Assembly (NCBI GenBank): GCA_964429695.1
Contig: CAYSCS010000079.1
Span: 1,121 to 65,120, forward strand
Source: an uncultured Eubacteriales bacterium
GTDB lineage: Bacteria; Acidobacteriota; Aminicenantia; Aminicenantales; Aminicenantaceae
DNA length: 64,000 nt
Direction of reading: 5' to 3'
The notes beneath the pieces are model-generated. The model was not told the DNA's origin. It saw nothing but the letters and a program-made list of their open reading frames with translations, and did not search any database. Numbering within the stretch: the first letter of the stretch is position 1; every line of letters starts with the position of its first letter. Shown here in pieces: positions 1 through 64,000 of this stretch. The translations under genes and the position numbers were made by a program.

Positions 1-1
1 A

Positions 2-3000
2 AGCGAAGAATCTATTTTAAATTTCAGAATCGAATCGCCCAGCAAAGAGCTACTCCAACAAGAATACATAGAAGCAGATCCAGAGCAAATCATGTTAATC
101 ATTCCTGAGAGTAAATTTAAACCTGGTTACACCTATTATGTAGAGGTAAAGCCAGGATTACTTGGAAAAGAAGGTTCTCTGGGAAGTGAAAAAAGTTATG
201 TCTTCAAATTTGAATCTTACAGGAAGTTTAGGCTTGAAACTCTTGAAATTAAGGAAGCCCACAATCCTTATGAACCCCTCAAGTTTATCTTCTCCAATCC
301 TGTTAGTTACAAAGAATTTATTTCAAAGGTGCGTTTTGAACCGCCGGTTGAAATCCCAGAGTATTACTCAAATTGGGAATATGCCGAGAGCACACTCTGG
401 CTCAGCCTACCCCTTGAACCTGAAAAAGATTACACAGTTTTAATTCCTTCCGAACTAAAAGATGAGGTGGGTAATGAACTCGATGCAGACCTCAAATTCA
501 GATTCTCAACGTCTGCCTATCCTCCTCATGTGCAAATAAACCCAGGGCAGGGAATTCTCGAAGCCTATGGAGGGCTGACTATTCCTCTCTATGCCGTAAA
601 TGCAAGGAAAGTAGTAATAAGGGCAGCGAAGATAAACAAAGAAGAGATCATCCCTCTTCTAAATTCAGAAAAGGTATTCTGGTCAAGCGAAAAATTCAAT
701 TTTGAGAAATATCCATTTTCCCAAAAGACGCTGAGTCTTGAGCTAAAAAAGAATAGATACGAAGTACGACCGCTAGGAATCGATGAATTTATTTCTAGAA
801 GATTTGGGTTTATTTTTCTCGAAATAGACACCTTGCTGGAGAGTAAATGGGAGAGGTACCCCAAGACATTCTTACAGATAACAGAGCTGGCTATCTCAGG
901 TAAATTTTCCCCCGAAAACAATATCATCTGGGTCACCGAGCTAAAAACCGGAACTCCTGTAGAAGGAGCGGAGGTTGAGATAAGAGACGACACCAACAAA
1001 ACGCTCTGGAAAGGCAGGACAGATGAAGAAGGAAAAGCTCAGACCCCGGGATGGGCTAAATTCGGGCTTAAACCCAAGAGTCGCTGGGACACACCGCGTC
1101 AATGGGTTTTTGCCCAACGAGGAGACGATATTGCTTTTTCAAACTCTGAGTGGGGGACAGGAATCTATCCCTATAGATTCGGAATTAATTATGAGTGGTA
1201 TCCCCAGCCCACTAAAATAGAAGGATATATATTTTCTGAAAAAGGTATTTACCGAGTCGGGGAGAAAGTTCATCTTAAAGGGATTTTCAGACAGAGGGAA
1301 AAAGGGGAATGGCGATTGCCTGCTCAGAAGGAGATTGAATGCGAAATTCAAGACCCATTTAATAAGACTGTATTCAAACAAAACCTTAACCTTGACCGCT
1401 TTGGCTCGTTTGAGACTGATTTTGAAACAGAGAAAGGAGCTCCCCTGGGCTCTTATGAAGTCAGGGCAAAATTTAAGCCTCTAGTCAAGGATGAAGAACC
1501 AACCACAATCACCTCTTCTTTCCGCATAGAAGCATTTAGAGGTGCAGAGTTTGAAGTACATCTCAAGAGCAGGAAAGAAAGCTATATTTTTGGAGAAAAA
1601 TACCAGGCTGAAGTTTCTGGTTCATATCTCTACGGCGGAGCCATGGAGGGACAAAAGGTCTCCTGGCATCTACGACTCAACCCATCATCCTTTGTTCCAC
1701 CCGGATATAAAGATTATGTGTTTGGAAACCAGATTGATAGATGGGAAAGGTATGAAGAACAAGAAAGCCGGCTCATCCATTCAGGAGAAGCAACTCTTAA
1801 TAAACAGGGTAAGTACGAAATATCAGCTAACCTCATTCCAGAGAAAGAAAAAGATTCAGTTTTAGCTACCCTCGAAGCCACTGTGGAAGACCCGGGCAGA
1901 AGAAGCGTCTCGACAAGGATTGAGACTATGGTTCATAGAGGCGAATATTACATTGGCCTTAGACCGAGCGCCTTTCTCCATGAAAAAGGAAAGGAACTCA
2001 CTGTGGAGATAATCTCAACAACTCCCGACGGTAATCTTATCCCTTCTCAGGAAATAGTCCTTAAACTTTTAAGAAGAGAATGGCATTCTGTAAAGAAGGC
2101 GGGAATTGGAGGGTACCGCTGGATAAGCGAAAAAAAGGATACAGAAATAGAAACCAAAGAACTCCGAACAGGAGATTCTCCCCTCCAAATTTCCTTCACC
2201 CCTGAAAAGGCCGGTCTCTATATTCTCATCGCCCGAGGTGCAGATTCGTTCCAAAATGATATTTCAACCTCTACTTATTTTTATGTGGTAGGCAGAGATT
2301 ATGTAGCCTGGGAGAGGAAAGACGATGATATTCTCGAACTGGTTACTGATAAGGATACCTATCAACCAGGTGAGATGGCGGAAATTCTGATTAAATCCCC
2401 CTATGAAAGAGCAATGGCGCTCATGACTATAGAACGTGAATTCATAATAGAACAGAGGGTGATGGAGATTGAAGGAAGCACCTCTCGCATAAGATTGCCA
2501 ATAAAGGCTGAATATATTCCCAATGTTTATCTCTCTCTTCTCCTTGTCCAGGGCAGAACCTCGGTTGAAGCTAAAGACACAAGAGAGGACCTGGGAAAGC
2601 CCTCATTCAAAATAGGCTACACAAGCTTAAAAGTCGATCCTTCTGAAAAAAGATTGAGGATCGTAATCAGCAAGGATAAAGAAGTTTATAAACCGAAAGA
2701 AAAAGTGAGGCTTAATTTAAAAGTCAAAGATTCTCAGGGACGCGGCACCCATGCCTGTCTCTCAGTGGCAGTAGTGGATGTGGGAATCCTAAACATAATC
2801 GGATATCAGACGCCAGATCCCTTTTCCCATTTTTATGCTGAGAAGCCTCTCTCTGTTCAAACTTCAGACACAAGACTTCATCTCATCGGGCAGAGGGAAT
2901 ACGGGAAAAAGGGAGAAGAAGTGGGCGGTGGCGCTGAGGAGGAAAAAGCAATGGCTCCCTTAGCCTTTCTCGCAGAGGTTGAACTTAGAGGTGATTTCAG

Positions 3001-5098
3001 AGCCACTGCTTACTGGAACCCTTCCCTTATCACTGATGATGAAGGGAATGCGAATATCGAGTTTATTCTTCCTGATAACCTTACCACCTTTCGCATCATG
3101 ACTGTGGCACAGACTGAGGATAGCCGTTTTGGGAGGCAGGAATCCACCTTCAAGGTTTCTAAACCTCTCCTTCTCCTTCCTTCTCTTCCCCGCTTTATTA
3201 GAGTCGGGGATAGATTCGAAGGGGGTGTCACAATCCACAGCAATTCCTCTGAAAAAGGAAATGTACTCATAAACTGTGAGGCAGAAGGGATTTCGCTCTT
3301 AGAGAAAAAGCCAATAAAGAAATTTTCTCTTCTCGCGGGAGAGGCAAGAGAAATCTTATTTCCCTTTGAGGCACTTCAGCCAGGGATAGCTAATTTATCT
3401 TTCCGAGCTCAAATGGGAAAAGAAACAGATGGTCTTCAAATAACAATCCCTATTGAATTGCCACGTGCTAGCGAGACAGTTGCCACTTCTGGCGAAGCCA
3501 AGGAATCATTGATAGAAAAAATTAGCATACCTGAGAATGTTTTCCATTCTGAAAGCAAACTAGAATTTCGAGCTTCCTCATCTTTGCTCTCTGGGCTCAA
3601 AGGATGTGTAGATTATCTCACTGAATATCCTTTTCTCTGTCTTGAGCAACAAGTCTCTTCAATCTTACCTTATTTAGTGGCTTCAAATATCATTCAAGAT
3701 TTTCAGCTGAGTAAATTTAACAGGGAACAAATCTCACAATATGTTCAAGAAACGATTAACGAATTCACCAAATACCAGAAAGAAAACGGCGGATTTGGCC
3801 TCTGGATTGATTCTACCTCTGATTCACCTTTTTTAACCTGCTTCACTGTCTTTGCTCTCTTAAAGGCGAAAGATCAAGGATACGAAGTAAACGAATATAC
3901 TTTGAATCAATCGCAAAAATATCTGAGGCAGCTTGTGCGAGGAAGGCTTCAGATGAAAAACTATCCTTATAGCTTAAGATCATGGAAAACAACGCAAGCT
4001 TTTGCTCTTTACATCCTTGGCCTTCTCCATGACCCTCACCCCTCATTCGTAGAGAAGCTTTTCACCGAAAGAGAGGAGCTTTCTCTTTTCGGAAAAACCT
4101 TATTACTCAAAGCCCTCTACCATGGAAGAGGAAATAAAGATGCTCAGGATGCCCTATTTGAAGAACTGATGAATAAAATTAAAGTAACCCCCACTGATGC
4201 TCATTTTGAAGATGACGAAGGAGAAAGAGGAGGGTGGATTTATTCCTCCAACCTCAGGACAACATCCTTTATCCTCCAGAGTATGATTGAAATTGGAAGG
4301 GAGCATCCTCTCATGTCCAATATTTCTAAGTGGATCGTTAAAAGGAAGAAGGCAGGCAAGTGGGCTTCTACGCAGGAAAATTTTTACGCCTTCTATGCAC
4401 TAAACGAGTTTTACAAAAAATATGAAGGAGAAAAGCCAGATTTCAAGCTGAAAGTACTCCTCAAGGACGAGGCTCTCCTTGAAGAAGCATTCAGAGGGAA
4501 AGAAGAGAAAGTAATCACTTGCGAGAAATCTCTGAAGCACTTCACACCTGGAGAGGTTATTCCGCTCAAAATTTATAAAGATGGGTTTGGTCCTCTTTTC
4601 TATGAAACGAGAATGACATATGCTCCTAAATATAGGTTCGAGCCACTTGATGAAGGAATTGTAGTTCACAAAGAAATAAAATCTATGGAAGGGAAGCCCC
4701 TTGAATACATAAAAGCAGGGTCACTCATCATTGTTACCCTTAAGGTCATAGTTCCTCAGGAAAGCTTGTTTGTGGTGATAGAAGACCCGCTTCCTGCGGG
4801 ATTTGAGGCTGTGAACCCTACCTTTATCACAGAAAGCGAGGAGGAACAGAGGAGGCTTCAGGAAATGCAGAGAGATGTAGAAAGATATTGGTGGCAGGGG
4901 TTCAATCACATAGAAATGCATGATAACAAGGTCTTGCTCTTTGCCGATAGTCTCCCTTCTGGCGTTCATACGCATAGCTACATGGCAAGAGCCCTAACAC
5001 CCGGAATCTTTAATTCACCTGGGACAAAGGCAGAGCAGATGTATTCACCTGAAGTCTTTGGTAGGGCGCCTGAAGTGAAAGTGGAAATTAGAAAATGA
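2..5098 (+). CDS. Bacterial alpha-2-macroglobulin family protein (YfhM-like), 5'-truncated by window edge
   Basis: Frame open from position 2 (SEESILNF...) through the ATG at 92. MG-domain motifs (IYRVGEKVHLKG, DKDTYQPGE, TAYWNPSLITD, LPDNLTTFR), thioester motif CLEQ at 3638-3649, C-terminal DPLPAGFE and AEQMYSPEVFGR. ATGA overlap with pbpC. Confidence 0.95.
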   Translation, partial: SEESILNFRIESPSKELLQQEYIEADPEQIMLIIPESKFKPGYTYYVEVKPGLLGKEGSLGSEKSYVFKFESYRKFRLETLEIKEAHNPYEPLKFIFSNPVSYKEFISKVRFEPPVEIPEYYSNWEYAESTLWLSLPLEPEKDYTVLIPSELKDEVGNELDADLKFRFSTSAYPPHVQINPGQGILEAYGGLTIPLYAVNARKVVIRAAKINKEEIIPLLNSEKVFWSSEKFNFEKYPFSQKTLSLELKKNRYEVRPLGIDEFISRRFGFIFLEIDTLLESKWERYPKTFLQITELAISGKFSPENNIIWVTELKTGTPVEGAEVEIRDDTNKTLWKGRTDEEGKAQTPGWAKFGLKPKSRWDTPRQWVFAQRGDDIAFSNSEWGTGIYPYRFGINYEWYPQPTKIEGYIFSEKGIYRVGEKVHLKGIFRQREKGEWRLPAQKEIECEIQDPFNKTVFKQNLNLDRFGSFETDFETEKGAPLGSYEVRAKFKPLVKDEEPTTITSSFRIEAFRGAEFEVHLKSRKESYIFGEKYQAEVSGSYLYGGAMEGQKVSWHLRLNPSSFVPPGYKDYVFGNQIDRWERYEEQESRLIHSGEATLNKQGKYEISANLIPEKEKDSVLATLEATVEDPGRRSVSTRIETMVHRGEYYIGLRPSAFLHEKGKELTVEIISTTPDGNLIPSQEIVLKLLRREWHSVKKAGIGGYRWISEKKDTEIETKELRTGDSPLQISFTPEKAGLYILIARGADSFQNDISTSTYFYVVGRDYVAWERKDDDILELVTDKDTYQPGEMAEILIKSPYERAMALMTIEREFIIEQRVMEIEGSTSRIRLPIKAEYIPNVYLSLLLVQGRTSVEAKDTREDLGKPSFKIGYTSLKVDPSEKRLRIVISKDKEVYKPKEKVRLNLKVKDSQGRGTHACLSVAVVDVGILNIIGYQTPDPFSHFYAEKPLSVQTSDTRLHLIGQREYGKKGEEVGGGAEEEKAMAPLAFLAEVELRGDFRATAYWNPSLITDDEGNANIEFILPDNLTTFRIMTVAQTEDSRFGRQESTFKVSKPLLLLPSLPRFIRVGDRFEGGVTIHSNSSEKGNVLINCEAEGISLLEKKPIKKFSLLAGEAREILFPFEALQPGIANLSFRAQMGKETDGLQITIPIELPRASETVATSGEAKESLIEKISIPENVFHSESKLEFRASSSLLSGLKGCVDYLTEYPFLCLEQQVSSILPYLVASNIIQDFQLSKFNREQISQYVQETINEFTKYQKENGGFGLWIDSTSDSPFLTCFTVFALLKAKDQGYEVNEYTLNQSQKYLRQLVRGRLQMKNYPYSLRSWKTTQAFALYILGLLHDPHPSFVEKLFTEREELSLFGKTLLLKALYHGRGNKDAQDALFEELMNKIKVTPTDAHFEDDEGERGGWIYSSNLRTTSFILQSMIEIGREHPLMSNISKWIVKRKKAGKWASTQENFYAFYALNEFYKKYEGEKPDFKLKVLLKDEALLEEAFRGKEEKVITCEKSLKHFTPGEVIPLKIYKDGFGPLFYETRMTYAPKYRFEPLDEGIVVHKEIKSMEGKPLEYIKAGSLIIVTLKVIVPQESLFVVIEDPLPAGFEAVNPTFITESEEEQRRLQEMQRDVERYWWQGFNHIEMHDNKVLLFADSLPSGVHTHSYMARALTPGIFNSPGTKAEQMYSPEVFGRAPEVKVEIRK

Positions 5099-7344
5099 TC
5101 AGAAAAGTATTAATCTCTTTTTTAATTTTTCTTGTGGGCATAACATCGTCGCTTTATCTTCCCTTTCCTAAAACCAAGTTGACCCCTACACCTGGAATCT
5201 CGCTTCTTATTGTAGATAGAAATAACATATTGCTTAGAGAAGTTCTTTCTGATGAAGGTGGCTACTGTCAATGGATTTCCCTTGAGAAAATTCCTGTTTT
5301 CCTCATCAAAGCAACTTTAGTTGCAGAAGATAGACACTTCTTCCTTCACCCTGGAATTAATGCTTTCGCCATAACAAGGTCTCTTATAAAAAATGTAATG
5401 GCAGGGAGGATTGTTTCAGGAGGTTCTACCATAACGCAGCAACTAATAAGAAACATTTATCGTGAGCCTAGGACTATTTTCTCCAAAATGAGAGAGGCAT
5501 GGCTTTCGCTGAGATTGGAAAGGACTATTTCCAAGGAAGAAATTTTGGAACAGTATTTAAACAGAGTTTACTACGGGAACAGTGCATATGGAATCGAAGC
5601 AGCCTCAAGGTTATACTTTGATAAACATTGTGCTGACCTCAGTCTTGCTGAAAGCTGTTTTTTAGCTTCCCTTCCTCGCTCTCCATCAAGGCTCAACCCT
5701 TTCAGACAATTCCAGGAAATAAAAAAAAGACAGAAAGTCCTCATCAGAAAGATGTTTCAGCGAGGATTCATAAACAAACAGGAAATGATGAGAGCTCTGG
5801 AAGAAAAAGTATCCATTTGTCCCGAAGTAAAAAAATTTCGCGCTCCTCATTTCTGCGATTTCATCTTGAAGAAAATTCCTCATGAGGAAAGAAGGGAGCT
5901 CTCTCTGATCCGAACTTCCCTTGACTACTCTCTCCAAGAAAAAGTCGAGAATCTGGTGAGAAACCATCTTAAATCGATAGAAGAAAAAGGGGCAACTAAT
6001 GCGGCTGTGATTGTGCTTGAAAATTCTACAGGAGAGATATTGTCTATGCTTGGTTCAAAGGACTTTTTTGATTCAAGATTAGATGGTCAAGTAAACGCCG
6101 CCCTTTCTTTACGTCAACCCGGCTCAACATTAAAGCCCTTTACTTATGGTCTTGCCTTGGAAAATGGGATGACTGCAGCCACAATCATAGATGATGTAGA
6201 AATTCAATTCCCAACTCCCCGTGGATTTTATATTCCCTTGAATTATGACAGAAAATATCATGGCCCTCTGCGTTTAAGACATGCGCTTGCCTGTTCTTAT
6301 AATATCCCTGCTGTCTCTTTATTAGAAAAGCTAGGGCCTGACTTTCTTTTTAAAAAGTTGAATGAAATGGGATTCACCAGTCTAAATCAAAGCCCAAATT
6401 TTTACGGCTTAGGACTTACCTTAGGAAACGGAGAAGTAACCCTTCTTGAGCTCGTAAATGCTTATTCTACCCTAGCCCGAGGCGGGATTTATTTTAAGGA
6501 AAAGACATTCTTAAGGATTGAAGACATAAGGCACAGAGAGGTTAATAAATATGAGATAAGCAAAAAACAAAGGTCATTCTCGCCTCAGGTTGCTTATCTT
6601 ATTACCCACATACTCATGGACAAGGATGCCCGTATTCCCTCTTTTGGCTACAATTCACCTCTTAACTTCTCCTTTGAATGTGCAGTGAAGACAGGGACTT
6701 CAAAGAACTTTAGAGATAATTGGACTCTGGGGTACACACCTCGTTTCACTGTGGGAACTTGGGTCGGGAATTTTGACGGTTCTCCAATGCACAACATCTC
6801 AGGGGTTTCTGGTTCGGGCCCGCTTTTTAGAGACATCATGTATCTCTTAGAAAAAGGAAAACCCGAAGAAAAGTTTAAAGAGCCTCCTGGTCTTATTCAA
6901 AAAAATATCTGCCCTATTTCTGGAAAACTGCCAACATCAGGGTGTCCCGGAAGCATCAAGGAATTATTCATCCAAGGTAGTGAGCCTAAAGAACATTGTC
7001 CTCTCCATCAAATAAACGAATTCAACCAGAGGATAGAAAATAGGCCTCCACGCCGTGAAAAGGGCTCTCTAATAAGAATAATTTTTCCTGCAAATGGAGA
7101 TTCATTCAAAATAGACCCCATTCTCAAGAAAGAGTATCAAATAATAAAGTTCAAAGCCATAGTAGATGAAAATCTCAAGTCAATACCCATAGAATGGTGG
7201 TTAAACGATAAAAAAATCGGCATCTCCCATACCCCTCATTTTTTCTCTTGGAAAATTGAATGTGGGACTTTCACTCTTAAGGCAAGGGCACACGTGGGAA
7301 AGAACATGATCGAGACTGCTCCTCTAAAGTTCAGTGTCTTTTAA
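5095..7344 (+). CDS. pbpC: Penicillin-binding protein 1C
   Basis: Transglycosylase EDRHFFLHPG, SGGSTITQQL, YLNRVYYG; transpeptidase SxxK (PGSTLK), SYN, KTGT; C-terminal ICPISG..C; canonical partner of A2M. Confidence 0.93.
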   Translation: MIRKVLISFLIFLVGITSSLYLPFPKTKLTPTPGISLLIVDRNNILLREVLSDEGGYCQWISLEKIPVFLIKATLVAEDRHFFLHPGINAFAITRSLIKNVMAGRIVSGGSTITQQLIRNIYREPRTIFSKMREAWLSLRLERTISKEEILEQYLNRVYYGNSAYGIEAASRLYFDKHCADLSLAESCFLASLPRSPSRLNPFRQFQEIKKRQKVLIRKMFQRGFINKQEMMRALEEKVSICPEVKKFRAPHFCDFILKKIPHEERRELSLIRTSLDYSLQEKVENLVRNHLKSIEEKGATNAAVIVLENSTGEILSMLGSKDFFDSRLDGQVNAALSLRQPGSTLKPFTYGLALENGMTAATIIDDVEIQFPTPRGFYIPLNYDRKYHGPLRLRHALACSYNIPAVSLLEKLGPDFLFKKLNEMGFTSLNQSPNFYGLGLTLGNGEVTLLELVNAYSTLARGGIYFKEKTFLRIEDIRHREVNKYEISKKQRSFSPQVAYLITHILMDKDARIPSFGYNSPLNFSFECAVKTGTSKNFRDNWTLGYTPRFTVGTWVGNFDGSPMHNISGVSGSGPLFRDIMYLLEKGKPEEKFKEPPGLIQKNICPISGKLPTSGCPGSIKELFIQGSEPKEHCPLHQINEFNQRIENRPPRREKGSLIRIIFPANGDSFKIDPILKKEYQIIKFKAIVDENLKSIPIEWWLNDKKIGISHTPHFFSWKIECGTFTLKARAHVGKNMIETAPLKFSVF

Positions 7345-7443
7345 GGAAAATAAGGTTAGAAGAAAAATATCTTTAAAAAAAATGTATGTTTTTATACAAA
7401 CTCAAGCGAAAATCTACTTTCAAGGAAAGGAGGAAGAAGCTAA

Positions 7444-7836
7444 ATGAAAAAAGTAATTAAGACAGATAATGCTCCTCAGGCTATAGGCCCTTATTCACAA
7501 GCAATAGAGGTTGATGGGTTCATTTTTGTTTCTGGACAAATTCCCCTTGACCCTTCATCCGGTGAAATTAGCAAGGGAAAAATAGAAGAACAAACGCGCC
7601 TTGTACTCAAAAATTTAAAGGCTGTTCTTGAAGCTGGAGGAAGCTCTCTTGAAGAAGTTGTTAAATGCACCGTATTTCTTCAAGACATGGAGGATTTCGG
7701 ACAAATCAACTCGGTTTATGCTGAGTTCTTCAAACCTCCTTATCCTGCCAGAGCTGCAGTTCAAGTTGCGCGTCTTCCCAAAGATGTAAAAATTGAAATA
7801 GAGGCGATTGCCATGAAGAAAAACAGGATTAGATAG
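7444..7836 (+). CDS. ridA: RidA family reactive imine deaminase (YjgF/YER057c/UK114)
   Basis: [35 protein letters not shown]; strong SD aggagg upstream. Confidence 0.93.
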
Positions 7837-7873
7837 CCTACAATCAGAAAAACTCCTTTTCCCTCTGTTTTAG

Positions 7874-7902
7874 TTGTTAAAAAAACACAAATTGAATAAA
7901 AT
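7874..7902 (+). promoter_or_regulatory. Sigma70-like promoter, probably leaderless for the FmdB gene
   Basis: TTGTTA(7874-7879)-17 bp-TAAAAT(7897-7902), 8 nt before ATG 7911; no SD. Confidence 0.5.
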
Positions 7903-7910
7903 ATTATTCA

Positions 7911-8129
7911 ATGCCAATCTACGAATTTCTCTGCGATAAGTGTGGGAATAAATTTGAAGTCTTGTGTACTATAGGGAAGGAGAAGGGAATAAGCTGTGGA
8001 GAATGCGGGAGTAAAGAAATAAGGAAGCTCCTCTCTTCCTTCGGTATAGGGGGAGGAAGCATCCGGCTGCGCTCCTCTTCACCAGCATGTTCCTCCTGTG
8101 TAACAAAATCCTGTAGCACTTGCAAGTAG
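7911..8129 (+). CDS. FmdB family zinc-ribbon protein
   Basis: MPIYEFLCDKCG..FE..CGECGS signature with Cys-rich C-terminus. Confidence 0.88.
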   Translation: MPIYEFLCDKCGNKFEVLCTIGKEKGISCGECGSKEIRKLLSSFGIGGGSIRLRSSSPACSSCVTKSCSTCK

Positions 8130-8534
8130 AAGCGTAGAAGATGTTTTCTTAACTGAAATTGCACTTCAAAAAGTACCGTTCCTTTCATCTTATGAGCAAT
8201 GATGAGAATAACCTAAAATTCGGGTCACAAGCTTCCCAGTGGAAAGCTTTAATATTTTCAAGAAGAAACATTAATTCCCATTTAGACTCCTCCTTCGTCA
8301 CTCTCAATAAACATACCTCTTTATTATAAGCTAATTTATTCTTAAGCTCATTCAATCCTTAAGACTCGAGAGAGCCAAACTAAATACACCCCTTCTTCAT
8401 CAAGAATCGAGAAAATCATCAAGAGCATTAGATAAATCTTGAATCCTGCTCCCATAATTTGCCGATTGATGCCTTCGTTTCTCCCCTGTCTACCTTTCTT
8501 GACTTTATTACAGCCTTCAATAATCATATCTTTC

Positions 8535-10541
8535 ATGAAAAACACAATCAGAATTGGAGTGGATACAGGAGGCACTTTTACAGATTTTGTAATTTCCCTT
8601 CAACAAAGATTAGAAATCATCAAAATCCCATCTACTCCTCCCAACCCTTGTCTTGCGATTCTTGAAGGGCTCAATAAATTTTTAGATGAAAAGAATGTTT
8701 CAATCATCCATGGAACTACTATTGGGACAAATTCTCTTCTTGAAAGAAAAGGAGGACCACTCGCACTCATCACAACTGAAGGTTTTGAAGATATAATTTT
8801 CATCGGTAGACAAACAAGAAGGAAGCTTTACAGCCTGAGAGGAGAGGAAAGGTTTTTTATTCTTCCCCGCAGGTTATGTTTCGGAATAGAGGAAAGGACC
8901 CTGGCCTCAGGGAAGATTTTACGCAAGGTAAATATTCAGGAGTTAGAAAAAATCGTAAAGAAAATTTTAAAATCTAAAGTAAAAGCAGTTAGTATTTGCC
9001 TCCTCCATTCCTATGTAAACCCCTCCAACGAAATAAAAATTAGAAATAAATTGAAAAAACACGGTTTTTTACTCTCGATTTCTCACGAAATCTTGCCTGA
9101 ATACAGGGAATATGAAAGGACTACTGTGACTACGGTTAATGCCTATCTCATGCCGGTGATGAATTCCTATCTTGAAGAACTTGAGAAAAATCTTCGTCAG
9201 GCTGACCTCAGAATCATGCAATCCAATGAAGGATACATATCTTGCGAAAAAGCAAGAAAAGAGCCAATAAGGACGGTTCTTTCCGGGCCGGCTGGGGGGG
9301 TTGTGGGTGCCTTTTCCATTGCCAGAAGCTCGGGTTTCAAAAAAATCATAACTTTTGACATGGGAGGTACTTCCACTGATGTCTCCTTAATAGATGGAAT
9401 GATTAGAAGGACAAACGAATGTTTGATTGGAGATTTCCCCATAAGAATACCCATCATTGATGTCCATAGTGTGGGAGCTGGAGGAGGCTCGATTGCCTAT
9501 GTGGACAAAGGAGGATCACTGAGGGTTGGGCCTCAGAGTGCCGGCGCTTCCCCTGGCCCTGCTTGTTATGGAAAAGGAAAACTTCCTACAGTTACAGATG
9601 CAAACCTTGTTCTTGGTCGTCTCGTCCCTGAATTCTTTCTGGGCGGAAAAATGAAAATCTATCCCGAAGAAAGCCGCAGAGCTATTAAGGAAATAGCACA
9701 AAATATCGGGAAAACAGTGTTAGAAACTGCTGAAGGTGTCATTGAAATTGCAAATGCGAACATGGAAAAAGCAATCCGTGTGATTTCGATAGAGAAAGGA
9801 ATAGACCCCAGGTCCTTCGCCCTTTTTTCCTTTGGAGGAGCAGGAGGAATGCATGCTACTGAAATAGCGTCTCGGCTAAATATAAAAACAGTAATAATTC
9901 CCAAAAACGCTGGAGTCCTTTCAGCACTGGGGCTTCTCTTTGCAGATTCAGTAAAAGATTATTCCAAATCAATCCTTAAAACGACAGATGCCATAAGCAA
10001 AGAAAAACTCAAGTCATACATCCTCGAACTTGCAGACAAAGGATTGCGCGAGATGAAGGAAGAAGGATTCAAAAGAAACGAAATTAGACTTTTCCCCTCT
10101 CTTGACCTGAGATATCTCGGTCAGTCGTATGAAATAAACATTCCTTTCACTGAAAAATTTATTTCTAATTTCCATAGGGCTCATAAAAAAATATATTCTT
10201 ATTACCATCCCCAAAGAAAAATTGAGATAGTAAATTTAAGGCTAAAAGTGATAGGAAGAGGCGAGAAAATTACCCTAGAAAGGAAGAATTTCCAGCCTTC
10301 AAACCCAAAAACAGCGTTTTTTAAAAAACAAACCTTTATCTTCAAGCAAAAAGAATACGAGGCAAGTGTATTTCTCAGGTCAAAACTCACTCCTGGAACA
10401 AAGATTGAGGGCCCTTCGCTCGTAGTCGACACTGAATCCACCGCCTTCCTTCCCCCCTCCTGGCAACTCGAAGTGGACGGTTTTTTAAACCTGATTTTGA
10501 AGCCTGAGGAGAAGAATCATGAAGGAATTCGACCCCATTGA
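8535..10541 (+). CDS. Hydantoinase/5-oxoprolinase subunit A
   Basis: IGVDTGGTFTD, HGTTIGTN, REYER, SGPAGG, DMGGTSTD, GAGGGS, GPACYG, TVTDAN. Start moved from TTG 8439 to ATG 8535 (MKNTIRIGVD). Confidence 0.92.
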   Translation: MKNTIRIGVDTGGTFTDFVISLQQRLEIIKIPSTPPNPCLAILEGLNKFLDEKNVSIIHGTTIGTNSLLERKGGPLALITTEGFEDIIFIGRQTRRKLYSLRGEERFFILPRRLCFGIEERTLASGKILRKVNIQELEKIVKKILKSKVKAVSICLLHSYVNPSNEIKIRNKLKKHGFLLSISHEILPEYREYERTTVTTVNAYLMPVMNSYLEELEKNLRQADLRIMQSNEGYISCEKARKEPIRTVLSGPAGGVVGAFSIARSSGFKKIITFDMGGTSTDVSLIDGMIRRTNECLIGDFPIRIPIIDVHSVGAGGGSIAYVDKGGSLRVGPQSAGASPGPACYGKGKLPTVTDANLVLGRLVPEFFLGGKMKIYPEESRRAIKEIAQNIGKTVLETAEGVIEIANANMEKAIRVISIEKGIDPRSFALFSFGGAGGMHATEIASRLNIKTVIIPKNAGVLSALGLLFADSVKDYSKSILKTTDAISKEKLKSYILELADKGLREMKEEGFKRNEIRLFPSLDLRYLGQSYEINIPFTEKFISNFHRAHKKIYSYYHPQRKIEIVNLRLKVIGRGEKITLERKNFQPSNPKTAFFKKQTFIFKQKEYEASVFLRSKLTPGTKIEGPSLVVDTESTAFLPPSWQLEVDGFLNLILKPEEKNHEGIRPH

Positions 10542-12081
10542 GCTTGAGCTATACAAGAACACTTTTATCTCCATAGCTGAGGAAATGGGAGCCGTTCTCT
10601 GTAGAACTTCTCTTTCGCCCAATATTAAAGAAAGAAGGGACTTTTCCTGTGCCCTTTTCAGCGGAGAGGGACAAATGTTTGCTCAAGGGGCTCACATCCC
10701 TGTTCATCTCGGCGCCATGCCTCTCTCAGTCCAAGCTGCCTTAGAGAGCGTTGATTTTGAGGATGGAGATTTAGTAATCCTTAATGACCCCTATAGAGGA
10801 GGGTCCCATCTTCCTGATATTACCTGTATATCTCCTCTCTTTATCAAAAAAAAGCTTGAATTTTTTGTGGCCTGCAGAGCACACCATGCTGATGTGGGAG
10901 GCATGACCCCAGGTTCAATGCCCCTTGCTATCGAGATCTACCAGGAAGGGTTGATAATCCCTCCCTTGAAATTAATTAGAAGAGGCAAAATAAACAATGA
11001 GCTTTTTGAGCTGATACTCGCAAATGTCAGAACCCCTGAGGAAAGAAGAGGCGATCTTTTAGCTCAATTGGCGGCAAATATGGTCGGGAGGAAGAGGCTC
11101 ATGGAAATTATTCAGAAGTATGGCCTTAACAAAATCAAACAATACACAAATCATCTTCAGAATTATACGGAAAGAATCATCAGAGGGACTATAAGAAATA
11201 TACCCGATGGCTCTTATACTTTCTCTGACTTTATGGATGACGATGGAATAAGCCCTAAACCGGTTAAGATTGGTGTCATTCTGAACATTGTCGGGGATGA
11301 AGCAATAATCGATTTCAGCCCTTCTTCTCCCCAGGTAAAAGGAAATGTAAACGCCAATTTCGCAGTCACCTTCTCTGCTGTTCTATACGTCTTTCGGGCT
11401 CTCATCGAAGAAGATATTCCTTTCAATAGCGGGCTGATGAGACCCTTGAAAATTATTGTGCCCGTTGGCTCTGTTCTTAACGCCCAACCTCCAGCAGCCA
11501 TAGCTGGAGGAAATGTGGAAACTTCTCAAAGAATTGTAGATGTCCTTCTCGGTGCCTTATCCAAGGCAATTCCTGAAAGAATTCCTGCAGCTAGTTCGGG
11601 AACGATGAACAATGTGGCTCTGGGTGGATATGACCCTCTGCTCAAAAAAAATTTTGCTTATTACGAGACCATAGGAGGCGGGATGGGTGCAAGCCTTGAA
11701 TTTAATGGACTGAGTGGAGTCCATACCCATATGACGAACTCTCTCAACACACCCCTGGAAGCCCTTGAAAATTATCTCCCCCTTAGAATCAAGAAATATT
11801 CTCTTCGCTACGGTTCCGGAGGAAAAGGGAAAAAAAGAGGAGGAAACGGAATCATAAGAGAATACGAATTTCTTGTTCCTACTCAAGTGACCATAATTTC
11901 TGAAAGAAGGAAGTTTGCCCCTTATGGACTTCAAGGCGGAAAAAAAGGAAAGAGAGGAAAAAATATACTTATTTCGAGCGGAAAGAAGAAACTCTTAGGC
12001 TCAAAAATCAACTTTCAGGCACAACCTGGCGATATCTTATGTATTGAAACTCCAGGCGGAGCAGGATATGGAAAAACATAA
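10519..12081 (+). CDS. Hydantoinase/5-oxoprolinase subunit B
   Basis: SPNIKERRDFSCALF, HIPVHLGAM, NDPYRGGSHLPD, HHADVGG, GGNVETSQR, THMTNS, TPGGAGYG. Confidence 0.93.
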   Translation: MKEFDPIELELYKNTFISIAEEMGAVLCRTSLSPNIKERRDFSCALFSGEGQMFAQGAHIPVHLGAMPLSVQAALESVDFEDGDLVILNDPYRGGSHLPDITCISPLFIKKKLEFFVACRAHHADVGGMTPGSMPLAIEIYQEGLIIPPLKLIRRGKINNELFELILANVRTPEERRGDLLAQLAANMVGRKRLMEIIQKYGLNKIKQYTNHLQNYTERIIRGTIRNIPDGSYTFSDFMDDDGISPKPVKIGVILNIVGDEAIIDFSPSSPQVKGNVNANFAVTFSAVLYVFRALIEEDIPFNSGLMRPLKIIVPVGSVLNAQPPAAIAGGNVETSQRIVDVLLGALSKAIPERIPAASSGTMNNVALGGYDPLLKKNFAYYETIGGGMGASLEFNGLSGVHTHMTNSLNTPLEALENYLPLRIKKYSLRYGSGGKGKKRGGNGIIREYEFLVPTQVTIISERRKFAPYGLQGGKKGKRGKNILISSGKKKLLGSKINFQAQPGDILCIETPGGAGYGKT

Positions 12082-13270
12082 GAAAAAATTTTCTTTTGGT
12101 CCTGGTTTTGTAGTCACGGCTGCTTTCATCGGACCCGGAACAATAACCACCTGTTCAATGGCAGGTTCTAGATTTGGATATTCCCTAATTTTTGCTCTTG
12201 TTTTTGCTACCTTGACCACAATAATTCTTCAGGAAATGGCGGGAAGATTGAGCTTAATTTCAAACCATGACCTTGCTCAAGCTTTAAGAGAATTTCCTCA
12301 AAATCGGTTGATAAGGTTTACATTTAAAATCCTCACTCTTTCTTCCATAACTCTTGGATGTGCAGCCTACGAGACGGGAAACATCATTGGCGGGGCTTTA
12401 GGTCTAGAAATGATCTCTCCAATTTCTGCAAAATCTTGGACAATCCTGATTGCTCTAGTGGCTATCGTTATCCTCAGTAGAAATAAATACGTCCTAGTCG
12501 AGAAATTTCTCGTAGCTCTCGTTTTTCTCATGAGCTTATCCTTTTTTCTTACGGTAATAATTATCAAGCCTTCTTTGCTTTCTATTTTTAAGGGGTTTAT
12601 TCCCAGCTTCCCCAAAAATTCTCTCTACATCATTCTGGCTCTGGTGGGAACTACCGTTGTCCCCTATAATCTTTTCCTCCATTCTTCTGCAGTAAAAGAA
12701 AAATGGGGGAATAAAACTCATCTAAAGGATGTCAAAAAAGACTTGCTTTTTTCTATTACCTTGGGGGGTATAATCTCAGCCTCCATAGTCATCACTTCTG
12801 CTGTTTCTTTTCACGAAAAAGGAATCATGATTGAAAAAGGATCCAGCATGGCTGAACAACTGAGTCCCCTCTTTGGGCCTCTAACTAATTTCCTTTTCGG
12901 TCTTGGTTTTTTTTCTGCTGGGATGAGCTCGGCAATTACTGCTCCTTATGCTGCATCCTTTGCATCCTCTGGTATTCTTGGCTGGAAAGAAGGGTCTAAT
13001 TCTAAGAGTTTTAAACTCGTCTGGATGGCTGTTATTCTGATTGGAGTCTTAGTCTCTTTATCTGGTTTTAATCCATTAGAAGTCATCGTTTTTGCTCAAG
13101 TTGCTAACGGAATCGTCTTACCTGTGGCTTCAATCTTTCTCCTCATTGTTCTAAACAATCGGTTCAAAATGGGAAATTTTGCTAACACCCCTTTTCAAAA
13201 TATCCTGGGTGCAATAGTCGTTTTACTCGTGATCTGTCTTGGTCTCTGGAACATAATAAAATTATTTTAA
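12068..13270 (+). CDS. NRAMP-superfamily transporter (YcsG-like, lacks DPGN)
   Basis: GPG..VTAAFIGPGTITT, LQEMAGRL, VGTTVVPYNLFLHS, AGMSSAITAP, AQVANG; about 11 hydrophobic segments; ATG 12068 overlaps the subunit B end. Confidence 0.85.
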   Translation: MEKHKKKFSFGPGFVVTAAFIGPGTITTCSMAGSRFGYSLIFALVFATLTTIILQEMAGRLSLISNHDLAQALREFPQNRLIRFTFKILTLSSITLGCAAYETGNIIGGALGLEMISPISAKSWTILIALVAIVILSRNKYVLVEKFLVALVFLMSLSFFLTVIIIKPSLLSIFKGFIPSFPKNSLYIILALVGTTVVPYNLFLHSSAVKEKWGNKTHLKDVKKDLLFSITLGGIISASIVITSAVSFHEKGIMIEKGSSMAEQLSPLFGPLTNFLFGLGFFSAGMSSAITAPYAASFASSGILGWKEGSNSKSFKLVWMAVILIGVLVSLSGFNPLEVIVFAQVANGIVLPVASIFLLIVLNNRFKMGNFANTPFQNILGAIVVLLVICLGLWNIIKLF

Positions 13271-13272
13271 AC

Positions 13273-13989
13273 TCAAGCTTTAACTCCTTGCTCATCGTCC
13301 TTTAAAGCGAAATCTACTGCAGCAAGAGAATGCAATGCTACAGAATCAAAAAGAGGAAAGCTAAAATCTTTTTGATTGATTATGAGGGGTATTTCTGTGC
13401 ACCCCAGCACTATTCCCTCTGCTCCTCTTTTAGCCAAATTCGCTATAATCCTTTTGAATACTTCTTTTGCTGTCTCCTTAAATTTCCCCATGCAAAACTC
13501 ATCATAAAGAATCTTATGTACCTCTTCCCGCTCATTCAACCCTGGTATAAGAACATCAATTCCATGCCTTTTTCTTAATCTTTGTGTATAGAAATCTTCC
13601 TCCATGGTAAATTTTGTCCCAAGAAGTCCTACCTTTTTCAATCCTCTCTCTTTAATCGCTTCTGCAATTACATCAACGATGTGGAGGATAGGAATTTTAA
13701 TCTGGCTCTGTATTTCATCCGCCAGTTTGTGCATTGTATTTGTACAGATTAGAATAAAATCTGCTCCAGCTTGAGCCAACTTCTTAGAAGCATCGCTAAG
13801 AATACTCGAAGCCACATCCCATTTTCCCTGATGCTGGAGTATTTCTATTTCAGCAAAGTCGAGTGAGAAAAGGATGATCTTAGCTGAATGATGACCACCC
13901 AATCTTTTTTTTACCTCTTGGTTTATTATTCGGTAGTATTCTAAAGTAGATTCCCAGCTCATCCCACCAAGAAGTCCGATGGTCTTCAT
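13273..13989 (-). CDS. Aspartate/glutamate racemase family (YgeA/RacX-like)
   Basis: MKTIGLLGGMSWEST..YY, CTNTMH, LLGTKFTM, LGCTEI. Confidence 0.92.
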   Translation of the reverse strand: MKTIGLLGGMSWESTLEYYRIINQEVKKRLGGHHSAKIILFSLDFAEIEILQHQGKWDVASSILSDASKKLAQAGADFILICTNTMHKLADEIQSQIKIPILHIVDVIAEAIKERGLKKVGLLGTKFTMEEDFYTQRLRKRHGIDVLIPGLNEREEVHKILYDEFCMGKFKETAKEVFKRIIANLAKRGAEGIVLGCTEIPLIINQKDFSFPLFDSVALHSLAAVDFALKDDEQGVKA

Positions 13990-14012
13990 TCAATCCTCAT
14001 TTCACTTTGAAT

Positions 14013-15827
14013 TCAATCAACAGTCAGGGTCTTACTTATGTTTTGGGGTTGGTCAGGATTAATTCCCTTCTTAAGGCTTATATAATAAGCAAGGAGTTGA
14101 GCTATGATAACAGAGAGGATCGGAGAAAAATAATAATTTAATGAAGGAAGGAATATTGTCTCATCTGAATTTAAGGCTAAAGAATCATCAGGAGGGGATA
14201 AAGTGCATACCCTCCCTTTTCGGCAACGGATTTCATTTATATGGGAAAGGGTCATCAAAGAGTCTTCGCGAGAAGAAATGAATAAAACCCAATCCCCTTC
14301 TTTTATGATTGCTAAAGGACCATGTTTGAATTCCGAGGAATATATGCCTTCACAAGGAATGTATGTAACTTCTTTCATCTTGAGCGCTGCTTCCAGACAG
14401 GCTCCATAATTTATCCCAAATCCAAGATAATAAAGATATTTCTTGCGATAGAGATGGCTGGCAATCTTCTGGCATTTTTCTGAATTCAAAGAAATTGTCT
14501 TCTCGATAAGGGAGGGAAGGGAGAGTATTTCTATTTTTTCGATGGGATTTTTCCCACCAGATCCACTCCTCAATTTTAAGGCAAGATAAAGAAAGATGAT
14601 TACTTGATTTGTGAAAGTCTTTGTAGCTGGTACACTAATTTCAATATTTGTAAGAAGAGGTAGAAAGTTCTTTACCCTGAGGTGGAGAGAGGAACCTAAA
14701 ACGTTGACTATGGCTAAAATCTTTTTAACTCCCTTCTCTTCCAGATAGTTCAGTGCCGAGATCACGTCCTTTGTTTCCCCGCTCTGAGAAACAAGGATAA
14801 ATGTGCTTCGTGAAAGGTTCTCTGCGTTAATGAATTCTTTAAAGGCACCAGCCATAACTGGAAAAGCCTCAACTTCTGCAATCTTATTCAAATAATAAGA
14901 GCCGATGACGCAGGCATTGTAAGATGATCCTGAGCCAACAAGATATATTCTTTTTTCTCTCTTTAATTCAGCGCAAAATTCCTCTACTTTACTCGAATTC
15001 ATCAAAAAATCGAGGAGTGCCTTAGATTTTTGTGGCTGCTCATAGATCTCTTTAATCATAAAATGAGAAAATTCTCCTTTTTTGGCTTCTTCTATATTCA
15101 ATGTTCTCTTTACTGGCTCTCTCTTGATTTCTCTACCAGTAAAAATATCCTTAATCTTGTAATTTTCCCAATTGAGCTCGACATACTCTCCATCGTAAAT
15201 AGGAACTATCAAATCTGTAAGCGGGATTATCGAAGGAAGGTCAGAAGAACAACAGATGAAATCATCTCCTACCCCAAGATACAGAGATGAGTATTTTTTC
15301 ACGCAATACATTTTATCCATGTCTCTTCTGGTAACCACATAGGCATAATCTCCTTTAAGGATTGAAGATGCTTTCTCGATAGCAATGCTCATTTTTTTAA
15401 ACTCATTGTACAATTCTTCCAATACATGAACTATCACTTCTCCATCATTTTCTCCTCGAAACGAATGCCCTCTTTTTTTGTATTCACTAATAAGTTCCTT
15501 GGTATTGATTATATTTCCGTTATGAGCCCCTACCATCAATCTAGTACAATCGAAATGGGGTTGAGAATTATTTTTTGATGGGGGGCCAAATGTTGCCCAG
15601 CGTAATTGCACTATACCTTTATACCCTTCAAGCTCCTCGAAGCGATGCTTCCTGTTTACCTCTTCTATTTCTCCCACATCTTTCCTTAACTCTACAGAAT
15701 CTTCGGTGAAGGCAGCCATACCAACTGAATCATACCCCCTGTAAGTGAGCCTCCTTCCTGCTTGAAGCAAGATAGTACCAAGGTCTTTCTTGTGTTCTTT
15801 AAAAATAATACCAAAAATCCCGCACAT
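14013..15827 (-). CDS. glmS: Glutamine--fructose-6-phosphate aminotransferase
   Basis: N-terminal MCGIFG, RGYDS, RWAT, HNG, HFMIKEIYEQP, SQSGET, ATKTF, EAALKMKE, KHGP, C-terminal SKTLTVD. Confidence 0.9.
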   Translation of the reverse strand: MCGIFGIIFKEHKKDLGTILLQAGRRLTYRGYDSVGMAAFTEDSVELRKDVGEIEEVNRKHRFEELEGYKGIVQLRWATFGPPSKNNSQPHFDCTRLMVGAHNGNIINTKELISEYKKRGHSFRGENDGEVIVHVLEELYNEFKKMSIAIEKASSILKGDYAYVVTRRDMDKMYCVKKYSSLYLGVGDDFICCSSDLPSIIPLTDLIVPIYDGEYVELNWENYKIKDIFTGREIKREPVKRTLNIEEAKKGEFSHFMIKEIYEQPQKSKALLDFLMNSSKVEEFCAELKREKRIYLVGSGSSYNACVIGSYYLNKIAEVEAFPVMAGAFKEFINAENLSRSTFILVSQSGETKDVISALNYLEEKGVKKILAIVNVLGSSLHLRVKNFLPLLTNIEISVPATKTFTNQVIIFLYLALKLRSGSGGKNPIEKIEILSLPSLIEKTISLNSEKCQKIASHLYRKKYLYYLGFGINYGACLEAALKMKEVTYIPCEGIYSSEFKHGPLAIIKEGDWVLFISSREDSLMTLSHINEIRCRKGRVCTLSPPDDSLALNSDETIFLPSLNYYFSPILSVIIAQLLAYYISLKKGINPDQPQNISKTLTVD

Positions 15828-15835
15828 TTTGGTCT

Positions 15836-17026
15836 CTAGATAAAATCACAGCACTCTTTATAGAATTCAATTATTTTGGAAATGACATATTCCTGTTGAA
15901 CAATTGATAATTCAGGATAAATTGGCAAAGCCAAAACTTCCCTGGCGGCCTTTTCAGCTTCAGGGAAGCTTCCTTGTTTATATCCGAGATAGGAAAAACA
16001 GGGCTGGAGATGGAGAGGTAAAGGATAGTAAATTTCAGCTCCTATGCCATTCTGTCTTAAAAAACCATGAAGCTTATCTCGTTCTCTGGCTCTAATAACA
16101 TATTGATGGAAGGTATGGTAGTTTTTAACCCCTCTGTTCTTATAAACTGATACAGGTGGGATTATGAGTTCTCTTTCAACCAACCCTGAATGAATAAGCA
16201 TCTGCTCATAAAGAAGAGCCTTTTCCTGTCGAGCTTTAATCCAGCCTTCAAGATACTTGAGCTTAACCCTTAGAATTGCAGCTTGGAGAGCATCGAGTCT
16301 AAAATTTCCGCCAATGAGTTCATAAAAATATTTGTTTCTGGCTCCATGAACTCTGAGCATTTTCAACTTTTCTGAAAGTTCAGAATCATTAGTAACCACC
16401 ATCCCCCCGTCTCCATAAGCTCCTAGATTTTTGGAAGGATAAAAAGAAATTATACTCGCTTTTCCTAGAGAGCATACCCTCCAAACCCTTTCTTCGCCAG
16501 GATAATCTGCGCCAATTGCCTGGGCTGCATCAGAGAGAACTTTAAATTCATATTCCTCTGAGAGCGAAAGAATCGCTGACATATCTGAACTCTGCCCATA
16601 AAGATGGACAGGTATCACTATTTTTATTTCGGATTTTTGGTTATTTTTTCTTCTCTTCTTGAGCAGTTCTTCAAGCTTTTCTGGAGATAAGTTATAAGTT
16701 TTCGGGTCAATATCGCAGAAAACAGGAGTTGCTCTGAGTCTTGCTACAGTCCCTGCGGTCGCAAAAAATGTGAAGGGTGTGGTAGCTACTATATCTCCTT
16801 CCTGAACGCCTAAAGCCATGAGAGAGATGAGGAGGGCATCCGAGCCTGAAGAAACTCCTACGGCATATTTTGTTTCGCAAAAGTTTGTAATCTCTTTCTC
16901 AAACTCTTCAACTTCTTGACCAAGGATGAATTGTTGACTTGAAACTATCTCGAAAATCTTCCTATCAATTTCTTCCTTTATGCTCAGGTATTGAGCCTTA
17001 AGGTCAAGAGCCGGAACTAGCATCAT
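15836..17026 (-). CDS. DegT/DnrJ/EryC1/StrS PLP-dependent sugar aminotransferase
   Basis: DLKAQY, GVSSGSDAL, PVHLYGQ, DAAQAIGA, SFYPSKNLGAYGDGG, RLDALQAA, YYPLPLHLQP. Start placed at ATG 17026 rather than TTG 17056. Confidence 0.9.
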   Translation of the reverse strand: MMLVPALDLKAQYLSIKEEIDRKIFEIVSSQQFILGQEVEEFEKEITNFCETKYAVGVSSGSDALLISLMALGVQEGDIVATTPFTFFATAGTVARLRATPVFCDIDPKTYNLSPEKLEELLKKRRKNNQKSEIKIVIPVHLYGQSSDMSAILSLSEEYEFKVLSDAAQAIGADYPGEERVWRVCSLGKASIISFYPSKNLGAYGDGGMVVTNDSELSEKLKMLRVHGARNKYFYELIGGNFRLDALQAAILRVKLKYLEGWIKARQEKALLYEQMLIHSGLVERELIIPPVSVYKNRGVKNYHTFHQYVIRARERDKLHGFLRQNGIGAEIYYPLPLHLQPCFSYLGYKQGSFPEAEKAAREVLALPIYPELSIVQQEYVISKIIEFYKECCDFI

Positions 17027-17052
17027 CCCTTTCTTAAATAAATTTACTTTCT

Positions 17053-17516
17053 TCAATCTTTCCCTTTCGATGTAAAGTTTCCCTTGATAGGAACCATAAT
17101 TGAGGTTACTACCCTCTTATTATCTAGAATCTCTCTTTTTAAGACACCTCTCAGGCCTTTTAAAGGACCAGCTGTCACTTCAATCTCATCTCCAACCTTA
17201 CGGTTTTTACTTTCTTCAAATTCTACTAACCTGTCTTTTTCTCTCGACTTAATCTCTTCTATGAGGTGTTCATCACCAGAAATCGGAATTTGTCCTTCAC
17301 CCACCACTTTTCTTACTCCCTTCGCGTATCTTACAATTCTGTATTCGTCTGGGGAATCAAAGTAAATGAATTCATATCCTGAAAAAATGGTTTAATTCTC
17401 TCTTTATCCATGTACTTCGGATTATAAACATAAACACCAAAGCCAACCTCCCTGAACAATTTCTCAACCTAAAATTCCTTTTCTGGCTTGGTGTTTAAAA
17501 CGCGCCAGCTTCACAT
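17053..17516 (-). pseudogene. Degenerate RfaH/UpxY/LoaP-type NusG paralog
   Basis: Manual translation: M*SWRVLNTKPEKEF*VEKLFREVGFGVYVYNPKY..KPFF / frameshift / GYEFIYF..YRIVRYAKGVRKVVG (NGN domain), then KOW VGDEIEVTAGPLKGLRGV. Two in-frame stops and at least one, probably two, frameshifts. Confidence 0.85.
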
Positions 17517-17543
17517 TCAATCTTGACCATCCTCTGCGAAAAA

Positions 17544-18368
17544 TCAATCGATGAGTCTGAAAGTGCGATAGAAATCAGGCCTTCTGTCTTTTAGAAAATA
17601 TTTTTTTGCTGGTGATTCTTTTATCAAATCCAAATCACAATCTGCGTGGAGGATAAAATCCTTTCCTTGGGGAGCTCTTGCTATTACTCTTCCCAAAGGG
17701 TCTACGACATAGCTTTCCCCTGAAAAATGCAAGACTTCTTCTTTTCCAACTCGATTGCAAAGAGCCGCATAATAACCATTTTGAAAAGCTGCAACCCTAA
17801 GCTCTGCCTCGAACATTCCTTCTGGCCACTCACCTAAAATTCCTGCTTGAGGAACTACTACTATTTCTGCTCCTTGTATTGCCAAGCCTCTCATATATTC
17901 CGGGAAATGACGATCATAGCATATGGCTACCCCAATCATGCCCTTCTGTGTTCTGTGAACAAATGTCTCTTTATTCCCTGGTGAGTAATATCCCTTTTCA
18001 TAGAATCCCTCGCTCTCCATGATGTGAATCATGCGTGTTATTCCTACTATACTTCCATCGACATCGATTACAGGCGAAGAGTCATATGTTTTTTCTTGGT
18101 CTCTTTCAAAAAGGTTAAGGACAACTACCACGCCATATTTTCTAGCAAGTGCACAAAACTCACCTGTGGTTGGACCTGGCACTGATTCAGCAAGTTCAAG
18201 GAGAGCTTGTGATGCCCTCTTTTGTGGCAGAAAGGGAAGAAAGGCAAGCTCGGAAAAAGCCACCAGTTCCGCACCCTCATCAACTGCGCGACGAAAGGCC
18301 TTAATTCCCTTTTTTAAATTAGATTCATAATGTAAGCTTACACTCTGTTGTACAAGTGCCAGTCTAAT
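17544..18368 (-). CDS. Carbon-nitrogen hydrolase (nitrilase superfamily, carbamoylputrescine amidase/beta-ureidopropionase-like), apparent ATT start
   Basis: Frame extends 35 codons upstream of the ORF-track GTG to ATT-AGA-CTG-GCA-CTT-GTA-CAA-CAG (xRLALVQQ) after SD TAAGGAG. Motifs FSELA, ICYDRHFPE, NRVG.E, FSGESY, DRRPDFY. Confidence 0.85.
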   Translation of the reverse strand: MRLALVQQSVSLHYESNLKKGIKAFRRAVDEGAELVAFSELAFLPFLPQKRASQALLELAESVPGPTTGEFCALARKYGVVVVLNLFERDQEKTYDSSPVIDVDGSIVGITRMIHIMESEGFYEKGYYSPGNKETFVHRTQKGMIGVAICYDRHFPEYMRGLAIQGAEIVVVPQAGILGEWPEGMFEAELRVAAFQNGYYAALCNRVGKEEVLHFSGESYVVDPLGRVIARAPQGKDFILHADCDLDLIKESPAKKYFLKDRRPDFYRTFRLID

Positions 18369-18379
18369 TCTAAATCTCC

Positions 18380-19165
18380 TTATTTATTTTTCTTGAAAAC
18401 TTCAAGGGCCTCTTCAGGCGAAAAGCCTTCGTGCACTACTGCCCTAATCGCTTTTATCATCGCTACAGGATAATCTGACTGCCAGATGTTTCGTCCCATG
18501 TCAACTCCCACCGCGCCTTTCCTAATTGCATCATAGGCAAGTTTTAAGGCATCGAGCTCTGTTTCCAGCTTAGGTCCGCCGGCGATTACAATCGGCACAG
18601 GACAACTTTCTATCACCTTCTCAAATTCCTCACAGTAGTAGGTCTTGATGAAAGTTGCTCCTAATTCCGCTGCAATGCGACAGGAAAGGGAAATAAAGCG
18701 CACATCCCTTTTTCCCAGCTCTTTGCCAACGGCTGTCACTGCTAAAACAGGAATCCCATATTCTTGTCCTTTATCAACAAGGGTTGCCAGGCTCATTAAA
18801 GTTTGATGCTCATACTCAGTTCCTACATATATAGAAAAAGCAACAGCAGAAACATTCAACCGCACCGCATCCTCAATAGATGTGGTTATTTCTTCATTGG
18901 AGAGATCCTTTCCAATGATGCTCGTCCCTCCACTCACCCTCAGGACTATAGGCACAGAAATTTCAGGAGCTACACAGTTACGAAGGATCCCCCTTGTCAA
19001 CATCAAGGCATCTGCATGAGGGGCGAGAGGTTCAATAGTTTTTTTTGCGTTCTCAAGACGCGTTATCGGACCAAGAAAGTATCCATGGTCAACGGCTAGC
19101 ATCACGGTGCGACCTGTATCTGGTTTGATTATTCTTGAAAGGCGATTTTTCATTCCCCAGTCCAT
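18380..19165 (-). CDS. lsrF: LsrF-family thiolase / class I aldolase
   Basis: MDWGMKNRLSRII, MLAVDHGYFLGP, LRVSGG, RIAAELGA..KTYY, AGGPK, GVDMGRNIWQS; start placed at ATG 19165 after AGGAG. Confidence 0.88.
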   Translation of the reverse strand: MDWGMKNRLSRIIKPDTGRTVMLAVDHGYFLGPITRLENAKKTIEPLAPHADALMLTRGILRNCVAPEISVPIVLRVSGGTSIIGKDLSNEEITTSIEDAVRLNVSAVAFSIYVGTEYEHQTLMSLATLVDKGQEYGIPVLAVTAVGKELGKRDVRFISLSCRIAAELGATFIKTYYCEEFEKVIESCPVPIVIAGGPKLETELDALKLAYDAIRKGAVGVDMGRNIWQSDYPVAMIKAIRAVVHEGFSPEEALEVFKKNK

Positions 19166-19190
19166 TTTTTCTCTCCTCATCCAAAATTTA

Positions 19191-20219
19191 TTATTTATGA
19201 GGTTCTATGATTACCTTCAGAGAATCCTCTGCTTTAGCCACAATCTCGAAGCCTTTTCCAGTTTGCTCTAAAGGAAGTCGATGAGTAATCATATCTTTTA
19301 CTCTTATCGAAGTAGAACGAAGAATCTCAAGCGCCATCCATGAATCATAGGGACTTGCTCCGTAGGAAGTGGTGAGAGTGATGTCATTCTTGAAGAATAG
19401 CTCGTTAATGGAAATGGGAATTTCCACACCAGGCTCTGATGGGGCAAAGAAAAGAATCTTCCCCCCCCTTTCGACAAGCTCCAACGATTTAAGGAATGCT
19501 TCTTTTTTGCTTGTACAAACTAAGACAAGGTCAGCCAAACGCCCCTGATTTAGCTCACGAAAGCATCCTGCAATATCATCAGCAGGGGTGAGAGCTTCAT
19601 CAGCACCGAATCTTTTTGCCGCCTTTGCTCGGAAAGGAACGGGGTCAACAGCTAATATTTTTGTAGCTCCAGATAATCTAGCAAGATGAATATTTAGAAC
19701 TCCTGCTACTCCACTTCCCAAGACTATCATACTCTGTCCAGGACTAAATTTAGCTATTCTCTGCGCTCTTAAAACACAGCCCAAAGGCTCATGGAATGAA
19801 GCTTCTTCGAAGGATAAGTTATCGGGAATCAAGAAAGTCCCCGTGTTCACGTTGATTTTGGGAAGTCTTATGTATTCGGAAAAGCCACCAGGGTCGAAGT
19901 TACTCTTCCGCAGAGTATCACAAGTAGTGTGATTTCCTCTTAGACAATAATAACATACGTTACAGGGAACGTGATGAGAAGCCACAATTCGGTCACCGAC
20001 TTTAAAATTTTTGACACCCTGCCCAACCTCAACCACGACTCCGGCCACTTCATGTCCCAGAACGAGAGGTGCCTTTTTTACTCGATACCATTCAAGAACA
20101 TCGCTTCCGCAAATTCCGCTTGCCTCGACTCTCATCAAAAGTTCACCTTGCCTAATGCGCGGCACCGGTCTTTCTTCAATTCGAATATCATTGTTTCGGT
20201 AATAAACTGCAACTCGCAT
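19191..20219 (-). CDS. Zinc-dependent alcohol/polyol dehydrogenase (MDR family)
   Basis: GICGSD, GHEVAG, structural Zn CNVCYYC..C, EPLGC, GSGVAG, MITHRLPL. Confidence 0.92.
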   Translation of the reverse strand: MRVAVYYRNNDIRIEERPVPRIRQGELLMRVEASGICGSDVLEWYRVKKAPLVLGHEVAGVVVEVGQGVKNFKVGDRIVASHHVPCNVCYYCLRGNHTTCDTLRKSNFDPGGFSEYIRLPKINVNTGTFLIPDNLSFEEASFHEPLGCVLRAQRIAKFSPGQSMIVLGSGVAGVLNIHLARLSGATKILAVDPVPFRAKAAKRFGADEALTPADDIAGCFRELNQGRLADLVLVCTSKKEAFLKSLELVERGGKILFFAPSEPGVEIPISINELFFKNDITLTTSYGASPYDSWMALEILRSTSIRVKDMITHRLPLEQTGKGFEIVAKAEDSLKVIIEPHK

Positions 20220-20295
20220 TGAGCTTCTTCTCTCCTCGATTTATCAGTAAATATCTATTAGTTTATAAATAAAAGTCAAGTAACCATTCTTAACT

Positions 20296-21609
20296 TCAAG
20301 GGACAACATCCGTATACTGGGCAAGAAAAGCAGAATGGTCATAGATTTTCTGGAGGGAAATTCCGCAAGCCTTGATTGCCTCTTTAATATCTTTAATCAA
20401 TCTCTGAACAATTCCTACATGTAGCCTCATTAGCTGGCAATATTGATATGATCTTTTTAAAGATCCAGCTAGAATCTGAACCGGACAACGTCCTCCACAA
20501 TAGGCATGAACGCCACATTCGAAACATCCAAGATATTTTTTGTAATTTACAAGGGAGAGAAGATTTTCTTCATTTATGCAAAGCTTGCCTTTTTCATCAA
20601 GCCCTCCGATAGCCCTGCAATCAGGGAAGTCGGCGCAGGGATATACTTTCCCTCCTACTATATCATAATTTTTGCAGAGCTCGACTCCACAGGCTGAATG
20701 TCCCCTCTGCTTTCCTTTTAAGAGGTACAATATGAGTTCGTTGAGATGAACAATAGGAAGAAGATTTCCCTCCCCCAGCTCTTTCACATAAATCTCCAAA
20801 ATTTCTTCAAGTTCTCTTCCATAGGTATTGATAAACGCCTTAAAATTTCTCAGCGGCTTTCTATTTTCAGCCCAATGCCAGAAGAAATGGCTGACGAGTT
20901 TCTTCTCATAAAGCCTCATAAACTCTTTAAAACAATTTAGAAGAGACTGGCCTTCGCGAAGTGTCGACCAGAATAAAACTTTTTTTCCCTTAAATGCACC
21001 AAGAAGGGCCTCAAGATTCTTGATTATTTTAGAAAAGGAAGTACCTTTTCTAAATCTCTCGTGTTGCTTTTCGTCTCCATCTATGGATACAGAATAAAGC
21101 CAGATGTCTTCTGCCAGTTCGGGGAACTTTTGTATAGCAGGTCCAATTAGTTCTCCATTTGTATAAACCATAAACCGGAACCTTCCTCCATCCTCCGAAA
21201 TACGAAGCGCTCTCCACACCTGTTCCATCGCCTCAAGACTAAGGAATGGCTCACCCCCATAAAAGCAAACAGTTACTATTTTCCCTGGATGAAGAGCAGC
21301 TAGCGCTTTAATTATTCTTACATCCCTATCAGGAAGGCAATCATCTAAAATTTCAGAATGACTCGAGTACTTACTCCTTTGTGTAACTTTGATGTTCACG
21401 CAATCTATGCATTTGGCGTAGCATCGCTTGGTAACTGTGAGATGGACGAGGATTGACTCTTCTTCCTCATATTTATCGTCTTCAAGTAGTGGCCTATTTT
21501 TCATTTTGACTACTTCAGGATTTGAAAGGTCTTTAAATCCAGGATATTTTTCGCCACATATTTTTGAAAGATTAAAGGCATGGGCAGAAAGACGTGAAAG
21601 ACAGCTCAT
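20296..21609 (-). CDS. Radical SAM/SPASM domain protein
   Basis: CxxxCxxC (CYAKCIDC), FYGGEP, TNG, SIDG..H..FRKGT; SPASM-like CG...YPC...CFECGVHAYCGGRC...C. Confidence 0.88.
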   Translation of the reverse strand: MSCLSRLSAHAFNLSKICGEKYPGFKDLSNPEVVKMKNRPLLEDDKYEEEESILVHLTVTKRCYAKCIDCVNIKVTQRSKYSSHSEILDDCLPDRDVRIIKALAALHPGKIVTVCFYGGEPFLSLEAMEQVWRALRISEDGGRFRFMVYTNGELIGPAIQKFPELAEDIWLYSVSIDGDEKQHERFRKGTSFSKIIKNLEALLGAFKGKKVLFWSTLREGQSLLNCFKEFMRLYEKKLVSHFFWHWAENRKPLRNFKAFINTYGRELEEILEIYVKELGEGNLLPIVHLNELILYLLKGKQRGHSACGVELCKNYDIVGGKVYPCADFPDCRAIGGLDEKGKLCINEENLLSLVNYKKYLGCFECGVHAYCGGRCPVQILAGSLKRSYQYCQLMRLHVGIVQRLIKDIKEAIKACGISLQKIYDHSAFLAQYTDVVP

Positions 21610-22050
21610 TTTTTAATTTTATCATAGACAAGGATGTATTTTGCAAACTCTAAATTTAAAGATAAAAGTCTCGTCTAATCTTAAGAACATGCTTTCGGAT
21701 TAAAATCTAAAGATAGTAATTTCAGGCCATTTAAAACCTGGGCTTTGATGTTTGATGGATGATAAACCCAAGGGGTTTAAACTGAAACTTTAGACATCGA
21801 CTTAATATTTACCCTGTCTCAGAAAAAAATATTCTCTCTCCTTTCTTTTGAGTAGTCTTTCTCAATTTTCAAGTTCAGATTTAAACTTTTTCCCCAGGCA
21901 AAGCTTTTTTGAAGAAATTAAATATTTTTTCCCTCTAATTTAGAGAACTAAATGCTTACATCTGGTTTATTTATCATCTACCTTAAGGGGGGCACAATCT
22001 CAATTTTCAGAAATTAGAATAATTTGTTTATCCAAAAATAAAATCGCCTT

Positions 22051-22713
22051 TCACCAGCCCATATTAAGCCCTGATATTTCCAGTATTTTTTGACAGACTT
22101 CCAAAAAGTCATTTGAGAAACAGGAGAAACTTGCTGCTTTTTTCACTTCTTCATTTGAGCTATTGAAAGCGAATGAAAACCCGGCTATCTTCATCATCGG
22201 AATGTCTCCCTTACTATCGCCGACGACAATTGTCTTTGCTGGAGAGGTCCCGAATCTCTTGATTATCGAGTTTAGCACTCTTCCTTTCCCCAAGTGAGTA
22301 ACCTTCACCTCTACTTCTCCACTTAGCTTTCCTTTATGGTGAATCAACCGGTTTCCAATTGCATAATCCAAATCGAGTTCTTTTTTCACTCTATCGACCA
22401 AAAATTGGATTCCTGTTGAGATTGCAGCTAACTTAAATCCGTAATTTTTAAGAATCTCAATTGCTTGCTTTACATTCCTGGCATAGGTAATTTCTTCAAA
22501 AATATCGATAATTCTCTTGATATCCATCCCTTTCCAGTGCAAAGCATCAAGCTTACAAAATCTCTTATAACTTATCTTCCCTGCCAGGAACATTTCCTGA
22601 TACTTAATCGCTTGGTTATCCCATTGTCCTAATTTTTCATGGAGGAACTGCCAGCTTGAAGGGTGTGTAGTTATTGTCCCATCCACATCAAAGACGCATA
22701 ATTTGTATTTCAT
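22051..22713 (-). CDS. HAD-IB phosphatase (phosphoserine phosphatase-like)
   Basis: Motif I FDVDGT, motif II ISTG, motif III K, motif IV VGDSKGD. Confidence 0.85.
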   Translation of the reverse strand: MKYKLCVFDVDGTITTHPSSWQFLHEKLGQWDNQAIKYQEMFLAGKISYKRFCKLDALHWKGMDIKRIIDIFEEITYARNVKQAIEILKNYGFKLAAISTGIQFLVDRVKKELDLDYAIGNRLIHHKGKLSGEVEVKVTHLGKGRVLNSIIKRFGTSPAKTIVVGDSKGDIPMMKIAGFSFAFNSSNEEVKKAASFSCFSNDFLEVCQKILEISGLNMGW

Positions 22714-22722
22714 CAGAGAAAA

Positions 22723-23808
22723 TTAACCGAAATTAATGTTTCTTTTATGATTCTCCTTTATGAATTCAATCCCTTTACCCATCTCATCTATGGCTAACTG
22801 ACCGCACGCAGCCTGAATTTCTTTTCCTCTAGTCTCTCTGATAGTAACTTTTGCCCTCTCCAAGCTCACTTTCCTCTTAAAAACTTCCATCTTCTCTAAG
22901 TTTACTCCCCTGTAAGAATGATAAGGGCTCGGATTGCAGGAAATTAGATTAACTTTTGCTCTGAGATCTCTGGCAATCTGCCCTAATCTTCTCGCATCTT
23001 GATCAGAATCATTTAATCCTTCTATTAAAACATACTCAAGAGTAACCACCCGACCGGTTGTCCTGTAATACGCATGACAGGCATCTAGGAGCTTCTCAAG
23101 ATTGTAAGCACGGTTTACGGGAACCAATCTATTCCTGAGTTCGTCGGTTGTGGCATGGAGAGAGATAGAAAGTTCTATCTGAAGACCGAGCTCCATTAAC
23201 CTAAAAATTCCTGGAACGAGGCCACAAGTAGAAATTGTAATTTTCCGAGACCCTATGCGTAATCCTTTCGGATGATTTATTATTTTTAGCGCTTGAGAAA
23301 GGTTGAGGTAATTATCCAGCGGTTCACCTATTCCCATCATTACTATATTTGTGATTCGCTCTTTGTGCAAACGAGAGACCATGAGAATTTGTTCCACAAT
23401 TTCAGAAACAGTAAGTTGACGGACGAATCCTTTTGAACCACTGACACAATAAGGACAACCGAATTTGCATCCTACTTGGCTTGAAAGGCAAATTGTCCTT
23501 CGTCTGTTTTCAGGAATGAAGACTGTCTCGATAGAGTGACCATCTTCAAGCATAAAAATAAATTTCTTGGTTTTATCGGCTGCCTCTAGAATCCTTAAGG
23601 TCTTTAGAGAGCCTATGGCAAATCGGGTATTGAGTCTTGAAATTATCCTCCTCGGTAGATCAGACATGGAAGAAAAATTATCAACATATTTTCTGTACAA
23701 CCACCCAAAAACTTGCTGGGCACGATACTTCGGTTCTCCCCATTTTTTGAAAACTTGTTCTAAATTTTCCAAATTCAGATTTAGAATATCTTCTTTATTA
23801 TCAGGCAC
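22723..23808 (-). CDS. rlmN: 23S rRNA/tRNA m2A methyltransferase RlmN
   Basis: CLSSQVGCKFGCPYC, MGIGEPL.N, ISLHA..RNRLVP, EYVLIEGLND, G.EIQAACGQL. Confidence 0.93.
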   Translation of the reverse strand: MPDNKEDILNLNLENLEQVFKKWGEPKYRAQQVFGWLYRKYVDNFSSMSDLPRRIISRLNTRFAIGSLKTLRILEAADKTKKFIFMLEDGHSIETVFIPENRRRTICLSSQVGCKFGCPYCVSGSKGFVRQLTVSEIVEQILMVSRLHKERITNIVMMGIGEPLDNYLNLSQALKIINHPKGLRIGSRKITISTCGLVPGIFRLMELGLQIELSISLHATTDELRNRLVPVNRAYNLEKLLDACHAYYRTTGRVVTLEYVLIEGLNDSDQDARRLGQIARDLRAKVNLISCNPSPYHSYRGVNLEKMEVFKRKVSLERAKVTIRETRGKEIQAACGQLAIDEMGKGIEFIKENHKRNINFG

Positions 23809-23979
23809 GTGAATATTCTACCATATTGAACTTGATATTTACCTTATTCATTTTTTTAATTTAAAAGAAAAAGATCATTTTATCCTCAAGGAAAGATAAG
23901 CATAAATAAAATCTTTATTTCTAATTTTCTGGATAAAATAGGTATCTTTGGGGGTAAATTACTAAGGACGATAAGAATT

Positions 23980-24056
<77 letters not shown>

Positions 24057-24066
24057 TTAGTTAATT

Positions 24067-24094
24067 ATTATAACAAAACTCTTTTTTTTGTCAA
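24067..24094 (-). promoter_or_regulatory. Consensus sigma70 promoter of tRNA-fMet
   Basis: Minus strand TTGACA(24094-24089)-16 bp-TATAAT(24072-24067), 10 nt before the tRNA. Confidence 0.85.
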
Positions 24095-24277
24095 AAAATA
24101 AGATTCATTTTTGTTACTGTGATTCAGACAGTGGGGGAAGATCCAATCTAATTCGTTAATTTTTAAGGAGTTATCAAGCATCGAAAAGCGGCTCAGATAA
24201 ATTTTCATATAGACCTCTTTTTTTTACTTGACAACTGAGTGTTTATAATATATGAACATATCAGTTATAGGGTCATT

Positions 24278-24655
24278 GTGGACTTAAGTCGCCTCCGCCA
24301 AAAAATCCTACTCCTCGATGAAAAGCGCCTCTCTCTCATCAAACAGATCCTCCGGCCTCTGCCGATGGTCTCCGGAAGCCTCTACCAGATGCATAGATCC
24401 TGCGGTAATCCTCGCTGCAAATGTGCCAGAGGTGAGCTTCACTCCTCCTGGTATCTCTCCACACGTAAGGACAAAAAAACAAAGCTCATCTACATCGGCA
24501 AGATTGTCCCAGAGTGGCTTTCTACCTGTGTTCTCCGTTATCAGAGTTATCAGAAAAAACTGGCTGAGATCCGCAAGATTGACTCTGAGATATCTGTGAC
24601 ATTAAATCAGTTGCGTGATAGCAAACTGAAGAGTTTTGACAAGGCTCGTCGATGA
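24278..24655 (+). CDS. IS-associated small Cys/His protein (DUF6788-like)
   Basis: GSL..MHRSCGNPRCKCARGELH..WYLS..K.KT...YI followed by a coiled-coil-like end; ATGA overlap with the transposase. Start uncertain (24239 or 24278). Confidence 0.7.
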   Translation: MDLSRLRQKILLLDEKRLSLIKQILRPLPMVSGSLYQMHRSCGNPRCKCARGELHSSWYLSTRKDKKTKLIYIGKIVPEWLSTCVLRYQSYQKKLAEIRKIDSEISVTLNQLRDSKLKSFDKARR

Positions 24656-26286
24656 ATCTTCTCGTTTTCGAACAGGACAAGGTGTATGTGAAGAAGTGCT
24701 TGGAAAATGGGGAGATTGATTATCTGGAGGCCGTTTCTGAGGGAGCGGAGACGGAGTTTTTTCAATATCTCAACATCCGAGGGGTTCTGAGAGATTTGGC
24801 CGACACCTACCCTCTCAAACGCAGGAAGCAAGAGGTGCCTCTGTGGCTTTATGTTGCCAGTGATATAAGCCTCAGGCTGCACGGGATGCAGAGCTTTTAC
24901 GCCTATCCTTTGGTCATTCGCACCGGAGGATTGCTGAACGCGCTTGGTCCGGAAGTGGGGAAAAAAGTTGTTCATCCCAAGACCGGACAGGTGACGATTC
25001 ACTGTCCCGGGTTTAACAAAAAAAACACCTATGACCGTCAGACGCCCTGTGATCAGGATTTTTTGCGCAAGGTCGCACGGGCCACAGAGGCGGAGAAGTT
25101 AGTGGGATGGTTTAACACGGAGATGCCACGGCTTCTGGAACGGGAAAGGCTTTTTGACCCCGAAGGTATTTTTATAGGCGATGCGTCCTATATTTTCGTT
25201 CCCGATAATGAGAACTACGAAGGTTCAGATGTTTTACTCTTCGATGAGCACAACCATCCGGTTGAAAAGGAAAAGCTTTCTCCCTCACAGCTTCGACGCT
25301 GTCGATACCGGCGTTGCTATAAATGGGTCGAGTTGATCCATACCAACTCCTCTGGGGAGTTTTTCTTCTTTGTCGCGATGCACTTGGGGCGAGGAAAGTC
25401 TCATGAATATCCCATTCTTTATGAGCTGGTGGAGCGGTTTTTGGAGATAGTGGGTAAAGGGGTTATGAAGTGGCTCATCGTTGATAGAGGTTTTCTTGAC
25501 GGACAATGGATGGGTCATCTTAAGATGCGCTGGAATATAGAGACTCTCAGTGGGCTTCGGAGTGACATGAATGTGCTAGAGGATGCGAGGGGTTTGCTTA
25601 AAGCCGAGCCTGTTGAGTGGCAAGACTACCAGCCGTACACGCCTCCACCTCCGCCTGTGACTCCGGCCAAACCGGAGAGTCTTCTCAGCCGTGAAGAAGC
25701 AAGGCGGCGGACGTTGACACTCCAAGGCCGTTGGCCAAAACCTCAGCCTCCAGAGAAAGTTGTGGCTTTTAACGGCTTGACCAGTTGGGATGCCTGTCCG
25801 GTACCGTTGACAGTAGTGCTCACCCAGCAGAAGAATAAACCGCCCTGGGGTCTGGTGACTACCTCTGAGACTCAAGATGCGCCCTTCGTCCGCGACCGGT
25901 ATCATTTGCGCGAGACAATCGAGGAGCGCCACCGCCAAACCAAACTCTTCTGGGACCTGACTGGGTTTCATTCCCCCAACTTCAACCTCGTTACCCATCA
26001 AGTTGTTTTCGTCGCTCTCACCTACACGCTCTTACAGATGCAACTGCTTGGCGAAAACCGGCCTGAACTCAATCGTATGACCAGACGCACTCTCCAGCAC
26101 CAGATGCTCCCTCATGGAAACCATGTCGTCGTCTATGCTCATCATTACTATGGATTTTTCGATATTCCTGAGTATAGTGAGATCATCATGATGATCGAGG
26201 AACCGGGGAAAAGTAAGCTTCTTCGCAAGGTTCGGAGAATCCGCAGAAATTTTCTCATAGGTTTGAACTGGCCGCGTGGACCGTGA
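24652..26286 (+). CDS. DDE transposase, IS4 superfamily
   Basis: FIGDASY, IVDRGF and YREK signature Y-HL-R-ETI-E-ERHRQT-K; lies inside terminal IRs. Confidence 0.88.
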   Translation: MNLLVFEQDKVYVKKCLENGEIDYLEAVSEGAETEFFQYLNIRGVLRDLADTYPLKRRKQEVPLWLYVASDISLRLHGMQSFYAYPLVIRTGGLLNALGPEVGKKVVHPKTGQVTIHCPGFNKKNTYDRQTPCDQDFLRKVARATEAEKLVGWFNTEMPRLLERERLFDPEGIFIGDASYIFVPDNENYEGSDVLLFDEHNHPVEKEKLSPSQLRRCRYRRCYKWVELIHTNSSGEFFFFVAMHLGRGKSHEYPILYELVERFLEIVGKGVMKWLIVDRGFLDGQWMGHLKMRWNIETLSGLRSDMNVLEDARGLLKAEPVEWQDYQPYTPPPPPVTPAKPESLLSREEARRRTLTLQGRWPKPQPPEKVVAFNGLTSWDACPVPLTVVLTQQKNKPPWGLVTTSETQDAPFVRDRYHLRETIEERHRQTKLFWDLTGFHSPNFNLVTHQVVFVALTYTLLQMQLLGENRPELNRMTRRTLQHQMLPHGNHVVVYAHHYYGFFDIPEYSEIIMMIEEPGKSKLLRKVRRIRRNFLIGLNWPRGP

Positions 26287-26710
26287 TGATCAGGGGCCAT
26301 GTCTATCGGTTGGTGTGTGTTTTTTGTAGAACATCTATCCTCTATTGTATTTTTTTCTCCGTTTTATTTGAGGGAAAGCCTCTCTAAAGTTCTTTTCGTC
26401 ATATACAGCCCTCTTCTTGTCTCAAATTAAGATCTTTGCTCCTAACGCTTCTAGTGGATTTTTTCCAAAAGACCCTCTACTGTCTGAATTGCAGATAAGA
26501 CGCTATTTTAAAATTGGAAAATGAACAATTATGAAGTAATATAGATAAACTTAAAGAATCAAAGGAGTTATTCAAATAAAAAGGAAAAAGCGAGCTTCAT
26601 ATTCAAGGGCTATTTCACAATTTTTGCCGTTAATTCTTTTATTTTTGTGTCTAAACGAAGCTAGGAGTCATTCTAGGAATCTTTTTCGAGACGAAAACAG
26701 GAGGCATAAC

Positions 26711-27334
26711 TTGAGTGAAGAGAAGCGGATTATCTTGATCGGTGCTTCTGTGGGGAAAGCATGGAGAATTGAATTTCTACCCAAAAGGATTGAATCGAGT
26801 GGCTTCGTCTTTGAATATGTGTTTGGGGGATATCAGTTTGATAAAAGTGAAATCCTTCGAAGGGTTCTTTCCCGTTCAAAGAATAGAGCGGATGCAATCA
26901 TTCTTAAAGAATGTGCTGCATATTTTCCTGGGAATTTAAGTTACTACAAAGATTTAATGAAAGGATGGATCAGCATCTGTCAGAAAGAATCGGTTATTCC
27001 AATCCCCGCCACAGTCGCGCCTGTGACCAGAACCCACGCAATAAAGAGAGCGATTATTAACCTTTTAAGAGGAAAAAACCCTTTGAAGGGAGGAGATTTG
27101 TTGGGGAAAAAAAGAATGAGGCAAATCTTGGAATACAACGATTGGATAAGAAATTATTGTAAAAAGATAAATATTAATTATCTTGACCTAGAAGGTGCTT
27201 TAAGATACAGCGAAAAGAACAGATATTTAAGAGGAGAATTTGCGAGAGTAGATGGACTTCATTTGAACAAAAAAGCATATAATATTTTAGATAAAAAAGT
27301 TATTGAGACCTTAGAGAAAATCATTTGGCCTTAA
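26711..27334 (+). CDS. SGNH/GDSL-like esterase/acyltransferase
   Basis: IILIGASVG (block I-like), YNDWIR, DGLHLN..AY (block V). AGGAGG 6 nt before TTG 26711 suggests this start. Confidence 0.65.
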   Translation: MSEEKRIILIGASVGKAWRIEFLPKRIESSGFVFEYVFGGYQFDKSEILRRVLSRSKNRADAIILKECAAYFPGNLSYYKDLMKGWISICQKESVIPIPATVAPVTRTHAIKRAIINLLRGKNPLKGGDLLGKKRMRQILEYNDWIRNYCKKININYLDLEGALRYSEKNRYLRGEFARVDGLHLNKKAYNILDKKVIETLEKIIWP

Positions 27335-27354
27335 TAAGAGAGGAGTCAGTTACC

Positions 27355-27383
27355 TTGACAAATTATATTCATAAAGATAAGAT
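27355..27383 (+). promoter_or_regulatory. Sigma70-like promoter of the polysaccharide operon
   Basis: TTGACA(27355-27360)-17 bp-TAAGAT(27378-27383). Confidence 0.65.
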
Positions 27384-27664
27384 ACAATTCTAATTTAGCC
27401 GGGTTTCGGTAGGAAAAGGAAGAGAAAATCCATGCCTTTGAATTTAAGACAAGAAGAAATTTTAATTTCTTATTTTATTTTCTTGTCGTTAATCATTTCT
27501 TTGAGATTTTTGCTTAAATTTAGGTATTTAATGAATCGTTACTTCCCAATGTCCTTCGCCTAAGTTGATTCATACTCTTTGGATAAGAAATTCCCCCGAA
27601 GAAGGGCTGAGAAAAGCTTTATTTTTGGATGTAAGACGTGCAGAAGAAATTGTTGGCTTTAAAG

Positions 27665-27676
27665 GGCAGTAGCCTG
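27665..27676 (+). promoter_or_regulatory. ops-like element
   Basis: GGCAGTAGCCTG versus ops consensus GGCGGTAGnnTG (1 mismatch), 34 nt upstream of the first GT start. Confidence 0.4.
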
Positions 27677-27710
27677 TAATTTTTTTAATATGTAGTTTCT
27701 TACGAAGAAG

Positions 27711-28916
27711 ATGAATGTCTTACAATTTACAAGCTCATATCCAAGGTTTGCCGGAGATTTATCAGGGATTTTTGTTCATGAACTGAGCTTGAGGTTGTCC
27801 AGGTTTGCTAAGATAAGCATTCTCTGTCCTGATAGCTTTGAAACAAAAACATTTGAAATAATTGAGAGAATTAAAATATATAGATTCCGGTATTTTATAA
27901 AAAAATATCAAAAACTTTTCCATAGAAAATCTGTTTCTGAAAGTCTAAGAGAGAATAAATTTTTCTATTTTTTTATACCCTTAGTGCTCATCGCAGAAAT
28001 AATTTCTTTGCATAAGACAGTTTTAAAAGAAAAAATAGATATAGTCCATGCTCACTGGATTTTTCCTCAAGGTTTTATTGCCGTATTAGTGAAATGCCTC
28101 TTCAGGCTGAAATATAGAGTAATAATATCTTCTCATGGAAGTGATGTTTATGGGCTAAAGTTCAATCTCCTAAAAAGACTGGCTCGCTGGAGTTTAAGTA
28201 GAGCTGACTATGTGTGCGCTGTAAGTTCATCCCTGGAAAAAGAGATTAGACTTAAAATATCTCCTCACAAGCCTGTCTCTATTTTGCCTATGGGAGTTGA
28301 TTCAGAAAGATTCTCTAAACTTAATGAAAGAATTAGGGGCGAGGACGAAGAAGCTAATCCCTTTATTCTCTATGTGGGGAGATTGACAAAGGAAAAAGGG
28401 GTGGAATATTTAATCAGAGCAATGCCCGGTATCCTTAAAATAAAAAATAATATAAAATTATACATAATAGGGTTTGGAGATGAAGAAAAGAGGTTAAGGG
28501 CGCTCGCTTCTGATTTAGGTTTGGGAAAAGTAGTGATCTTTTTGGGTAAGCTTCCAAATGAGAGGCTGAGGGAGTATTATAGCACGGCTCAAATGTTAAT
28601 TTTCCCCTCACTTTCTGAAGGATTGGGCCTTGTTCTAGTGGAAGCACTCCTCTGCGGTTGTCCTGTCATTGCCACAAAAGTTGGAGGGATTAAAGACGTG
28701 ATCATCGACGAAAGGACAGGATTGTTAGTTGAACCTGAAAGCCCGCTTCAAATAGTGAAGGCAGCTTCTAGATTGCTAAAGGATAGGGAACTAAGACAGA
28801 AGTTGATAGAGAATGGTCTCTTTCATGCAAAAGAGAATTTTTCTTGGCAGAGCATTGGAAATAAGTTCATGGCTCTTTATTCTAAGGTTTTATTAGATGA
28901 AAAGAAAACATATTGA
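27711..28916 (+). CDS. Glycosyltransferase family 4
   Basis: HAHWIFPQG, HGSDV, VGRLTKEKG, EGLGLVLVEA (EX7E). Confidence 0.92.
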   Translation: MNVLQFTSSYPRFAGDLSGIFVHELSLRLSRFAKISILCPDSFETKTFEIIERIKIYRFRYFIKKYQKLFHRKSVSESLRENKFFYFFIPLVLIAEIISLHKTVLKEKIDIVHAHWIFPQGFIAVLVKCLFRLKYRVIISSHGSDVYGLKFNLLKRLARWSLSRADYVCAVSSSLEKEIRLKISPHKPVSILPMGVDSERFSKLNERIRGEDEEANPFILYVGRLTKEKGVEYLIRAMPGILKIKNNIKLYIIGFGDEEKRLRALASDLGLGKVVIFLGKLPNERLREYYSTAQMLIFPSLSEGLGLVLVEALLCGCPVIATKVGGIKDVIIDERTGLLVEPESPLQIVKAASRLLKDRELRQKLIENGLFHAKENFSWQSIGNKFMALYSKVLLDEKKTY

Positions 28917-29784
28917 TTTTTTCATTTACATTTCTTTAATTTTTTTAATCTATGCTTTAATCAAAAATAGATACCTTTCTCTTCCCTCAATAAAAAATTG
29001 GCCAGCGTTATGTCTTTCAGTTTTGTTTCTTTTAGGCTTTTACCTCTCATCTTCTTTTAACTGGCAGATGATGCTCCGAAAACATGAAATATTTATCAGC
29101 CCGACGACGAGTCTATCTTCCTTTGGTTTATCAGTTTTCGGGAAATACATTCCCGGAAAAATATGGACAGTCATGGGCCAGGCGGTATATGTTTCAGAAG
29201 GAACTCATGTCCCCCTCAAAGACCTTTCTGCTATTTCCCTTGAGAACCTGTTATTTCACATCTGGACAGGATTAATTTTTGGAGGAGTAGGAGTATTCAT
29301 AGTTGGGGGAATGAGACTCTGGGGCTGGATTATTCTTCTCTTTCTATTTATTCTTACTCTTGTGCTCTGGAGTTCTGTATTTCATATTTTTCTTGAGAAA
29401 ACAATTAGACTTATTCAAAGAAGGGAGATAAAGATACCACGTCTTGAGTCTCGCTTAAAGATGAGCTTAATACCATGGTTTTCTCTCAACATGCTTCTTC
29501 TAACTTTGGCTTTCTATCTCTTTTCAGTAGCTATCTGTTCGGGTAGAATATCTCTGCCTGTGGGATTGGGGTTTCCCCTTGCTGGGACTTTGGGGCTTAT
29601 GGCGTTTTTTGCTCCTGGTGGACTTGGAATAAGAGAAGGAATCTTGATTGGTTATTTAAAGCTTGCTGGGATCTCAACCCAAGAAGCGGTAACAATATCA
29701 GTTTCTTCCCGTCTCTGGGTGTTGATGGGAGAAAGCCTCATTTTTATCCTGGGCTATTACTTGGATAAGAGGAGAAGAGGATAA
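28897..29784 (+). CDS. Lysylphosphatidylglycerol synthase TM / UPF0104 flippase-like membrane protein
   Basis: GKYIPGKIW, APGGLGIREG, SRLW motifs; multiple TM segments. Confidence 0.8.
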   Translation: MKRKHIDFFIYISLIFLIYALIKNRYLSLPSIKNWPALCLSVLFLLGFYLSSSFNWQMMLRKHEIFISPTTSLSSFGLSVFGKYIPGKIWTVMGQAVYVSEGTHVPLKDLSAISLENLLFHIWTGLIFGGVGVFIVGGMRLWGWIILLFLFILTLVLWSSVFHIFLEKTIRLIQRREIKIPRLESRLKMSLIPWFSLNMLLLTLAFYLFSVAICSGRISLPVGLGFPLAGTLGLMAFFAPGGLGIREGILIGYLKLAGISTQEAVTISVSSRLWVLMGESLIFILGYYLDKRRRG

Positions 29785-29794
29785 TTAGATTAAA

Positions 29795-31699
29795 ATGGTC
29801 TCTTTTCTCATGAAGCATTCTTTGTTCAAAAAAAACACACATTCCCTAATCATTTTCGCTTTAACTCTCATTTGTTTAATGTTTGTAATTTTAAGCCTTA
29901 AAGGATATCTTTTTGACAATTATTCAATTTTAGATGACCAAAGGAATATTCTTATCTCTTTAAAGAAGTACGAATGCCATGCTTATGATAAGGTGTTTTA
30001 CAGTTCGCCTTTCTATTTTCTCTTGTTTATGGGTTTAAGCAGAATTTTTACAAAGGCCATTATAATCAAATTCTTATTTCTTGTTACTATCCCCATTTTT
30101 ATAATTTTTTCTTACAACTTGAGTAGAATTTGTTTGGGAATAAAAACCAAGCCTTTGATTCATTTTTTTAATGTCTTAATCCTATTCTCTATTTATAGAG
30201 AACTTCTTCTCTCAGGTTATCAGAAATCACTGGCTTTTGCCGTCTTTTTTGGATTTCTTTATTTCGCAAAGAAGAATATGAAAGCGTTTACTATTTTTAC
30301 CCTTATAGTTATAGCTTTTATCTATCCTCCACTTTACCTTTTAGGACTTACATATGTAATTTTGGATAATTTTTTTATTTTCATAAGAATATTGAAAGAA
30401 GGCTTAAGAAGAGAATCAGTTAGAAATTATTTAAAGCGAAGCTTACATGGGTTGCTTCCCTATGTTCTCATCTTTTCTGTAGCCTATACAAGCTATTATT
30501 TCCTTACCCCAAGAATTTTTAAAGTCACTGATCGCATAGATTTAGAGACCGAAAGTGAATGGAAAATAGAACCTGAAATCGGGAAGGAGATATTGAACAC
30601 AAGAAGCGATTTTATCATTTCCTCAAAGAAGCATTTAGGGCTAGTGCCGAAACATTTAACTGATGACATAAGAATAGGAATATTTGGTCTCATCGGAGGT
30701 GCAAAACTTTGGTTTATTCTTCTTACCTTCCTGGGGCTGATTATTTTTTTTAAAAAGGAAAAATCGATAATCCCTAAATTTGTCCTGAATCTATTGGTGA
30801 CCAGTGTGCTTTTATATACACTTGCTTTCATTTTCTATGACAAATTGTATTTTCCCAATAGATATACCATTTATACTATTCCTATAAGTATAATATTTTT
30901 AATCTCCGTAAATCTTCTTCCGGTAATTGATGCCTTGATTGAAAAGGTTCTCCATCTGGAGAAGAAAAAGAGAAGATTGATGTATTTCTTCTTCACTTCA
31001 TCTGCCTTCATTTTTTTCTGCATTTACTTCGAGAAAAGGAAGGCTCCCTTAAAGTATCCCTTGTTTATGAATACTCTATTTTCCTTGCTTCTGATTTCTT
31101 CTTTACTTTCTATTTTTTCTTTGGTGATTTTATCTAAGAAAAGAAAAATAAACTTGAAAAAGATTAACAATTTTTTCACTTCTTATATTTTAATTGCAAT
31201 ATTAATGCTTTCTTTTTCTTCCAATACCATGTCTAAGCCTCTTAAAATTGAAGAGAGAGGACTCATTTCTTTCTTAGAGAGACTAAGAAGCAATGTTTCT
31301 ATCTGTGGATACCCAGAAATCATGGATACTCTTCAAGCTCTAACCAAGACTCAGATAAGAGTTAACTTGGGACAGGGGAGAAGTCACCGTGATGCTTACG
31401 AATTTTATCATTTTCTCAAGGTCTATTATTCCCCAGACCTTAGGGAAGTTAGGGAATACATGATTGAGAAAGGTTTCGATTATTTTATAATCCAGAAGAA
31501 TTATTTTCATCCGGGATTAACTGAATCTAATAATATCTTCAGTTTTTATCCCTTTTTAAGAAGCTTTGAGGAAAAATTAAAAAATGTGAATAAAAAGAAG
31601 TTTGTTCTCTTGAAGCCACCTCGAGATATAGTTGAAATCGAAACAGAAATGAACATCGTAATTTCGCTTGAGAAATTAAAGAAGGCGAATATTACTTAA
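29795..31699 (+). CDS. Polytopic membrane protein, possible GT-C glycosyltransferase
   Basis: About 12 hydrophobic segments, early loop DD (ILDDQR), LYFPNRY motif, soluble C-terminal domain ending GFDYFII. Confidence 0.45.
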   Translation: MVSFLMKHSLFKKNTHSLIIFALTLICLMFVILSLKGYLFDNYSILDDQRNILISLKKYECHAYDKVFYSSPFYFLLFMGLSRIFTKAIIIKFLFLVTIPIFIIFSYNLSRICLGIKTKPLIHFFNVLILFSIYRELLLSGYQKSLAFAVFFGFLYFAKKNMKAFTIFTLIVIAFIYPPLYLLGLTYVILDNFFIFIRILKEGLRRESVRNYLKRSLHGLLPYVLIFSVAYTSYYFLTPRIFKVTDRIDLETESEWKIEPEIGKEILNTRSDFIISSKKHLGLVPKHLTDDIRIGIFGLIGGAKLWFILLTFLGLIIFFKKEKSIIPKFVLNLLVTSVLLYTLAFIFYDKLYFPNRYTIYTIPISIIFLISVNLLPVIDALIEKVLHLEKKKRRLMYFFFTSSAFIFFCIYFEKRKAPLKYPLFMNTLFSLLLISSLLSIFSLVILSKKRKINLKKINNFFTSYILIAILMLSFSSNTMSKPLKIEERGLISFLERLRSNVSICGYPEIMDTLQALTKTQIRVNLGQGRSHRDAYEFYHFLKVYYSPDLREVREYMIEKGFDYFIIQKNYFHPGLTESNNIFSFYPFLRSFEEKLKNVNKKKFVLLKPPRDIVEIETEMNIVISLEKLKKANIT

Positions 31700-31718
31700 G
31701 AATGGAGATGAAAATAAT

Positions 31719-32462
31719 TTGAAAAACATTGATTTTAAATTGAGGATTTTCTGTAAAAATAGAGGTTTATGCAGGGAAGCAGCGAGGAGACTGATGGGGA
31801 CAATCACTTCTTTCTTAACAAAAGAACCTCTTGCGGCTCTCACTTTTGATGATGGTCCAAATGAGAAATTCACTCGCCCTCTCCTGAAGATATTAGAAAA
31901 GCATAAAGCTCGAGCTACTTTTTTCATGGTAGGAGAAGAAGCTCAGAAAAACCCGAAACTTGTAAGAGAAGTCGCTAATGAAGGACATGCAATAGCCAAC
32001 CATTCATACTCTCATCCTTCCTTTTTGAGGATAAAAGGGCAGGAAAGAAGACGAGAGATTAAAAAATGTCAAAAAGTTTTATCTCCTTTCGGAGTAAAGC
32101 TCTTTCGTCCGCCACATGGGCACCAGAATATTGCTTCAAGACTTGACGCTTTATTACTTGGGTATAGGGTAGTAGCCTGGAGTCTAGATGTTGAAGACTG
32201 GGCTTCTCAAGATGTGGAGGAGATGGTTGAGTGTCTTAGAAGTGAAATTAAACCCGGAAGCATTGTTCTTCTTCATGACTCTCTCTACATTTATAAAGAA
32301 GCGAAGTTAGTAGATAGAAACGCTGTTTTGGAGGCAGTAAGCAAGTTATTTGAGTCATCAGGCTCTGAGCTTTATTTCGTAACCATTCCTGATTTACTCA
32401 AGAAAGGTATTCCAGTGAAGGAAAACTGGTATAGAGGGGAGTATAAACTGCATTCTGGATGA
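31719..32462 (+). CDS. Polysaccharide deacetylase (NodB/CE4)
   Basis: TFDDGP, ATFFMVG, NHSYSHP, FRPPHG, DW, IVLLHD. Start uncertain. Confidence 0.9.
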   Translation: MKNIDFKLRIFCKNRGLCREAARRLMGTITSFLTKEPLAALTFDDGPNEKFTRPLLKILEKHKARATFFMVGEEAQKNPKLVREVANEGHAIANHSYSHPSFLRIKGQERRREIKKCQKVLSPFGVKLFRPPHGHQNIASRLDALLLGYRVVAWSLDVEDWASQDVEEMVECLRSEIKPGSIVLLHDSLYIYKEAKLVDRNAVLEAVSKLFESSGSELYFVTIPDLLKKGIPVKENWYRGEYKLHSG

Positions 32463-32465
32463 TGA

Positions 32466-34004
32466 ATGAACATAGGAAATAAAAATATGGAGAACAAAAA
32501 GGCACGAATCAGCTTGCGTTTAGCGGTGAGGGAGAATAGCCTTTTCATGTTGGCTCAGAAGTTCATCACACCTTTCCTTAATTTGTTCATCACTATTTAC
32601 ATCATAAGAAAAGTTTCAGTCGAACATTATGGTATCTATGGAATACTCATTACTTTGATGGATTATTTAATTTTACTCTCTGCATTTGGTCTTCCCAGCA
32701 TCTATCAGAGGTTTTTTCCAGAATTCTTAAGCAATCGCCAGGAAGAGAAAGTATCCATTCTGGTGAAGAAGGGATTGAGGTTGAGTTTTATTTCTTCTCT
32801 TATTTTGACTTTCACTGTTTTCGTTTTTTCCCAGGAGATAGGTGCACTTCTTAAAATTTCAAATTTTAAGAATTACTTCATCATTTGGTTTCTGAGTATC
32901 ATTTTTTATCTTCAAGCTAGACTTTTTGGAACTGTTCTCACCTCACTCTTCTTACATAGGTATTTCGTGTTTTCTGAAATAATTTATGCGTTATTTAGAT
33001 GTCTTGTAATCTTTTGGCTCTTGAAGACAAAGCTGGGCTTGAAAGGTCTTTTGATAGGTGAAGTCGTTTCCTATGCTTTGCTTTTTATGCTTCAATCGAC
33101 TTTTTTTTACCAGAAGTTTGCAAGACACTATCCCTCAGCAGTAAATGAGGAATATGAGAAGAAGCGAATCGCGAGATATGGAGGATTCAGTTATTTAAAC
33201 GAGATGGGGGCAAAAATACTCGATGTTTCTACAGACCTTTTCATAATTTCAGCTTTCTTAGGACCTTTTGCTGCAGGCCTTTATGCTTTTGCGAACAGGG
33301 CTATGGAACTTTTTTCCAAAGCAATGCCAGATAATCTTTTTATGGAGGTTATCAGACCTGCATTCTTCACAAAATATGCGCGAAACTCTGATAAGGAAGA
33401 GATAGAAAGGGTGTTTAATACCTTAACCAAATTCATTGCCTTCTTTTTCTTCCCCCTTGTGGCCGGAATCTTTGTTTTGGGCGATAAGCTCATCATTTAT
33501 GTTTTTGACTCGAAGTATCTTCCATCCCTTAGTGTGCTTTGGATTGTTGCTTCCTTTACAGCCCTAAACTCCTTTCAGTTTCCTCTAGGTCTGATGGTGC
33601 AAGCTGTAGAAAGAGTAGAAGTAAATCTTTATAGCAAGATATTCTCTATTTATAACTTAATAGCCGACCTTCTCGTGGTCAAGAATTTCGGAATCAAAGG
33701 GGTAGCCTTCGTTACAGGAACTGCAATTCTCTTTAAAAATCTTTTTATTTATCTATATGCGCAGAAATATGTTTCATTCTCGTTAGATTTTAAATCAATT
33801 TCGAAGATTCTGCTGAATTCTGGGATGATGTCCATTCCACTTTATTTTATGAGAAGTTTGATTTCTAATATTTTTTCTTTGGGATTTGTAGTTTTGATAG
33901 GAGGGCTTATATATTTTTTCATTTCTTTCTTGAATAAGAGCTTTTCGCTTAGAGAAAGAAAAATAATAAATCAAATTTTACCCAAAGCTGTTTTTGTGTT
34001 TTAA
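32466..34004 (+). CDS. wzx: Wzx-type oligosaccharide flippase
   Basis: About 14 TM segments; E.YGIY, D.FIISAFLG..AAGLYAFA, FGIKGVA motifs of MOP-family flippases. Confidence 0.85.
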   Translation: MNIGNKNMENKKARISLRLAVRENSLFMLAQKFITPFLNLFITIYIIRKVSVEHYGIYGILITLMDYLILLSAFGLPSIYQRFFPEFLSNRQEEKVSILVKKGLRLSFISSLILTFTVFVFSQEIGALLKISNFKNYFIIWFLSIIFYLQARLFGTVLTSLFLHRYFVFSEIIYALFRCLVIFWLLKTKLGLKGLLIGEVVSYALLFMLQSTFFYQKFARHYPSAVNEEYEKKRIARYGGFSYLNEMGAKILDVSTDLFIISAFLGPFAAGLYAFANRAMELFSKAMPDNLFMEVIRPAFFTKYARNSDKEEIERVFNTLTKFIAFFFFPLVAGIFVLGDKLIIYVFDSKYLPSLSVLWIVASFTALNSFQFPLGLMVQAVERVEVNLYSKIFSIYNLIADLLVVKNFGIKGVAFVTGTAILFKNLFIYLYAQKYVSFSLDFKSISKILLNSGMMSIPLYFMRSLISNIFSLGFVVLIGGLIYFFISFLNKSFSLRERKIINQILPKAVFVF

Positions 34005-34005
34005 G

Positions 34006-34548
34006 ATGAAGCTCCTTTTAGACATTGGCTGTGGAGGCGCTAAGCACTTAAGAACTGGATACAGGACTATCGCCGTGGATAATTTCTTTAGTTCTCAGGC
34101 TGATGTAATTGTGAATCTGGAAGAGGCAGGATTGCCTTTTAAGGACAATTGTTTCGATATTATAAATTTGAGTCATGTTCTCGAGCATCTTTTTAATCCC
34201 ATAAAACTGCTTGGTGATGCAAGGAGAACAGCAAAAAACGGTTCGATCTTAACCATCAGGGTTCCCCATCATTCAAACTTTAGGGCTTTTGATATTTTCC
34301 ATAAGAACCTCTGGAATTATTTTTCTTTTGATTCTCTTTGTGCTTTTGCGGGAAGAGACGCCCAGGAAAGAAAGTGGTTTAAAATCAAAAAACGACGGAT
34401 TATGCTTCAACTTTCGAGAGGGAAATTTAAGTCTCTCGGGATTTTCTTGGAGAAGATTATAAATCATTTTCCTTATAAATATGAGAGTTATTTAAAACAT
34501 ATTTTTCCCGCCTATGAAATATTTTTTGAGTTAGAAGTTGAAAAATGA
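34006..34548 (+). CDS. Class I SAM-dependent methyltransferase
   Basis: LDIGCG, LPFKDNCFD, SHVLEHL, IRVPH. Confidence 0.85.
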   Translation: MKLLLDIGCGGAKHLRTGYRTIAVDNFFSSQADVIVNLEEAGLPFKDNCFDIINLSHVLEHLFNPIKLLGDARRTAKNGSILTIRVPHHSNFRAFDIFHKNLWNYFSFDSLCAFAGRDAQERKWFKIKKRRIMLQLSRGKFKSLGIFLEKIINHFPYKYESYLKHIFPAYEIFFELEVEK

Positions 34549-35468
34549 GTATTCCCTGTAAAGTAAGTGTCATAATTCCTACCTTTAATCGGGCTAAGCT
34601 CTTGATTGAGGCCATTGAAAGTGTTTTAGCCCAAAAATATAGAAATTATGAAATTATTGTCGTTGACGATGGTTCGACTGATGAGACCAGAGAGGTTTTA
34701 ATTCCATATCTTGCAGAGCAAAGGATTCGCTATATATTTCAAAAAAATAAGAAACAGGCTTCAGCAAGAAATACAGGCATAAGAAATTCGAAAGGAGAAT
34801 ATATTGCTTTCCTCGATTCTGATGACCTTTGGTTATCTGATAAGCTTGAATTGCAAGTTCATGCTCTAGAAGAAAACCCAGAAGCAGGGATGGTTTATTG
34901 TAATCAATATCTCATAGAATTAGAGGCAGATAAGGAGGAAAGAATAAAGTACCAGAAAGGGATGTTGAAGTCCGGATGGATATTTAAGGATCTTCTTCTC
35001 CGAAAATTTTATTGCAGCACTCCCACCCTCCTTATCCGCAGAGCTGTTTTAGATAAGGTTGGTCTATTCGATGAATCTCTTGAGGATGCGCTCGAGGATT
35101 GGGAGTTTACCTTGAGGATTTCTAGAGATTACCAAGTAATCGCCATAGATGAGCCTCTGATTAAAAGAAGAATCCAGCCTCCATCTGCAGAGGTGTATCA
35201 TGAAAAGAGAATCACTAACCATAGAAGAATTCTTGAAAGATACTTAAAAAATTCTCAGCTTCCAAAATATTTCAAGAACCTTGTTTGGTCGAAGAGTATT
35301 TTTTCGTGGGGAAAAATTTATTTAGAGAAAGGTCAAATAAGAAAAGCACTGGCCTGCTTTTTAAAGGCTGCAGGGAAAGGACATCTGGGAGCTGCTTTAT
35401 TTATTCTTCTTTGTTTTTTGAGGCCGGTTTATTTTATGTTTGCTCAAAAAAAGAAAATCATAAGATAA
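34545..35468 (+). CDS. Glycosyltransferase family 2
   Basis: VSVIIPTFNR, VVDDGSTD, ARNTGI, FLDSDD, EDWEF. Confidence 0.93.
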   Translation: MSIPCKVSVIIPTFNRAKLLIEAIESVLAQKYRNYEIIVVDDGSTDETREVLIPYLAEQRIRYIFQKNKKQASARNTGIRNSKGEYIAFLDSDDLWLSDKLELQVHALEENPEAGMVYCNQYLIELEADKEERIKYQKGMLKSGWIFKDLLLRKFYCSTPTLLIRRAVLDKVGLFDESLEDALEDWEFTLRISRDYQVIAIDEPLIKRRIQPPSAEVYHEKRITNHRRILERYLKNSQLPKYFKNLVWSKSIFSWGKIYLEKGQIRKALACFLKAAGKGHLGAALFILLCFLRPVYFMFAQKKKIIR

Positions 35469-35480
35469 GAATATTCTAAG

Positions 35481-36662
35481 ATGAGAATATTAATTGTCGC
35501 AAGCACCCATCCTCAGGATGAAGTGGGTGGAGCAGAACTTCAGGCATATCTAATCGCTAAGGGTCTGAGGGAGCTTAAACAGGAGGTAACTTTTTGTGCT
35601 GTTCGCTCTCAATTTGCAAGAGAAATAGTTGACGAAGATGGACTCAGGTATCTGAGCCTTCCTGGACGGATGATAAGCGTCAAAAAATGCATAAGATTCT
35701 TTCGTCTTCTAAAAAAAACAAATCCAGATGTTGTTTATGTGCGTTGCATATATTCTTTATGGTGGATAAATCTTTTATGTAAAATATTAAAGATTCCAAC
35801 AATCTTTCCCTTTTATAGCGATATGCATTGTCAATATCTGAAGTGGCGACATTATTCTGAATGGAATAAGGAGAAGCATTGGTATAAGTATTTGAAAAAA
35901 ATGTTGTTCCAGAACTTTTATGTTTTTAGCTGTCGCTTCGCTGATGCAATACTCTGTCAGACGAAAGCTCAACAGAGACTATTGAAAAAGAACTTCGGGA
36001 TTAAAGCGAGGTTAATCAGGAGTGGGCATCCCGTTCTTGAATATATCCCCTTGAAACCAAAAGAGAAGTTTAACATAGTTTGGATTGGAAAACACTGGAA
36101 AAATCCAGAGGTGTTTTTAGCAATAGTACAGAAATTAAGGGCAATCCCTGACTTTTCCTTTACTATGATTGGAAGCTTCCCTGTTGGTAAGCAAAAAGAG
36201 CTAAAAAAATTGGAAGAGAAAATTCCCAATTTTATTTTTGTAGGAGTTTTGCCTTACCAGGAAGTTAATAAAATTCTCGAAAAAAGTCATGTTCTCATAA
36301 ATACAAGTGATTATGAAGGTTTTTCAAATACTTTTATCCAGGCCTGGATGAGAGGAGTGCCTGTCATCAGCCTCAAAGTAAATCCAGATGGCATTTTGAA
36401 TGAGAAAAGAATAGGTTTTCATTCACAGTCCCCGGAACAATTAGAGAGAGATCTTTTGAATCTGTATCAGGATGAGAAAATGTATAGGGAGTATTCGCAG
36501 AATTGTTATCAATACGCGCGAAACGAACATAATCTAAGGGAAGTTTCTCTTGAAATTTTAGGATTATGCAAGTTTTTGATAGGGATCAAAAAAGGAAAAA
36601 GTCAGGGAAAGAAATTTGAAAATGAATTGAGATTAGGAGATGGGAGAGGGGTAATGAAATGA
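35481..36662 (+). CDS. Glycosyltransferase family 4
   Basis: GGAELQ, NTSDYEGFSNTFIQAW.RGVPV. Confidence 0.87.
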   Translation: MRILIVASTHPQDEVGGAELQAYLIAKGLRELKQEVTFCAVRSQFAREIVDEDGLRYLSLPGRMISVKKCIRFFRLLKKTNPDVVYVRCIYSLWWINLLCKILKIPTIFPFYSDMHCQYLKWRHYSEWNKEKHWYKYLKKMLFQNFYVFSCRFADAILCQTKAQQRLLKKNFGIKARLIRSGHPVLEYIPLKPKEKFNIVWIGKHWKNPEVFLAIVQKLRAIPDFSFTMIGSFPVGKQKELKKLEEKIPNFIFVGVLPYQEVNKILEKSHVLINTSDYEGFSNTFIQAWMRGVPVISLKVNPDGILNEKRIGFHSQSPEQLERDLLNLYQDEKMYREYSQNCYQYARNEHNLREVSLEILGLCKFLIGIKKGKSQGKKFENELRLGDGRGVMK

Positions 36663-36731
36663 AAAATTATTTTTCTGAATTAATTAAGGGAAACAAAATT
36701 GGTAGAGTGCAGGGTTGAAATTTAAAGGTTA

Positions 36732-37886
36732 ATGAAGATGAACATTCTCCAGGTCATGGGATGTACCTCTGATCAGTATTCCTCAATGGAAATATATCTT
36801 GTGAAAAAAGCAGCAATTTTGAAAAGAAGAGGGCACTCTTTTTATGTAGTTTATGAGAATATCCCGAAAAGAAGAGAATTTAGAGATGATTTTAAGAAAA
36901 ATGGTGGAGAGGTATTTTCACTTAAGCTGAATGGGATTTTTAGCGTTAATTTTTTTAAAGGAATTTCAAAAATAATAAGAGAAAGAAAGATCGATCTCAT
37001 TCACACCTACTTTACTCCTACTTGTCATTTTTTAAATTTTTATCTGAGGGTGATTGGGTTTAAATGTGTGGTGAGGACAGCTGCTAACTTACCCCTTCTT
37101 AAAAGAAGTAAAAAAAAGAGGAATGCGTATCTTAGAACTTGGCTTTCTATAAGGCACAGGTTCCTTTCTTCCTTAGTAAGGAAGATAATTTGTAGGTCTG
37201 AGGGAGTGAAAGATGAGTACACAAAATTGGGAGTTTCTTCTCAGAAGCTTGTTGTTATCCCAGGGGGGGTTGAGATAGAAAAGTTCATATTCTCAAAGGC
37301 GGCAAGAGATGCGAAGAGAAGAGAATATGGTTTAGATGATGATGTTTTGGCTTTGGGGGCTTCATCTCGTCTTGTGCCTGTAAAGAGAATTGATTTCTTA
37401 ATCAAGGTATTCAAGGGGTTAAGACAAAAATATGAAGATATCAGGTTATTAATTGCAGGCGATGGGCCTCAATGCAAATGTCTGGTTCAACTCACAGAGG
37501 ACCTTGGTTTGGGTGATTCTGTAATTTTTTTGGGGCATCAAAATGAAATTTCGGATTTCTACTCTGCCCTTGATATATTCTGCCTCCCTTCTTTAGCTGA
37601 GGGCATGAGTAATTCTCTTTTAGAGGCAATGTCAACTCGTCTTCCAGTTATAGCCAGTGACATTCCCTCCAATCGCGAAGTTGTTGATGAGGGAAAAGGA
37701 GGCCATCTTATTTCTTTTAAGGAAGAGAGTGAATTCGAAAGGGCGGTTAAAAATCTAAGGGATAGAGAGACGAGGAAAAAGATGGGAGAATACAACAGGG
37801 AGAAGGTTGTCAAAAGATTCACTCTGGATTCTCGAATCCACAAAGAATTAGAAGTTTATGAAGAAGTTTTTGAAAGGTCTCGATGA
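36732..37886 (+). CDS. Glycosyltransferase family 4
   Basis: SRLVPVKRID, AGDGP, EGMSNSLLEAMS. Confidence 0.9.
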   Translation: MKMNILQVMGCTSDQYSSMEIYLVKKAAILKRRGHSFYVVYENIPKRREFRDDFKKNGGEVFSLKLNGIFSVNFFKGISKIIRERKIDLIHTYFTPTCHFLNFYLRVIGFKCVVRTAANLPLLKRSKKKRNAYLRTWLSIRHRFLSSLVRKIICRSEGVKDEYTKLGVSSQKLVVIPGGVEIEKFIFSKAARDAKRREYGLDDDVLALGASSRLVPVKRIDFLIKVFKGLRQKYEDIRLLIAGDGPQCKCLVQLTEDLGLGDSVIFLGHQNEISDFYSALDIFCLPSLAEGMSNSLLEAMSTRLPVIASDIPSNREVVDEGKGGHLISFKEESEFERAVKNLRDRETRKKMGEYNREKVVKRFTLDSRIHKELEVYEEVFERSR

Positions 37887-37888
37887 AG

Positions 37889-39757
37889 ATGTGTGGAATA
37901 GCTGGGATTTATGACGAACGAGAAAAAGTCTCCATGGAGAAATTAATCAGAATGGCAGAGATAATGGCTCACAGGGGGCCAGATTCAACGGGTTTTTTTA
38001 TTTCAGAAAATAAAACCATGGGTCTAGCGCATGACCGGCTTTCGATAATTGACTTAACTCCGGCTGCTAATCAGCCGATGAGCAATGAAAATAAGTCTTT
38101 ATGGCTTGTCTTTAATGGGGAGATTTATAACCATCATCTTTTAAGAGAAAAATTAGTAAGTAAAGGTCATAAGTTTAAATCAAGGAGTGATTCTGAAGTC
38201 ATTCTTCACCTTTATGAGGAGAAGAAAGAAGGTCTCTTAGAAGACCTGAATGGGATGTTTTCCTTCTGTATTTATGACACACAAGAGGGAAAACTATTTC
38301 TTGCTCGAGATAGAGTGGGAATTAAACCCTTGTATTTTTATCATGAAAATGGTTTTTTTGCTTTTTCTTCTGAAATGAAAGGCCTGCTGGTTCTCCCCCA
38401 AACACAAAGGGGTATCGAACCTGAGGCAGTGAATTTCTTTTTCACTCTTGGTTATATTCCGGCTCCTTATACCATTTTCAAAAGAATAAAGAAATTATTG
38501 CCCGCTCATTTTCTTACATTTAATGGGCATGAGGTAAGTGTCAGGAGATATTGGGAGTTGCCTTCAAATAAAATTGAATCAAAGGGTTTAGATGTGAATC
38601 AATTGATAGATTTCCTGGAAGAAAAATTGCGAAGTTCTATAAAGATGCAGATGGAAAGCGACGTTCCTCTTGGTTGCTTTCTTTCAGGAGGGATTGATTC
38701 TAGCCTTGTGGCTAAGATAATGGCAGAAGAAGCCAGTTCTCCCATAAAAACTTTCACCATAGGCTTTGAGGATGCAGAATTTGACGAAAGACCTTTTGCA
38801 AGGTTAGTCTCAGAGGCGATTAAGTCCGAGCACAAGGAATATTTGGTTAAGATAGATGAAGGTGAAGCATTAGAAAAATTGATTAATTATTTTGATGAAC
38901 CTTTTGCGGATTCCTCTTTGATTCCCACATATTATGTTTCTCTGGTGGCAAAAGAAAATGTTAGCGTTGTCCTTTCCGGCGATGGGGGGGATGAGCTCTT
39001 CGGAGGATACAACTGGTATACCTGGCTTCTCTCTCTTGAGAGAGTGAAGAGGAGACTTGGCCCTTTAACGAACTATATTGCTCGAGTTGGTAGATTTCTT
39101 CCTGAAGGATTCAAATGGAGACATTTTCTTTCGGTTCTCAACCTGAATGATGCAGAGCAGTTTTTAGAGAGGCTTTCCTTTTTTAAGAGAGAAGAAAAAG
39201 AAAAATTGATTAAGGATGAGTGGCAGAATAACTTAGTGGATAAAGATGCTGAAGAACGATTTATGTCTTTTTTTAATTCTCTGGAGGGGAGCCTGCTGGA
39301 GAAGATGAGCATGACCGATTTTCATTATTATTTGCCTGATGACATCTTGACTAAAGTAGACAGGTCGAGCATGGCTGTTTCCCTTGAGACTCGTGTCCCT
39401 TGGCTCGACCATAATTTGGTGGAATTCGCCTTTTCTCTTCCTCAGGAATTAAGAATATATAAAGGCTGCAGAAAATATCTCCTTAAGGAGCTGGCAAGGA
39501 GAATTCTCCCTAAAAATTTTGTTCTGGAAAGGAAACAAGGGTTTTGCATTCCTCTTGCGAAATGGATGAAAGGAAAACTTGGTGATCTCCTGAGAGATGA
39601 GTTACAAGGACCAGTTTTCACTCAAATCCTCGATGCTCATTATGTAAAAGATTTATTATCCAAGATAAATAAAACAAACAATGTCGAGTTGGGAGCAAAA
39701 CTATTCGCTGTTCTTATCTTTTGCATGTGGTACAAAAAATGGGTGGTTAAGGAATGA
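37889..39757 (+). CDS. asnB: Asparagine synthase (glutamine-hydrolysing) family amidotransferase
   Basis: MCGIAG (Ntn Cys), HRGPD, FNGEIYN, ARDRVGIKPLY, LSGGIDSS, SGDGGDELFGGY, KVDRSSMAVSLE. Likely amidates the polysaccharide. Confidence 0.93.
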   Translation: MCGIAGIYDEREKVSMEKLIRMAEIMAHRGPDSTGFFISENKTMGLAHDRLSIIDLTPAANQPMSNENKSLWLVFNGEIYNHHLLREKLVSKGHKFKSRSDSEVILHLYEEKKEGLLEDLNGMFSFCIYDTQEGKLFLARDRVGIKPLYFYHENGFFAFSSEMKGLLVLPQTQRGIEPEAVNFFFTLGYIPAPYTIFKRIKKLLPAHFLTFNGHEVSVRRYWELPSNKIESKGLDVNQLIDFLEEKLRSSIKMQMESDVPLGCFLSGGIDSSLVAKIMAEEASSPIKTFTIGFEDAEFDERPFARLVSEAIKSEHKEYLVKIDEGEALEKLINYFDEPFADSSLIPTYYVSLVAKENVSVVLSGDGGDELFGGYNWYTWLLSLERVKRRLGPLTNYIARVGRFLPEGFKWRHFLSVLNLNDAEQFLERLSFFKREEKEKLIKDEWQNNLVDKDAEERFMSFFNSLEGSLLEKMSMTDFHYYLPDDILTKVDRSSMAVSLETRVPWLDHNLVEFAFSLPQELRIYKGCRKYLLKELARRILPKNFVLERKQGFCIPLAKWMKGKLGDLLRDELQGPVFTQILDAHYVKDLLSKINKTNNVELGAKLFAVLIFCMWYKKWVVKE

Positions 39758-40878
39758 ACATTCTCTGGTTTATAGACAAGGAACTCGACCTTTCTTTCAG
39801 TACCTCGGCAAGGATTGCAGGCGTAAAATATTTAGAGAAGAAGCATTCTGTTTCCCTTATCTCAGGCTATAAAGATAGAGAAAAAGATTTTGAGATAAAA
39901 GGATGCATTTATTTTTTAAAAAAAATAAACCTCCCTTTCTTAAAGACAGCCTCTTTTTATCGGCAACAGTTGAAGTTTATTGATAATTATGAAAGGTTGA
40001 ATGGGGTAGATATAATCCTCCTTAATTCATCAAATTTGTTTTTATTTAGGAAATTACTAAAATTAAAGAAGAGGTATGGATTCAAGGTTATCCTGGATGT
40101 AAGGACGCTGCCTGTGGATTCTAACCCTCTTAAGAGATGGATAAATGATTTCTTTTTGAGGAAGAGCCTCCATCTTGCAGCAAGAAATTTCGAAGGAATA
40201 ACGTATATTACTGAGGAAATGAAAAAATTTTGCCTTTCTAATTATAATCTTCCTGAGCATTCTTTCCAAATCTGGGGTTCTGGAGTGGATCCACAAATAT
40301 TCAAACCCTCAATTTCTCACTTATCCTCACGAGAATATAGGTTGATGTACCATGGTCAGGTTGCGAGGAATAGAGGCTTACAAGGTGTTATCCAAGCGCT
40401 AAATATTTTGGGCGATGAAGAGATATGTTTTCATATTCTTGGTGCAGGGGAAGGACTTGTTGAAATGAAAAAACTGACTAAGAAACTCGGGCTCGAGGGT
40501 AGGGTTCTCTTTCATTCCCCTGTTTCTCTCTCAGAAGTCCCTTATTACATCAATTCAATCCATGCGGGAATACTTCCTTTTCCCCACTGGAGAGGCTGGA
40601 ATACAAGTTCGCCTCTTAAACTCTTTGAATACTTGGCTTGTGGAAAACCGGTAATCGCCACAGATATTCCGGCTCATTCAAATGTACTTAAAGGAAAAGA
40701 TTTTGTTTTTTGGATCTCAGGTTCTTCTCCTGAAAGAATAGCTAGCGCGATAAGAGAGGCCAAGGAAAGAAAGACAGAATACAGAAGATTGGCAGAAGAA
40801 GCAAGAAAGTTTGTAGAGATGAATTTTACCTGGGAGAGACAGGTGAAAAAACTAGAGGAATTTTTGGAAGGTCTTTGA
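39754..40878 (+). CDS. Glycosyltransferase family 4
   Basis: GVD..F.P, YHG..RGL, SPLKLFEYLACGKPVI. Confidence 0.88.
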   Translation: MNILWFIDKELDLSFSTSARIAGVKYLEKKHSVSLISGYKDREKDFEIKGCIYFLKKINLPFLKTASFYRQQLKFIDNYERLNGVDIILLNSSNLFLFRKLLKLKKRYGFKVILDVRTLPVDSNPLKRWINDFFLRKSLHLAARNFEGITYITEEMKKFCLSNYNLPEHSFQIWGSGVDPQIFKPSISHLSSREYRLMYHGQVARNRGLQGVIQALNILGDEEICFHILGAGEGLVEMKKLTKKLGLEGRVLFHSPVSLSEVPYYINSIHAGILPFPHWRGWNTSSPLKLFEYLACGKPVIATDIPAHSNVLKGKDFVFWISGSSPERIASAIREAKERKTEYRRLAEEARKFVEMNFTWERQVKKLEEFLEGL

Positions 40879-42311
40879 TGCAGGTTTCGTTTTCAAAATG
40901 GCAAAATTCTTTGATTTTTCATCTTTTTATTCTTTTCTTTCTCAGCTTTCTTTTAAGCCGGGCCATAGTCAACCGGAATTATAATTTGATGCTCACCGTG
41001 GCAATTGGGTTTATTCTATTTCTTATTCTCAAGTCAAATATTTTATCCATAATCATCATCCTCATTCTTTCATTTTTTGGTAATTGGCTAGAGGCGATTG
41101 GATACCTCCCAGCACAATTCAACTGGCTTTCTGAAATTGTCATCGTGCTTCTTATTATTAAGAGTTTTAGCCTGAAGGCCTTCAAGAAAGAGGAAATTAA
41201 GCTGAAATTTTCTGGAATTTTTATTTTATTTCTGCTTATATCTTTCGTTTCCTATCTTTTGAATTCAATTAGTTTTCTCCATTTTGCACTTTTTTTAAGG
41301 CTTGTTGGGCGCTATTTTTTGCTTTATCTAGCCACAGTGAATCTCGACCTTGACCAGAAAACCATTTTGTTGATCAATAAAATAATCATTTTCCTTTTTC
41401 TCATTCAGATTCCTACGGCATTTATCAAAATGCTCATCTACGGGCAGGGAGAGCAGGCTATTGGGACCTATGCTCTTCATGGAGGAGACCTTTCTACGTG
41501 TATTCCTCTTATGGCAATAAGCTTCTTAATTTCTTTCTATTTCCTTTATAAACCGTCAAGAACATATTTAGTTTTAATTTTTTGTTTTATAGCTTTCGGG
41601 CTTGTTGGAGGAAAAAAGGCCCTAATCCTCTTTGTGCCTATTCTTGTCTTTTTCTTAAGCTTCTTTTTTAAGAAAAGCATGAAAGAAATAATGAGATACT
41701 TCGTCTTGGGGAGTTTGATCATTCTCCTTACGGGTTTTTTCTCGATGAAATTAATAGAAAGATTGAACCCTCAACGAGAAAGAGGCGGAGAAATAAGCTT
41801 GAATTACCTCAAGGATTATTTCCTACGATATGCGACAGAAGGGCAGAGGTCCTATTCCATAGGAAGAATTGCTACTACAAGGAATGTATTTTCAATTTTA
41901 AAGGATGGTGGATTTGAAAGCTTTTTCTTCGGTCTAGGACCAGGAAGTTATATTGAAACGAGATTTAAAGACTTGAAAACTACGCTTAAAGAAAGGGGAG
42001 AGTTGCCCATAATATATGGAATAACAGGCTTCACCTGGCTTGCCTTACAGGTTGGTCTTTTAGGGGCGATTATTTATCTTTTTATTTTCTACCGTATTCT
42101 TGTCGAGTGTCATTCTCATTTTGAAAGAGAGAAGAATGCCTACTGGAAATCTTTTGGCTTGGGAATGGTAGGTTTTTCTTTTGTGATGCTCTTCATCAAC
42201 ATTTTTTATTCTCCTGTGCTAACGGACGACCTTTTTCCGATGATATTCTTTTTACTCGTTGCTTTTTTTCTCAAGGGTAGAAAAAACCAAGAGAATCAAG
42301 GACCTTCCTGA
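40875..42311 (+). CDS. Probable Wzy O-unit polymerase
   Basis: About 12 TM segments, large loop with GR..T, FFGLGPGSY and QVGLLG; located among GTs. Confidence 0.65.
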   Translation: MMQVSFSKWQNSLIFHLFILFFLSFLLSRAIVNRNYNLMLTVAIGFILFLILKSNILSIIIILILSFFGNWLEAIGYLPAQFNWLSEIVIVLLIIKSFSLKAFKKEEIKLKFSGIFILFLLISFVSYLLNSISFLHFALFLRLVGRYFLLYLATVNLDLDQKTILLINKIIIFLFLIQIPTAFIKMLIYGQGEQAIGTYALHGGDLSTCIPLMAISFLISFYFLYKPSRTYLVLIFCFIAFGLVGGKKALILFVPILVFFLSFFFKKSMKEIMRYFVLGSLIILLTGFFSMKLIERLNPQRERGGEISLNYLKDYFLRYATEGQRSYSIGRIATTRNVFSILKDGGFESFFFGLGPGSYIETRFKDLKTTLKERGELPIIYGITGFTWLALQVGLLGAIIYLFIFYRILVECHSHFEREKNAYWKSFGLGMVGFSFVMLFINIFYSPVLTDDLFPMIFFLLVAFFLKGRKNQENQGPS

Positions 42312-42460
42312 AACGATGAAAAAAAGAAGCAAAGATGGCTCAAGGATTGAATTTTAAGATGGGTGGGGAAAGGTAATTTCCTTTTAAGGCCTAAGATGTC
42401 AAGCTTATCTAAGTCAAATAGTTTAAACTTAAAAAAAGAAGGTCTTTTCAAGTAGACGCG

Positions 42461-43579
42461 ATGGAAAAGACAAGGATTGCCTTGATCGGACCTGTAATGT
42501 GTAACTCTGGGATTTCTTCAGTAGTGGATACGTTGCTCCAGAGTAAGATTCTTGCAGAGAATTATAAGTTTGAAAAATTTAATTCATCAAATTACAGGGA
42601 TAGCCAGCCCCTGGTTAATTTTTTATCATTTTGGAAATCATTCATTAAGTATTTTTATTTTTTAGTACGGAGAAGGATAAGCATTGCTCATATTCATTCC
42701 TCCCATGGGAAAAGTTTTTATCGAAAATTCTTTTTCGTCCTCGTTTCTTCTTTATTTAAGGTAAAGACTATCTTTCACCTTCATTCCAGTTTGTTCGATG
42801 AGTTTTTTATCTCAGCCGAAGGAATAAGGAAAAAGCTGATTGAATATGTTTTTAGAAAGGCAGATGCTGTTATCACCCTTTGTGAGGATTGGAGAGAGAA
42901 ATTGGAAATGAAATACCGGCTTGGGAAACACCTGGTTATATACAATCCGGTTTCCTTAACTGAAAGAGAAGTGAGAGATAATAGAGAAAGAAAGTCAGGG
43001 CTAATTCTTTTTTTAGGTTTTTTGATAAAGACAAAAGGCATCTATGACCTGATAGAGATTGCTAAAAGATTGAGTGAAGAGAAGGTGCCTTGCAAGTTAT
43101 TAGTCTGCGGAAAGGGCAGAGAAGAGAAAAGTTTTCTCCAGAAAATAAAAGAAAATTCATTGAAAAACGTAGAATTTAAAGGTTGGGTTTCGGGTCAAGA
43201 AAAAACAAAGATTCTTAAGGAGTCTGAAATATTCTTCCTGCCCTCATACCAGGAAGGAATTCCCATGGCTCTCCTCGAAGCCATGAGCTATGGTTTGCCC
43301 ATCATCTCAACAAGGGTTGGAGGAATACCCGAGGTGGTGAGAGAAGGAGAAAATGGCTATCTACTCCAACCTGGAGACATAAATGGGTTTGTTAAAAGGA
43401 TTAGAAGTCTCCTTGGAGACCAAGAAAGAAAAGAATCATTCGGCAAGAGAAGCAGAAGCCTTGCTGAAAGATTCGAAAAGGAACTTATTTCTAAAGAGCA
43501 TTTAAAGCTCTATGAAAGCCTCTTAGGTAGGGTTAGAAATGAAGCAAATAATTCAGAACTATCGCACAGGAAAACTTGA
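42461..43579 (+). CDS. Glycosyltransferase family 4
   Basis: HIHSS..SFYRK, KGIYDL, EGIPMALLEAMSYG, VGGIPE. Confidence 0.9.
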   Translation: MEKTRIALIGPVMCNSGISSVVDTLLQSKILAENYKFEKFNSSNYRDSQPLVNFLSFWKSFIKYFYFLVRRRISIAHIHSSHGKSFYRKFFFVLVSSLFKVKTIFHLHSSLFDEFFISAEGIRKKLIEYVFRKADAVITLCEDWREKLEMKYRLGKHLVIYNPVSLTEREVRDNRERKSGLILFLGFLIKTKGIYDLIEIAKRLSEEKVPCKLLVCGKGREEKSFLQKIKENSLKNVEFKGWVSGQEKTKILKESEIFFLPSYQEGIPMALLEAMSYGLPIISTRVGGIPEVVREGENGYLLQPGDINGFVKRIRSLLGDQERKESFGKRSRSLAERFEKELISKEHLKLYESLLGRVRNEANNSELSHRKT

Positions 43580-45707
43580 AATAAAGGAAGTTCCACCCCC
43601 CATGTTAAGGAAAGGGGGTGCAATTGTCAGGGCTCTCTTCTCTCTTATCAGCCCCGGTACTGAGAGGGCAACAATGGAGATTTCAAAGAAATCTCTTCTG
43701 GGAAAAGCAAGGGCTCGACCTGACCTTGTTAGACAGGTTATTTCTACCGCCAAAAGGGTGGGAGTAAAAAAAACAATCGAGATAGTCATGGATCGTCTTA
43801 ATACTCCTGTTCCCTTGGGATATAGCCTCTCCGGGATTGTAGAGGAACTTTCTTCAGAAGTAACAGGAGTGGGTGTTGGAGACCTCGTAGCGTGCGCAGG
43901 GGCAGGTTATGCAAGTCATGCCGAGGTTGTCTTTGTCCCTATTAATCTCTTAGTTAAAGTTCCTGAAGGGGTAAGTGAGGAAGAAGCAGCCTTTACTACT
44001 TTAGGAAGCATAGCCTTACATGGCGTAAGGCAGGCAAATTTGAGTATAGGTGATAGAGTAGGAGTGATTGGATTGGGTCTTGTAGGTCAAATAACAGTGG
44101 CCCTGCTTAAGCTCCATGGGTGCCAAGTGTTAGGAGTTGATCTCAGAGAATATGCCGTTGAGGCCTCCCAAAAAATGGGCATAGACTTGGGCTTGTTGAG
44201 GAACCTCCCAGGGTTTCATGAAAAGGTAAGAGAATTTTCAGGAGGAAAGGGATTGGATGCAGTCATCATTACCGCAAGCAGTCATTCGAACGACCCCTTT
44301 GAGCTCGCTTCAGAATTGTTAAGGGACAGAGGCACATTAGTTATAGTAGGTGGAATAAAGATGGAGATAGAAAAGTCAATTTCAAGCCTTTTCTATCAAA
44401 AAGAAATTGAAATCAAGTTTTCACGATCCTATGGGCCCGGAAGATATGACCCCAACTACGAGGAGAAAGGAATAGATTACCCAATTGGATATGTTCGCTG
44501 GACTGAAAAACGAAACATGGAATGTTTTCTTGAAATAGTCTCTTCACGCAAGATTGATTTGAGTACTTTGATCACCCATGTTTTTCCCTTTGATCAGGCG
44601 ATTGAAGCTTATAAGCTCATAAGCTCTCAAGAGCCATTTCTTGGTGTGCTTTTAAAATATCAGGAAAAAAAAGAGAAAGAAAAGATTACACCCACTTTAA
44701 TCCTAAAGGCCACTCCTCTTTCTGGGAAAATAGGAGTTGGGGTATTAGGAGCGGGACATTTTGCTCAATCTAATCTCCTCCCCTATCTCAAAAAGATTTC
44801 AGATGTGGAACTAGTGGGTCTTTGTACTTCAAGGGGTATAATGAGCCAAAGTGTGGGCGAAAAATTTGGATTCGCCTATTGTACTCAGGATCCTCATCAA
44901 ATATTGAATGATGAGAGGATTAAGGTAGTTTTCATTGCTACTCGGCATGATTCTCATGGGAAGTATGTGATAGAAGCTCTCAAGAGAAAAAAACATGTTT
45001 TTGTAGAGAAACCTCTTACCCTCGATGAAGAAGAGCTCAGGGAAATAATTCATGCCTATGAGCTGTCGCGGCATGAGCAGGCCCTCCATCTTATGGTAGG
45101 TTATAACCGAAGATTTGCTCCACTGAGTTTAAAATTGAGAAGTGTCTTTGAAGAAATCAATAGTCCGTTGCTCATTATTTACAGAGTCAATGCTGGATAC
45201 CTTTCTCCTGAAAGCTGGTATCAAGACCCTGCTCAGGGGGGAAGGCTGGTTGGAGAGTGTTGTCATTTTATAGATTTCGCTCAATTTCTATCTTGCTCTT
45301 ACCCCATTCGAGTAGTGTCTTATGGAATTCTTGATAAGGATAAACCATCTTTTCTCTGCGATAATTTGATCATCCTCATTCAAATGAAGAATGATTCCTT
45401 AGCCTCTATCCTCTATACTTCGATGGGAGATCCATCTCTTCCAAAAGAAAGAATTGAGGTTTTTGCAGGTGCTTCCTCTGCAATTTTGGATGATTTTAAA
45501 TCATTGCTCTGCTATAGAGAGGGAAAGAAGAAAAAATACAGACAAATTCCCCAAGATAAAGGACACAGAGCAGAAATAGAAATTTTCGTAAGAGCGATAA
45601 AGCAAGGTGATGCTTCCCCGATTGAATTTGAAACTTTAGTAAAGACATCTCGAACTACCTTTGCTGCCCTAGAGAGTTTAAAGAGCAGAAAGCCAGTTGA
45701 ATTATGA
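43539..45707 (+). CDS. Bi-domain oxidoreductase (MDR-like plus Gfo/Idh/MocA)
   Basis: SLISPGTE, PLGYSLSG, GLGLVG, SRSYGPGRYD..YEE.G.DYP.GYVRWTE.RN; then GAGHFA, TRHDSH, VEKPL, GYNRRFAP, GECCHFID. Confidence 0.88.
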   Translation: MKQIIQNYRTGKLEIKEVPPPMLRKGGAIVRALFSLISPGTERATMEISKKSLLGKARARPDLVRQVISTAKRVGVKKTIEIVMDRLNTPVPLGYSLSGIVEELSSEVTGVGVGDLVACAGAGYASHAEVVFVPINLLVKVPEGVSEEEAAFTTLGSIALHGVRQANLSIGDRVGVIGLGLVGQITVALLKLHGCQVLGVDLREYAVEASQKMGIDLGLLRNLPGFHEKVREFSGGKGLDAVIITASSHSNDPFELASELLRDRGTLVIVGGIKMEIEKSISSLFYQKEIEIKFSRSYGPGRYDPNYEEKGIDYPIGYVRWTEKRNMECFLEIVSSRKIDLSTLITHVFPFDQAIEAYKLISSQEPFLGVLLKYQEKKEKEKITPTLILKATPLSGKIGVGVLGAGHFAQSNLLPYLKKISDVELVGLCTSRGIMSQSVGEKFGFAYCTQDPHQILNDERIKVVFIATRHDSHGKYVIEALKRKKHVFVEKPLTLDEEELREIIHAYELSRHEQALHLMVGYNRRFAPLSLKLRSVFEEINSPLLIIYRVNAGYLSPESWYQDPAQGGRLVGECCHFIDFAQFLSCSYPIRVVSYGILDKDKPSFLCDNLIILIQMKNDSLASILYTSMGDPSLPKERIEVFAGASSAILDDFKSLLCYREGKKKKYRQIPQDKGHRAEIEIFVRAIKQGDASPIEFETLVKTSRTTFAALESLKSRKPVEL

Positions 45708-45766
45708 ACTTTTTATGTGGATGAAAGTCGATTGCATAGTTTTTTGGAAGACCTTAATTTTAAAAA

Positions 45767-47752
45767 ATGAGAATGCTTAGCTTAATTAATAAGATGAGTA
45801 GCCTGAACTGGTACTTCTGGAGGATAAGAAAAATTTCAATTCTTGAATACCCCTATAGAATTAATCAATTAATTAAAAGAAGGGTCGATAAATTAAGAGT
45901 TCATAAACCTTTCATGCACGAATTTCGACCTCTGAAAGCTTTATTTTCAGGGAGGGATTTTTCAGATATTTTAGAATATTTTCCTCAGCTGGAGGAGAAA
46001 ATTCTCAACAAGGCAGAAGACATTCTCAATCATAGATTCGAAATATTTGGAATACAAAAACATTTCGGGGAAAAGATTGATTGGCATCTTGATCCCAAGA
46101 CAGAGAAATCATGGCCGATGAAGTTTTGGGGCGATATCGACTACAGAAATGGAAAAACATACGGGGGAATAAAATTTGCCTGGGAATTGAACCGTCTCCA
46201 TCATTTTCCTCAGCTTGCGCTTGCTTTTTTAATTTCTGGAAGAGCCGAATATAAAGAGGAGATATTTCGTCAGATGCGCTCATGGATGCTCTCTAATCCA
46301 TATCCTCAAGGAATCAACTGGATTATGGGGATCGAATCGGGGATAAGAATCGTAAATGTTTTTTTCACTTTTAAATTTTTAGGTGAAGAAGGGATCCCTT
46401 CCCCAGAATTTAGCCTGATTAATGAATTCATGTTTCAACATGCAAGACATATTTTTCGATTTCCTTCAAAGTATTCATCCTCTGCAAACCATTCCCTGGC
46501 AGAGGCGCTGGGATTATTTGTTTCCGGGGCATATTTTTCAGGGATGAAGAAGTCTCGAAAATGGAAAATTTTTGGAAAAAAAGTGCTTGAGAAGGAAGTC
46601 TTGCGTCAAGTTTATCCTGATGGAAGTCACTTTGAACACTCTATCTTCTATCTTCAATTCGTTCTTGACATTTTTTTGGTTTATTATCTTCTCTGCAAAG
46701 AGATGGATGAAGAACTACCTCCCTTCTTTGAAAAAAGGTTGAAATCAGCGTTTAACTTTATTTCTCATCTTTTAGATAAAGAAGGGAATTATCCTCAAAT
46801 TGGAGATGAAGATGAGGGGTATCTTTTGAAACTCTGGTTCGGGAGACATAACAACTTTGTTTCCCTTCTCAACACGGGAGCCGTGCTCTTTTCAGAACCG
46901 ACTTGGATACAGGAAAATGCTGAGTATGACTTAAAAACTTTTTTACTCCTAGGAAAAGAATCGAAGAAGATATGGGATGAATTGAGGAAGAAAAAAAAAC
47001 ATTTTTCTTTTGAGGCTAATTATTTTCGGAACTCGGGTTTAGCCGTTATTAGAGATAGAAGTGAGCTTGATATCCTTTTTGTGGGTAATAGCGGTCCTTT
47101 GGGAATGCGTCCCCTCGCTGCCCACGGTCATTCGGACGCTCTGAGTTTTTGGATTTCAGTGAAGGGAAGGCAGATGTTTGTTGACCCAGGAACATATCTC
47201 TATCATGGTGGGGGCAGATGGAGGTCATATTTTCGTTCTACATCTGCCCATAATACGATCAGGGTAGATCAAAGAGACCAGGCGACTATCGTAGCCGACT
47301 TTATATTTAAAGATTTCTATAGAATTGAAGATGTATTTTTCAAGGAATTTAGGGATGTGGTGGTTTGGTGTGCCACTCATAATGGTTATTTGCGCTTAAC
47401 TGACCCTGTTTGGCATAAGCGAGAAGTTTTCTATTGGAAGAAAGAAAAATTACTAGAAATCATAGATAATATTATTTGTAAGAAGGAACATCTCCTTGAG
47501 ATATTCTTTCATTTTCATCCTGAATGTTGTGTTGTTGGCGGAGAAGATGGTTGTTTCATAACGTCAAATGGAGCGAAGGCTAGATTAAAATTAGATTCTG
47601 GGTGGAGAAGAAAAATATTAGTCAAGGGTAGCTTTAATCCCTTTGGAGGATGGTATTCATCTAGTTTTAATCGTGTTCAGGAATCGTTTACTCTCGTTGC
47701 AGAGGCAAAGATAAGTGGAAATAAATCTTATAAGACTGAAATAATTTTTTGA
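45767..47752 (+). CDS. Heparinase II/III family protein
   Basis: WELNRLHH, NHSLAE, DG.HFE.S..Y, IGD.DEG, HGHSDALS, VDPGTY.Y, RST.AHNT. Confidence 0.87.
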   Translation: MRMLSLINKMSSLNWYFWRIRKISILEYPYRINQLIKRRVDKLRVHKPFMHEFRPLKALFSGRDFSDILEYFPQLEEKILNKAEDILNHRFEIFGIQKHFGEKIDWHLDPKTEKSWPMKFWGDIDYRNGKTYGGIKFAWELNRLHHFPQLALAFLISGRAEYKEEIFRQMRSWMLSNPYPQGINWIMGIESGIRIVNVFFTFKFLGEEGIPSPEFSLINEFMFQHARHIFRFPSKYSSSANHSLAEALGLFVSGAYFSGMKKSRKWKIFGKKVLEKEVLRQVYPDGSHFEHSIFYLQFVLDIFLVYYLLCKEMDEELPPFFEKRLKSAFNFISHLLDKEGNYPQIGDEDEGYLLKLWFGRHNNFVSLLNTGAVLFSEPTWIQENAEYDLKTFLLLGKESKKIWDELRKKKKHFSFEANYFRNSGLAVIRDRSELDILFVGNSGPLGMRPLAAHGHSDALSFWISVKGRQMFVDPGTYLYHGGGRWRSYFRSTSAHNTIRVDQRDQATIVADFIFKDFYRIEDVFFKEFRDVVVWCATHNGYLRLTDPVWHKREVFYWKKEKLLEIIDNIICKKEHLLEIFFHFHPECCVVGGEDGCFITSNGAKARLKLDSGWRRKILVKGSFNPFGGWYSSSFNRVQESFTLVAEAKISGNKSYKTEIIF

Positions 47753-47761
47753 GATAAAAAA

Positions 47762-49051
47762 TTGGAGCTTTTGAACATTTTTTGGATAAAGAAGTCAAAA
47801 AAGAAAAAACAGGACAAATTAAAAAGGAAAAAAGCAAAAAAGGCTCTGATTTTCATTGAAGACGGTTCTTTCACTTATGATAACAGAGTTAGACGAGAGG
47901 CACAGACGCTCATTGAAGCAGGATGGTTTCTTTCTGTGATCTCCCCGAGAAGTGATGTTGACCCTTGGGTGAGGAAAATTAACAAGAGACTTTATCTCTA
48001 TTTTTATCCAAAGCCCACTTTTAAATCTCTTTATGGCCACATCTTAGAAACATTATTTTCTCTATTTCTTGGGACCTTGCTTTCTATTTGGGTCTTGATT
48101 AGACATGGATTCTCAGTCTTTCATGCCTGTAATCCTATGGATATCGTGTGGATGATTGCCTTACCTTATAAAATACTGGGAAAGAAATTTATTTATGATC
48201 AACATGACCTTGTTCCTGAGTTAATCTTGACCAGAGATGTGAAGAAAAGAAAGAGCTTACTCCTCAAAATGATTTTATTTTTTGAAAAACAGTCTTATCG
48301 ACTGGCTGATTGTATCATTGTGGTTAATGAGTCATTTCGAAAAATTGCAATTTCAAGGGGGCAAAAACCAGAAGAAAAGATATTCGTAGTGAGGAATGGC
48401 CCCGATTTAAACAACTTTAAGATTGTTCCTCCCAAGAAAATAAGAAAGCCTGTGGGGGAATTGTGGGTTGGTTATCTGGGAAACATGAACCCACAAGACG
48501 GAGTTGAAAATCTGTTGAAAGCAGCTCATCTCATTTTGAAAAAACACTTAAGGAAAGATATGAAATTCATTCTTATTGGCGGTGGGAGCTCTTTTCCCGA
48601 GATTTTAAAAGAATCAAAAAAATTGAAAATAAACAATGCAGTGATATTTACAGGAAAGCTGTATGGGGAAGAGCTACTTGAAATCCTATCAGCATGCGAT
48701 ATCTGCGTCCAACCCGATCCTTTAAATCCATTGAACGATATCTCCACAATGAATAAGGCACTTGAATACATGGCACTTGAAAAACCAGTTGTCGCCTTTG
48801 ATTTGAAGGAAACGAGGGTCTCATGTGGAGATGCAGCTTTGTATGTTACTCCCAATGATGTGGAAGAATTGGCGGAAAAGATATTGATTCTTGCTGATAA
48901 TCCCCGGCTAAGGGAGTACTTGGGGAAAAAGGGGAGGGAAAGAGTAGAAAGAGGTTTTTCTTGGGCTTATTCTGCCCCCAATCTCATCCTCGCCTATGAG
49001 AGAGCACTTAATCCCAGAGAAGGATGGAGAGAAAGAGGTTTAGAAAGTTAG
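47762..49051 (+). CDS. Glycosyltransferase family 4 (WbuB-like)
   Basis: D.RVRREA, HACNP.D, DQHDLVPE, VRNGPD, STMNKALEYMA. Confidence 0.88.
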   Translation: MELLNIFWIKKSKKKKQDKLKRKKAKKALIFIEDGSFTYDNRVRREAQTLIEAGWFLSVISPRSDVDPWVRKINKRLYLYFYPKPTFKSLYGHILETLFSLFLGTLLSIWVLIRHGFSVFHACNPMDIVWMIALPYKILGKKFIYDQHDLVPELILTRDVKKRKSLLLKMILFFEKQSYRLADCIIVVNESFRKIAISRGQKPEEKIFVVRNGPDLNNFKIVPPKKIRKPVGELWVGYLGNMNPQDGVENLLKAAHLILKKHLRKDMKFILIGGGSSFPEILKESKKLKINNAVIFTGKLYGEELLEILSACDICVQPDPLNPLNDISTMNKALEYMALEKPVVAFDLKETRVSCGDAALYVTPNDVEELAEKILILADNPRLREYLGKKGRERVERGFSWAYSAPNLILAYERALNPREGWRERGLES

Positions 49052-49140
49052 ATGTTGATGGAAGAAGGAATTAAAGGTTTTTCTTCTGGATGGGAAGTTT
49101 TGCTTTTTATCTCTCGAAAATTAGTTTTTAAGCTTTAAGG

Positions 49141-49169
49141 TTGAATTTTATATCTATATGTAATATAAA
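49141..49169 (+). promoter_or_regulatory. Possible internal promoter for the export/assembly module
   Basis: TTGAAT(49141-49146)-17 bp-TATAAA(49164-49169) in a 190-bp AT-rich gap. Confidence 0.45.
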
Positions 49170-49239
49170 AAATTAATAGAGAAAGGGAAAGGAAGGTTAA
49201 TCTCTAATTCTCCCTTTAGAAATTGAAAAGGATGACGAT

Positions 49240-50403
49240 ATGTATGATGTAATCATCATAGGTGCTGGACCAAGCGGACTTAACTCTGCAAGGAGATTGG
49301 CCAAAAAGGGGCTGGATATTTTAGTTTTAGAAAAAAAGGAAAAAATAGGGAGTCATGTTGTTTGCACTGGAATCGTGAGTGTTGACGCTTTCACTGAATT
49401 TGGCCTTTCTCCAAGTTCCATCTTGTTACCAATAGACAAGATAAAGTGGGTCTCACCAAGAGGTAATGAGCTTTTGTATGAACACCCGCGGCCTTTTGCT
49501 TATGTGGTTGATAGAGAGAAATTTGATAAGAACCTTTATGAAGAAGCGAAGCTTTTGGGAGTGGATGTTATTCTTCACAGTGAAGTTGTGGATATCGTTT
49601 ATAGAGATGGTTATCTAGAAGTGGAGGTTATGAGAGAAAAAAAGTATAAACAAAAATTCCGTGCTCAAATAGTAATAATTGCTTCGGGTATAGATTATCG
49701 TTTGAATAAAAAGCTAGGACTTGGTATCCCGAGAAATTTTCTTTACGCTGTCCAGGCAGAGCTCAATCTCGAAGAGTTTGTTTTTCCCCATGTCTTTGTG
49801 GGAAGGGAGATCGCCAAGGGCGCCTTTGCTTGGGCTGTGCCAATAAAAAATTCTATGGTAAGAATTGGTTTGATGACAGAGGAAAATTCAAAGGAGTGTT
49901 TTAAGAGGCTGCTGAAAAAATATTTTCCGTTTGAGGTAAATAATCTAGATAAAGCCAACATTCAATATAAAACAATTGCCCAAGGAATAGTGTCTCCCAC
50001 ATACGGAAGGAGAGTCTTGAGCGTAGGAGAAGCGGCGGCTCAAGTTAAGACGACGACGGGAGGAGGAATCTATTTCGGTCTTCTTTGTTCAGAAATTGCT
50101 TCTCAGGTTGTGAATAGATTGTTTGAGATTGGTAATTTTGAGAAAAGCGAACTGAGTGAATATGAGAGGTTGTGGAAAAAAGCTATCCAGAAAGAAATAA
50201 TTGTAGGCTATTATACAAGAAAGATTTGCGGGAAATTCAGTGATAATCAGATTGACAAGATGTTTAAAATTGCCCAGAGTGACGGTGTCATTCCTCTAAT
50301 AAAAGAAAGAGGTGATTTTGACTGGCACAGTGGTCTACTTTTAACTTTGATGAAGAGAATCCCTGTTTTTCAAATGATAAAGACCTGTTTCGAAAGAGAA
50401 TAA
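49240..50403 (+). CDS. Geranylgeranyl reductase family FAD oxidoreductase
   Basis: DVIIIGAGPSG, C.G.VS, DRE.FD, GAFAWAVP (PxxYxWxFP-like), VGEAAAQVK..TGGGIY. Confidence 0.85.
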   Translation: MYDVIIIGAGPSGLNSARRLAKKGLDILVLEKKEKIGSHVVCTGIVSVDAFTEFGLSPSSILLPIDKIKWVSPRGNELLYEHPRPFAYVVDREKFDKNLYEEAKLLGVDVILHSEVVDIVYRDGYLEVEVMREKKYKQKFRAQIVIIASGIDYRLNKKLGLGIPRNFLYAVQAELNLEEFVFPHVFVGREIAKGAFAWAVPIKNSMVRIGLMTEENSKECFKRLLKKYFPFEVNNLDKANIQYKTIAQGIVSPTYGRRVLSVGEAAAQVKTTTGGGIYFGLLCSEIASQVVNRLFEIGNFEKSELSEYERLWKKAIQKEIIVGYYTRKICGKFSDNQIDKMFKIAQSDGVIPLIKERGDFDWHSGLLLTLMKRIPVFQMIKTCFERE

Positions 50404-50421
50404 AAAGAGTAAATCCCCAAG

Positions 50422-51690
50422 ATGAAAAAAAGTAAATTAAGTATTTTCGTCTTTATGTTTTTATCTTTTATGACTTCAAGTTACATTTGTGCGCAAAGTT
50501 ATCGAGCATTTAGAGCCGATGTAAGCCAAATTTTAGAAAGGGCAAGATGGCAAATAGGCCCTTTTCGTGTTCATCCAGGCATAGAACTTAGAGACATTGG
50601 ATACGATGATAATGTATATTTAGAGCCAGAGGATAGAGAGCCAGTCTCTGACTATACTGGCACATTTTCCGGCTATCTCAACGTTTACATGCTTTACAAG
50701 AATTGGCTCATATTTTCACTCTCAGAAAATCCTGAGTATGTTTATTTTATATCCGAAAAAAATCAGAGGGCATTCAATAACAGCTTAAGTCCTGGTCTGA
50801 GGGTTCTTTTGTTCCAGCGCTTTGTTCTAAGCGGAAATTATAGTTTTCGAAGAGCTAAAAGAAGAGCATCAAGTGAATTTGAAATCCCTGCCACCGAAGA
50901 GTTTGAAGCTTATCACGGTAGTTTTTTTTATGAAAGCCCCAGATTGACTTCCGTAGGTATTTCCTGGTCATCTGAAAAAATAAATTATGAAGATATAATT
51001 CCTCCTGGGTGGGACATTGAGCTTTCTAAGGCTTTGAATCGGACCACAAAGACAATTCATTTTGAAATTTATTATATGGTCTTCTCTCAGAGTTTTTTAT
51101 TTTTTTCCCTGGGTTATTCAGGCTTTGAATTTGAAAATGTTGAATCGAGATGGAGAGATTCTTATTCTTATGACGCTCTGACCGGGATTCGATTTCCGCT
51201 TTTGGGAAGAGCAAGAGGAACCATTTCTTTGGGCTACAGGAGGCTAGTCCCGAGACAAAAGTCTCTTCAGAGGTTTACAGGAATGATCGGGAATACAAGT
51301 TTTGATTTTAGAACTGGCAGATTTGCTTTTCGTCTTCGATATAATAGGGATTTTCAGTTTTCATTCGCCAGAGGAAACGCTTATTTTGTGGAAAATAATT
51401 TTGGAGTGGGATTATCTTTTTATCTAAGTCATTTTCTTAGATTAGATTATGATTTTAATTTGGGAATAAATAATTATCCTGAGCTTTTCTCTCTCATTAG
51501 ACCTGATGGAAGGTTAGTTGAAATAAAGAGAAGGGACACGTTCGAAATCCATGCTTCAGGCTTAGTTTTCAGGGTATTCAGGAATATAGGCATCGGTATG
51601 GTATTAAATTTCTGGCAAAGAGAATCTAACTATCTGCTTGAACCGAGAGAGAGATGGTTTTTGGGAGGCCGCATTGGCTATGAATTTTGA
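50422..51690 (+). CDS. Outer-membrane beta-barrel (Wzp/EpsX/VpsM-like polysaccharide export barrel)
   Basis: Signal peptide, GYDDNV motif, alternating aromatic strands, BAM-type C-terminal IGYEF; adjacent to wzc. Confidence 0.75.
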   Translation: MKKSKLSIFVFMFLSFMTSSYICAQSYRAFRADVSQILERARWQIGPFRVHPGIELRDIGYDDNVYLEPEDREPVSDYTGTFSGYLNVYMLYKNWLIFSLSENPEYVYFISEKNQRAFNNSLSPGLRVLLFQRFVLSGNYSFRRAKRRASSEFEIPATEEFEAYHGSFFYESPRLTSVGISWSSEKINYEDIIPPGWDIELSKALNRTTKTIHFEIYYMVFSQSFLFFSLGYSGFEFENVESRWRDSYSYDALTGIRFPLLGRARGTISLGYRRLVPRQKSLQRFTGMIGNTSFDFRTGRFAFRLRYNRDFQFSFARGNAYFVENNFGVGLSFYLSHFLRLDYDFNLGINNYPELFSLIRPDGRLVEIKRRDTFEIHASGLVFRVFRNIGIGMVLNFWQRESNYLLEPRERWFLGGRIGYEF

Positions 51691-51725
51691 ATTTAACTCA
51701 ATTTATTTAATATATTTAGATAGGG

Positions 51726-54005
51726 ATGAAAATGAATGAGCTACAGAAGAAGCATGAAATTGATTTGATCCAATATTGGGGAATGATTATCAAGCGAAAA
51801 TGGGTCATTCTAACCTTCACGGGAATGCTTGTCTTTTTTACAGGAATTTTTTCTTTTCTCGCTACACCCATCTATAAATCAACAGTGACATTATTGATAG
51901 AAGAAGAATCCTCCAAAATGTTGAGCATTGATGAGGCTTTTGGGTTCCAGTCTTCTGTAATTCAAGATTTGAGATTCTTTAATACCCAGCTTAAGCTTTT
52001 GAAAAGCAAATCGCTGGCAGAGAGAGTTGCAAAGAGAATGAACCTTCTAGCAAGAAAGGAATTGAGTTCAGGAAATTCCGGGAAGAGCTTGACCGGATTG
52101 ATCAAGGATTTCGCTACCCTAAAATGGCTGAAATCAAGAAAGGCAGATGAGGGAAGAGAGTTAAAACCTGTTCCTAGGGCGGATGCATATTCAAGTATTG
52201 CAGAATCCATAAGGTATAAAATTGAAGTAAGACCCCTCCGAGACACTAAATTGGTTGAGGTAAGCTATTCTTCCCCTGATCCAATACTGGCTGCAGACCT
52301 AATCAACACCCTTGCGGAGGAGTTTATTGATTTCTCGATAGAGAAACGCTTTGAGACCACTCAACAGGCCTCAAACTTTTTAAACGAGCAGATTTCAAAT
52401 CTTCAGGAGGAATTGGTTGCCAAACAGAAGGAACTCCAGAGATACGGTCAAGAAAAGGAGATTTTCTTTTTGAGTGATGCCGAAAGTACAGCCGTAAATA
52501 AATTTGCAAGTTTGAACGCTGCCTATACTCAAGCTCAGATTAACAGAATCAACGCAGAAGCAACTTATCGGGAGCTTAGAGATCTTGATGTAGAATCCCT
52601 GCCTCAATTTGTAAATAACCCTGTGATTCAACAGTTCAAGACTGAATATTCGAGAATGAAAAATGATTATGAGGAGAAGAGTAAAATTTTTAAACCAGAT
52701 TATCCTGAGATGATTCAGCTCAGGGCAAAGCTGGAGAGCATGAAAGAAGAGCTCAAGAACGAAATCAGGAAAGCGGTGGAGGCTGCAGAGACAGAATATA
52801 GGTCAGCCTTGAATAGAGAACAATCCTTATTGAGATTGCTCGAACAGCAAAGGAGTGATGTGGTGCGCATGGACTCCAATGCAATCCTATATAACAGCCT
52901 GAAGATTGAAGTGGAGAATATGAGGAGGCTTCTAAATTCTCTTGTAGAGAGGAGGAATGAGACTTTGGTCTCAGCGAGACTGGAGGGGTTTAAAACAAGC
53001 AATATTACCATTATCGACAGGGCAGAGGTACCTAAAAAGCCAGTTTCCCCCAAGAAAAAGTTGAATTTAATCTTGGCTTTTTTGATTGGATTGTTTGGGG
53101 GAGTGGGACTCTGTTTTGTTCTTGAATATTTAGATAATACTATCAAAGGTCCAGAAGATGTAGAAAAACTGGTGGGTTTACCTTCGTTGGGAATAATTCC
53201 CTACCTCCCTTCTGATGAAGAAGGAGAGAGAAAGACAGGTAGTAAACATTATGGCTATTCCTATGGAGAAAAAAGCGAGAAGAAAGATGAGGCCGTAGAA
53301 GTGAAGAGAATTGAACTTGTGAATCATCTCTACCCCAACCTTTCTATCTCTGAAGATTATAAAACAGTGAGAACTTCCATCCTCCTCTCTCATGCTGATA
53401 ACCCTCCCAAGACTTTGCTTTTTACAAGCTCATTACCCCGAGAAGGAAAAACTGTAACAGTGGTTAACATGGCTGTCTCTTTCTCTCAACTGGATGAAAA
53501 GGTTCTCGTAGTGGATGCAGACTTGAGGAAACCTAGGCTTCATAGAATATTTAAAGCCAGAAACACGGGAGGATTGAGTAGTTATCTTACAGGAAAGCTT
53601 TCTCTTAAAGATATAATTTTAAAAACTTCAATCCCTAACATCTGGCTCCTTCCAAGTGGACCAATACCTCCAAACCCTGCGGAGCTTCTAAATTCGAAGA
53701 AAATGAAAGAAATGCTCGAGGAAATAAAAAAAGGATACGATATTATTCTTATCGACACTCCTCCTGTTCTTGCCGTGATTGATACTCTGATTGTCTCAAA
53801 TCTTGTGGATTGTATAGTCTTTATCATTAAAGCAGGGAAGACGACTAAAAAACCATTCAGGAACTCAATCGAGGAGCTAAGAAGGGCAAAGTCCAAAATT
53901 ATTGGAGTTGTCTTCAATGAATTAAAGGTTAAGAAGGGAGATTACTATTTCATGAATTATTATCGATATCATCAATACAACCATTATGGAAATGAGGAGG
54001 GATGA
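51726..54005 (+). CDS. wzc: Wzc polysaccharide co-polymerase / BY-kinase
   Basis: Two TM segments flanking a coiled coil, PVSPKK, Walker A SLPREGKT, DADLRKP, IDTPP, C-terminal Tyr cluster. Confidence 0.93.
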   Translation: MKMNELQKKHEIDLIQYWGMIIKRKWVILTFTGMLVFFTGIFSFLATPIYKSTVTLLIEEESSKMLSIDEAFGFQSSVIQDLRFFNTQLKLLKSKSLAERVAKRMNLLARKELSSGNSGKSLTGLIKDFATLKWLKSRKADEGRELKPVPRADAYSSIAESIRYKIEVRPLRDTKLVEVSYSSPDPILAADLINTLAEEFIDFSIEKRFETTQQASNFLNEQISNLQEELVAKQKELQRYGQEKEIFFLSDAESTAVNKFASLNAAYTQAQINRINAEATYRELRDLDVESLPQFVNNPVIQQFKTEYSRMKNDYEEKSKIFKPDYPEMIQLRAKLESMKEELKNEIRKAVEAAETEYRSALNREQSLLRLLEQQRSDVVRMDSNAILYNSLKIEVENMRRLLNSLVERRNETLVSARLEGFKTSNITIIDRAEVPKKPVSPKKKLNLILAFLIGLFGGVGLCFVLEYLDNTIKGPEDVEKLVGLPSLGIIPYLPSDEEGERKTGSKHYGYSYGEKSEKKDEAVEVKRIELVNHLYPNLSISEDYKTVRTSILLSHADNPPKTLLFTSSLPREGKTVTVVNMAVSFSQLDEKVLVVDADLRKPRLHRIFKARNTGGLSSYLTGKLSLKDIILKTSIPNIWLLPSGPIPPNPAELLNSKKMKEMLEEIKKGYDIILIDTPPVLAVIDTLIVSNLVDCIVFIIKAGKTTKKPFRNSIEELRRAKSKIIGVVFNELKVKKGDYYFMNYYRYHQYNHYGNEEG

Positions 54006-54112
54006 ATAAAATAGAAAAATTTTTATATTGATTAGGGAAAGAAGGATTAAGAAAAGAAGGAGCTTGAAGAGGGAAGGAGCAGAGAAGGGAAGAATCAGAA
54101 TGAGCAACTTCA

Positions 54113-55531
54113 ATGGAAAAAGTAGGCTTAAAAAGAGATAGAATCATCTACTCAATCATCGAATTTGGCATATTGGGGTTACTTGTTTTCAGCCCATTGC
54201 CTGCAGGCTCAGTGCCTGAGTGGTCGGTGCTCGTGATTGAGTTAACCGCGATTATTCTTCTTTTATTCTTTTTTTTAATAAAAGAGAAACCATTACCAGA
54301 TAAAATCTTCCCTCAATTCATGAAATGGCCCAAATATTTTTTCTCTTCCTTTTTAATCCTTATTTTTCTCCAGATAATGCCCCTTCCTACGTTCCTAGTG
54401 AAAATAATTTCTCCTAGTGTTTATTCCTTCAAAGCATCATTTTCTCCAGCATCTTCAGTGACAAAATTTATGACCCTTTCGATTATACCTTCCCATACCC
54501 TAAAACTGGGACTTGAGATAATTTCATACTTCATAATCGGTTATCTCATTTTGAAAACCACTTCTAAAAAGACTCAGATCTTGAGAATCATTTATGTTTC
54601 AATTGCGATGGGAATGTTTGAGGCATTTTACGGGTTATTTGAGCTTTATAATAAAAATCCACGAATTTTATTCTATAGAAAAATTTATCATTTAGATTCT
54701 GTTACAGGAACCTTCGTCAATCGCAATCATTTTTCAGGTTACTTGGAGATGATTATTCCCCTTGTGATTGGAATCATTTTAGCAAGAATCTATATTTTTT
54801 CATTTCCGGGATTAAATTGGAGAGAAAAGGTTCATTTAATTTCTGAAAAGGGGATATCGAAAAACATTGTTTTGAGTTGCGGCGTTATCCTGATGTCTAT
54901 TTCTGTGTTGTTCTCAAAGTCTCGTTCCGGAGTTTTCATTCTAATCTTGTGCTTTATTCTTTTCTTTGGGCTGATTAGCGTCTATTTTGGAGTTTCTACT
55001 TCCCAGAAAAGATGGATAAGGAATTTTATTTTGATTTTATTTTTATTCATATTAATCATTTCTATTTACACTGGAATTGACGCTACAATTGAGAGATTTG
55101 CATTGGATAATCTCCTTAAAGAGGGGAGACCTGTTTTTTGGGGAAATTCTCTAAGGATATTTTCCGAGTATCCGATTTTTGGGACAGGACTAGGAACCTT
55201 TCCTTCCCTTTATCCTGATATTATGGAAGATGGAAAGCTGATAAGAATATATCATGCCCACAATGACTTCCTGGAATACTTATGTGAAACAGGAATATTG
55301 GGATTTATTTTTCTCTTCGGGGGAGTTTTCATTATGCTGATAAAAAATTTCATCCTTTGGCAGAAGAGAAGACATCCTGAAGTTAAAGGGCTTGCTCTTG
55401 GAGGGATAATTGCCAGCTTGAGTATTCTGATTCACAGCCTGACTGATTTCAATCTTCATATACCCGCTAATATACTTCTTTTCTCTATTATCCTGTCTCT
55501 CACTACAGTTATTGTTCATTATAAAAAATAA
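54113..55531 (+). CDS. O-antigen ligase / O-oligosaccharyltransferase family (Wzy_C)
   Basis: GTFVNRNHFSGYL, SKSRSG, R..FW, PIFGTGLGTF, HAHNDFLE..ETG.LG, HSLTDFNLHIPAN. Confidence 0.85.
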   Translation: MEKVGLKRDRIIYSIIEFGILGLLVFSPLPAGSVPEWSVLVIELTAIILLLFFFLIKEKPLPDKIFPQFMKWPKYFFSSFLILIFLQIMPLPTFLVKIISPSVYSFKASFSPASSVTKFMTLSIIPSHTLKLGLEIISYFIIGYLILKTTSKKTQILRIIYVSIAMGMFEAFYGLFELYNKNPRILFYRKIYHLDSVTGTFVNRNHFSGYLEMIIPLVIGIILARIYIFSFPGLNWREKVHLISEKGISKNIVLSCGVILMSISVLFSKSRSGVFILILCFILFFGLISVYFGVSTSQKRWIRNFILILFLFILIISIYTGIDATIERFALDNLLKEGRPVFWGNSLRIFSEYPIFGTGLGTFPSLYPDIMEDGKLIRIYHAHNDFLEYLCETGILGFIFLFGGVFIMLIKNFILWQKRRHPEVKGLALGGIIASLSILIHSLTDFNLHIPANILLFSIILSLTTVIVHYKK

Positions 55532-55597
55532 AGTTAAAAGAAAGAATAAAAAACTAGAGGCAAAAAGGAAAATAAATTTTTAAAGCTAAGAAATAAG

Positions 55598-57283
55598 ATG
55601 AGAAGAGGGAAAAAGATTTTATGGGTAGTGTTCATTTCTTTTATACTTTTTCTAGATGTCTTAATTTGTATAAATATTTACTTTTTTCGTAGCGCAGAAA
55701 AAGAGAAAAACGCGGAAAAAAAAATAAGAATTCTGGAGAAGGCCAATAAATTTTACCCCCTAAACGACCTAATTTATTGGGAGATTGGAAAGAATTACTA
55801 TGAATTAGGCTTAGAGAAACTTGAAGATAGGATAAGAGGCGAACAGTATTTTTCTAAATCTATTCATAATTTTAGAAAGTCAATAAAGCTTAATCCTGCA
55901 TCTTATTTTGTGCACTTCAATCTTGCCCATGCTTTGTTTTATAGAAGCATCCTAAATCCCTCTTTAAAGGATGATTTCTTGGAAGAATATAAAAAAACGA
56001 TTCTTCTTGCCGGACAAAATGATGAGATATATTACGAAGTAGGAAAATTTTTGTTTTCACAATGGCCAAAGCTTTCTGAAGACGATAGGAAGTTTACCTT
56101 AGATGTATGTAAAAGAATCGACTTCCTGAGGGAAAGAGAAAGGCTTCGCACCTTTCTGAATATTTGGGATTTGAACATTAAGGATTATAAAGTTATTAGG
56201 AAAATCATTCCCGAAAGCCCTCAAGTTTACCGGGAGTACGCGCAATTTCTTGGGGAGAAAGCACTTTCTCTCAAGGAGAGACAGGAAATTCTTGCTCTTG
56301 CAGATTTCCTCGAGTTTGAAAAGGCTAAAAAAGATTTTCAATTGGGGGAAAAAGAATTCTACTACTATCGATATAAAAAGGCAGGGGCTTATTTTGATTC
56401 GTGTCTTAAGAGGTTGGAAAGAATAAAATTTTATCAAAAGCTTACTCATCAAAGCTTAATCTCTTTGGCAGAATTCAATGAGATTCGCAAGTTCTCTCTT
56501 CTTAATCTTGCTAAATGCCGCATTGAAGAAGGAGATGATTTTCAAGGTGTTGAAAACCTTTTGAGAAGATTTCTCTGGCATGAAGAAAAGGTTGGGGAGA
56601 TTAATAAGCTTGAAGATTATCTTATCAGGCGTGGATTGTTAAACGAAGATTTGACCTCAGACTTTGAAGACTTAAATAAACTATCTTTCAAGCTTTTCCT
56701 TTATTTCAAGCAAAGTCGATATACAGATATCCTCAAAGCAGGGAATATTTTTCAGAGGAGCTTTTACCTGATTTCCGAAGATAGAAAAGGGAAGATTGTT
56801 GAGGTTTTGACTTATTTTGGTGATTCTTGTCAAAAGATGGATAGACTCTTCGATGCAGAAGAATTTTATAAAAAAGCTCTTGAGCTTGAGCCAGACAACC
56901 TTGAAGTATTATTGAGGATTCGTAAAACCTATGAGAGATTGAATGAAGAGATGAAAATAAAAGAAGTCGAGAGAAGAATAGAAAAAATTCTTACCCCTAA
57001 AGAAGCATTTTCGGGAGATTCTATGATATACAGAGGGAAGGTGTTTAATTTTAGGCTGATGCTTGATGGTCGCAGGGGAACCCTGAATTTGCAATTCAAA
57101 GAAGACTGTTGTAGAGATATGACTCCTGTGATAACCGTTTTCTTCAATGGAGAAATAATTTGGGAGGATAGCCTCAAGGCACCTTTTCTTTCAGTCTCTT
57201 TCGATTCAAATATAGGCATGAATACTGTGGAGGTTGAATCTTTGGGATTTCCAGTTTCACTTTTGAAATTGACTTATGAATGA
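55598..57283 (+). CDS. Membrane-anchored TPR protein
   Basis: N-terminal TM; TPR-like IKLNPASYFVHFNLA and AEEFYKKALELEPDNLEVL; small beta-rich C-terminal domain. Confidence 0.7.
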   Translation: MRRGKKILWVVFISFILFLDVLICINIYFFRSAEKEKNAEKKIRILEKANKFYPLNDLIYWEIGKNYYELGLEKLEDRIRGEQYFSKSIHNFRKSIKLNPASYFVHFNLAHALFYRSILNPSLKDDFLEEYKKTILLAGQNDEIYYEVGKFLFSQWPKLSEDDRKFTLDVCKRIDFLRERERLRTFLNIWDLNIKDYKVIRKIIPESPQVYREYAQFLGEKALSLKERQEILALADFLEFEKAKKDFQLGEKEFYYYRYKKAGAYFDSCLKRLERIKFYQKLTHQSLISLAEFNEIRKFSLLNLAKCRIEEGDDFQGVENLLRRFLWHEEKVGEINKLEDYLIRRGLLNEDLTSDFEDLNKLSFKLFLYFKQSRYTDILKAGNIFQRSFYLISEDRKGKIVEVLTYFGDSCQKMDRLFDAEEFYKKALELEPDNLEVLLRIRKTYERLNEEMKIKEVERRIEKILTPKEAFSGDSMIYRGKVFNFRLMLDGRRGTLNLQFKEDCCRDMTPVITVFFNGEIIWEDSLKAPFLSVSFDSNIGMNTVEVESLGFPVSLLKLTYE

Positions 57284-57316
57284 ACTCAGTCTCTATTTTT
57301 TAAATAAAATTTTATT

Positions 57317-57958
57317 ATGAATTTATTCTGGGAAATGAGAAAAGTAACCTTTTATTTTTTTAAAAGGCTCTTTGATATGATAGTTTCCTCTCTGGGATTT
57401 TGTATTTCTCTTCCCTTATGGATTATTTTTTGTGCGCTAATCTGGATTGAAGATCAGGGTCCTATTTTTTATACGCAGGAGCGAGTAGGTAAAGATGGAA
57501 AGATCTTTCGTGCCCTGAAATTTCGCTCGATGATAAAGAATGCCGAGAATGGGCTTCCTGTTCAGGCTATAGAAAATGACCCTAGGATCACAAGAATAGG
57601 GAGATTTTTAAGGGCGACCGCAATGGACGAATTGCCTCAATTGATTAACATCTTTAAAGGAGAGATGAGTTTTGTTGGCCCAAGGGCTTTAAGGCCAAAG
57701 GAAAGAGAGGTCTTCGGCAATTCTGAAGTGACAGAACTTAGAAATATTTTGGGATACAAAGAGAGGCATAGAGTAAGACCAGGGCTTACTGGGTATGCTC
57801 AAGTTTATCTTCCTCCCGATGCTCCTAGCCTTGAAAAATTTAAATATGATTTAATTTACATTGAAAAAATGAGCTTTCTTTTAGATTTGAAGCTCATCTT
57901 GTTTTCTTTCTGGATTTCATTCAGAGGGAAATGGCAGTCGAGAAGAAAAAAAATATAG
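57317..57958 (+). CDS. Priming phosphoglycosyltransferase (bacterial sugar transferase, short form)
   Basis: KRLFD, GPIFY.QERVG, KFRSM, DPRITRIG, DELPQL, MSFVGPR, RPGLTGYAQV. Confidence 0.92.
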   Translation: MNLFWEMRKVTFYFFKRLFDMIVSSLGFCISLPLWIIFCALIWIEDQGPIFYTQERVGKDGKIFRALKFRSMIKNAENGLPVQAIENDPRITRIGRFLRATAMDELPQLINIFKGEMSFVGPRALRPKEREVFGNSEVTELRNILGYKERHRVRPGLTGYAQVYLPPDAPSLEKFKYDLIYIEKMSFLLDLKLILFSFWISFRGKWQSRRKKI

Positions 57959-58074
57959 ATTAAATTATGACTCATTAAAAATAAAGGCTCAAGTGATTGA
58001 AGAGAGAGTGTAGTTTAGAGCTTTAAAATGAGACGAGAAGGCTTAAGATATGATTAAATCAAGGAGATTTTTTC

Positions 58075-58917
58075 ATGATTAGGATTCCAGTTACTATATT
58101 TATGATAATTTTCTTCAATCCCTTCTTTTTTTCTCTCCATCAGGAAGCCCCATCAACTGAATATAGAATAGGGCCAAAGGACCTTTTAGACATCAATGTC
58201 TTTGGTGTCGGGGAGCTAAATGTAACTGTCAGAGTCTCAGAAGAAGGGAGAATAACTCTTCCCCTTCTAGGTGAGGTTGAGGTAGAAGGTTTAACTAAGA
58301 GCGAGGTGGAAAGAAAAATTAGTTCACTGCTTGAGGAGAAATATCTCCAGAATCCTCAAGTTACGATCTTCATTCGTGAGTATCAGAGTAAAAGGGTATC
58401 TGTTTTGGGTGCGGTGAGGAGCCCGGGGACATATGAACTCTTGGGCCGACAGACCCTGCTTCAAATCATTTCCCAGGCAGGCGGTTTAACCCCTGAAGCA
58501 GGAGAAGAAATTATAATTATTCGCCAGCTTTCTAATGGAAATAATACCTCACTAAAGATTTCAATTGAAGATTTAATTTTAAAGGGAGATGCAAAGCTAA
58601 ATATTCCTCTTCAACCTAATGATATTATTAATATCCCCATTGATCAGGTAGTAAGAATTTATATCTTCGGTCAGGTTAGGAATCCAGGAGCTCTGGAAGT
58701 GAGAAGGTCCAATATTCCAACCTTGCTCAGAGCAATTGCTCAAGCAGGGGGGTTTGCTGAGAGAGCCTCAAAAGGAAGTGTCATAATCCGCAGAAGGGCT
58801 GAAGATGGGAAGGAGATTGAGATAAGGGTCAATGTAAAGGATATCCTGAAGGGGAAGAAAAAAGATATTCAACTCCAGGAGAATGATGTAATTTTCGTTC
58901 CTGAAACAATTTTTTGA
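58075..58917 (+). CDS. wza: Wza/OPX polysaccharide export protein (Poly_export plus SLBB)
   Basis: YRIGPKDLL, G.ITLPLLGEV.V.GLT, GAVRSPG, GQVRNPG, AGG repeats; no lipobox Cys. Confidence 0.88.
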   Translation: MIRIPVTIFMIIFFNPFFFSLHQEAPSTEYRIGPKDLLDINVFGVGELNVTVRVSEEGRITLPLLGEVEVEGLTKSEVERKISSLLEEKYLQNPQVTIFIREYQSKRVSVLGAVRSPGTYELLGRQTLLQIISQAGGLTPEAGEEIIIIRQLSNGNNTSLKISIEDLILKGDAKLNIPLQPNDIINIPIDQVVRIYIFGQVRNPGALEVRRSNIPTLLRAIAQAGGFAERASKGSVIIRRRAEDGKEIEIRVNVKDILKGKKKDIQLQENDVIFVPETIF

Positions 58918-58970
58918 TTTACAATGGTCTTTCAAAGTAAGATAAAGTGAGCATAGATTTAGCATAAATT

Positions 58971-59783
58971 ATGAAAATGATTGATTTACATTCTCATATT
59001 CTTCCTGGAGTGGATGACGGAGCAAGGTCCATTAAAGAATCTCTTGAAATGGCAAGAGTGGCATTTAGCGACCGGATTCGTACCATAGTTGCCACTCCTC
59101 ATCTTTTTAGGAGAAATTATCCTCAGACAAACTTTGGAATTATCCATAAAAAAATTGATGAACTTAGAGAAGCACTGGCTGAGAATAATATTGAAATTGA
59201 AATCTTAAGAGGAGCTGAGGTGCATGTTTCTCATAACATAATCGATGAGATTAAGGTTCATAGGGAAGATTTACTCCTCAATAAGGGTTCCTATTTATTC
59301 GTTGAATTTCCTTCTGAACATGTTTTTTCTGGAGTTAAAGATGTTTTTTTTAAAATCATGAACGAAGGAATTACCCCTATTATTGCTCATCCCGAAAGGA
59401 ACTCTGATTTCTCTCGAAGGCCATATTTGCTCTATGAATTGATTCAAATGGGAGCACTTTCTCAAGTGAATAGCGGAAGCTTCTCAGGAATCTATGGAAG
59501 AGAAGCAGAGCTAAGCGTTTTTCGTTTTCTTAAATTAAATCTGATTCATTTAATTGCAAGCGATGCTCACTCAGTTAATCGGATCCCTCCCCGGCTTTCC
59601 AAGGCAAGGGAAAGAGTAAGGTTAGTTTCAGGAGAGAAGATAGCCTGGTCGCTCGTCAAAGATAATCCACAGGCCATACTGGATAATAGAGATATCCCTT
59701 TTTTCCCTGACCCCGTAGATCCCAGAGAAAATGAGAAATCTTTGAAAATAAGGCTTCCGCATTTTTTTAGGAGAAGAGTTTAG
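58971..59783 (+). CDS. CpsB/CapC-type PHP tyrosine phosphatase
   Basis: IDLHSHILPGVDDGA, ATPH, AHPERN, ASDAH. Confidence 0.92.
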   Translation: MKMIDLHSHILPGVDDGARSIKESLEMARVAFSDRIRTIVATPHLFRRNYPQTNFGIIHKKIDELREALAENNIEIEILRGAEVHVSHNIIDEIKVHREDLLLNKGSYLFVEFPSEHVFSGVKDVFFKIMNEGITPIIAHPERNSDFSRRPYLLYELIQMGALSQVNSGSFSGIYGREAELSVFRFLKLNLIHLIASDAHSVNRIPPRLSKARERVRLVSGEKIAWSLVKDNPQAILDNRDIPFFPDPVDPRENEKSLKIRLPHFFRRRV

Positions 59784-59809
59784 TCAGAATAAACTTAGAG
59801 TGTAAAATT

Positions 59810-60867
59810 GGTCGTTGGCTAATCCATGGTATTAAGGTTGGGAAGAGTTTCTGGTAGAGGTCGGTAAGTTTATCCAGCTGCATCATTGGAAAAAAAGCCA
59901 CCAGCTTTGAACACTCACGTTCCATCCTCAACTTCTTGAAGGGTGTCATTCCCAGGGTCGAGTGATAGCGTAAGGTATTATACATGAATTGCCACCGCAG
60001 GGCTCTGAAGTAAAAATCTTTCAAGTCAGCGCAACGCTCTATCTGCGGGATGTAAAACTCATTATCGTCAGTCTGATGCGAGCGTTCGACAAAAGCCTGA
60101 TACTCTTTCTTGCCCTTGGGAATGTGCACCAGCTCCGCCTGAAGTGGGGAGAACACGTTGCCGGTTCAGGTACTCTAACTTATCCACCGATTTACCCCCA
60201 AACTCCTCGCCGTTATCCGTCTGAAGGGTTATCTTATGCTCCAGGCCAAAACTTCGCAGAAAGTAAATCAGACTCAGCATGAAGAGAAGTCCGTTAGTAA
60301 AGGTCTTCTCAAAGGAGTAGGCGATAAACCTCAGCCTGGTTTTGACATCGATGGCTGTCCACTAATAGGCAGGGATGTTTATCCTCTTAGCCCAGCGCAG
60401 AGTCTGCTTAGAGAGGGTAGTGGCATCATACACCTCCTTCAGGTCAACCTGAAAGTGCTGTAAGGGATAAAGGGGCTCAAAATCATAGAAGCGGTTGCGC
60501 CTTCTGTATCTCGACCGCTTATACTTACCGCTGAGCTTATAACGGCGTAGGACATAACGGACCGTGGATGGCTTTATCTCGACCCCACGTTCCCGCAGTA
60601 TCCGGGCTAACCGCTCTCTCCCATAGCCGCTCTTCTTCCTCTCCGCTATAACCATCGCCTCCACCGCCACCGATCCTTCAGCCCTTCTTCCCCTGCCTCC
60701 TGCCATCGCCTTACCACCTTCCGCACCGTCTTCCTAGTGCTCCGATACAACCTCGATACCTCCGAGATACTACCCATCTCCTCATAGGCCTTTACTATCG
60801 CTTTCTTGGCTAAAATAGCTGAGCCCTTGTAAATCTCATAATAAATGGGGTATATATATTCTCTCAT
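59810..60867 (-). pseudogene. IS481-family (rve) transposase pseudogene
   Basis: HTH (RKTVRKVVRRWQEAGEEGLKDR), GRERLA, FQVDLK, Y*WTAIDVKTR, QTDNGEEF, VERSHQTDDNEFY, YN..RYH. Frameshift near 60670, TAG at 60364-60362, frameshift near 60158. Confidence 0.85.
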
Positions 60868-61054
60868 TTGGGCTTGGGTTTCCTCCTTCCATTTAAAAGT
60901 TTAAACAAAACTTTTAAGGGAGGAAGCCCTGCTTTTTCAAGGACTAATTTGATAAAGGCCTTGGCTTCTTCAGCCCCGCCACCAACTGCCGGACTATCCC
61001 TACGCCTCTTCCATATACTCCCCTTAACCTGGATACAATGTCCTAACCCAAAAG
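59810..61054 (-). mobile_element. Degenerate IS481-like element
   Basis: Flanked by AAAATT at 59804-59809 and 61055-61060 (candidate 6-bp TSD); imperfect IR 59815-59839 versus 61026-61050 (17/25 matches); contains a fragmented integrase-core transposase. Confidence 0.7.
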
Positions 61055-61064
61055 AAAATTTGCC

Positions 61065-61093
61065 TTGACTTCCTATTAAAATGGTCTTATTAT
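61065..61093 (+). promoter_or_regulatory. Sigma70-like promoter of the 61125 gene
   Basis: TTGACT(61065-61070)-17 bp-TATTAT(61088-61093), followed by SD GAGGAGG. Confidence 0.65.
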
Positions 61094-61124
61094 TTAAATT
61101 AGATTAAAGGCAGAGGAGGATTCA

Positions 61125-61931
61125 ATGTTTTTCAAGTCCAAAAAGTCCATTTACGGAGCAGGGCTTGCTTTAATTTTGATGTTTCTTTTGGGCTCACTAA
61201 AGGCAGAGACTATTGAAAAAGGAAATATCATTGGTTTTATCTATACAAAAGATGGGACTACCCCTTTAGAGGGCGCCATTATTAGGGTTGAGAACATCTC
61301 AACAAGATCTACTTTTGAAAGTACTATCTCAGATAAAAATGGAATATTTAAGATTGAAGGAATAGAACAAGGTGTCTATGTTTTGGGTGTAAAGACCTCT
61401 GAAGGAGAATTTAACCTTGAGGATGTAATAGGATTAAAAATAAGATCCAACGAAACTGCTAAGATGTCTCTTTCAGTAAATCCTTATGATAAAGAAGTTG
61501 CTTCTGCAGTTCAAGAAGTATACGTTGACCAGGAAATTTCTGGCGAATCATTAATCGGCACTGTGATTGATTATAATGAAGCCACAAGAACAGCTGTAGT
61601 CTCCATCATCAAAGGATTGTTGAGAATCAACGATAGAATCCATGCTAAGGGACAGAAGACTGATTTCTATCAAAATGTTAGGGCGATAAGAAAAGAAGGA
61701 GCGCTCGTACAGATCGTCCTGGCAGGTCAGGTTGCGACAATTGAAGTCAAGAAAAAAGTTGAAAAAAATGATTTAATTTATTCGGCAAAAAAAAGAGGTA
61801 TCTTGCCCCTCTTCATAGCTCCTATAGGGGGTGTGACCCTGCTTGCAGCAAGTGCAGCTGTTTTGCATGGCACAATAAACATTGACGAAGAACCAGATCA
61901 AATTTCTCCTTTCAAGAAGGAGCTGCCTTAA
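61125..61931 (+). CDS. Secreted carboxypeptidase-regulatory-like domain protein with C-terminal hydrophobic tail
   Basis: Signal peptide (..SLKA/ET), GNIIGFIY..DG.TPLEGA...SDKNG.F.I.GI..G.Y beta-sandwich motif, second beta domain, tail KKRG-hydrophobic-DEEPDQISPFK. Confidence 0.7.
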   Translation: MFFKSKKSIYGAGLALILMFLLGSLKAETIEKGNIIGFIYTKDGTTPLEGAIIRVENISTRSTFESTISDKNGIFKIEGIEQGVYVLGVKTSEGEFNLEDVIGLKIRSNETAKMSLSVNPYDKEVASAVQEVYVDQEISGESLIGTVIDYNEATRTAVVSIIKGLLRINDRIHAKGQKTDFYQNVRAIRKEGALVQIVLAGQVATIEVKKKVEKNDLIYSAKKRGILPLFIAPIGGVTLLAASAAVLHGTINIDEEPDQISPFKKELP

Positions 61932-62383
61932 AGCTTCTGTTTCCTCGATTTAAGAAATTCTCATTTATCTCTAAAATAAATTGCCTATTTTTCTCTATTT
62001 TTTAGAGAGGTCGTCAAGAATATTAAATTCAGAAAAGAAAAATTCAAAGATAAACCTACGGTAAGACTAAAGTAAGATCTATTTAAGACTCGAGTTTAAC
62101 TTTTTCCTGAGAAATATGCAAGGTGGAGGATTAAGGGCAATTGAAAGTTTATCTTATAAATTAGGCTCTTCTCCAAAATTAGGTGCTGAAAATATAAGAA
62201 AAGAGGGATAGATCTCTTCTTTTATGAGAATTAAGATTGATAAAAGTATAAAGAAATCTCTTCTTTCTTCCCTAGCTAATATCCCAACTCTTAATTTCAC
62301 CGTCTCTTCAATAATATTTTTCATTTATGGGAAAAAATATTTACATTTATCCATTAATAGGGATAAGGTCTTTAAATAAATGC

Positions 62384-62412
62384 TTGCTCCTTGAAAATCG
62401 AAATTCTATAAT
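62384..62412 (+). promoter_or_regulatory. Sigma70-like promoter of pyrE
   Basis: TTGCTC(62384-62389)-17 bp-TATAAT(62407-62412). Confidence 0.6.
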
Positions 62413-62453
62413 ACAGCGAGGAATTAAGATTTTAGGAGAAAGATTTAGACTAC

Positions 62454-63065
62454 ATGTCAAGAAATATTGAAAAAGAAGTTTTATCCCTCTTTAAAGAATG
62501 TGATGCGCTTCTTAGGGGACATTTCAAACTCACTTCTGGAAAGCACTCTGAATGGTATTTTGAAAAAATACGACTCATAGAAAAGCCAGCTACTCTCGAA
62601 AGGCTTGTCAACCTTCTTGTGGAGAGAATTTTAGAAAAAGGAGAAAAATTTGATTACATAGTTTCTCCTGCTTATGGAGCAATTGCCATTGGATTTCTGA
62701 CCGCCCTTAAGCTCAAAAAGAGGTTTGCCTTTACTCAAAGACTAGAGGAGAAGATGAGTTTACGCTCATCTTTTTCGGGAATTGAAGGAGGACGAGCTTT
62801 GATTGTGGAAGATGTGGTCACAACTGGGGGTTCTGTCAAGGAGGTCGTGGATTGTCTTAAACAAAAAGGAGTGATAGTGACTGGCATCTTCTCACTTGTG
62901 GATAGAAGCGGTGGTGAGCTCCTCATTGAAGGACAAGGAGTAAAGAGCCTCTTGGCCATGAAGGTGGAAAACTTTGAACCTGAAGATTGCCCTCTTTGTA
63001 AAGCAAGAATTCCGATTATGAAACCTGGCGCATCTGATAAAAAGAGTTTAATCAATTTGGATTAA
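62454..63065 (+). CDS. pyrE: Orotate phosphoribosyltransferase
   Basis: GHFKLTSGKHS, PRPP motif IVEDVVTTGGS, VDRS, CPLC..KPG. Confidence 0.92.
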   Translation: MSRNIEKEVLSLFKECDALLRGHFKLTSGKHSEWYFEKIRLIEKPATLERLVNLLVERILEKGEKFDYIVSPAYGAIAIGFLTALKLKKRFAFTQRLEEKMSLRSSFSGIEGGRALIVEDVVTTGGSVKEVVDCLKQKGVIVTGIFSLVDRSGGELLIEGQGVKSLLAMKVENFEPEDCPLCKARIPIMKPGASDKKSLINLD

Positions 63066-63232
63066 CTTCTTGATAGAGAAATAAGAAGGGGGAATTAAAT
63101 AATAAATTCTTCTTTCAAAAGGGGTGTTAATTTAGTTTTGAAAAAAGAAGATTTTTTTTATAGGGTTACTCCCAGGGAATAATATCTCAAGGAAACTTCA
63201 AGTGGCGAGGGAACCATCTCCTCCATTTTGTT

Positions 63233-64000
63233 TCATTTTATGGTAAAAGCAACTTTTTTTTCTAAGGTTTTATTTGAGTTTTTATCATGAATTTTAATAA
63301 GGAAAATATATTTTCCTGATTTTAAGGGCGACAAGGGAAATTCTGTTCCACTCAAGATGGCTTTTTCCTCCTTTATTTTTCTTTTGATTTCCTGTGCTTT
63401 TAGCCTATAGATTCTTTCAGAAGCAATGATGAAATATTCTATTCTCAAAAAAACTTCATCATCAATGATTTGGTAGTTATAAATCTGGAAAAGAACGTTT
63501 AAATTCTCTCTACGGGAGAAGACATTATCGAGCCGGGGGATGATTTTATAATGACCAAATAAATAATGCTCAAAATCTTCTTCTACTTTGAGATTTGGAA
63601 TGGAGATAACCTGGGGGGACATCACAACAGAACTTATATCCAGTTCTCCGCGGGAAAAATCAGGTACATCGAGATTAGACTTGAGCAAGGCATGTTTCTC
63701 ATTTTTCTTGTTTCTCAAACCAAAATAAAGTGTGTAATTACCTGGCGATAAGGGGAAACCTAACTGGGCGATCACTTTGTGCTGACCTTCTTTCTCCGTT
63801 TTTAGCGCTTTAAAAATTTCTTCTCTTTCTTCTCTCTCATTTTCCATCCAACCAAAAAAGATGAATTCTTCTCCATCTTTGAGGTTAGATTTTTTTAGGT
63901 CAATTTCAATTAGAAAAGAGACAAAGGATGAACCATCCCTGGCACGTGTGAAGAAGGGACTCCACTTGAGATAAATTTGATGAAATTCAATTCCTTTAGA
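63233..64000 (-). CDS. C-terminal part of a protein with an Ig-like domain typical of GWxTD/VWA proteins (5'-truncated)
   Basis: Frame open from 64000; LSPG.YTL, VPDF...L.ISS, IPR...F...E.L.V.FQIYN, PL..L..GKY...I.I.D......F pattern. Confidence 0.55.
   Translation of the reverse strand, partial: SKGIEFHQIYLKWSPFFTRARDGSSFVSFLIEIDLKKSNLKDGEEFIFFGWMENEREEREEIFKALKTEKEGQHKVIAQLGFPLSPGNYTLYFGLRNKKNEKHALLKSNLDVPDFSRGELDISSVVMSPQVISIPNLKVEEDFEHYLFGHYKIIPRLDNVFSRRENLNVLFQIYNYQIIDDEVFLRIEYFIIASERIYRLKAQEIKRKIKEEKAILSGTEFPLSPLKSGKYIFLIKIHDKNSNKTLEKKVAFTIK

Follow-up and report, generated by a model that had tools for sequence, protein, structure and literature searches.

A Wzx/Wzy polysaccharide locus is expected to hold one polymerase, varying with the repeat unit. 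What role, in such a locus, could fall to a Wzy_C protein that is conserved across a whole order, lies next to a TPR protein and is encoded in one block with a secreted protein bearing a conserved C-terminal tail? The question is raised by the genome (93% complete) of an uncultured Aminicenantes bacterium from sediment, of which a window of 64,000 nucleotides (the whole stretch of DNA that was analysed) was studied together with relatives. The answer that we tentatively favour, at somewhat under an even chance, is that a Wzx/Wzy core is combined with the conserved Wzy_C protein as terminal glycan transferase, the tail protein being its dedicated partner.

Assembly and export core

Positions 49240-61931 hold the conserved core for assembly and export of a Wzx/Wzy-type polysaccharide locus of Aminicenantes (Table 1). 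A previous sequence-only reading had placed the plus-strand reading frames of the block correctly in coordinates and strand, and its gene list (GGR, barrel, Wzc, Wzy_C, TPR, Wza, CpsB and tail genes) stands, with the Bac_transf gene as an omission. Its suggestion that the block is apparently separately promoted found no backing, promoter-like sites numbering 30 where 31.2 were expected.

Table 1. Features of the polysaccharide locus in the window
Feature	Coordinates	Strand	Evidence
GGR-family FAD flavoprotein P0006 (geranylgeranyl reductase family)	49240..50403	+	TIGR02032 195.3 bits, curated cut-off 158.8
Candidate outer-membrane beta-barrel P0005 (BBP2_2)	50422..51690	+	PF10082 23.9 bits, cut-off 23.7 (borderline); signal peptide
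Wzc, polysaccharide co-polymerase/BY-kinase fusion	51726..54005	+	Wzz, GNVR, AAA_31 domains; TIGR01007 202 bits
Conserved WaaL-fold Wzy_C protein P0002, ligase-like	54113..55531	+	PF04932 70.1 bits, cut-off (gathering score) 31.7
TPR protein P0003, N-terminal anchor, C-terminal beta-rich part	55598..57283	+	TPR families
Bac_transf, small polyprenyl-phosphate phosphoglycosyl transferase	57317..57958	+	PF02397 206 bits
Short Wza (OPX), 280 aa, without C-terminal outer-membrane helix domain	58075..58917	+	Poly_export and two SLBB; TIGR03028/TIGR03027-like
CpsB-type PHP tyrosine phosphatase	58971..59783	+	PF19567 193 bits
Decayed IS, HTH and rve_3 transposase in four fragments	59810..61090, ends approximate	-	Domain matches, second genomic copies
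Tail protein P0001	61125..61931	+	Signal peptide, Ig-like CarboxypepD_reg domain, small beta-barrel, conserved C-terminal tail
Polytopic Wzy-like protein P0004, candidate repeat-unit polymerase	40875..42311	+	ESM Atlas lead
Wzx-type flippase	32466..34004	+	Polysacc_synt_3, Polysacc_synt
Variable biosynthetic part, same locus	27711..49051	+	GT4/GT2 glycosyltransferases, deacetylase, methyltransferase, AsnB, dehydrogenase, heparinase II/III-like protein

The phosphatase and tail genes are separated by an insertion sequence, as had been recognised, with HTH_28/HTH_32 and rve_3 domains matched in its four transposase fragments, all on the minus strand; a second copy (68.5%, aligned over 59818-61087) was found on contig C92 and a partial one on C4. 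The hexamer AAAATT does occur at 59804-59809 and 61055-61060, but its interpretation as the duplication made by the element can be taken as tentative only, because the homology to the other copy extends to 61087. The expectation that the tail gene would directly follow CpsB without the element agrees with a close relative (L047), in which Wza, CpsB and tail genes succeed one another with a 71-bp gap and no insertion.

For export, the locus combines a 280-aa OPX protein devoid of the outer-membrane helix domain with a BBP2_2 barrel gene, which scores at its cut-off and is syntenic with the short Wza gene in relatives. Such a pairing of a short OPX protein with a beta-barrel is a translocon type described in excerpts of PMC9601211. 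The Myxococcus-type Wzx/Wzy system of the same excerpts (EpsY/EpsX) likewise has a short Wza by a barrel gene, a Wzc-type co-polymerase, Wzx and Wzy_C; relative to that account, only the Aminicenantes locus adds a second, order-wide Wzy_C with a TPR protein, a GGR-family gene and a dedicated tail protein.

The conserved Wzy_C protein and its neighbours

P0002 belongs to the Wzy_C/O-antigen ligase superfamily, and the HAHND motif noted in the earlier reading is present at residues 381-385. The family alignment has 48 invariant columns, including the H381-A-H-N-D385 run and R271. The predicted structure (model pLDDT 80.6) has a polytopic WaaL-type fold, which superposes over its whole length on WaaL 7TPJ (Z 23.4, rmsd 4.2, 375 residues aligned), compared with a Z of only 12-13 for FtsW and RodA, and a Foldseek search ranked WaaL 7TPG first (E 7.9e-6). 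At the profile level, 7TPG was also matched (E 2.5e-13), with HAHND aligned to an identical HAHND, as was the solved “oligosaccharyltransferase” chain 9RMK (E 8e-9), where the motif aligns to HsHN and which is the one sequence link seen to characterised enzymes of that type; E. coli WaaL gave an E of 0.01 only.

Despite this likeness to WaaL, the P0002 gene is unlinked to core-oligosaccharide genes. In a FastTree phylogeny of 100 rows, the Wzy_C proteins of the Aminicenantes cassettes form one group (40 rows, support 96), and E. coli WaaL falls outside it, though on a branch of length 3.3 that joins other long branches; the three other Wzy_C proteins of the source genome also lie outside, on long branches. 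One Wzy_C gene of that genome, on contig C18, sits between Glyco_transf_9 (heptosyltransferase) and PfkB kinase genes, and its product is likely the LPS ligase (the WaaL candidate), distinct from P0002. P0002 lacks two marks of a lipid A-core WaaL, the cassette having no core oligosaccharide genes and P0002 not being the sole ligase candidate.

P0002 does not vary as a repeat-unit polymerase is expected to: it keeps 42-59% identity (tblastn) across the order, in nine families, while the adjoining glycosyltransferase sets differ. The variable region was read in five relatives. In four of them (G039, G028, G036 and G040) the adjacent glycosyltransferase region encodes a Polysacc_synt flippase together with a Wzy_C protein other than the conserved one (404, 529, 794 and 431 aa, respectively); in the fifth (G027) no second Wzy_C and only a MurJ-like flippase were found within the 20 kb read. 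Since the variable region of four out of five relatives has its own flippase and Wzy_C, polymerisation of the repeat units is probably not the task of the conserved Wzy_C. The H-x-H-N motif occurs in two of the four variable proteins as well, and therefore does not separate ligases from polymerases. In the window itself, the corresponding candidate is P0004 (478 aa), encoded alongside the flippase in the glycosyltransferase region. The statement that the locus already has a Wzy-like polymerase thus stands as regards a polytopic protein; its Wzy-like character is a language-model lead (11 of 30 ESM Atlas matches lie in clusters where 21% of the members carry Wzy_C), no Pfam or NCBIfam family having been matched. 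A homologue 40% identical to P0004 is found in the variable region of another relative (G011).

As had been described, P0002 adjoins a membrane-anchored TPR protein, P0003 having one N-terminal hydrophobic anchor. Among 40 relatives, 22 carry the conserved Wzy_C gene; TPR orthologues are present in 21 of these and GGR orthologues in 14, and neither in the 18 negative genomes. In one relative (G021) Wzy_C and TPR are fused in a single ORF of 1071 aa. A Wzy_C protein with an associated TPR, fused or encoded next door, is the arrangement that excerpts of PMC2943079 give for protein O-oligosaccharyltransferases (PglL, WsfB and WsaA/WsaB), and it is the one seen for P0002/P0003.

Polymerase is nevertheless the conventional reading of Wzy_C proteins inside Wzx/Wzy loci, as for those of Myxococcus in the excerpted texts (PMC7484181, PMC9601211), and it is the default for the Aminicenantes locus too. 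The locus would then be an ordinary Wzx/Wzy one, with the conserved Wzy_C as polymerase, or one of two, for a conserved backbone, TPR acting as scaffold in the periplasm, as it does in synthase-dependent systems, and the tail protein as a lineage-specific accessory anchored in the inner membrane, for example binding glycan through its Ig-like domain. We consider this explanation rather unlikely. The initiating Bac_transf, which adjoins GGR in relatives, is also conserved (54-67% identical), and conserved reducing-end chemistry could account for a conserved polymerase; excerpts of PMC9601211 and PMC12220298 establish TPR proteins as scaffolds for the passage of polysaccharide; the Ig-like CarboxypepD_reg fold is common among carbohydrate-handling proteins in the Foldseek results; and the fifth relative, with no second Wzy_C in 20 kb, would suit it. 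Against it stand the further Wzy_C or Wzy-like gene by the flippase in the other four relatives and in the window, and the tree of the conserved Wzy_C, which tracks taxonomy and shows no swapping along with the glycosyltransferase sets.

The tail protein and its C-terminus

The tail gene had been expected to co-occur with the locus in relatives, and it does: 23 of the 40 carry it, including 21 of the 22 Wzy_C-positive ones. It is adjacent to Wzy_C/TPR in 12 of 17 loci of the main cassette type, and adjacency is likewise seen in 3/3 paralogue loci and 13/15 further ones. Both cassette types have Wzc and CpsB. The paralogue type retains the tail gene, placed between CpsB and Wzy_C, and has no separate TPR gene. 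Related Wza-Wzc-Wzy_C cassettes (27-31% identity) exist in Nitrospirota, Thermodesulfobacteriota, Terriglobia and Proteobacteria; 60 loci that are not of the Aminicenantes type yielded no tail homologue, which indicates that the enzyme family does not generally need a tail protein.

The tail of P0001 (residues about 226-268) consists of a PxG motif, a weak hydrophobic stretch, an acidic spacer and SPFKK, with P233 and G235 invariant where the hydrophobic segment begins; AlphaFold2 gave residues 225-268 a pLDDT below 50. It is conserved in 89 diverse proteins, and P0001 is the only ORF of the source genome that matches its profile (E 7.7e-18, next best 0.31). The N-terminal domains vary (short, long or, in two members, with AMIN-like extensions) while the tail stays constant, and tail genes occur in up to three tandem, diverged copies. 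These traits look like those of substrates rather than fixed subunits, and weigh further against an ordinary polymerase locus. In four loci of other phyla, secreted proteins encoded beside related cassettes end in a comparable way, with x-Ser-Pro-x after a poly-Gly spacer.

The sequence-only reading had proposed that the glycan may be ligated onto this protein, with TfpO as a precedent. The module and its co-occurrence hold up, but the end of the protein is ...ISPFKKELP and not ..ISPFK, and the serine is neither C-terminal nor invariant: it lies 4-8 residues from the end, and 65 of the 89 proteins have “SP” among their final 10 residues. With the pilin-specific TfpO/PilO the locus shares a candidate acceptor gene by the enzyme gene, just as pilA adjoins tfpO, and a serine near the C-terminus of the candidate acceptor. 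Unlike in PglL/TfpO-type systems, the serine sits behind a hydrophobic segment and the locus has a full Wzc/Wza export machine. With a signal peptide and a C-terminal hydrophobic segment, the Ser-Pro end is predicted to be cytoplasmic if that segment spans the membrane, and it would therefore be beyond the reach of a periplasmic active site.

The same topology underlies a second alternative, which we hold to be improbable, in which the tail serves in signalling across the membrane: a periplasmic Ig-like sensor whose cytoplasmic acidic Ser-Pro-Phe-Lys-Lys end docks onto the Wzc kinase domain or CpsB and tunes export. Standard topology rules place the domains in the periplasm and the end in the cytoplasm, K/R within the last four residues of 86 of the 89 proteins fits the positive-inside rule, the AMIN-like extensions fit a periplasmic body, and Wzc and CpsB accompany the tail gene in both cassette types, with CpsB next to it in the paralogue type. 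The hydrophobic segment, however, is weak (on an approximate scale, the median apparent insertion energy is +2.4 and only 9% of values are negative, compared with -1.6 for Wzc TM1), the main-type tail gene adjoins Wzy_C/TPR and not Wzc, and up to three tandem copies would be odd for a regulator.

The layout of the tail also recalls sorting signals. XrtA/PEP-CTERM exopolysaccharide loci, reportedly described by Haft and colleagues, are alike in several respects: models for an EpsB-type transferase, the EpsE exporter, EpsF/EpsG chain-length/kinase proteins and the PrsT TPR protein are matched below cut-off, an AsnB-type amidotransferase and a deacetylase are encoded, and a secreted protein ends in a motif-hydrophobic-charged signal. 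They differ in that no exosortase (PF09721) was found in the source genome, as had been claimed for the window, nor in any of 41 genomes overall, in that each cassette has one target instead of many, and in that the tail fits no PEP-CTERM model. P0001 matched no Pfam or NCBIfam sorting model, and the only PEP-CTERM match of the genome is one PEP-CTERM-like ORF elsewhere, on contig C65. The exosortase-associated ligase model TIGR03097 did not match P0002 and scored below cut-off in five genomes of other phyla with related cassettes. A new sorting signal like those of PEP-CTERM and LPXTG proteins, cleaved by some other enzyme that attaches the protein to the envelope or polymer with no direct part for Wzy_C, is a highly doubtful reading of the tail: the tripartite layout with its invariant Pro and Gly, the constant tail behind varied domains, the resemblance to exosortase-linked loci and the lack of an exosortase match suit such a signal, but the source genome has a single protein of this kind, the cassette contains no conserved protease or transpeptidase gene, conservation reaches the extreme C-terminus (unusual for cleaved-off anchors) and curated C-terminal sorting models do not fit.

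A proposed pathway with a terminal glycan transferase

With the conserved Wzy_C as terminal transferase, the locus can be viewed as a sequential pathway. The small phosphoglycosyl transferase would start repeat units on polyprenyl phosphate, a carrier that the GGR-family reductase may alter, and the variable glycosyltransferases would complete the units, which Wzx would flip and the locus-specific Wzy-like protein would polymerise. Chain growth would be controlled by Wzc with CpsB, and the short Wza and the beta-barrel would form a composite outer-membrane translocon. The conserved Wzy_C, with its periplasmic TPR partner, would act as a ligase and not a polymerase, moving lipid-linked glycan to a fixed acceptor. 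The tail protein would most likely be the glycan acceptor or a membrane anchor, and otherwise an obligatory adaptor.

A more specific version of this pathway, which we put forward with reserve and regard as rather unlikely, is an exosortase-independent joining of polysaccharide to protein, in which the glycan, once finished by Wzy, would be transferred by Wzy_C with its TPR arm from a polyprenyl carrier, possibly reduced by GGR, to an Ig-domain carrier recognised through a new C-terminal signal. If true, this would mean that the Wzy-dependent capsule of a diderm is anchored covalently by way of a protein, and the similar poly-Gly/x-Ser-Pro-x ends in the four loci of other phyla hint that the principle may be a wider one.

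The polysaccharide locus and its export block

The window comes from a genome of 3.1 Mb (93% complete) and contains a single polysaccharide locus at about 27.7-61.9 kb, with all genes on the plus strand and the variable part preceding a conserved block (see table). What the sequence-only reading observed in this block stands, with small corrections such as the addition of the Bac_transf gene, which had not been listed; its interpretation is supported in part. NCBIfam offered no family for the Wzy_C protein, the barrel or P0004 (the polytopic Wzy-like protein of the variable part), even at E 10, and the promoter and terminator scan stayed at chance level. The locus also includes a 634-aa protein matching no Pfam family at E <= 0.001. 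Directly upstream of it lies a second mobile element, within a 2-kb stretch of GC 0.485 (surroundings ~0.37-0.40), and elsewhere in the window the gene of a PBP1C-type bifunctional penicillin-binding protein comes directly after one for a 1668-aa bacterial alpha-2-macroglobulin, a known gene pairing.

Features of the window and of other loci mentioned in the text
Location	Feature	Position	Strand	Remark
Window	Alpha-2-macroglobulin gene, then PBP1C-type gene	92-7344	+	
Window	DUF6788 protein and DDE_Tnp_1 transposase	24239-26286	+	mobile element
Polysaccharide locus	634-aa protein	29795-31699	+	
Variable part	GT4 and GT2 transferases		+	family scans
Variable part	Deacetylase		+	family scans
Variable part	Wzx flippase	32466-34004	+	family scans
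Variable part	Methyltransferase		+	family scans
Variable part	AsnB-type amidotransferase		+	family scans
Variable part	P0004, polytopic	40875-42311	+	478 aa
Variable part	Fused dehydrogenase		+	family scans
Variable part	Heparinase II/III-like protein		+	family scans
Conserved block	Gene 1, GGR-family flavoprotein		+	
Conserved block	Gene 2, BBP2_2 barrel		+	score barely over cut-off
Conserved block	Gene 3, Wzc		+	
Conserved block	Gene 4, Wzy_C protein P0002	54113-55531	+	
Conserved block	Gene 5, TPR protein P0003	55598-57283	+	single N-terminal anchor
Conserved block	Gene 6, Bac_transf phosphoglycosyl transferase		+	213 aa
Conserved block	Gene 7, Wza		+	280 aa
Conserved block	Gene 8, CpsB phosphatase		+	
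Conserved block	Decayed IS		-	follows gene 8
Conserved block	AAAATT repeats	59804-59809; 61055-61060		
Conserved block	Tail protein P0001	61125-61931	+	follows IS
G000 (this genome)	Standalone barrel homologue	C109:18747-19013 (L006:1513-1770)	+	
G000 (this genome)	PEP-CTERM protein	C65:4113-4181 (L126:1462-2187)	-	241 aa
Genome G021	Wzy_C-TPR fusion	L027:7674-10889	-	1071-aa ORF
Relatives	NTP_transf_5 gene (L033); NTP_transf_5 gene with ABC genes (L035, L041)	L033:13989-15173; L035:3591-6393; L041:14288-17117		after tail gene
Other locus	Poly-Gly/xSPx protein	L095:~5360-5858	+	titled Nitrospirae
Other locus	Poly-Gly/xSPx protein	L122:4052-4615	+	titled Proteobacteria
Other locus	Poly-Gly/xSPx protein	L091:5441-6211	+	
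Other locus	Poly-Gly/xSPx protein	L097:63-1175	-	titled Terriglobia

The insertion sequence (IS) consists of four fragments with HTH_28/HTH_32 and rve_3, and other copies are found in the genome on contigs C92 (68.5% identical) and C4 (partial). Its removal at an AAAATT duplication had earlier been used to place the tail gene directly after that of the phosphatase. This junction is right, because a close relative (L047) with the order Wzc-Wzy_C-TPR-Wza-CpsB-tail, as in the window, has a CpsB-tail gap of 71 bp without the IS. The duplication itself can only be proposed, because homology to the other IS copy extends to position 61087.

Conservation in related and distant genomes

A search of 40 related genomes, representing nine families of one order, with P0002 as query gave strong matches (E < 1e-60) in 22. 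The TPR protein (E <= 1e-20) was detected in 21 genomes, all Wzy_C-positive; the tail (E < 1e-20) in 23, including 21 of the Wzy_C-positive ones; and a GGR orthologue (E <= 1e-40) in 14, all Wzy_C-positive, with none in the 18 Wzy_C-negative genomes. The sequence-only reading had joined these four genes into one module, and they do co-occur: 21/22 Wzy_C-positive genomes carry the tail and 14/22 the GGR gene, counts that do not represent independent events, the genomes being kin. G031 has just a Wzy_C fragment, on a 2-kb contig, and G017 and G029 possess the tail but match Wzy_C weakly if at all.

Mapping the window's proteins onto 20 fetched loci distinguished a main type (17 loci, Wzy_C identity 42-59% by tblastn), with the recurrent order transferase-GGR-barrel-Wza-Wzc-(CpsB)-Wzy_C-TPR-tail, from a paralogous type (three loci, 30-33% identity) ordered barrel-Wza-Wzc-CpsB-tail(x1-3)-Wzy_C, in which no separate TPR match was obtained. 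The tail gene directly follows that of the TPR protein in 12 of the 17 main-type loci; among the exceptions, the contig edge lies just past TPR in L034 and L040, and L026, L029 and L031 show no tail gene within the stretch read. Scanning genome contigs from a single protein had yielded one weak locus, and an alignment-based profile scan, with one genome per species, was used instead, 80 further loci being kept. A tail gene is present in 13 of the 15 loci with a Wzy_C of at least 38% identity (the remaining two are short contigs) and in five lower-identity loci titled Aminicenantes. It was found in none of the other 60, mostly from Nitrospirota, Thermodesulfobacteriota, Terriglobia and Proteobacteria, though many of these keep Wza-Wzc-Wzy_C. 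The literature search returned no paper on this Aminicenantes cassette, the unnamed tail motif not being searchable.

Several variations accompany these cassettes. In G021 the Wzy_C and TPR proteins are fused, with the TPR protein's own membrane anchor kept; long Wzy_C ORFs whose C-terminus looks TPR-like by eye occur in other phyla (L095, 800 aa; L083, 723 aa), and L077 has an extended Wzy_C ORF of 950 aa. In three relatives an NTP_transf_5 'uncharacterised nucleotidyltransferase' gene comes after the tail gene, followed in L035 and L041 by an ABC ATPase and an ABC-2 permease; L036 has ORFs of similar size, and in the window no such genes lie downstream of the tail gene. Full Aminicenantes-type cassettes (Wzy_C identity 39-58%) also appear on contigs titled Promethearchaeota, Clostridiales or Eubacteriales (L046, L047, L048, L051, L058), records that are probably mislabelled or mis-binned.

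The tail protein and its C-terminal stretch

Behind a signal peptide, P0001 carries an Ig-like CarboxypepD_reg domain and a small beta-barrel, the latter resembling the C-terminal domain of U32 peptidases and domain II of IF2 (4HE6, TM 0.80 by target), and it terminates in the stretch ...KKRGILPLFIAPIGGVTLLAASAAVLHGTINIDEEPDQISPFKKELP. A standalone homologue of the barrel, of ~85-105 aa and without signal peptide, is encoded once per genome in all 41 genomes searched.

With the final 48 residues as a profile, one ORF of 20,788 in the genome is recovered (E 7.7e-18; next best 0.31). The tail is therefore not a many-substrate signal like PEP-CTERM. The exosortase family PF09721 matched 0/41 genomes (this one and its 40 relatives), which extends beyond the window the earlier statement that no exosortase is present. 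The likeness to exosortase-linked EPS loci consists of sub-threshold matches to their transferase, exporter, chain-length, kinase and TPR models; TIGR03097 remained below cut-off in five other-phyla genomes. This genome also encodes a secreted protein whose PEP-CTERM domain scores over the Pfam cut-off (...VPEPATLILLGSGLLGLLALKKK...).

Profile searching of 1.84 billion representatives returned 128 proteins at E <= 1e-30. Pooling with earlier matches gave 141 small proteins for examination; the tail profile matches 117 of them, and in 89 the tail reaches the very C-terminus. Lys or Arg lies within the last four residues in 86 of these 89, [ST][PA] is found in 78 and Ser-Pro in 65; Ser or Thr occurs among the last ten residues in 88, which is weak evidence, as ~70% would do so by chance. 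P233 and G235 are invariant in a 32-row alignment, and no Pfam or NCBIfam model matched the signature shared by the 89 diverse members. The body before the tail varies (Ig alone, ~175 aa; Ig plus barrel, ~268 aa; double barrel; AMIN-like N-terminal extension), and paralogue cassettes have up to three diverged tandem tail genes. Varied bodies and tandem copies are what one sees for substrates with a common recognition signal. The AMIN-like (peptidoglycan-binding) extension, labelled by eye from sequence, precedes the Ig domain in two proteins of the representative library, P0214, which ends in the tail, and P0278, which does not.

The topology of the tail is ambiguous, because its hydrophobic segment is weak (on an approximate insertion scale the median is +2.4 and just 9% of values are negative, whereas Wzc TM1 scores -1.6) and the AlphaFold2 pLDDT there is < 50. 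A signal peptide combined with a C-terminal hydrophobic segment would put the tail end in the cytoplasm, counting against a periplasmic Ser. That the tail protein is the actual glycan acceptor is proposed as a candidate role and regarded as rather unlikely.

Related Wza-Wzc-Wzy_C cassettes in four other loci adjoin secreted proteins, each ending in an Ala/Gly-rich hydrophobic stretch, a poly-Gly spacer and x-Ser-Pro-x (e.g. ...GGGGGGQSSVSPFKP, ...GGGGGGGGGTVSPTR), with bodies homologous neither to the tail protein nor to one another. When xSP was merely required within the final eight residues behind a hydrophobic stretch, 5/2765 ORFs of other-phyla loci passed versus 14/5640 of this genome, hence no enrichment, and the four proteins are therefore treated as anecdotal; under the strict [ST]P[FVIYL][KR] rule the counts were 11/3191 versus 13/6089.

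The conserved Wzy_C protein and its place in glycan export

The main rival explanation holds that the conserved Wzy_C is an ordinary polymerase and the tail protein an accessory membrane protein. Wzy_C proteins of such loci in Myxococcus are taken as polymerases (PMC7484181), and two of the four variable Wzy_C proteins of relatives share the H-x-H-N motif. The strongest argument against a polymerase is genomic: when the glycosyltransferase regions adjoining the cassette were read in five relatives, four (G039, G028, G036, G040) contained a Polysacc_synt flippase together with a different, divergent Wzy_C, the fifth (G027) having a MurJ-like flippase alone in 20 kb. As a lead only, P0004 may be the window's counterpart of these variable proteins; it belongs to no curated family, the Wzy_C profile aligned with it (hhalign) to no usable extent, and among its nearest ESM Atlas clusters 11/30 matches fell in Wzy_C-bearing ones, the domain being present in 21% of their members. 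This genome has in addition a separate WaaL candidate gene, flanked by those of a heptosyltransferase and a PfkB kinase, and two more Wzy_C genes, each adjoining flippases in other loci.

The AlphaFold2 model of P0002 (pLDDT 80.6) superposes on the WaaL ligase along its entire length, with Z 23.4 and rmsd 4.2 for 375 aligned residues, compared with Z 12-13 for the SEDS proteins FtsW and RodA. Foldseek agrees with the WaaL match; together with a wide structure search it found WaaL and SEDS proteins and no O-oligosaccharyltransferase or Wzy chain, in libraries that may not contain such chains. The Wzy_C profile matches WaaL 7TPG (E 2.5e-13) and the solved 'oligosaccharyltransferase' 9RMK (E 8e-9), its invariant HAHND aligning to HAHND and HsHN, respectively; E. 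coli WaaL aligned weakly (E 0.01) and the E. coli O16 polymerase WbbH not at all (hhalign, E 0.5). In a FastTree phylogeny of 100 rows (the mis-extracted over-long ORFs L053 and L058 to be disregarded), the Aminicenantes cassette proteins form one group of 40 rows with support 96, and the groups from other phyla track taxonomy. E. coli WaaL and the genome's three other Wzy_C proteins fall outside the cassette group, on long branches that make their placement unsafe. The conserved Wzy_C therefore behaves like a constant component of the export core rather than a serotype-specific polymerase.

Its assignment as a terminal ligase-type transferase working with the tail protein is tentative, falling a little short of an even chance. 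What stands of the earlier proposal of glycan-to-protein ligation is a conserved WaaL-fold second Wzy_C, a TPR protein, a dedicated tail protein and often GGR, set on a Wzc/Wza/barrel core without exosortase. The short Wza and the barrel gene recall the composite translocon formed by a short OPX protein and an adjacent beta-barrel, described for Myxococcus and many other bacteria (PMC9601211). A Wzy_C with a neighbouring TPR, as in the window, or a fused one, as in G021, resembles the S-layer and pilin O-oligosaccharyltransferases (PMC2943079).

A GGR-family reductase gene often lies next to that of the initiating transferase, suggesting that bacteria use a modified polyprenyl carrier, of a kind discussed for archaea (PMC10821996). 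It is unsettled how Gram-negative cells release Wzy-dependent capsules and exopolysaccharides from the lipid carrier and keep them attached, and a 2025 review (PMC12220298) describes conflicting data on whether retention depends on LPS. A concrete candidate for this missing release or retention step is the set of components fixed to the Wzc/Wza core: the additional conserved enzyme with the WaaL fold, the TPR protein and the tail protein, which is present once per cassette and belongs to a family of 89 diverse members defined by a conserved C-terminal signature.
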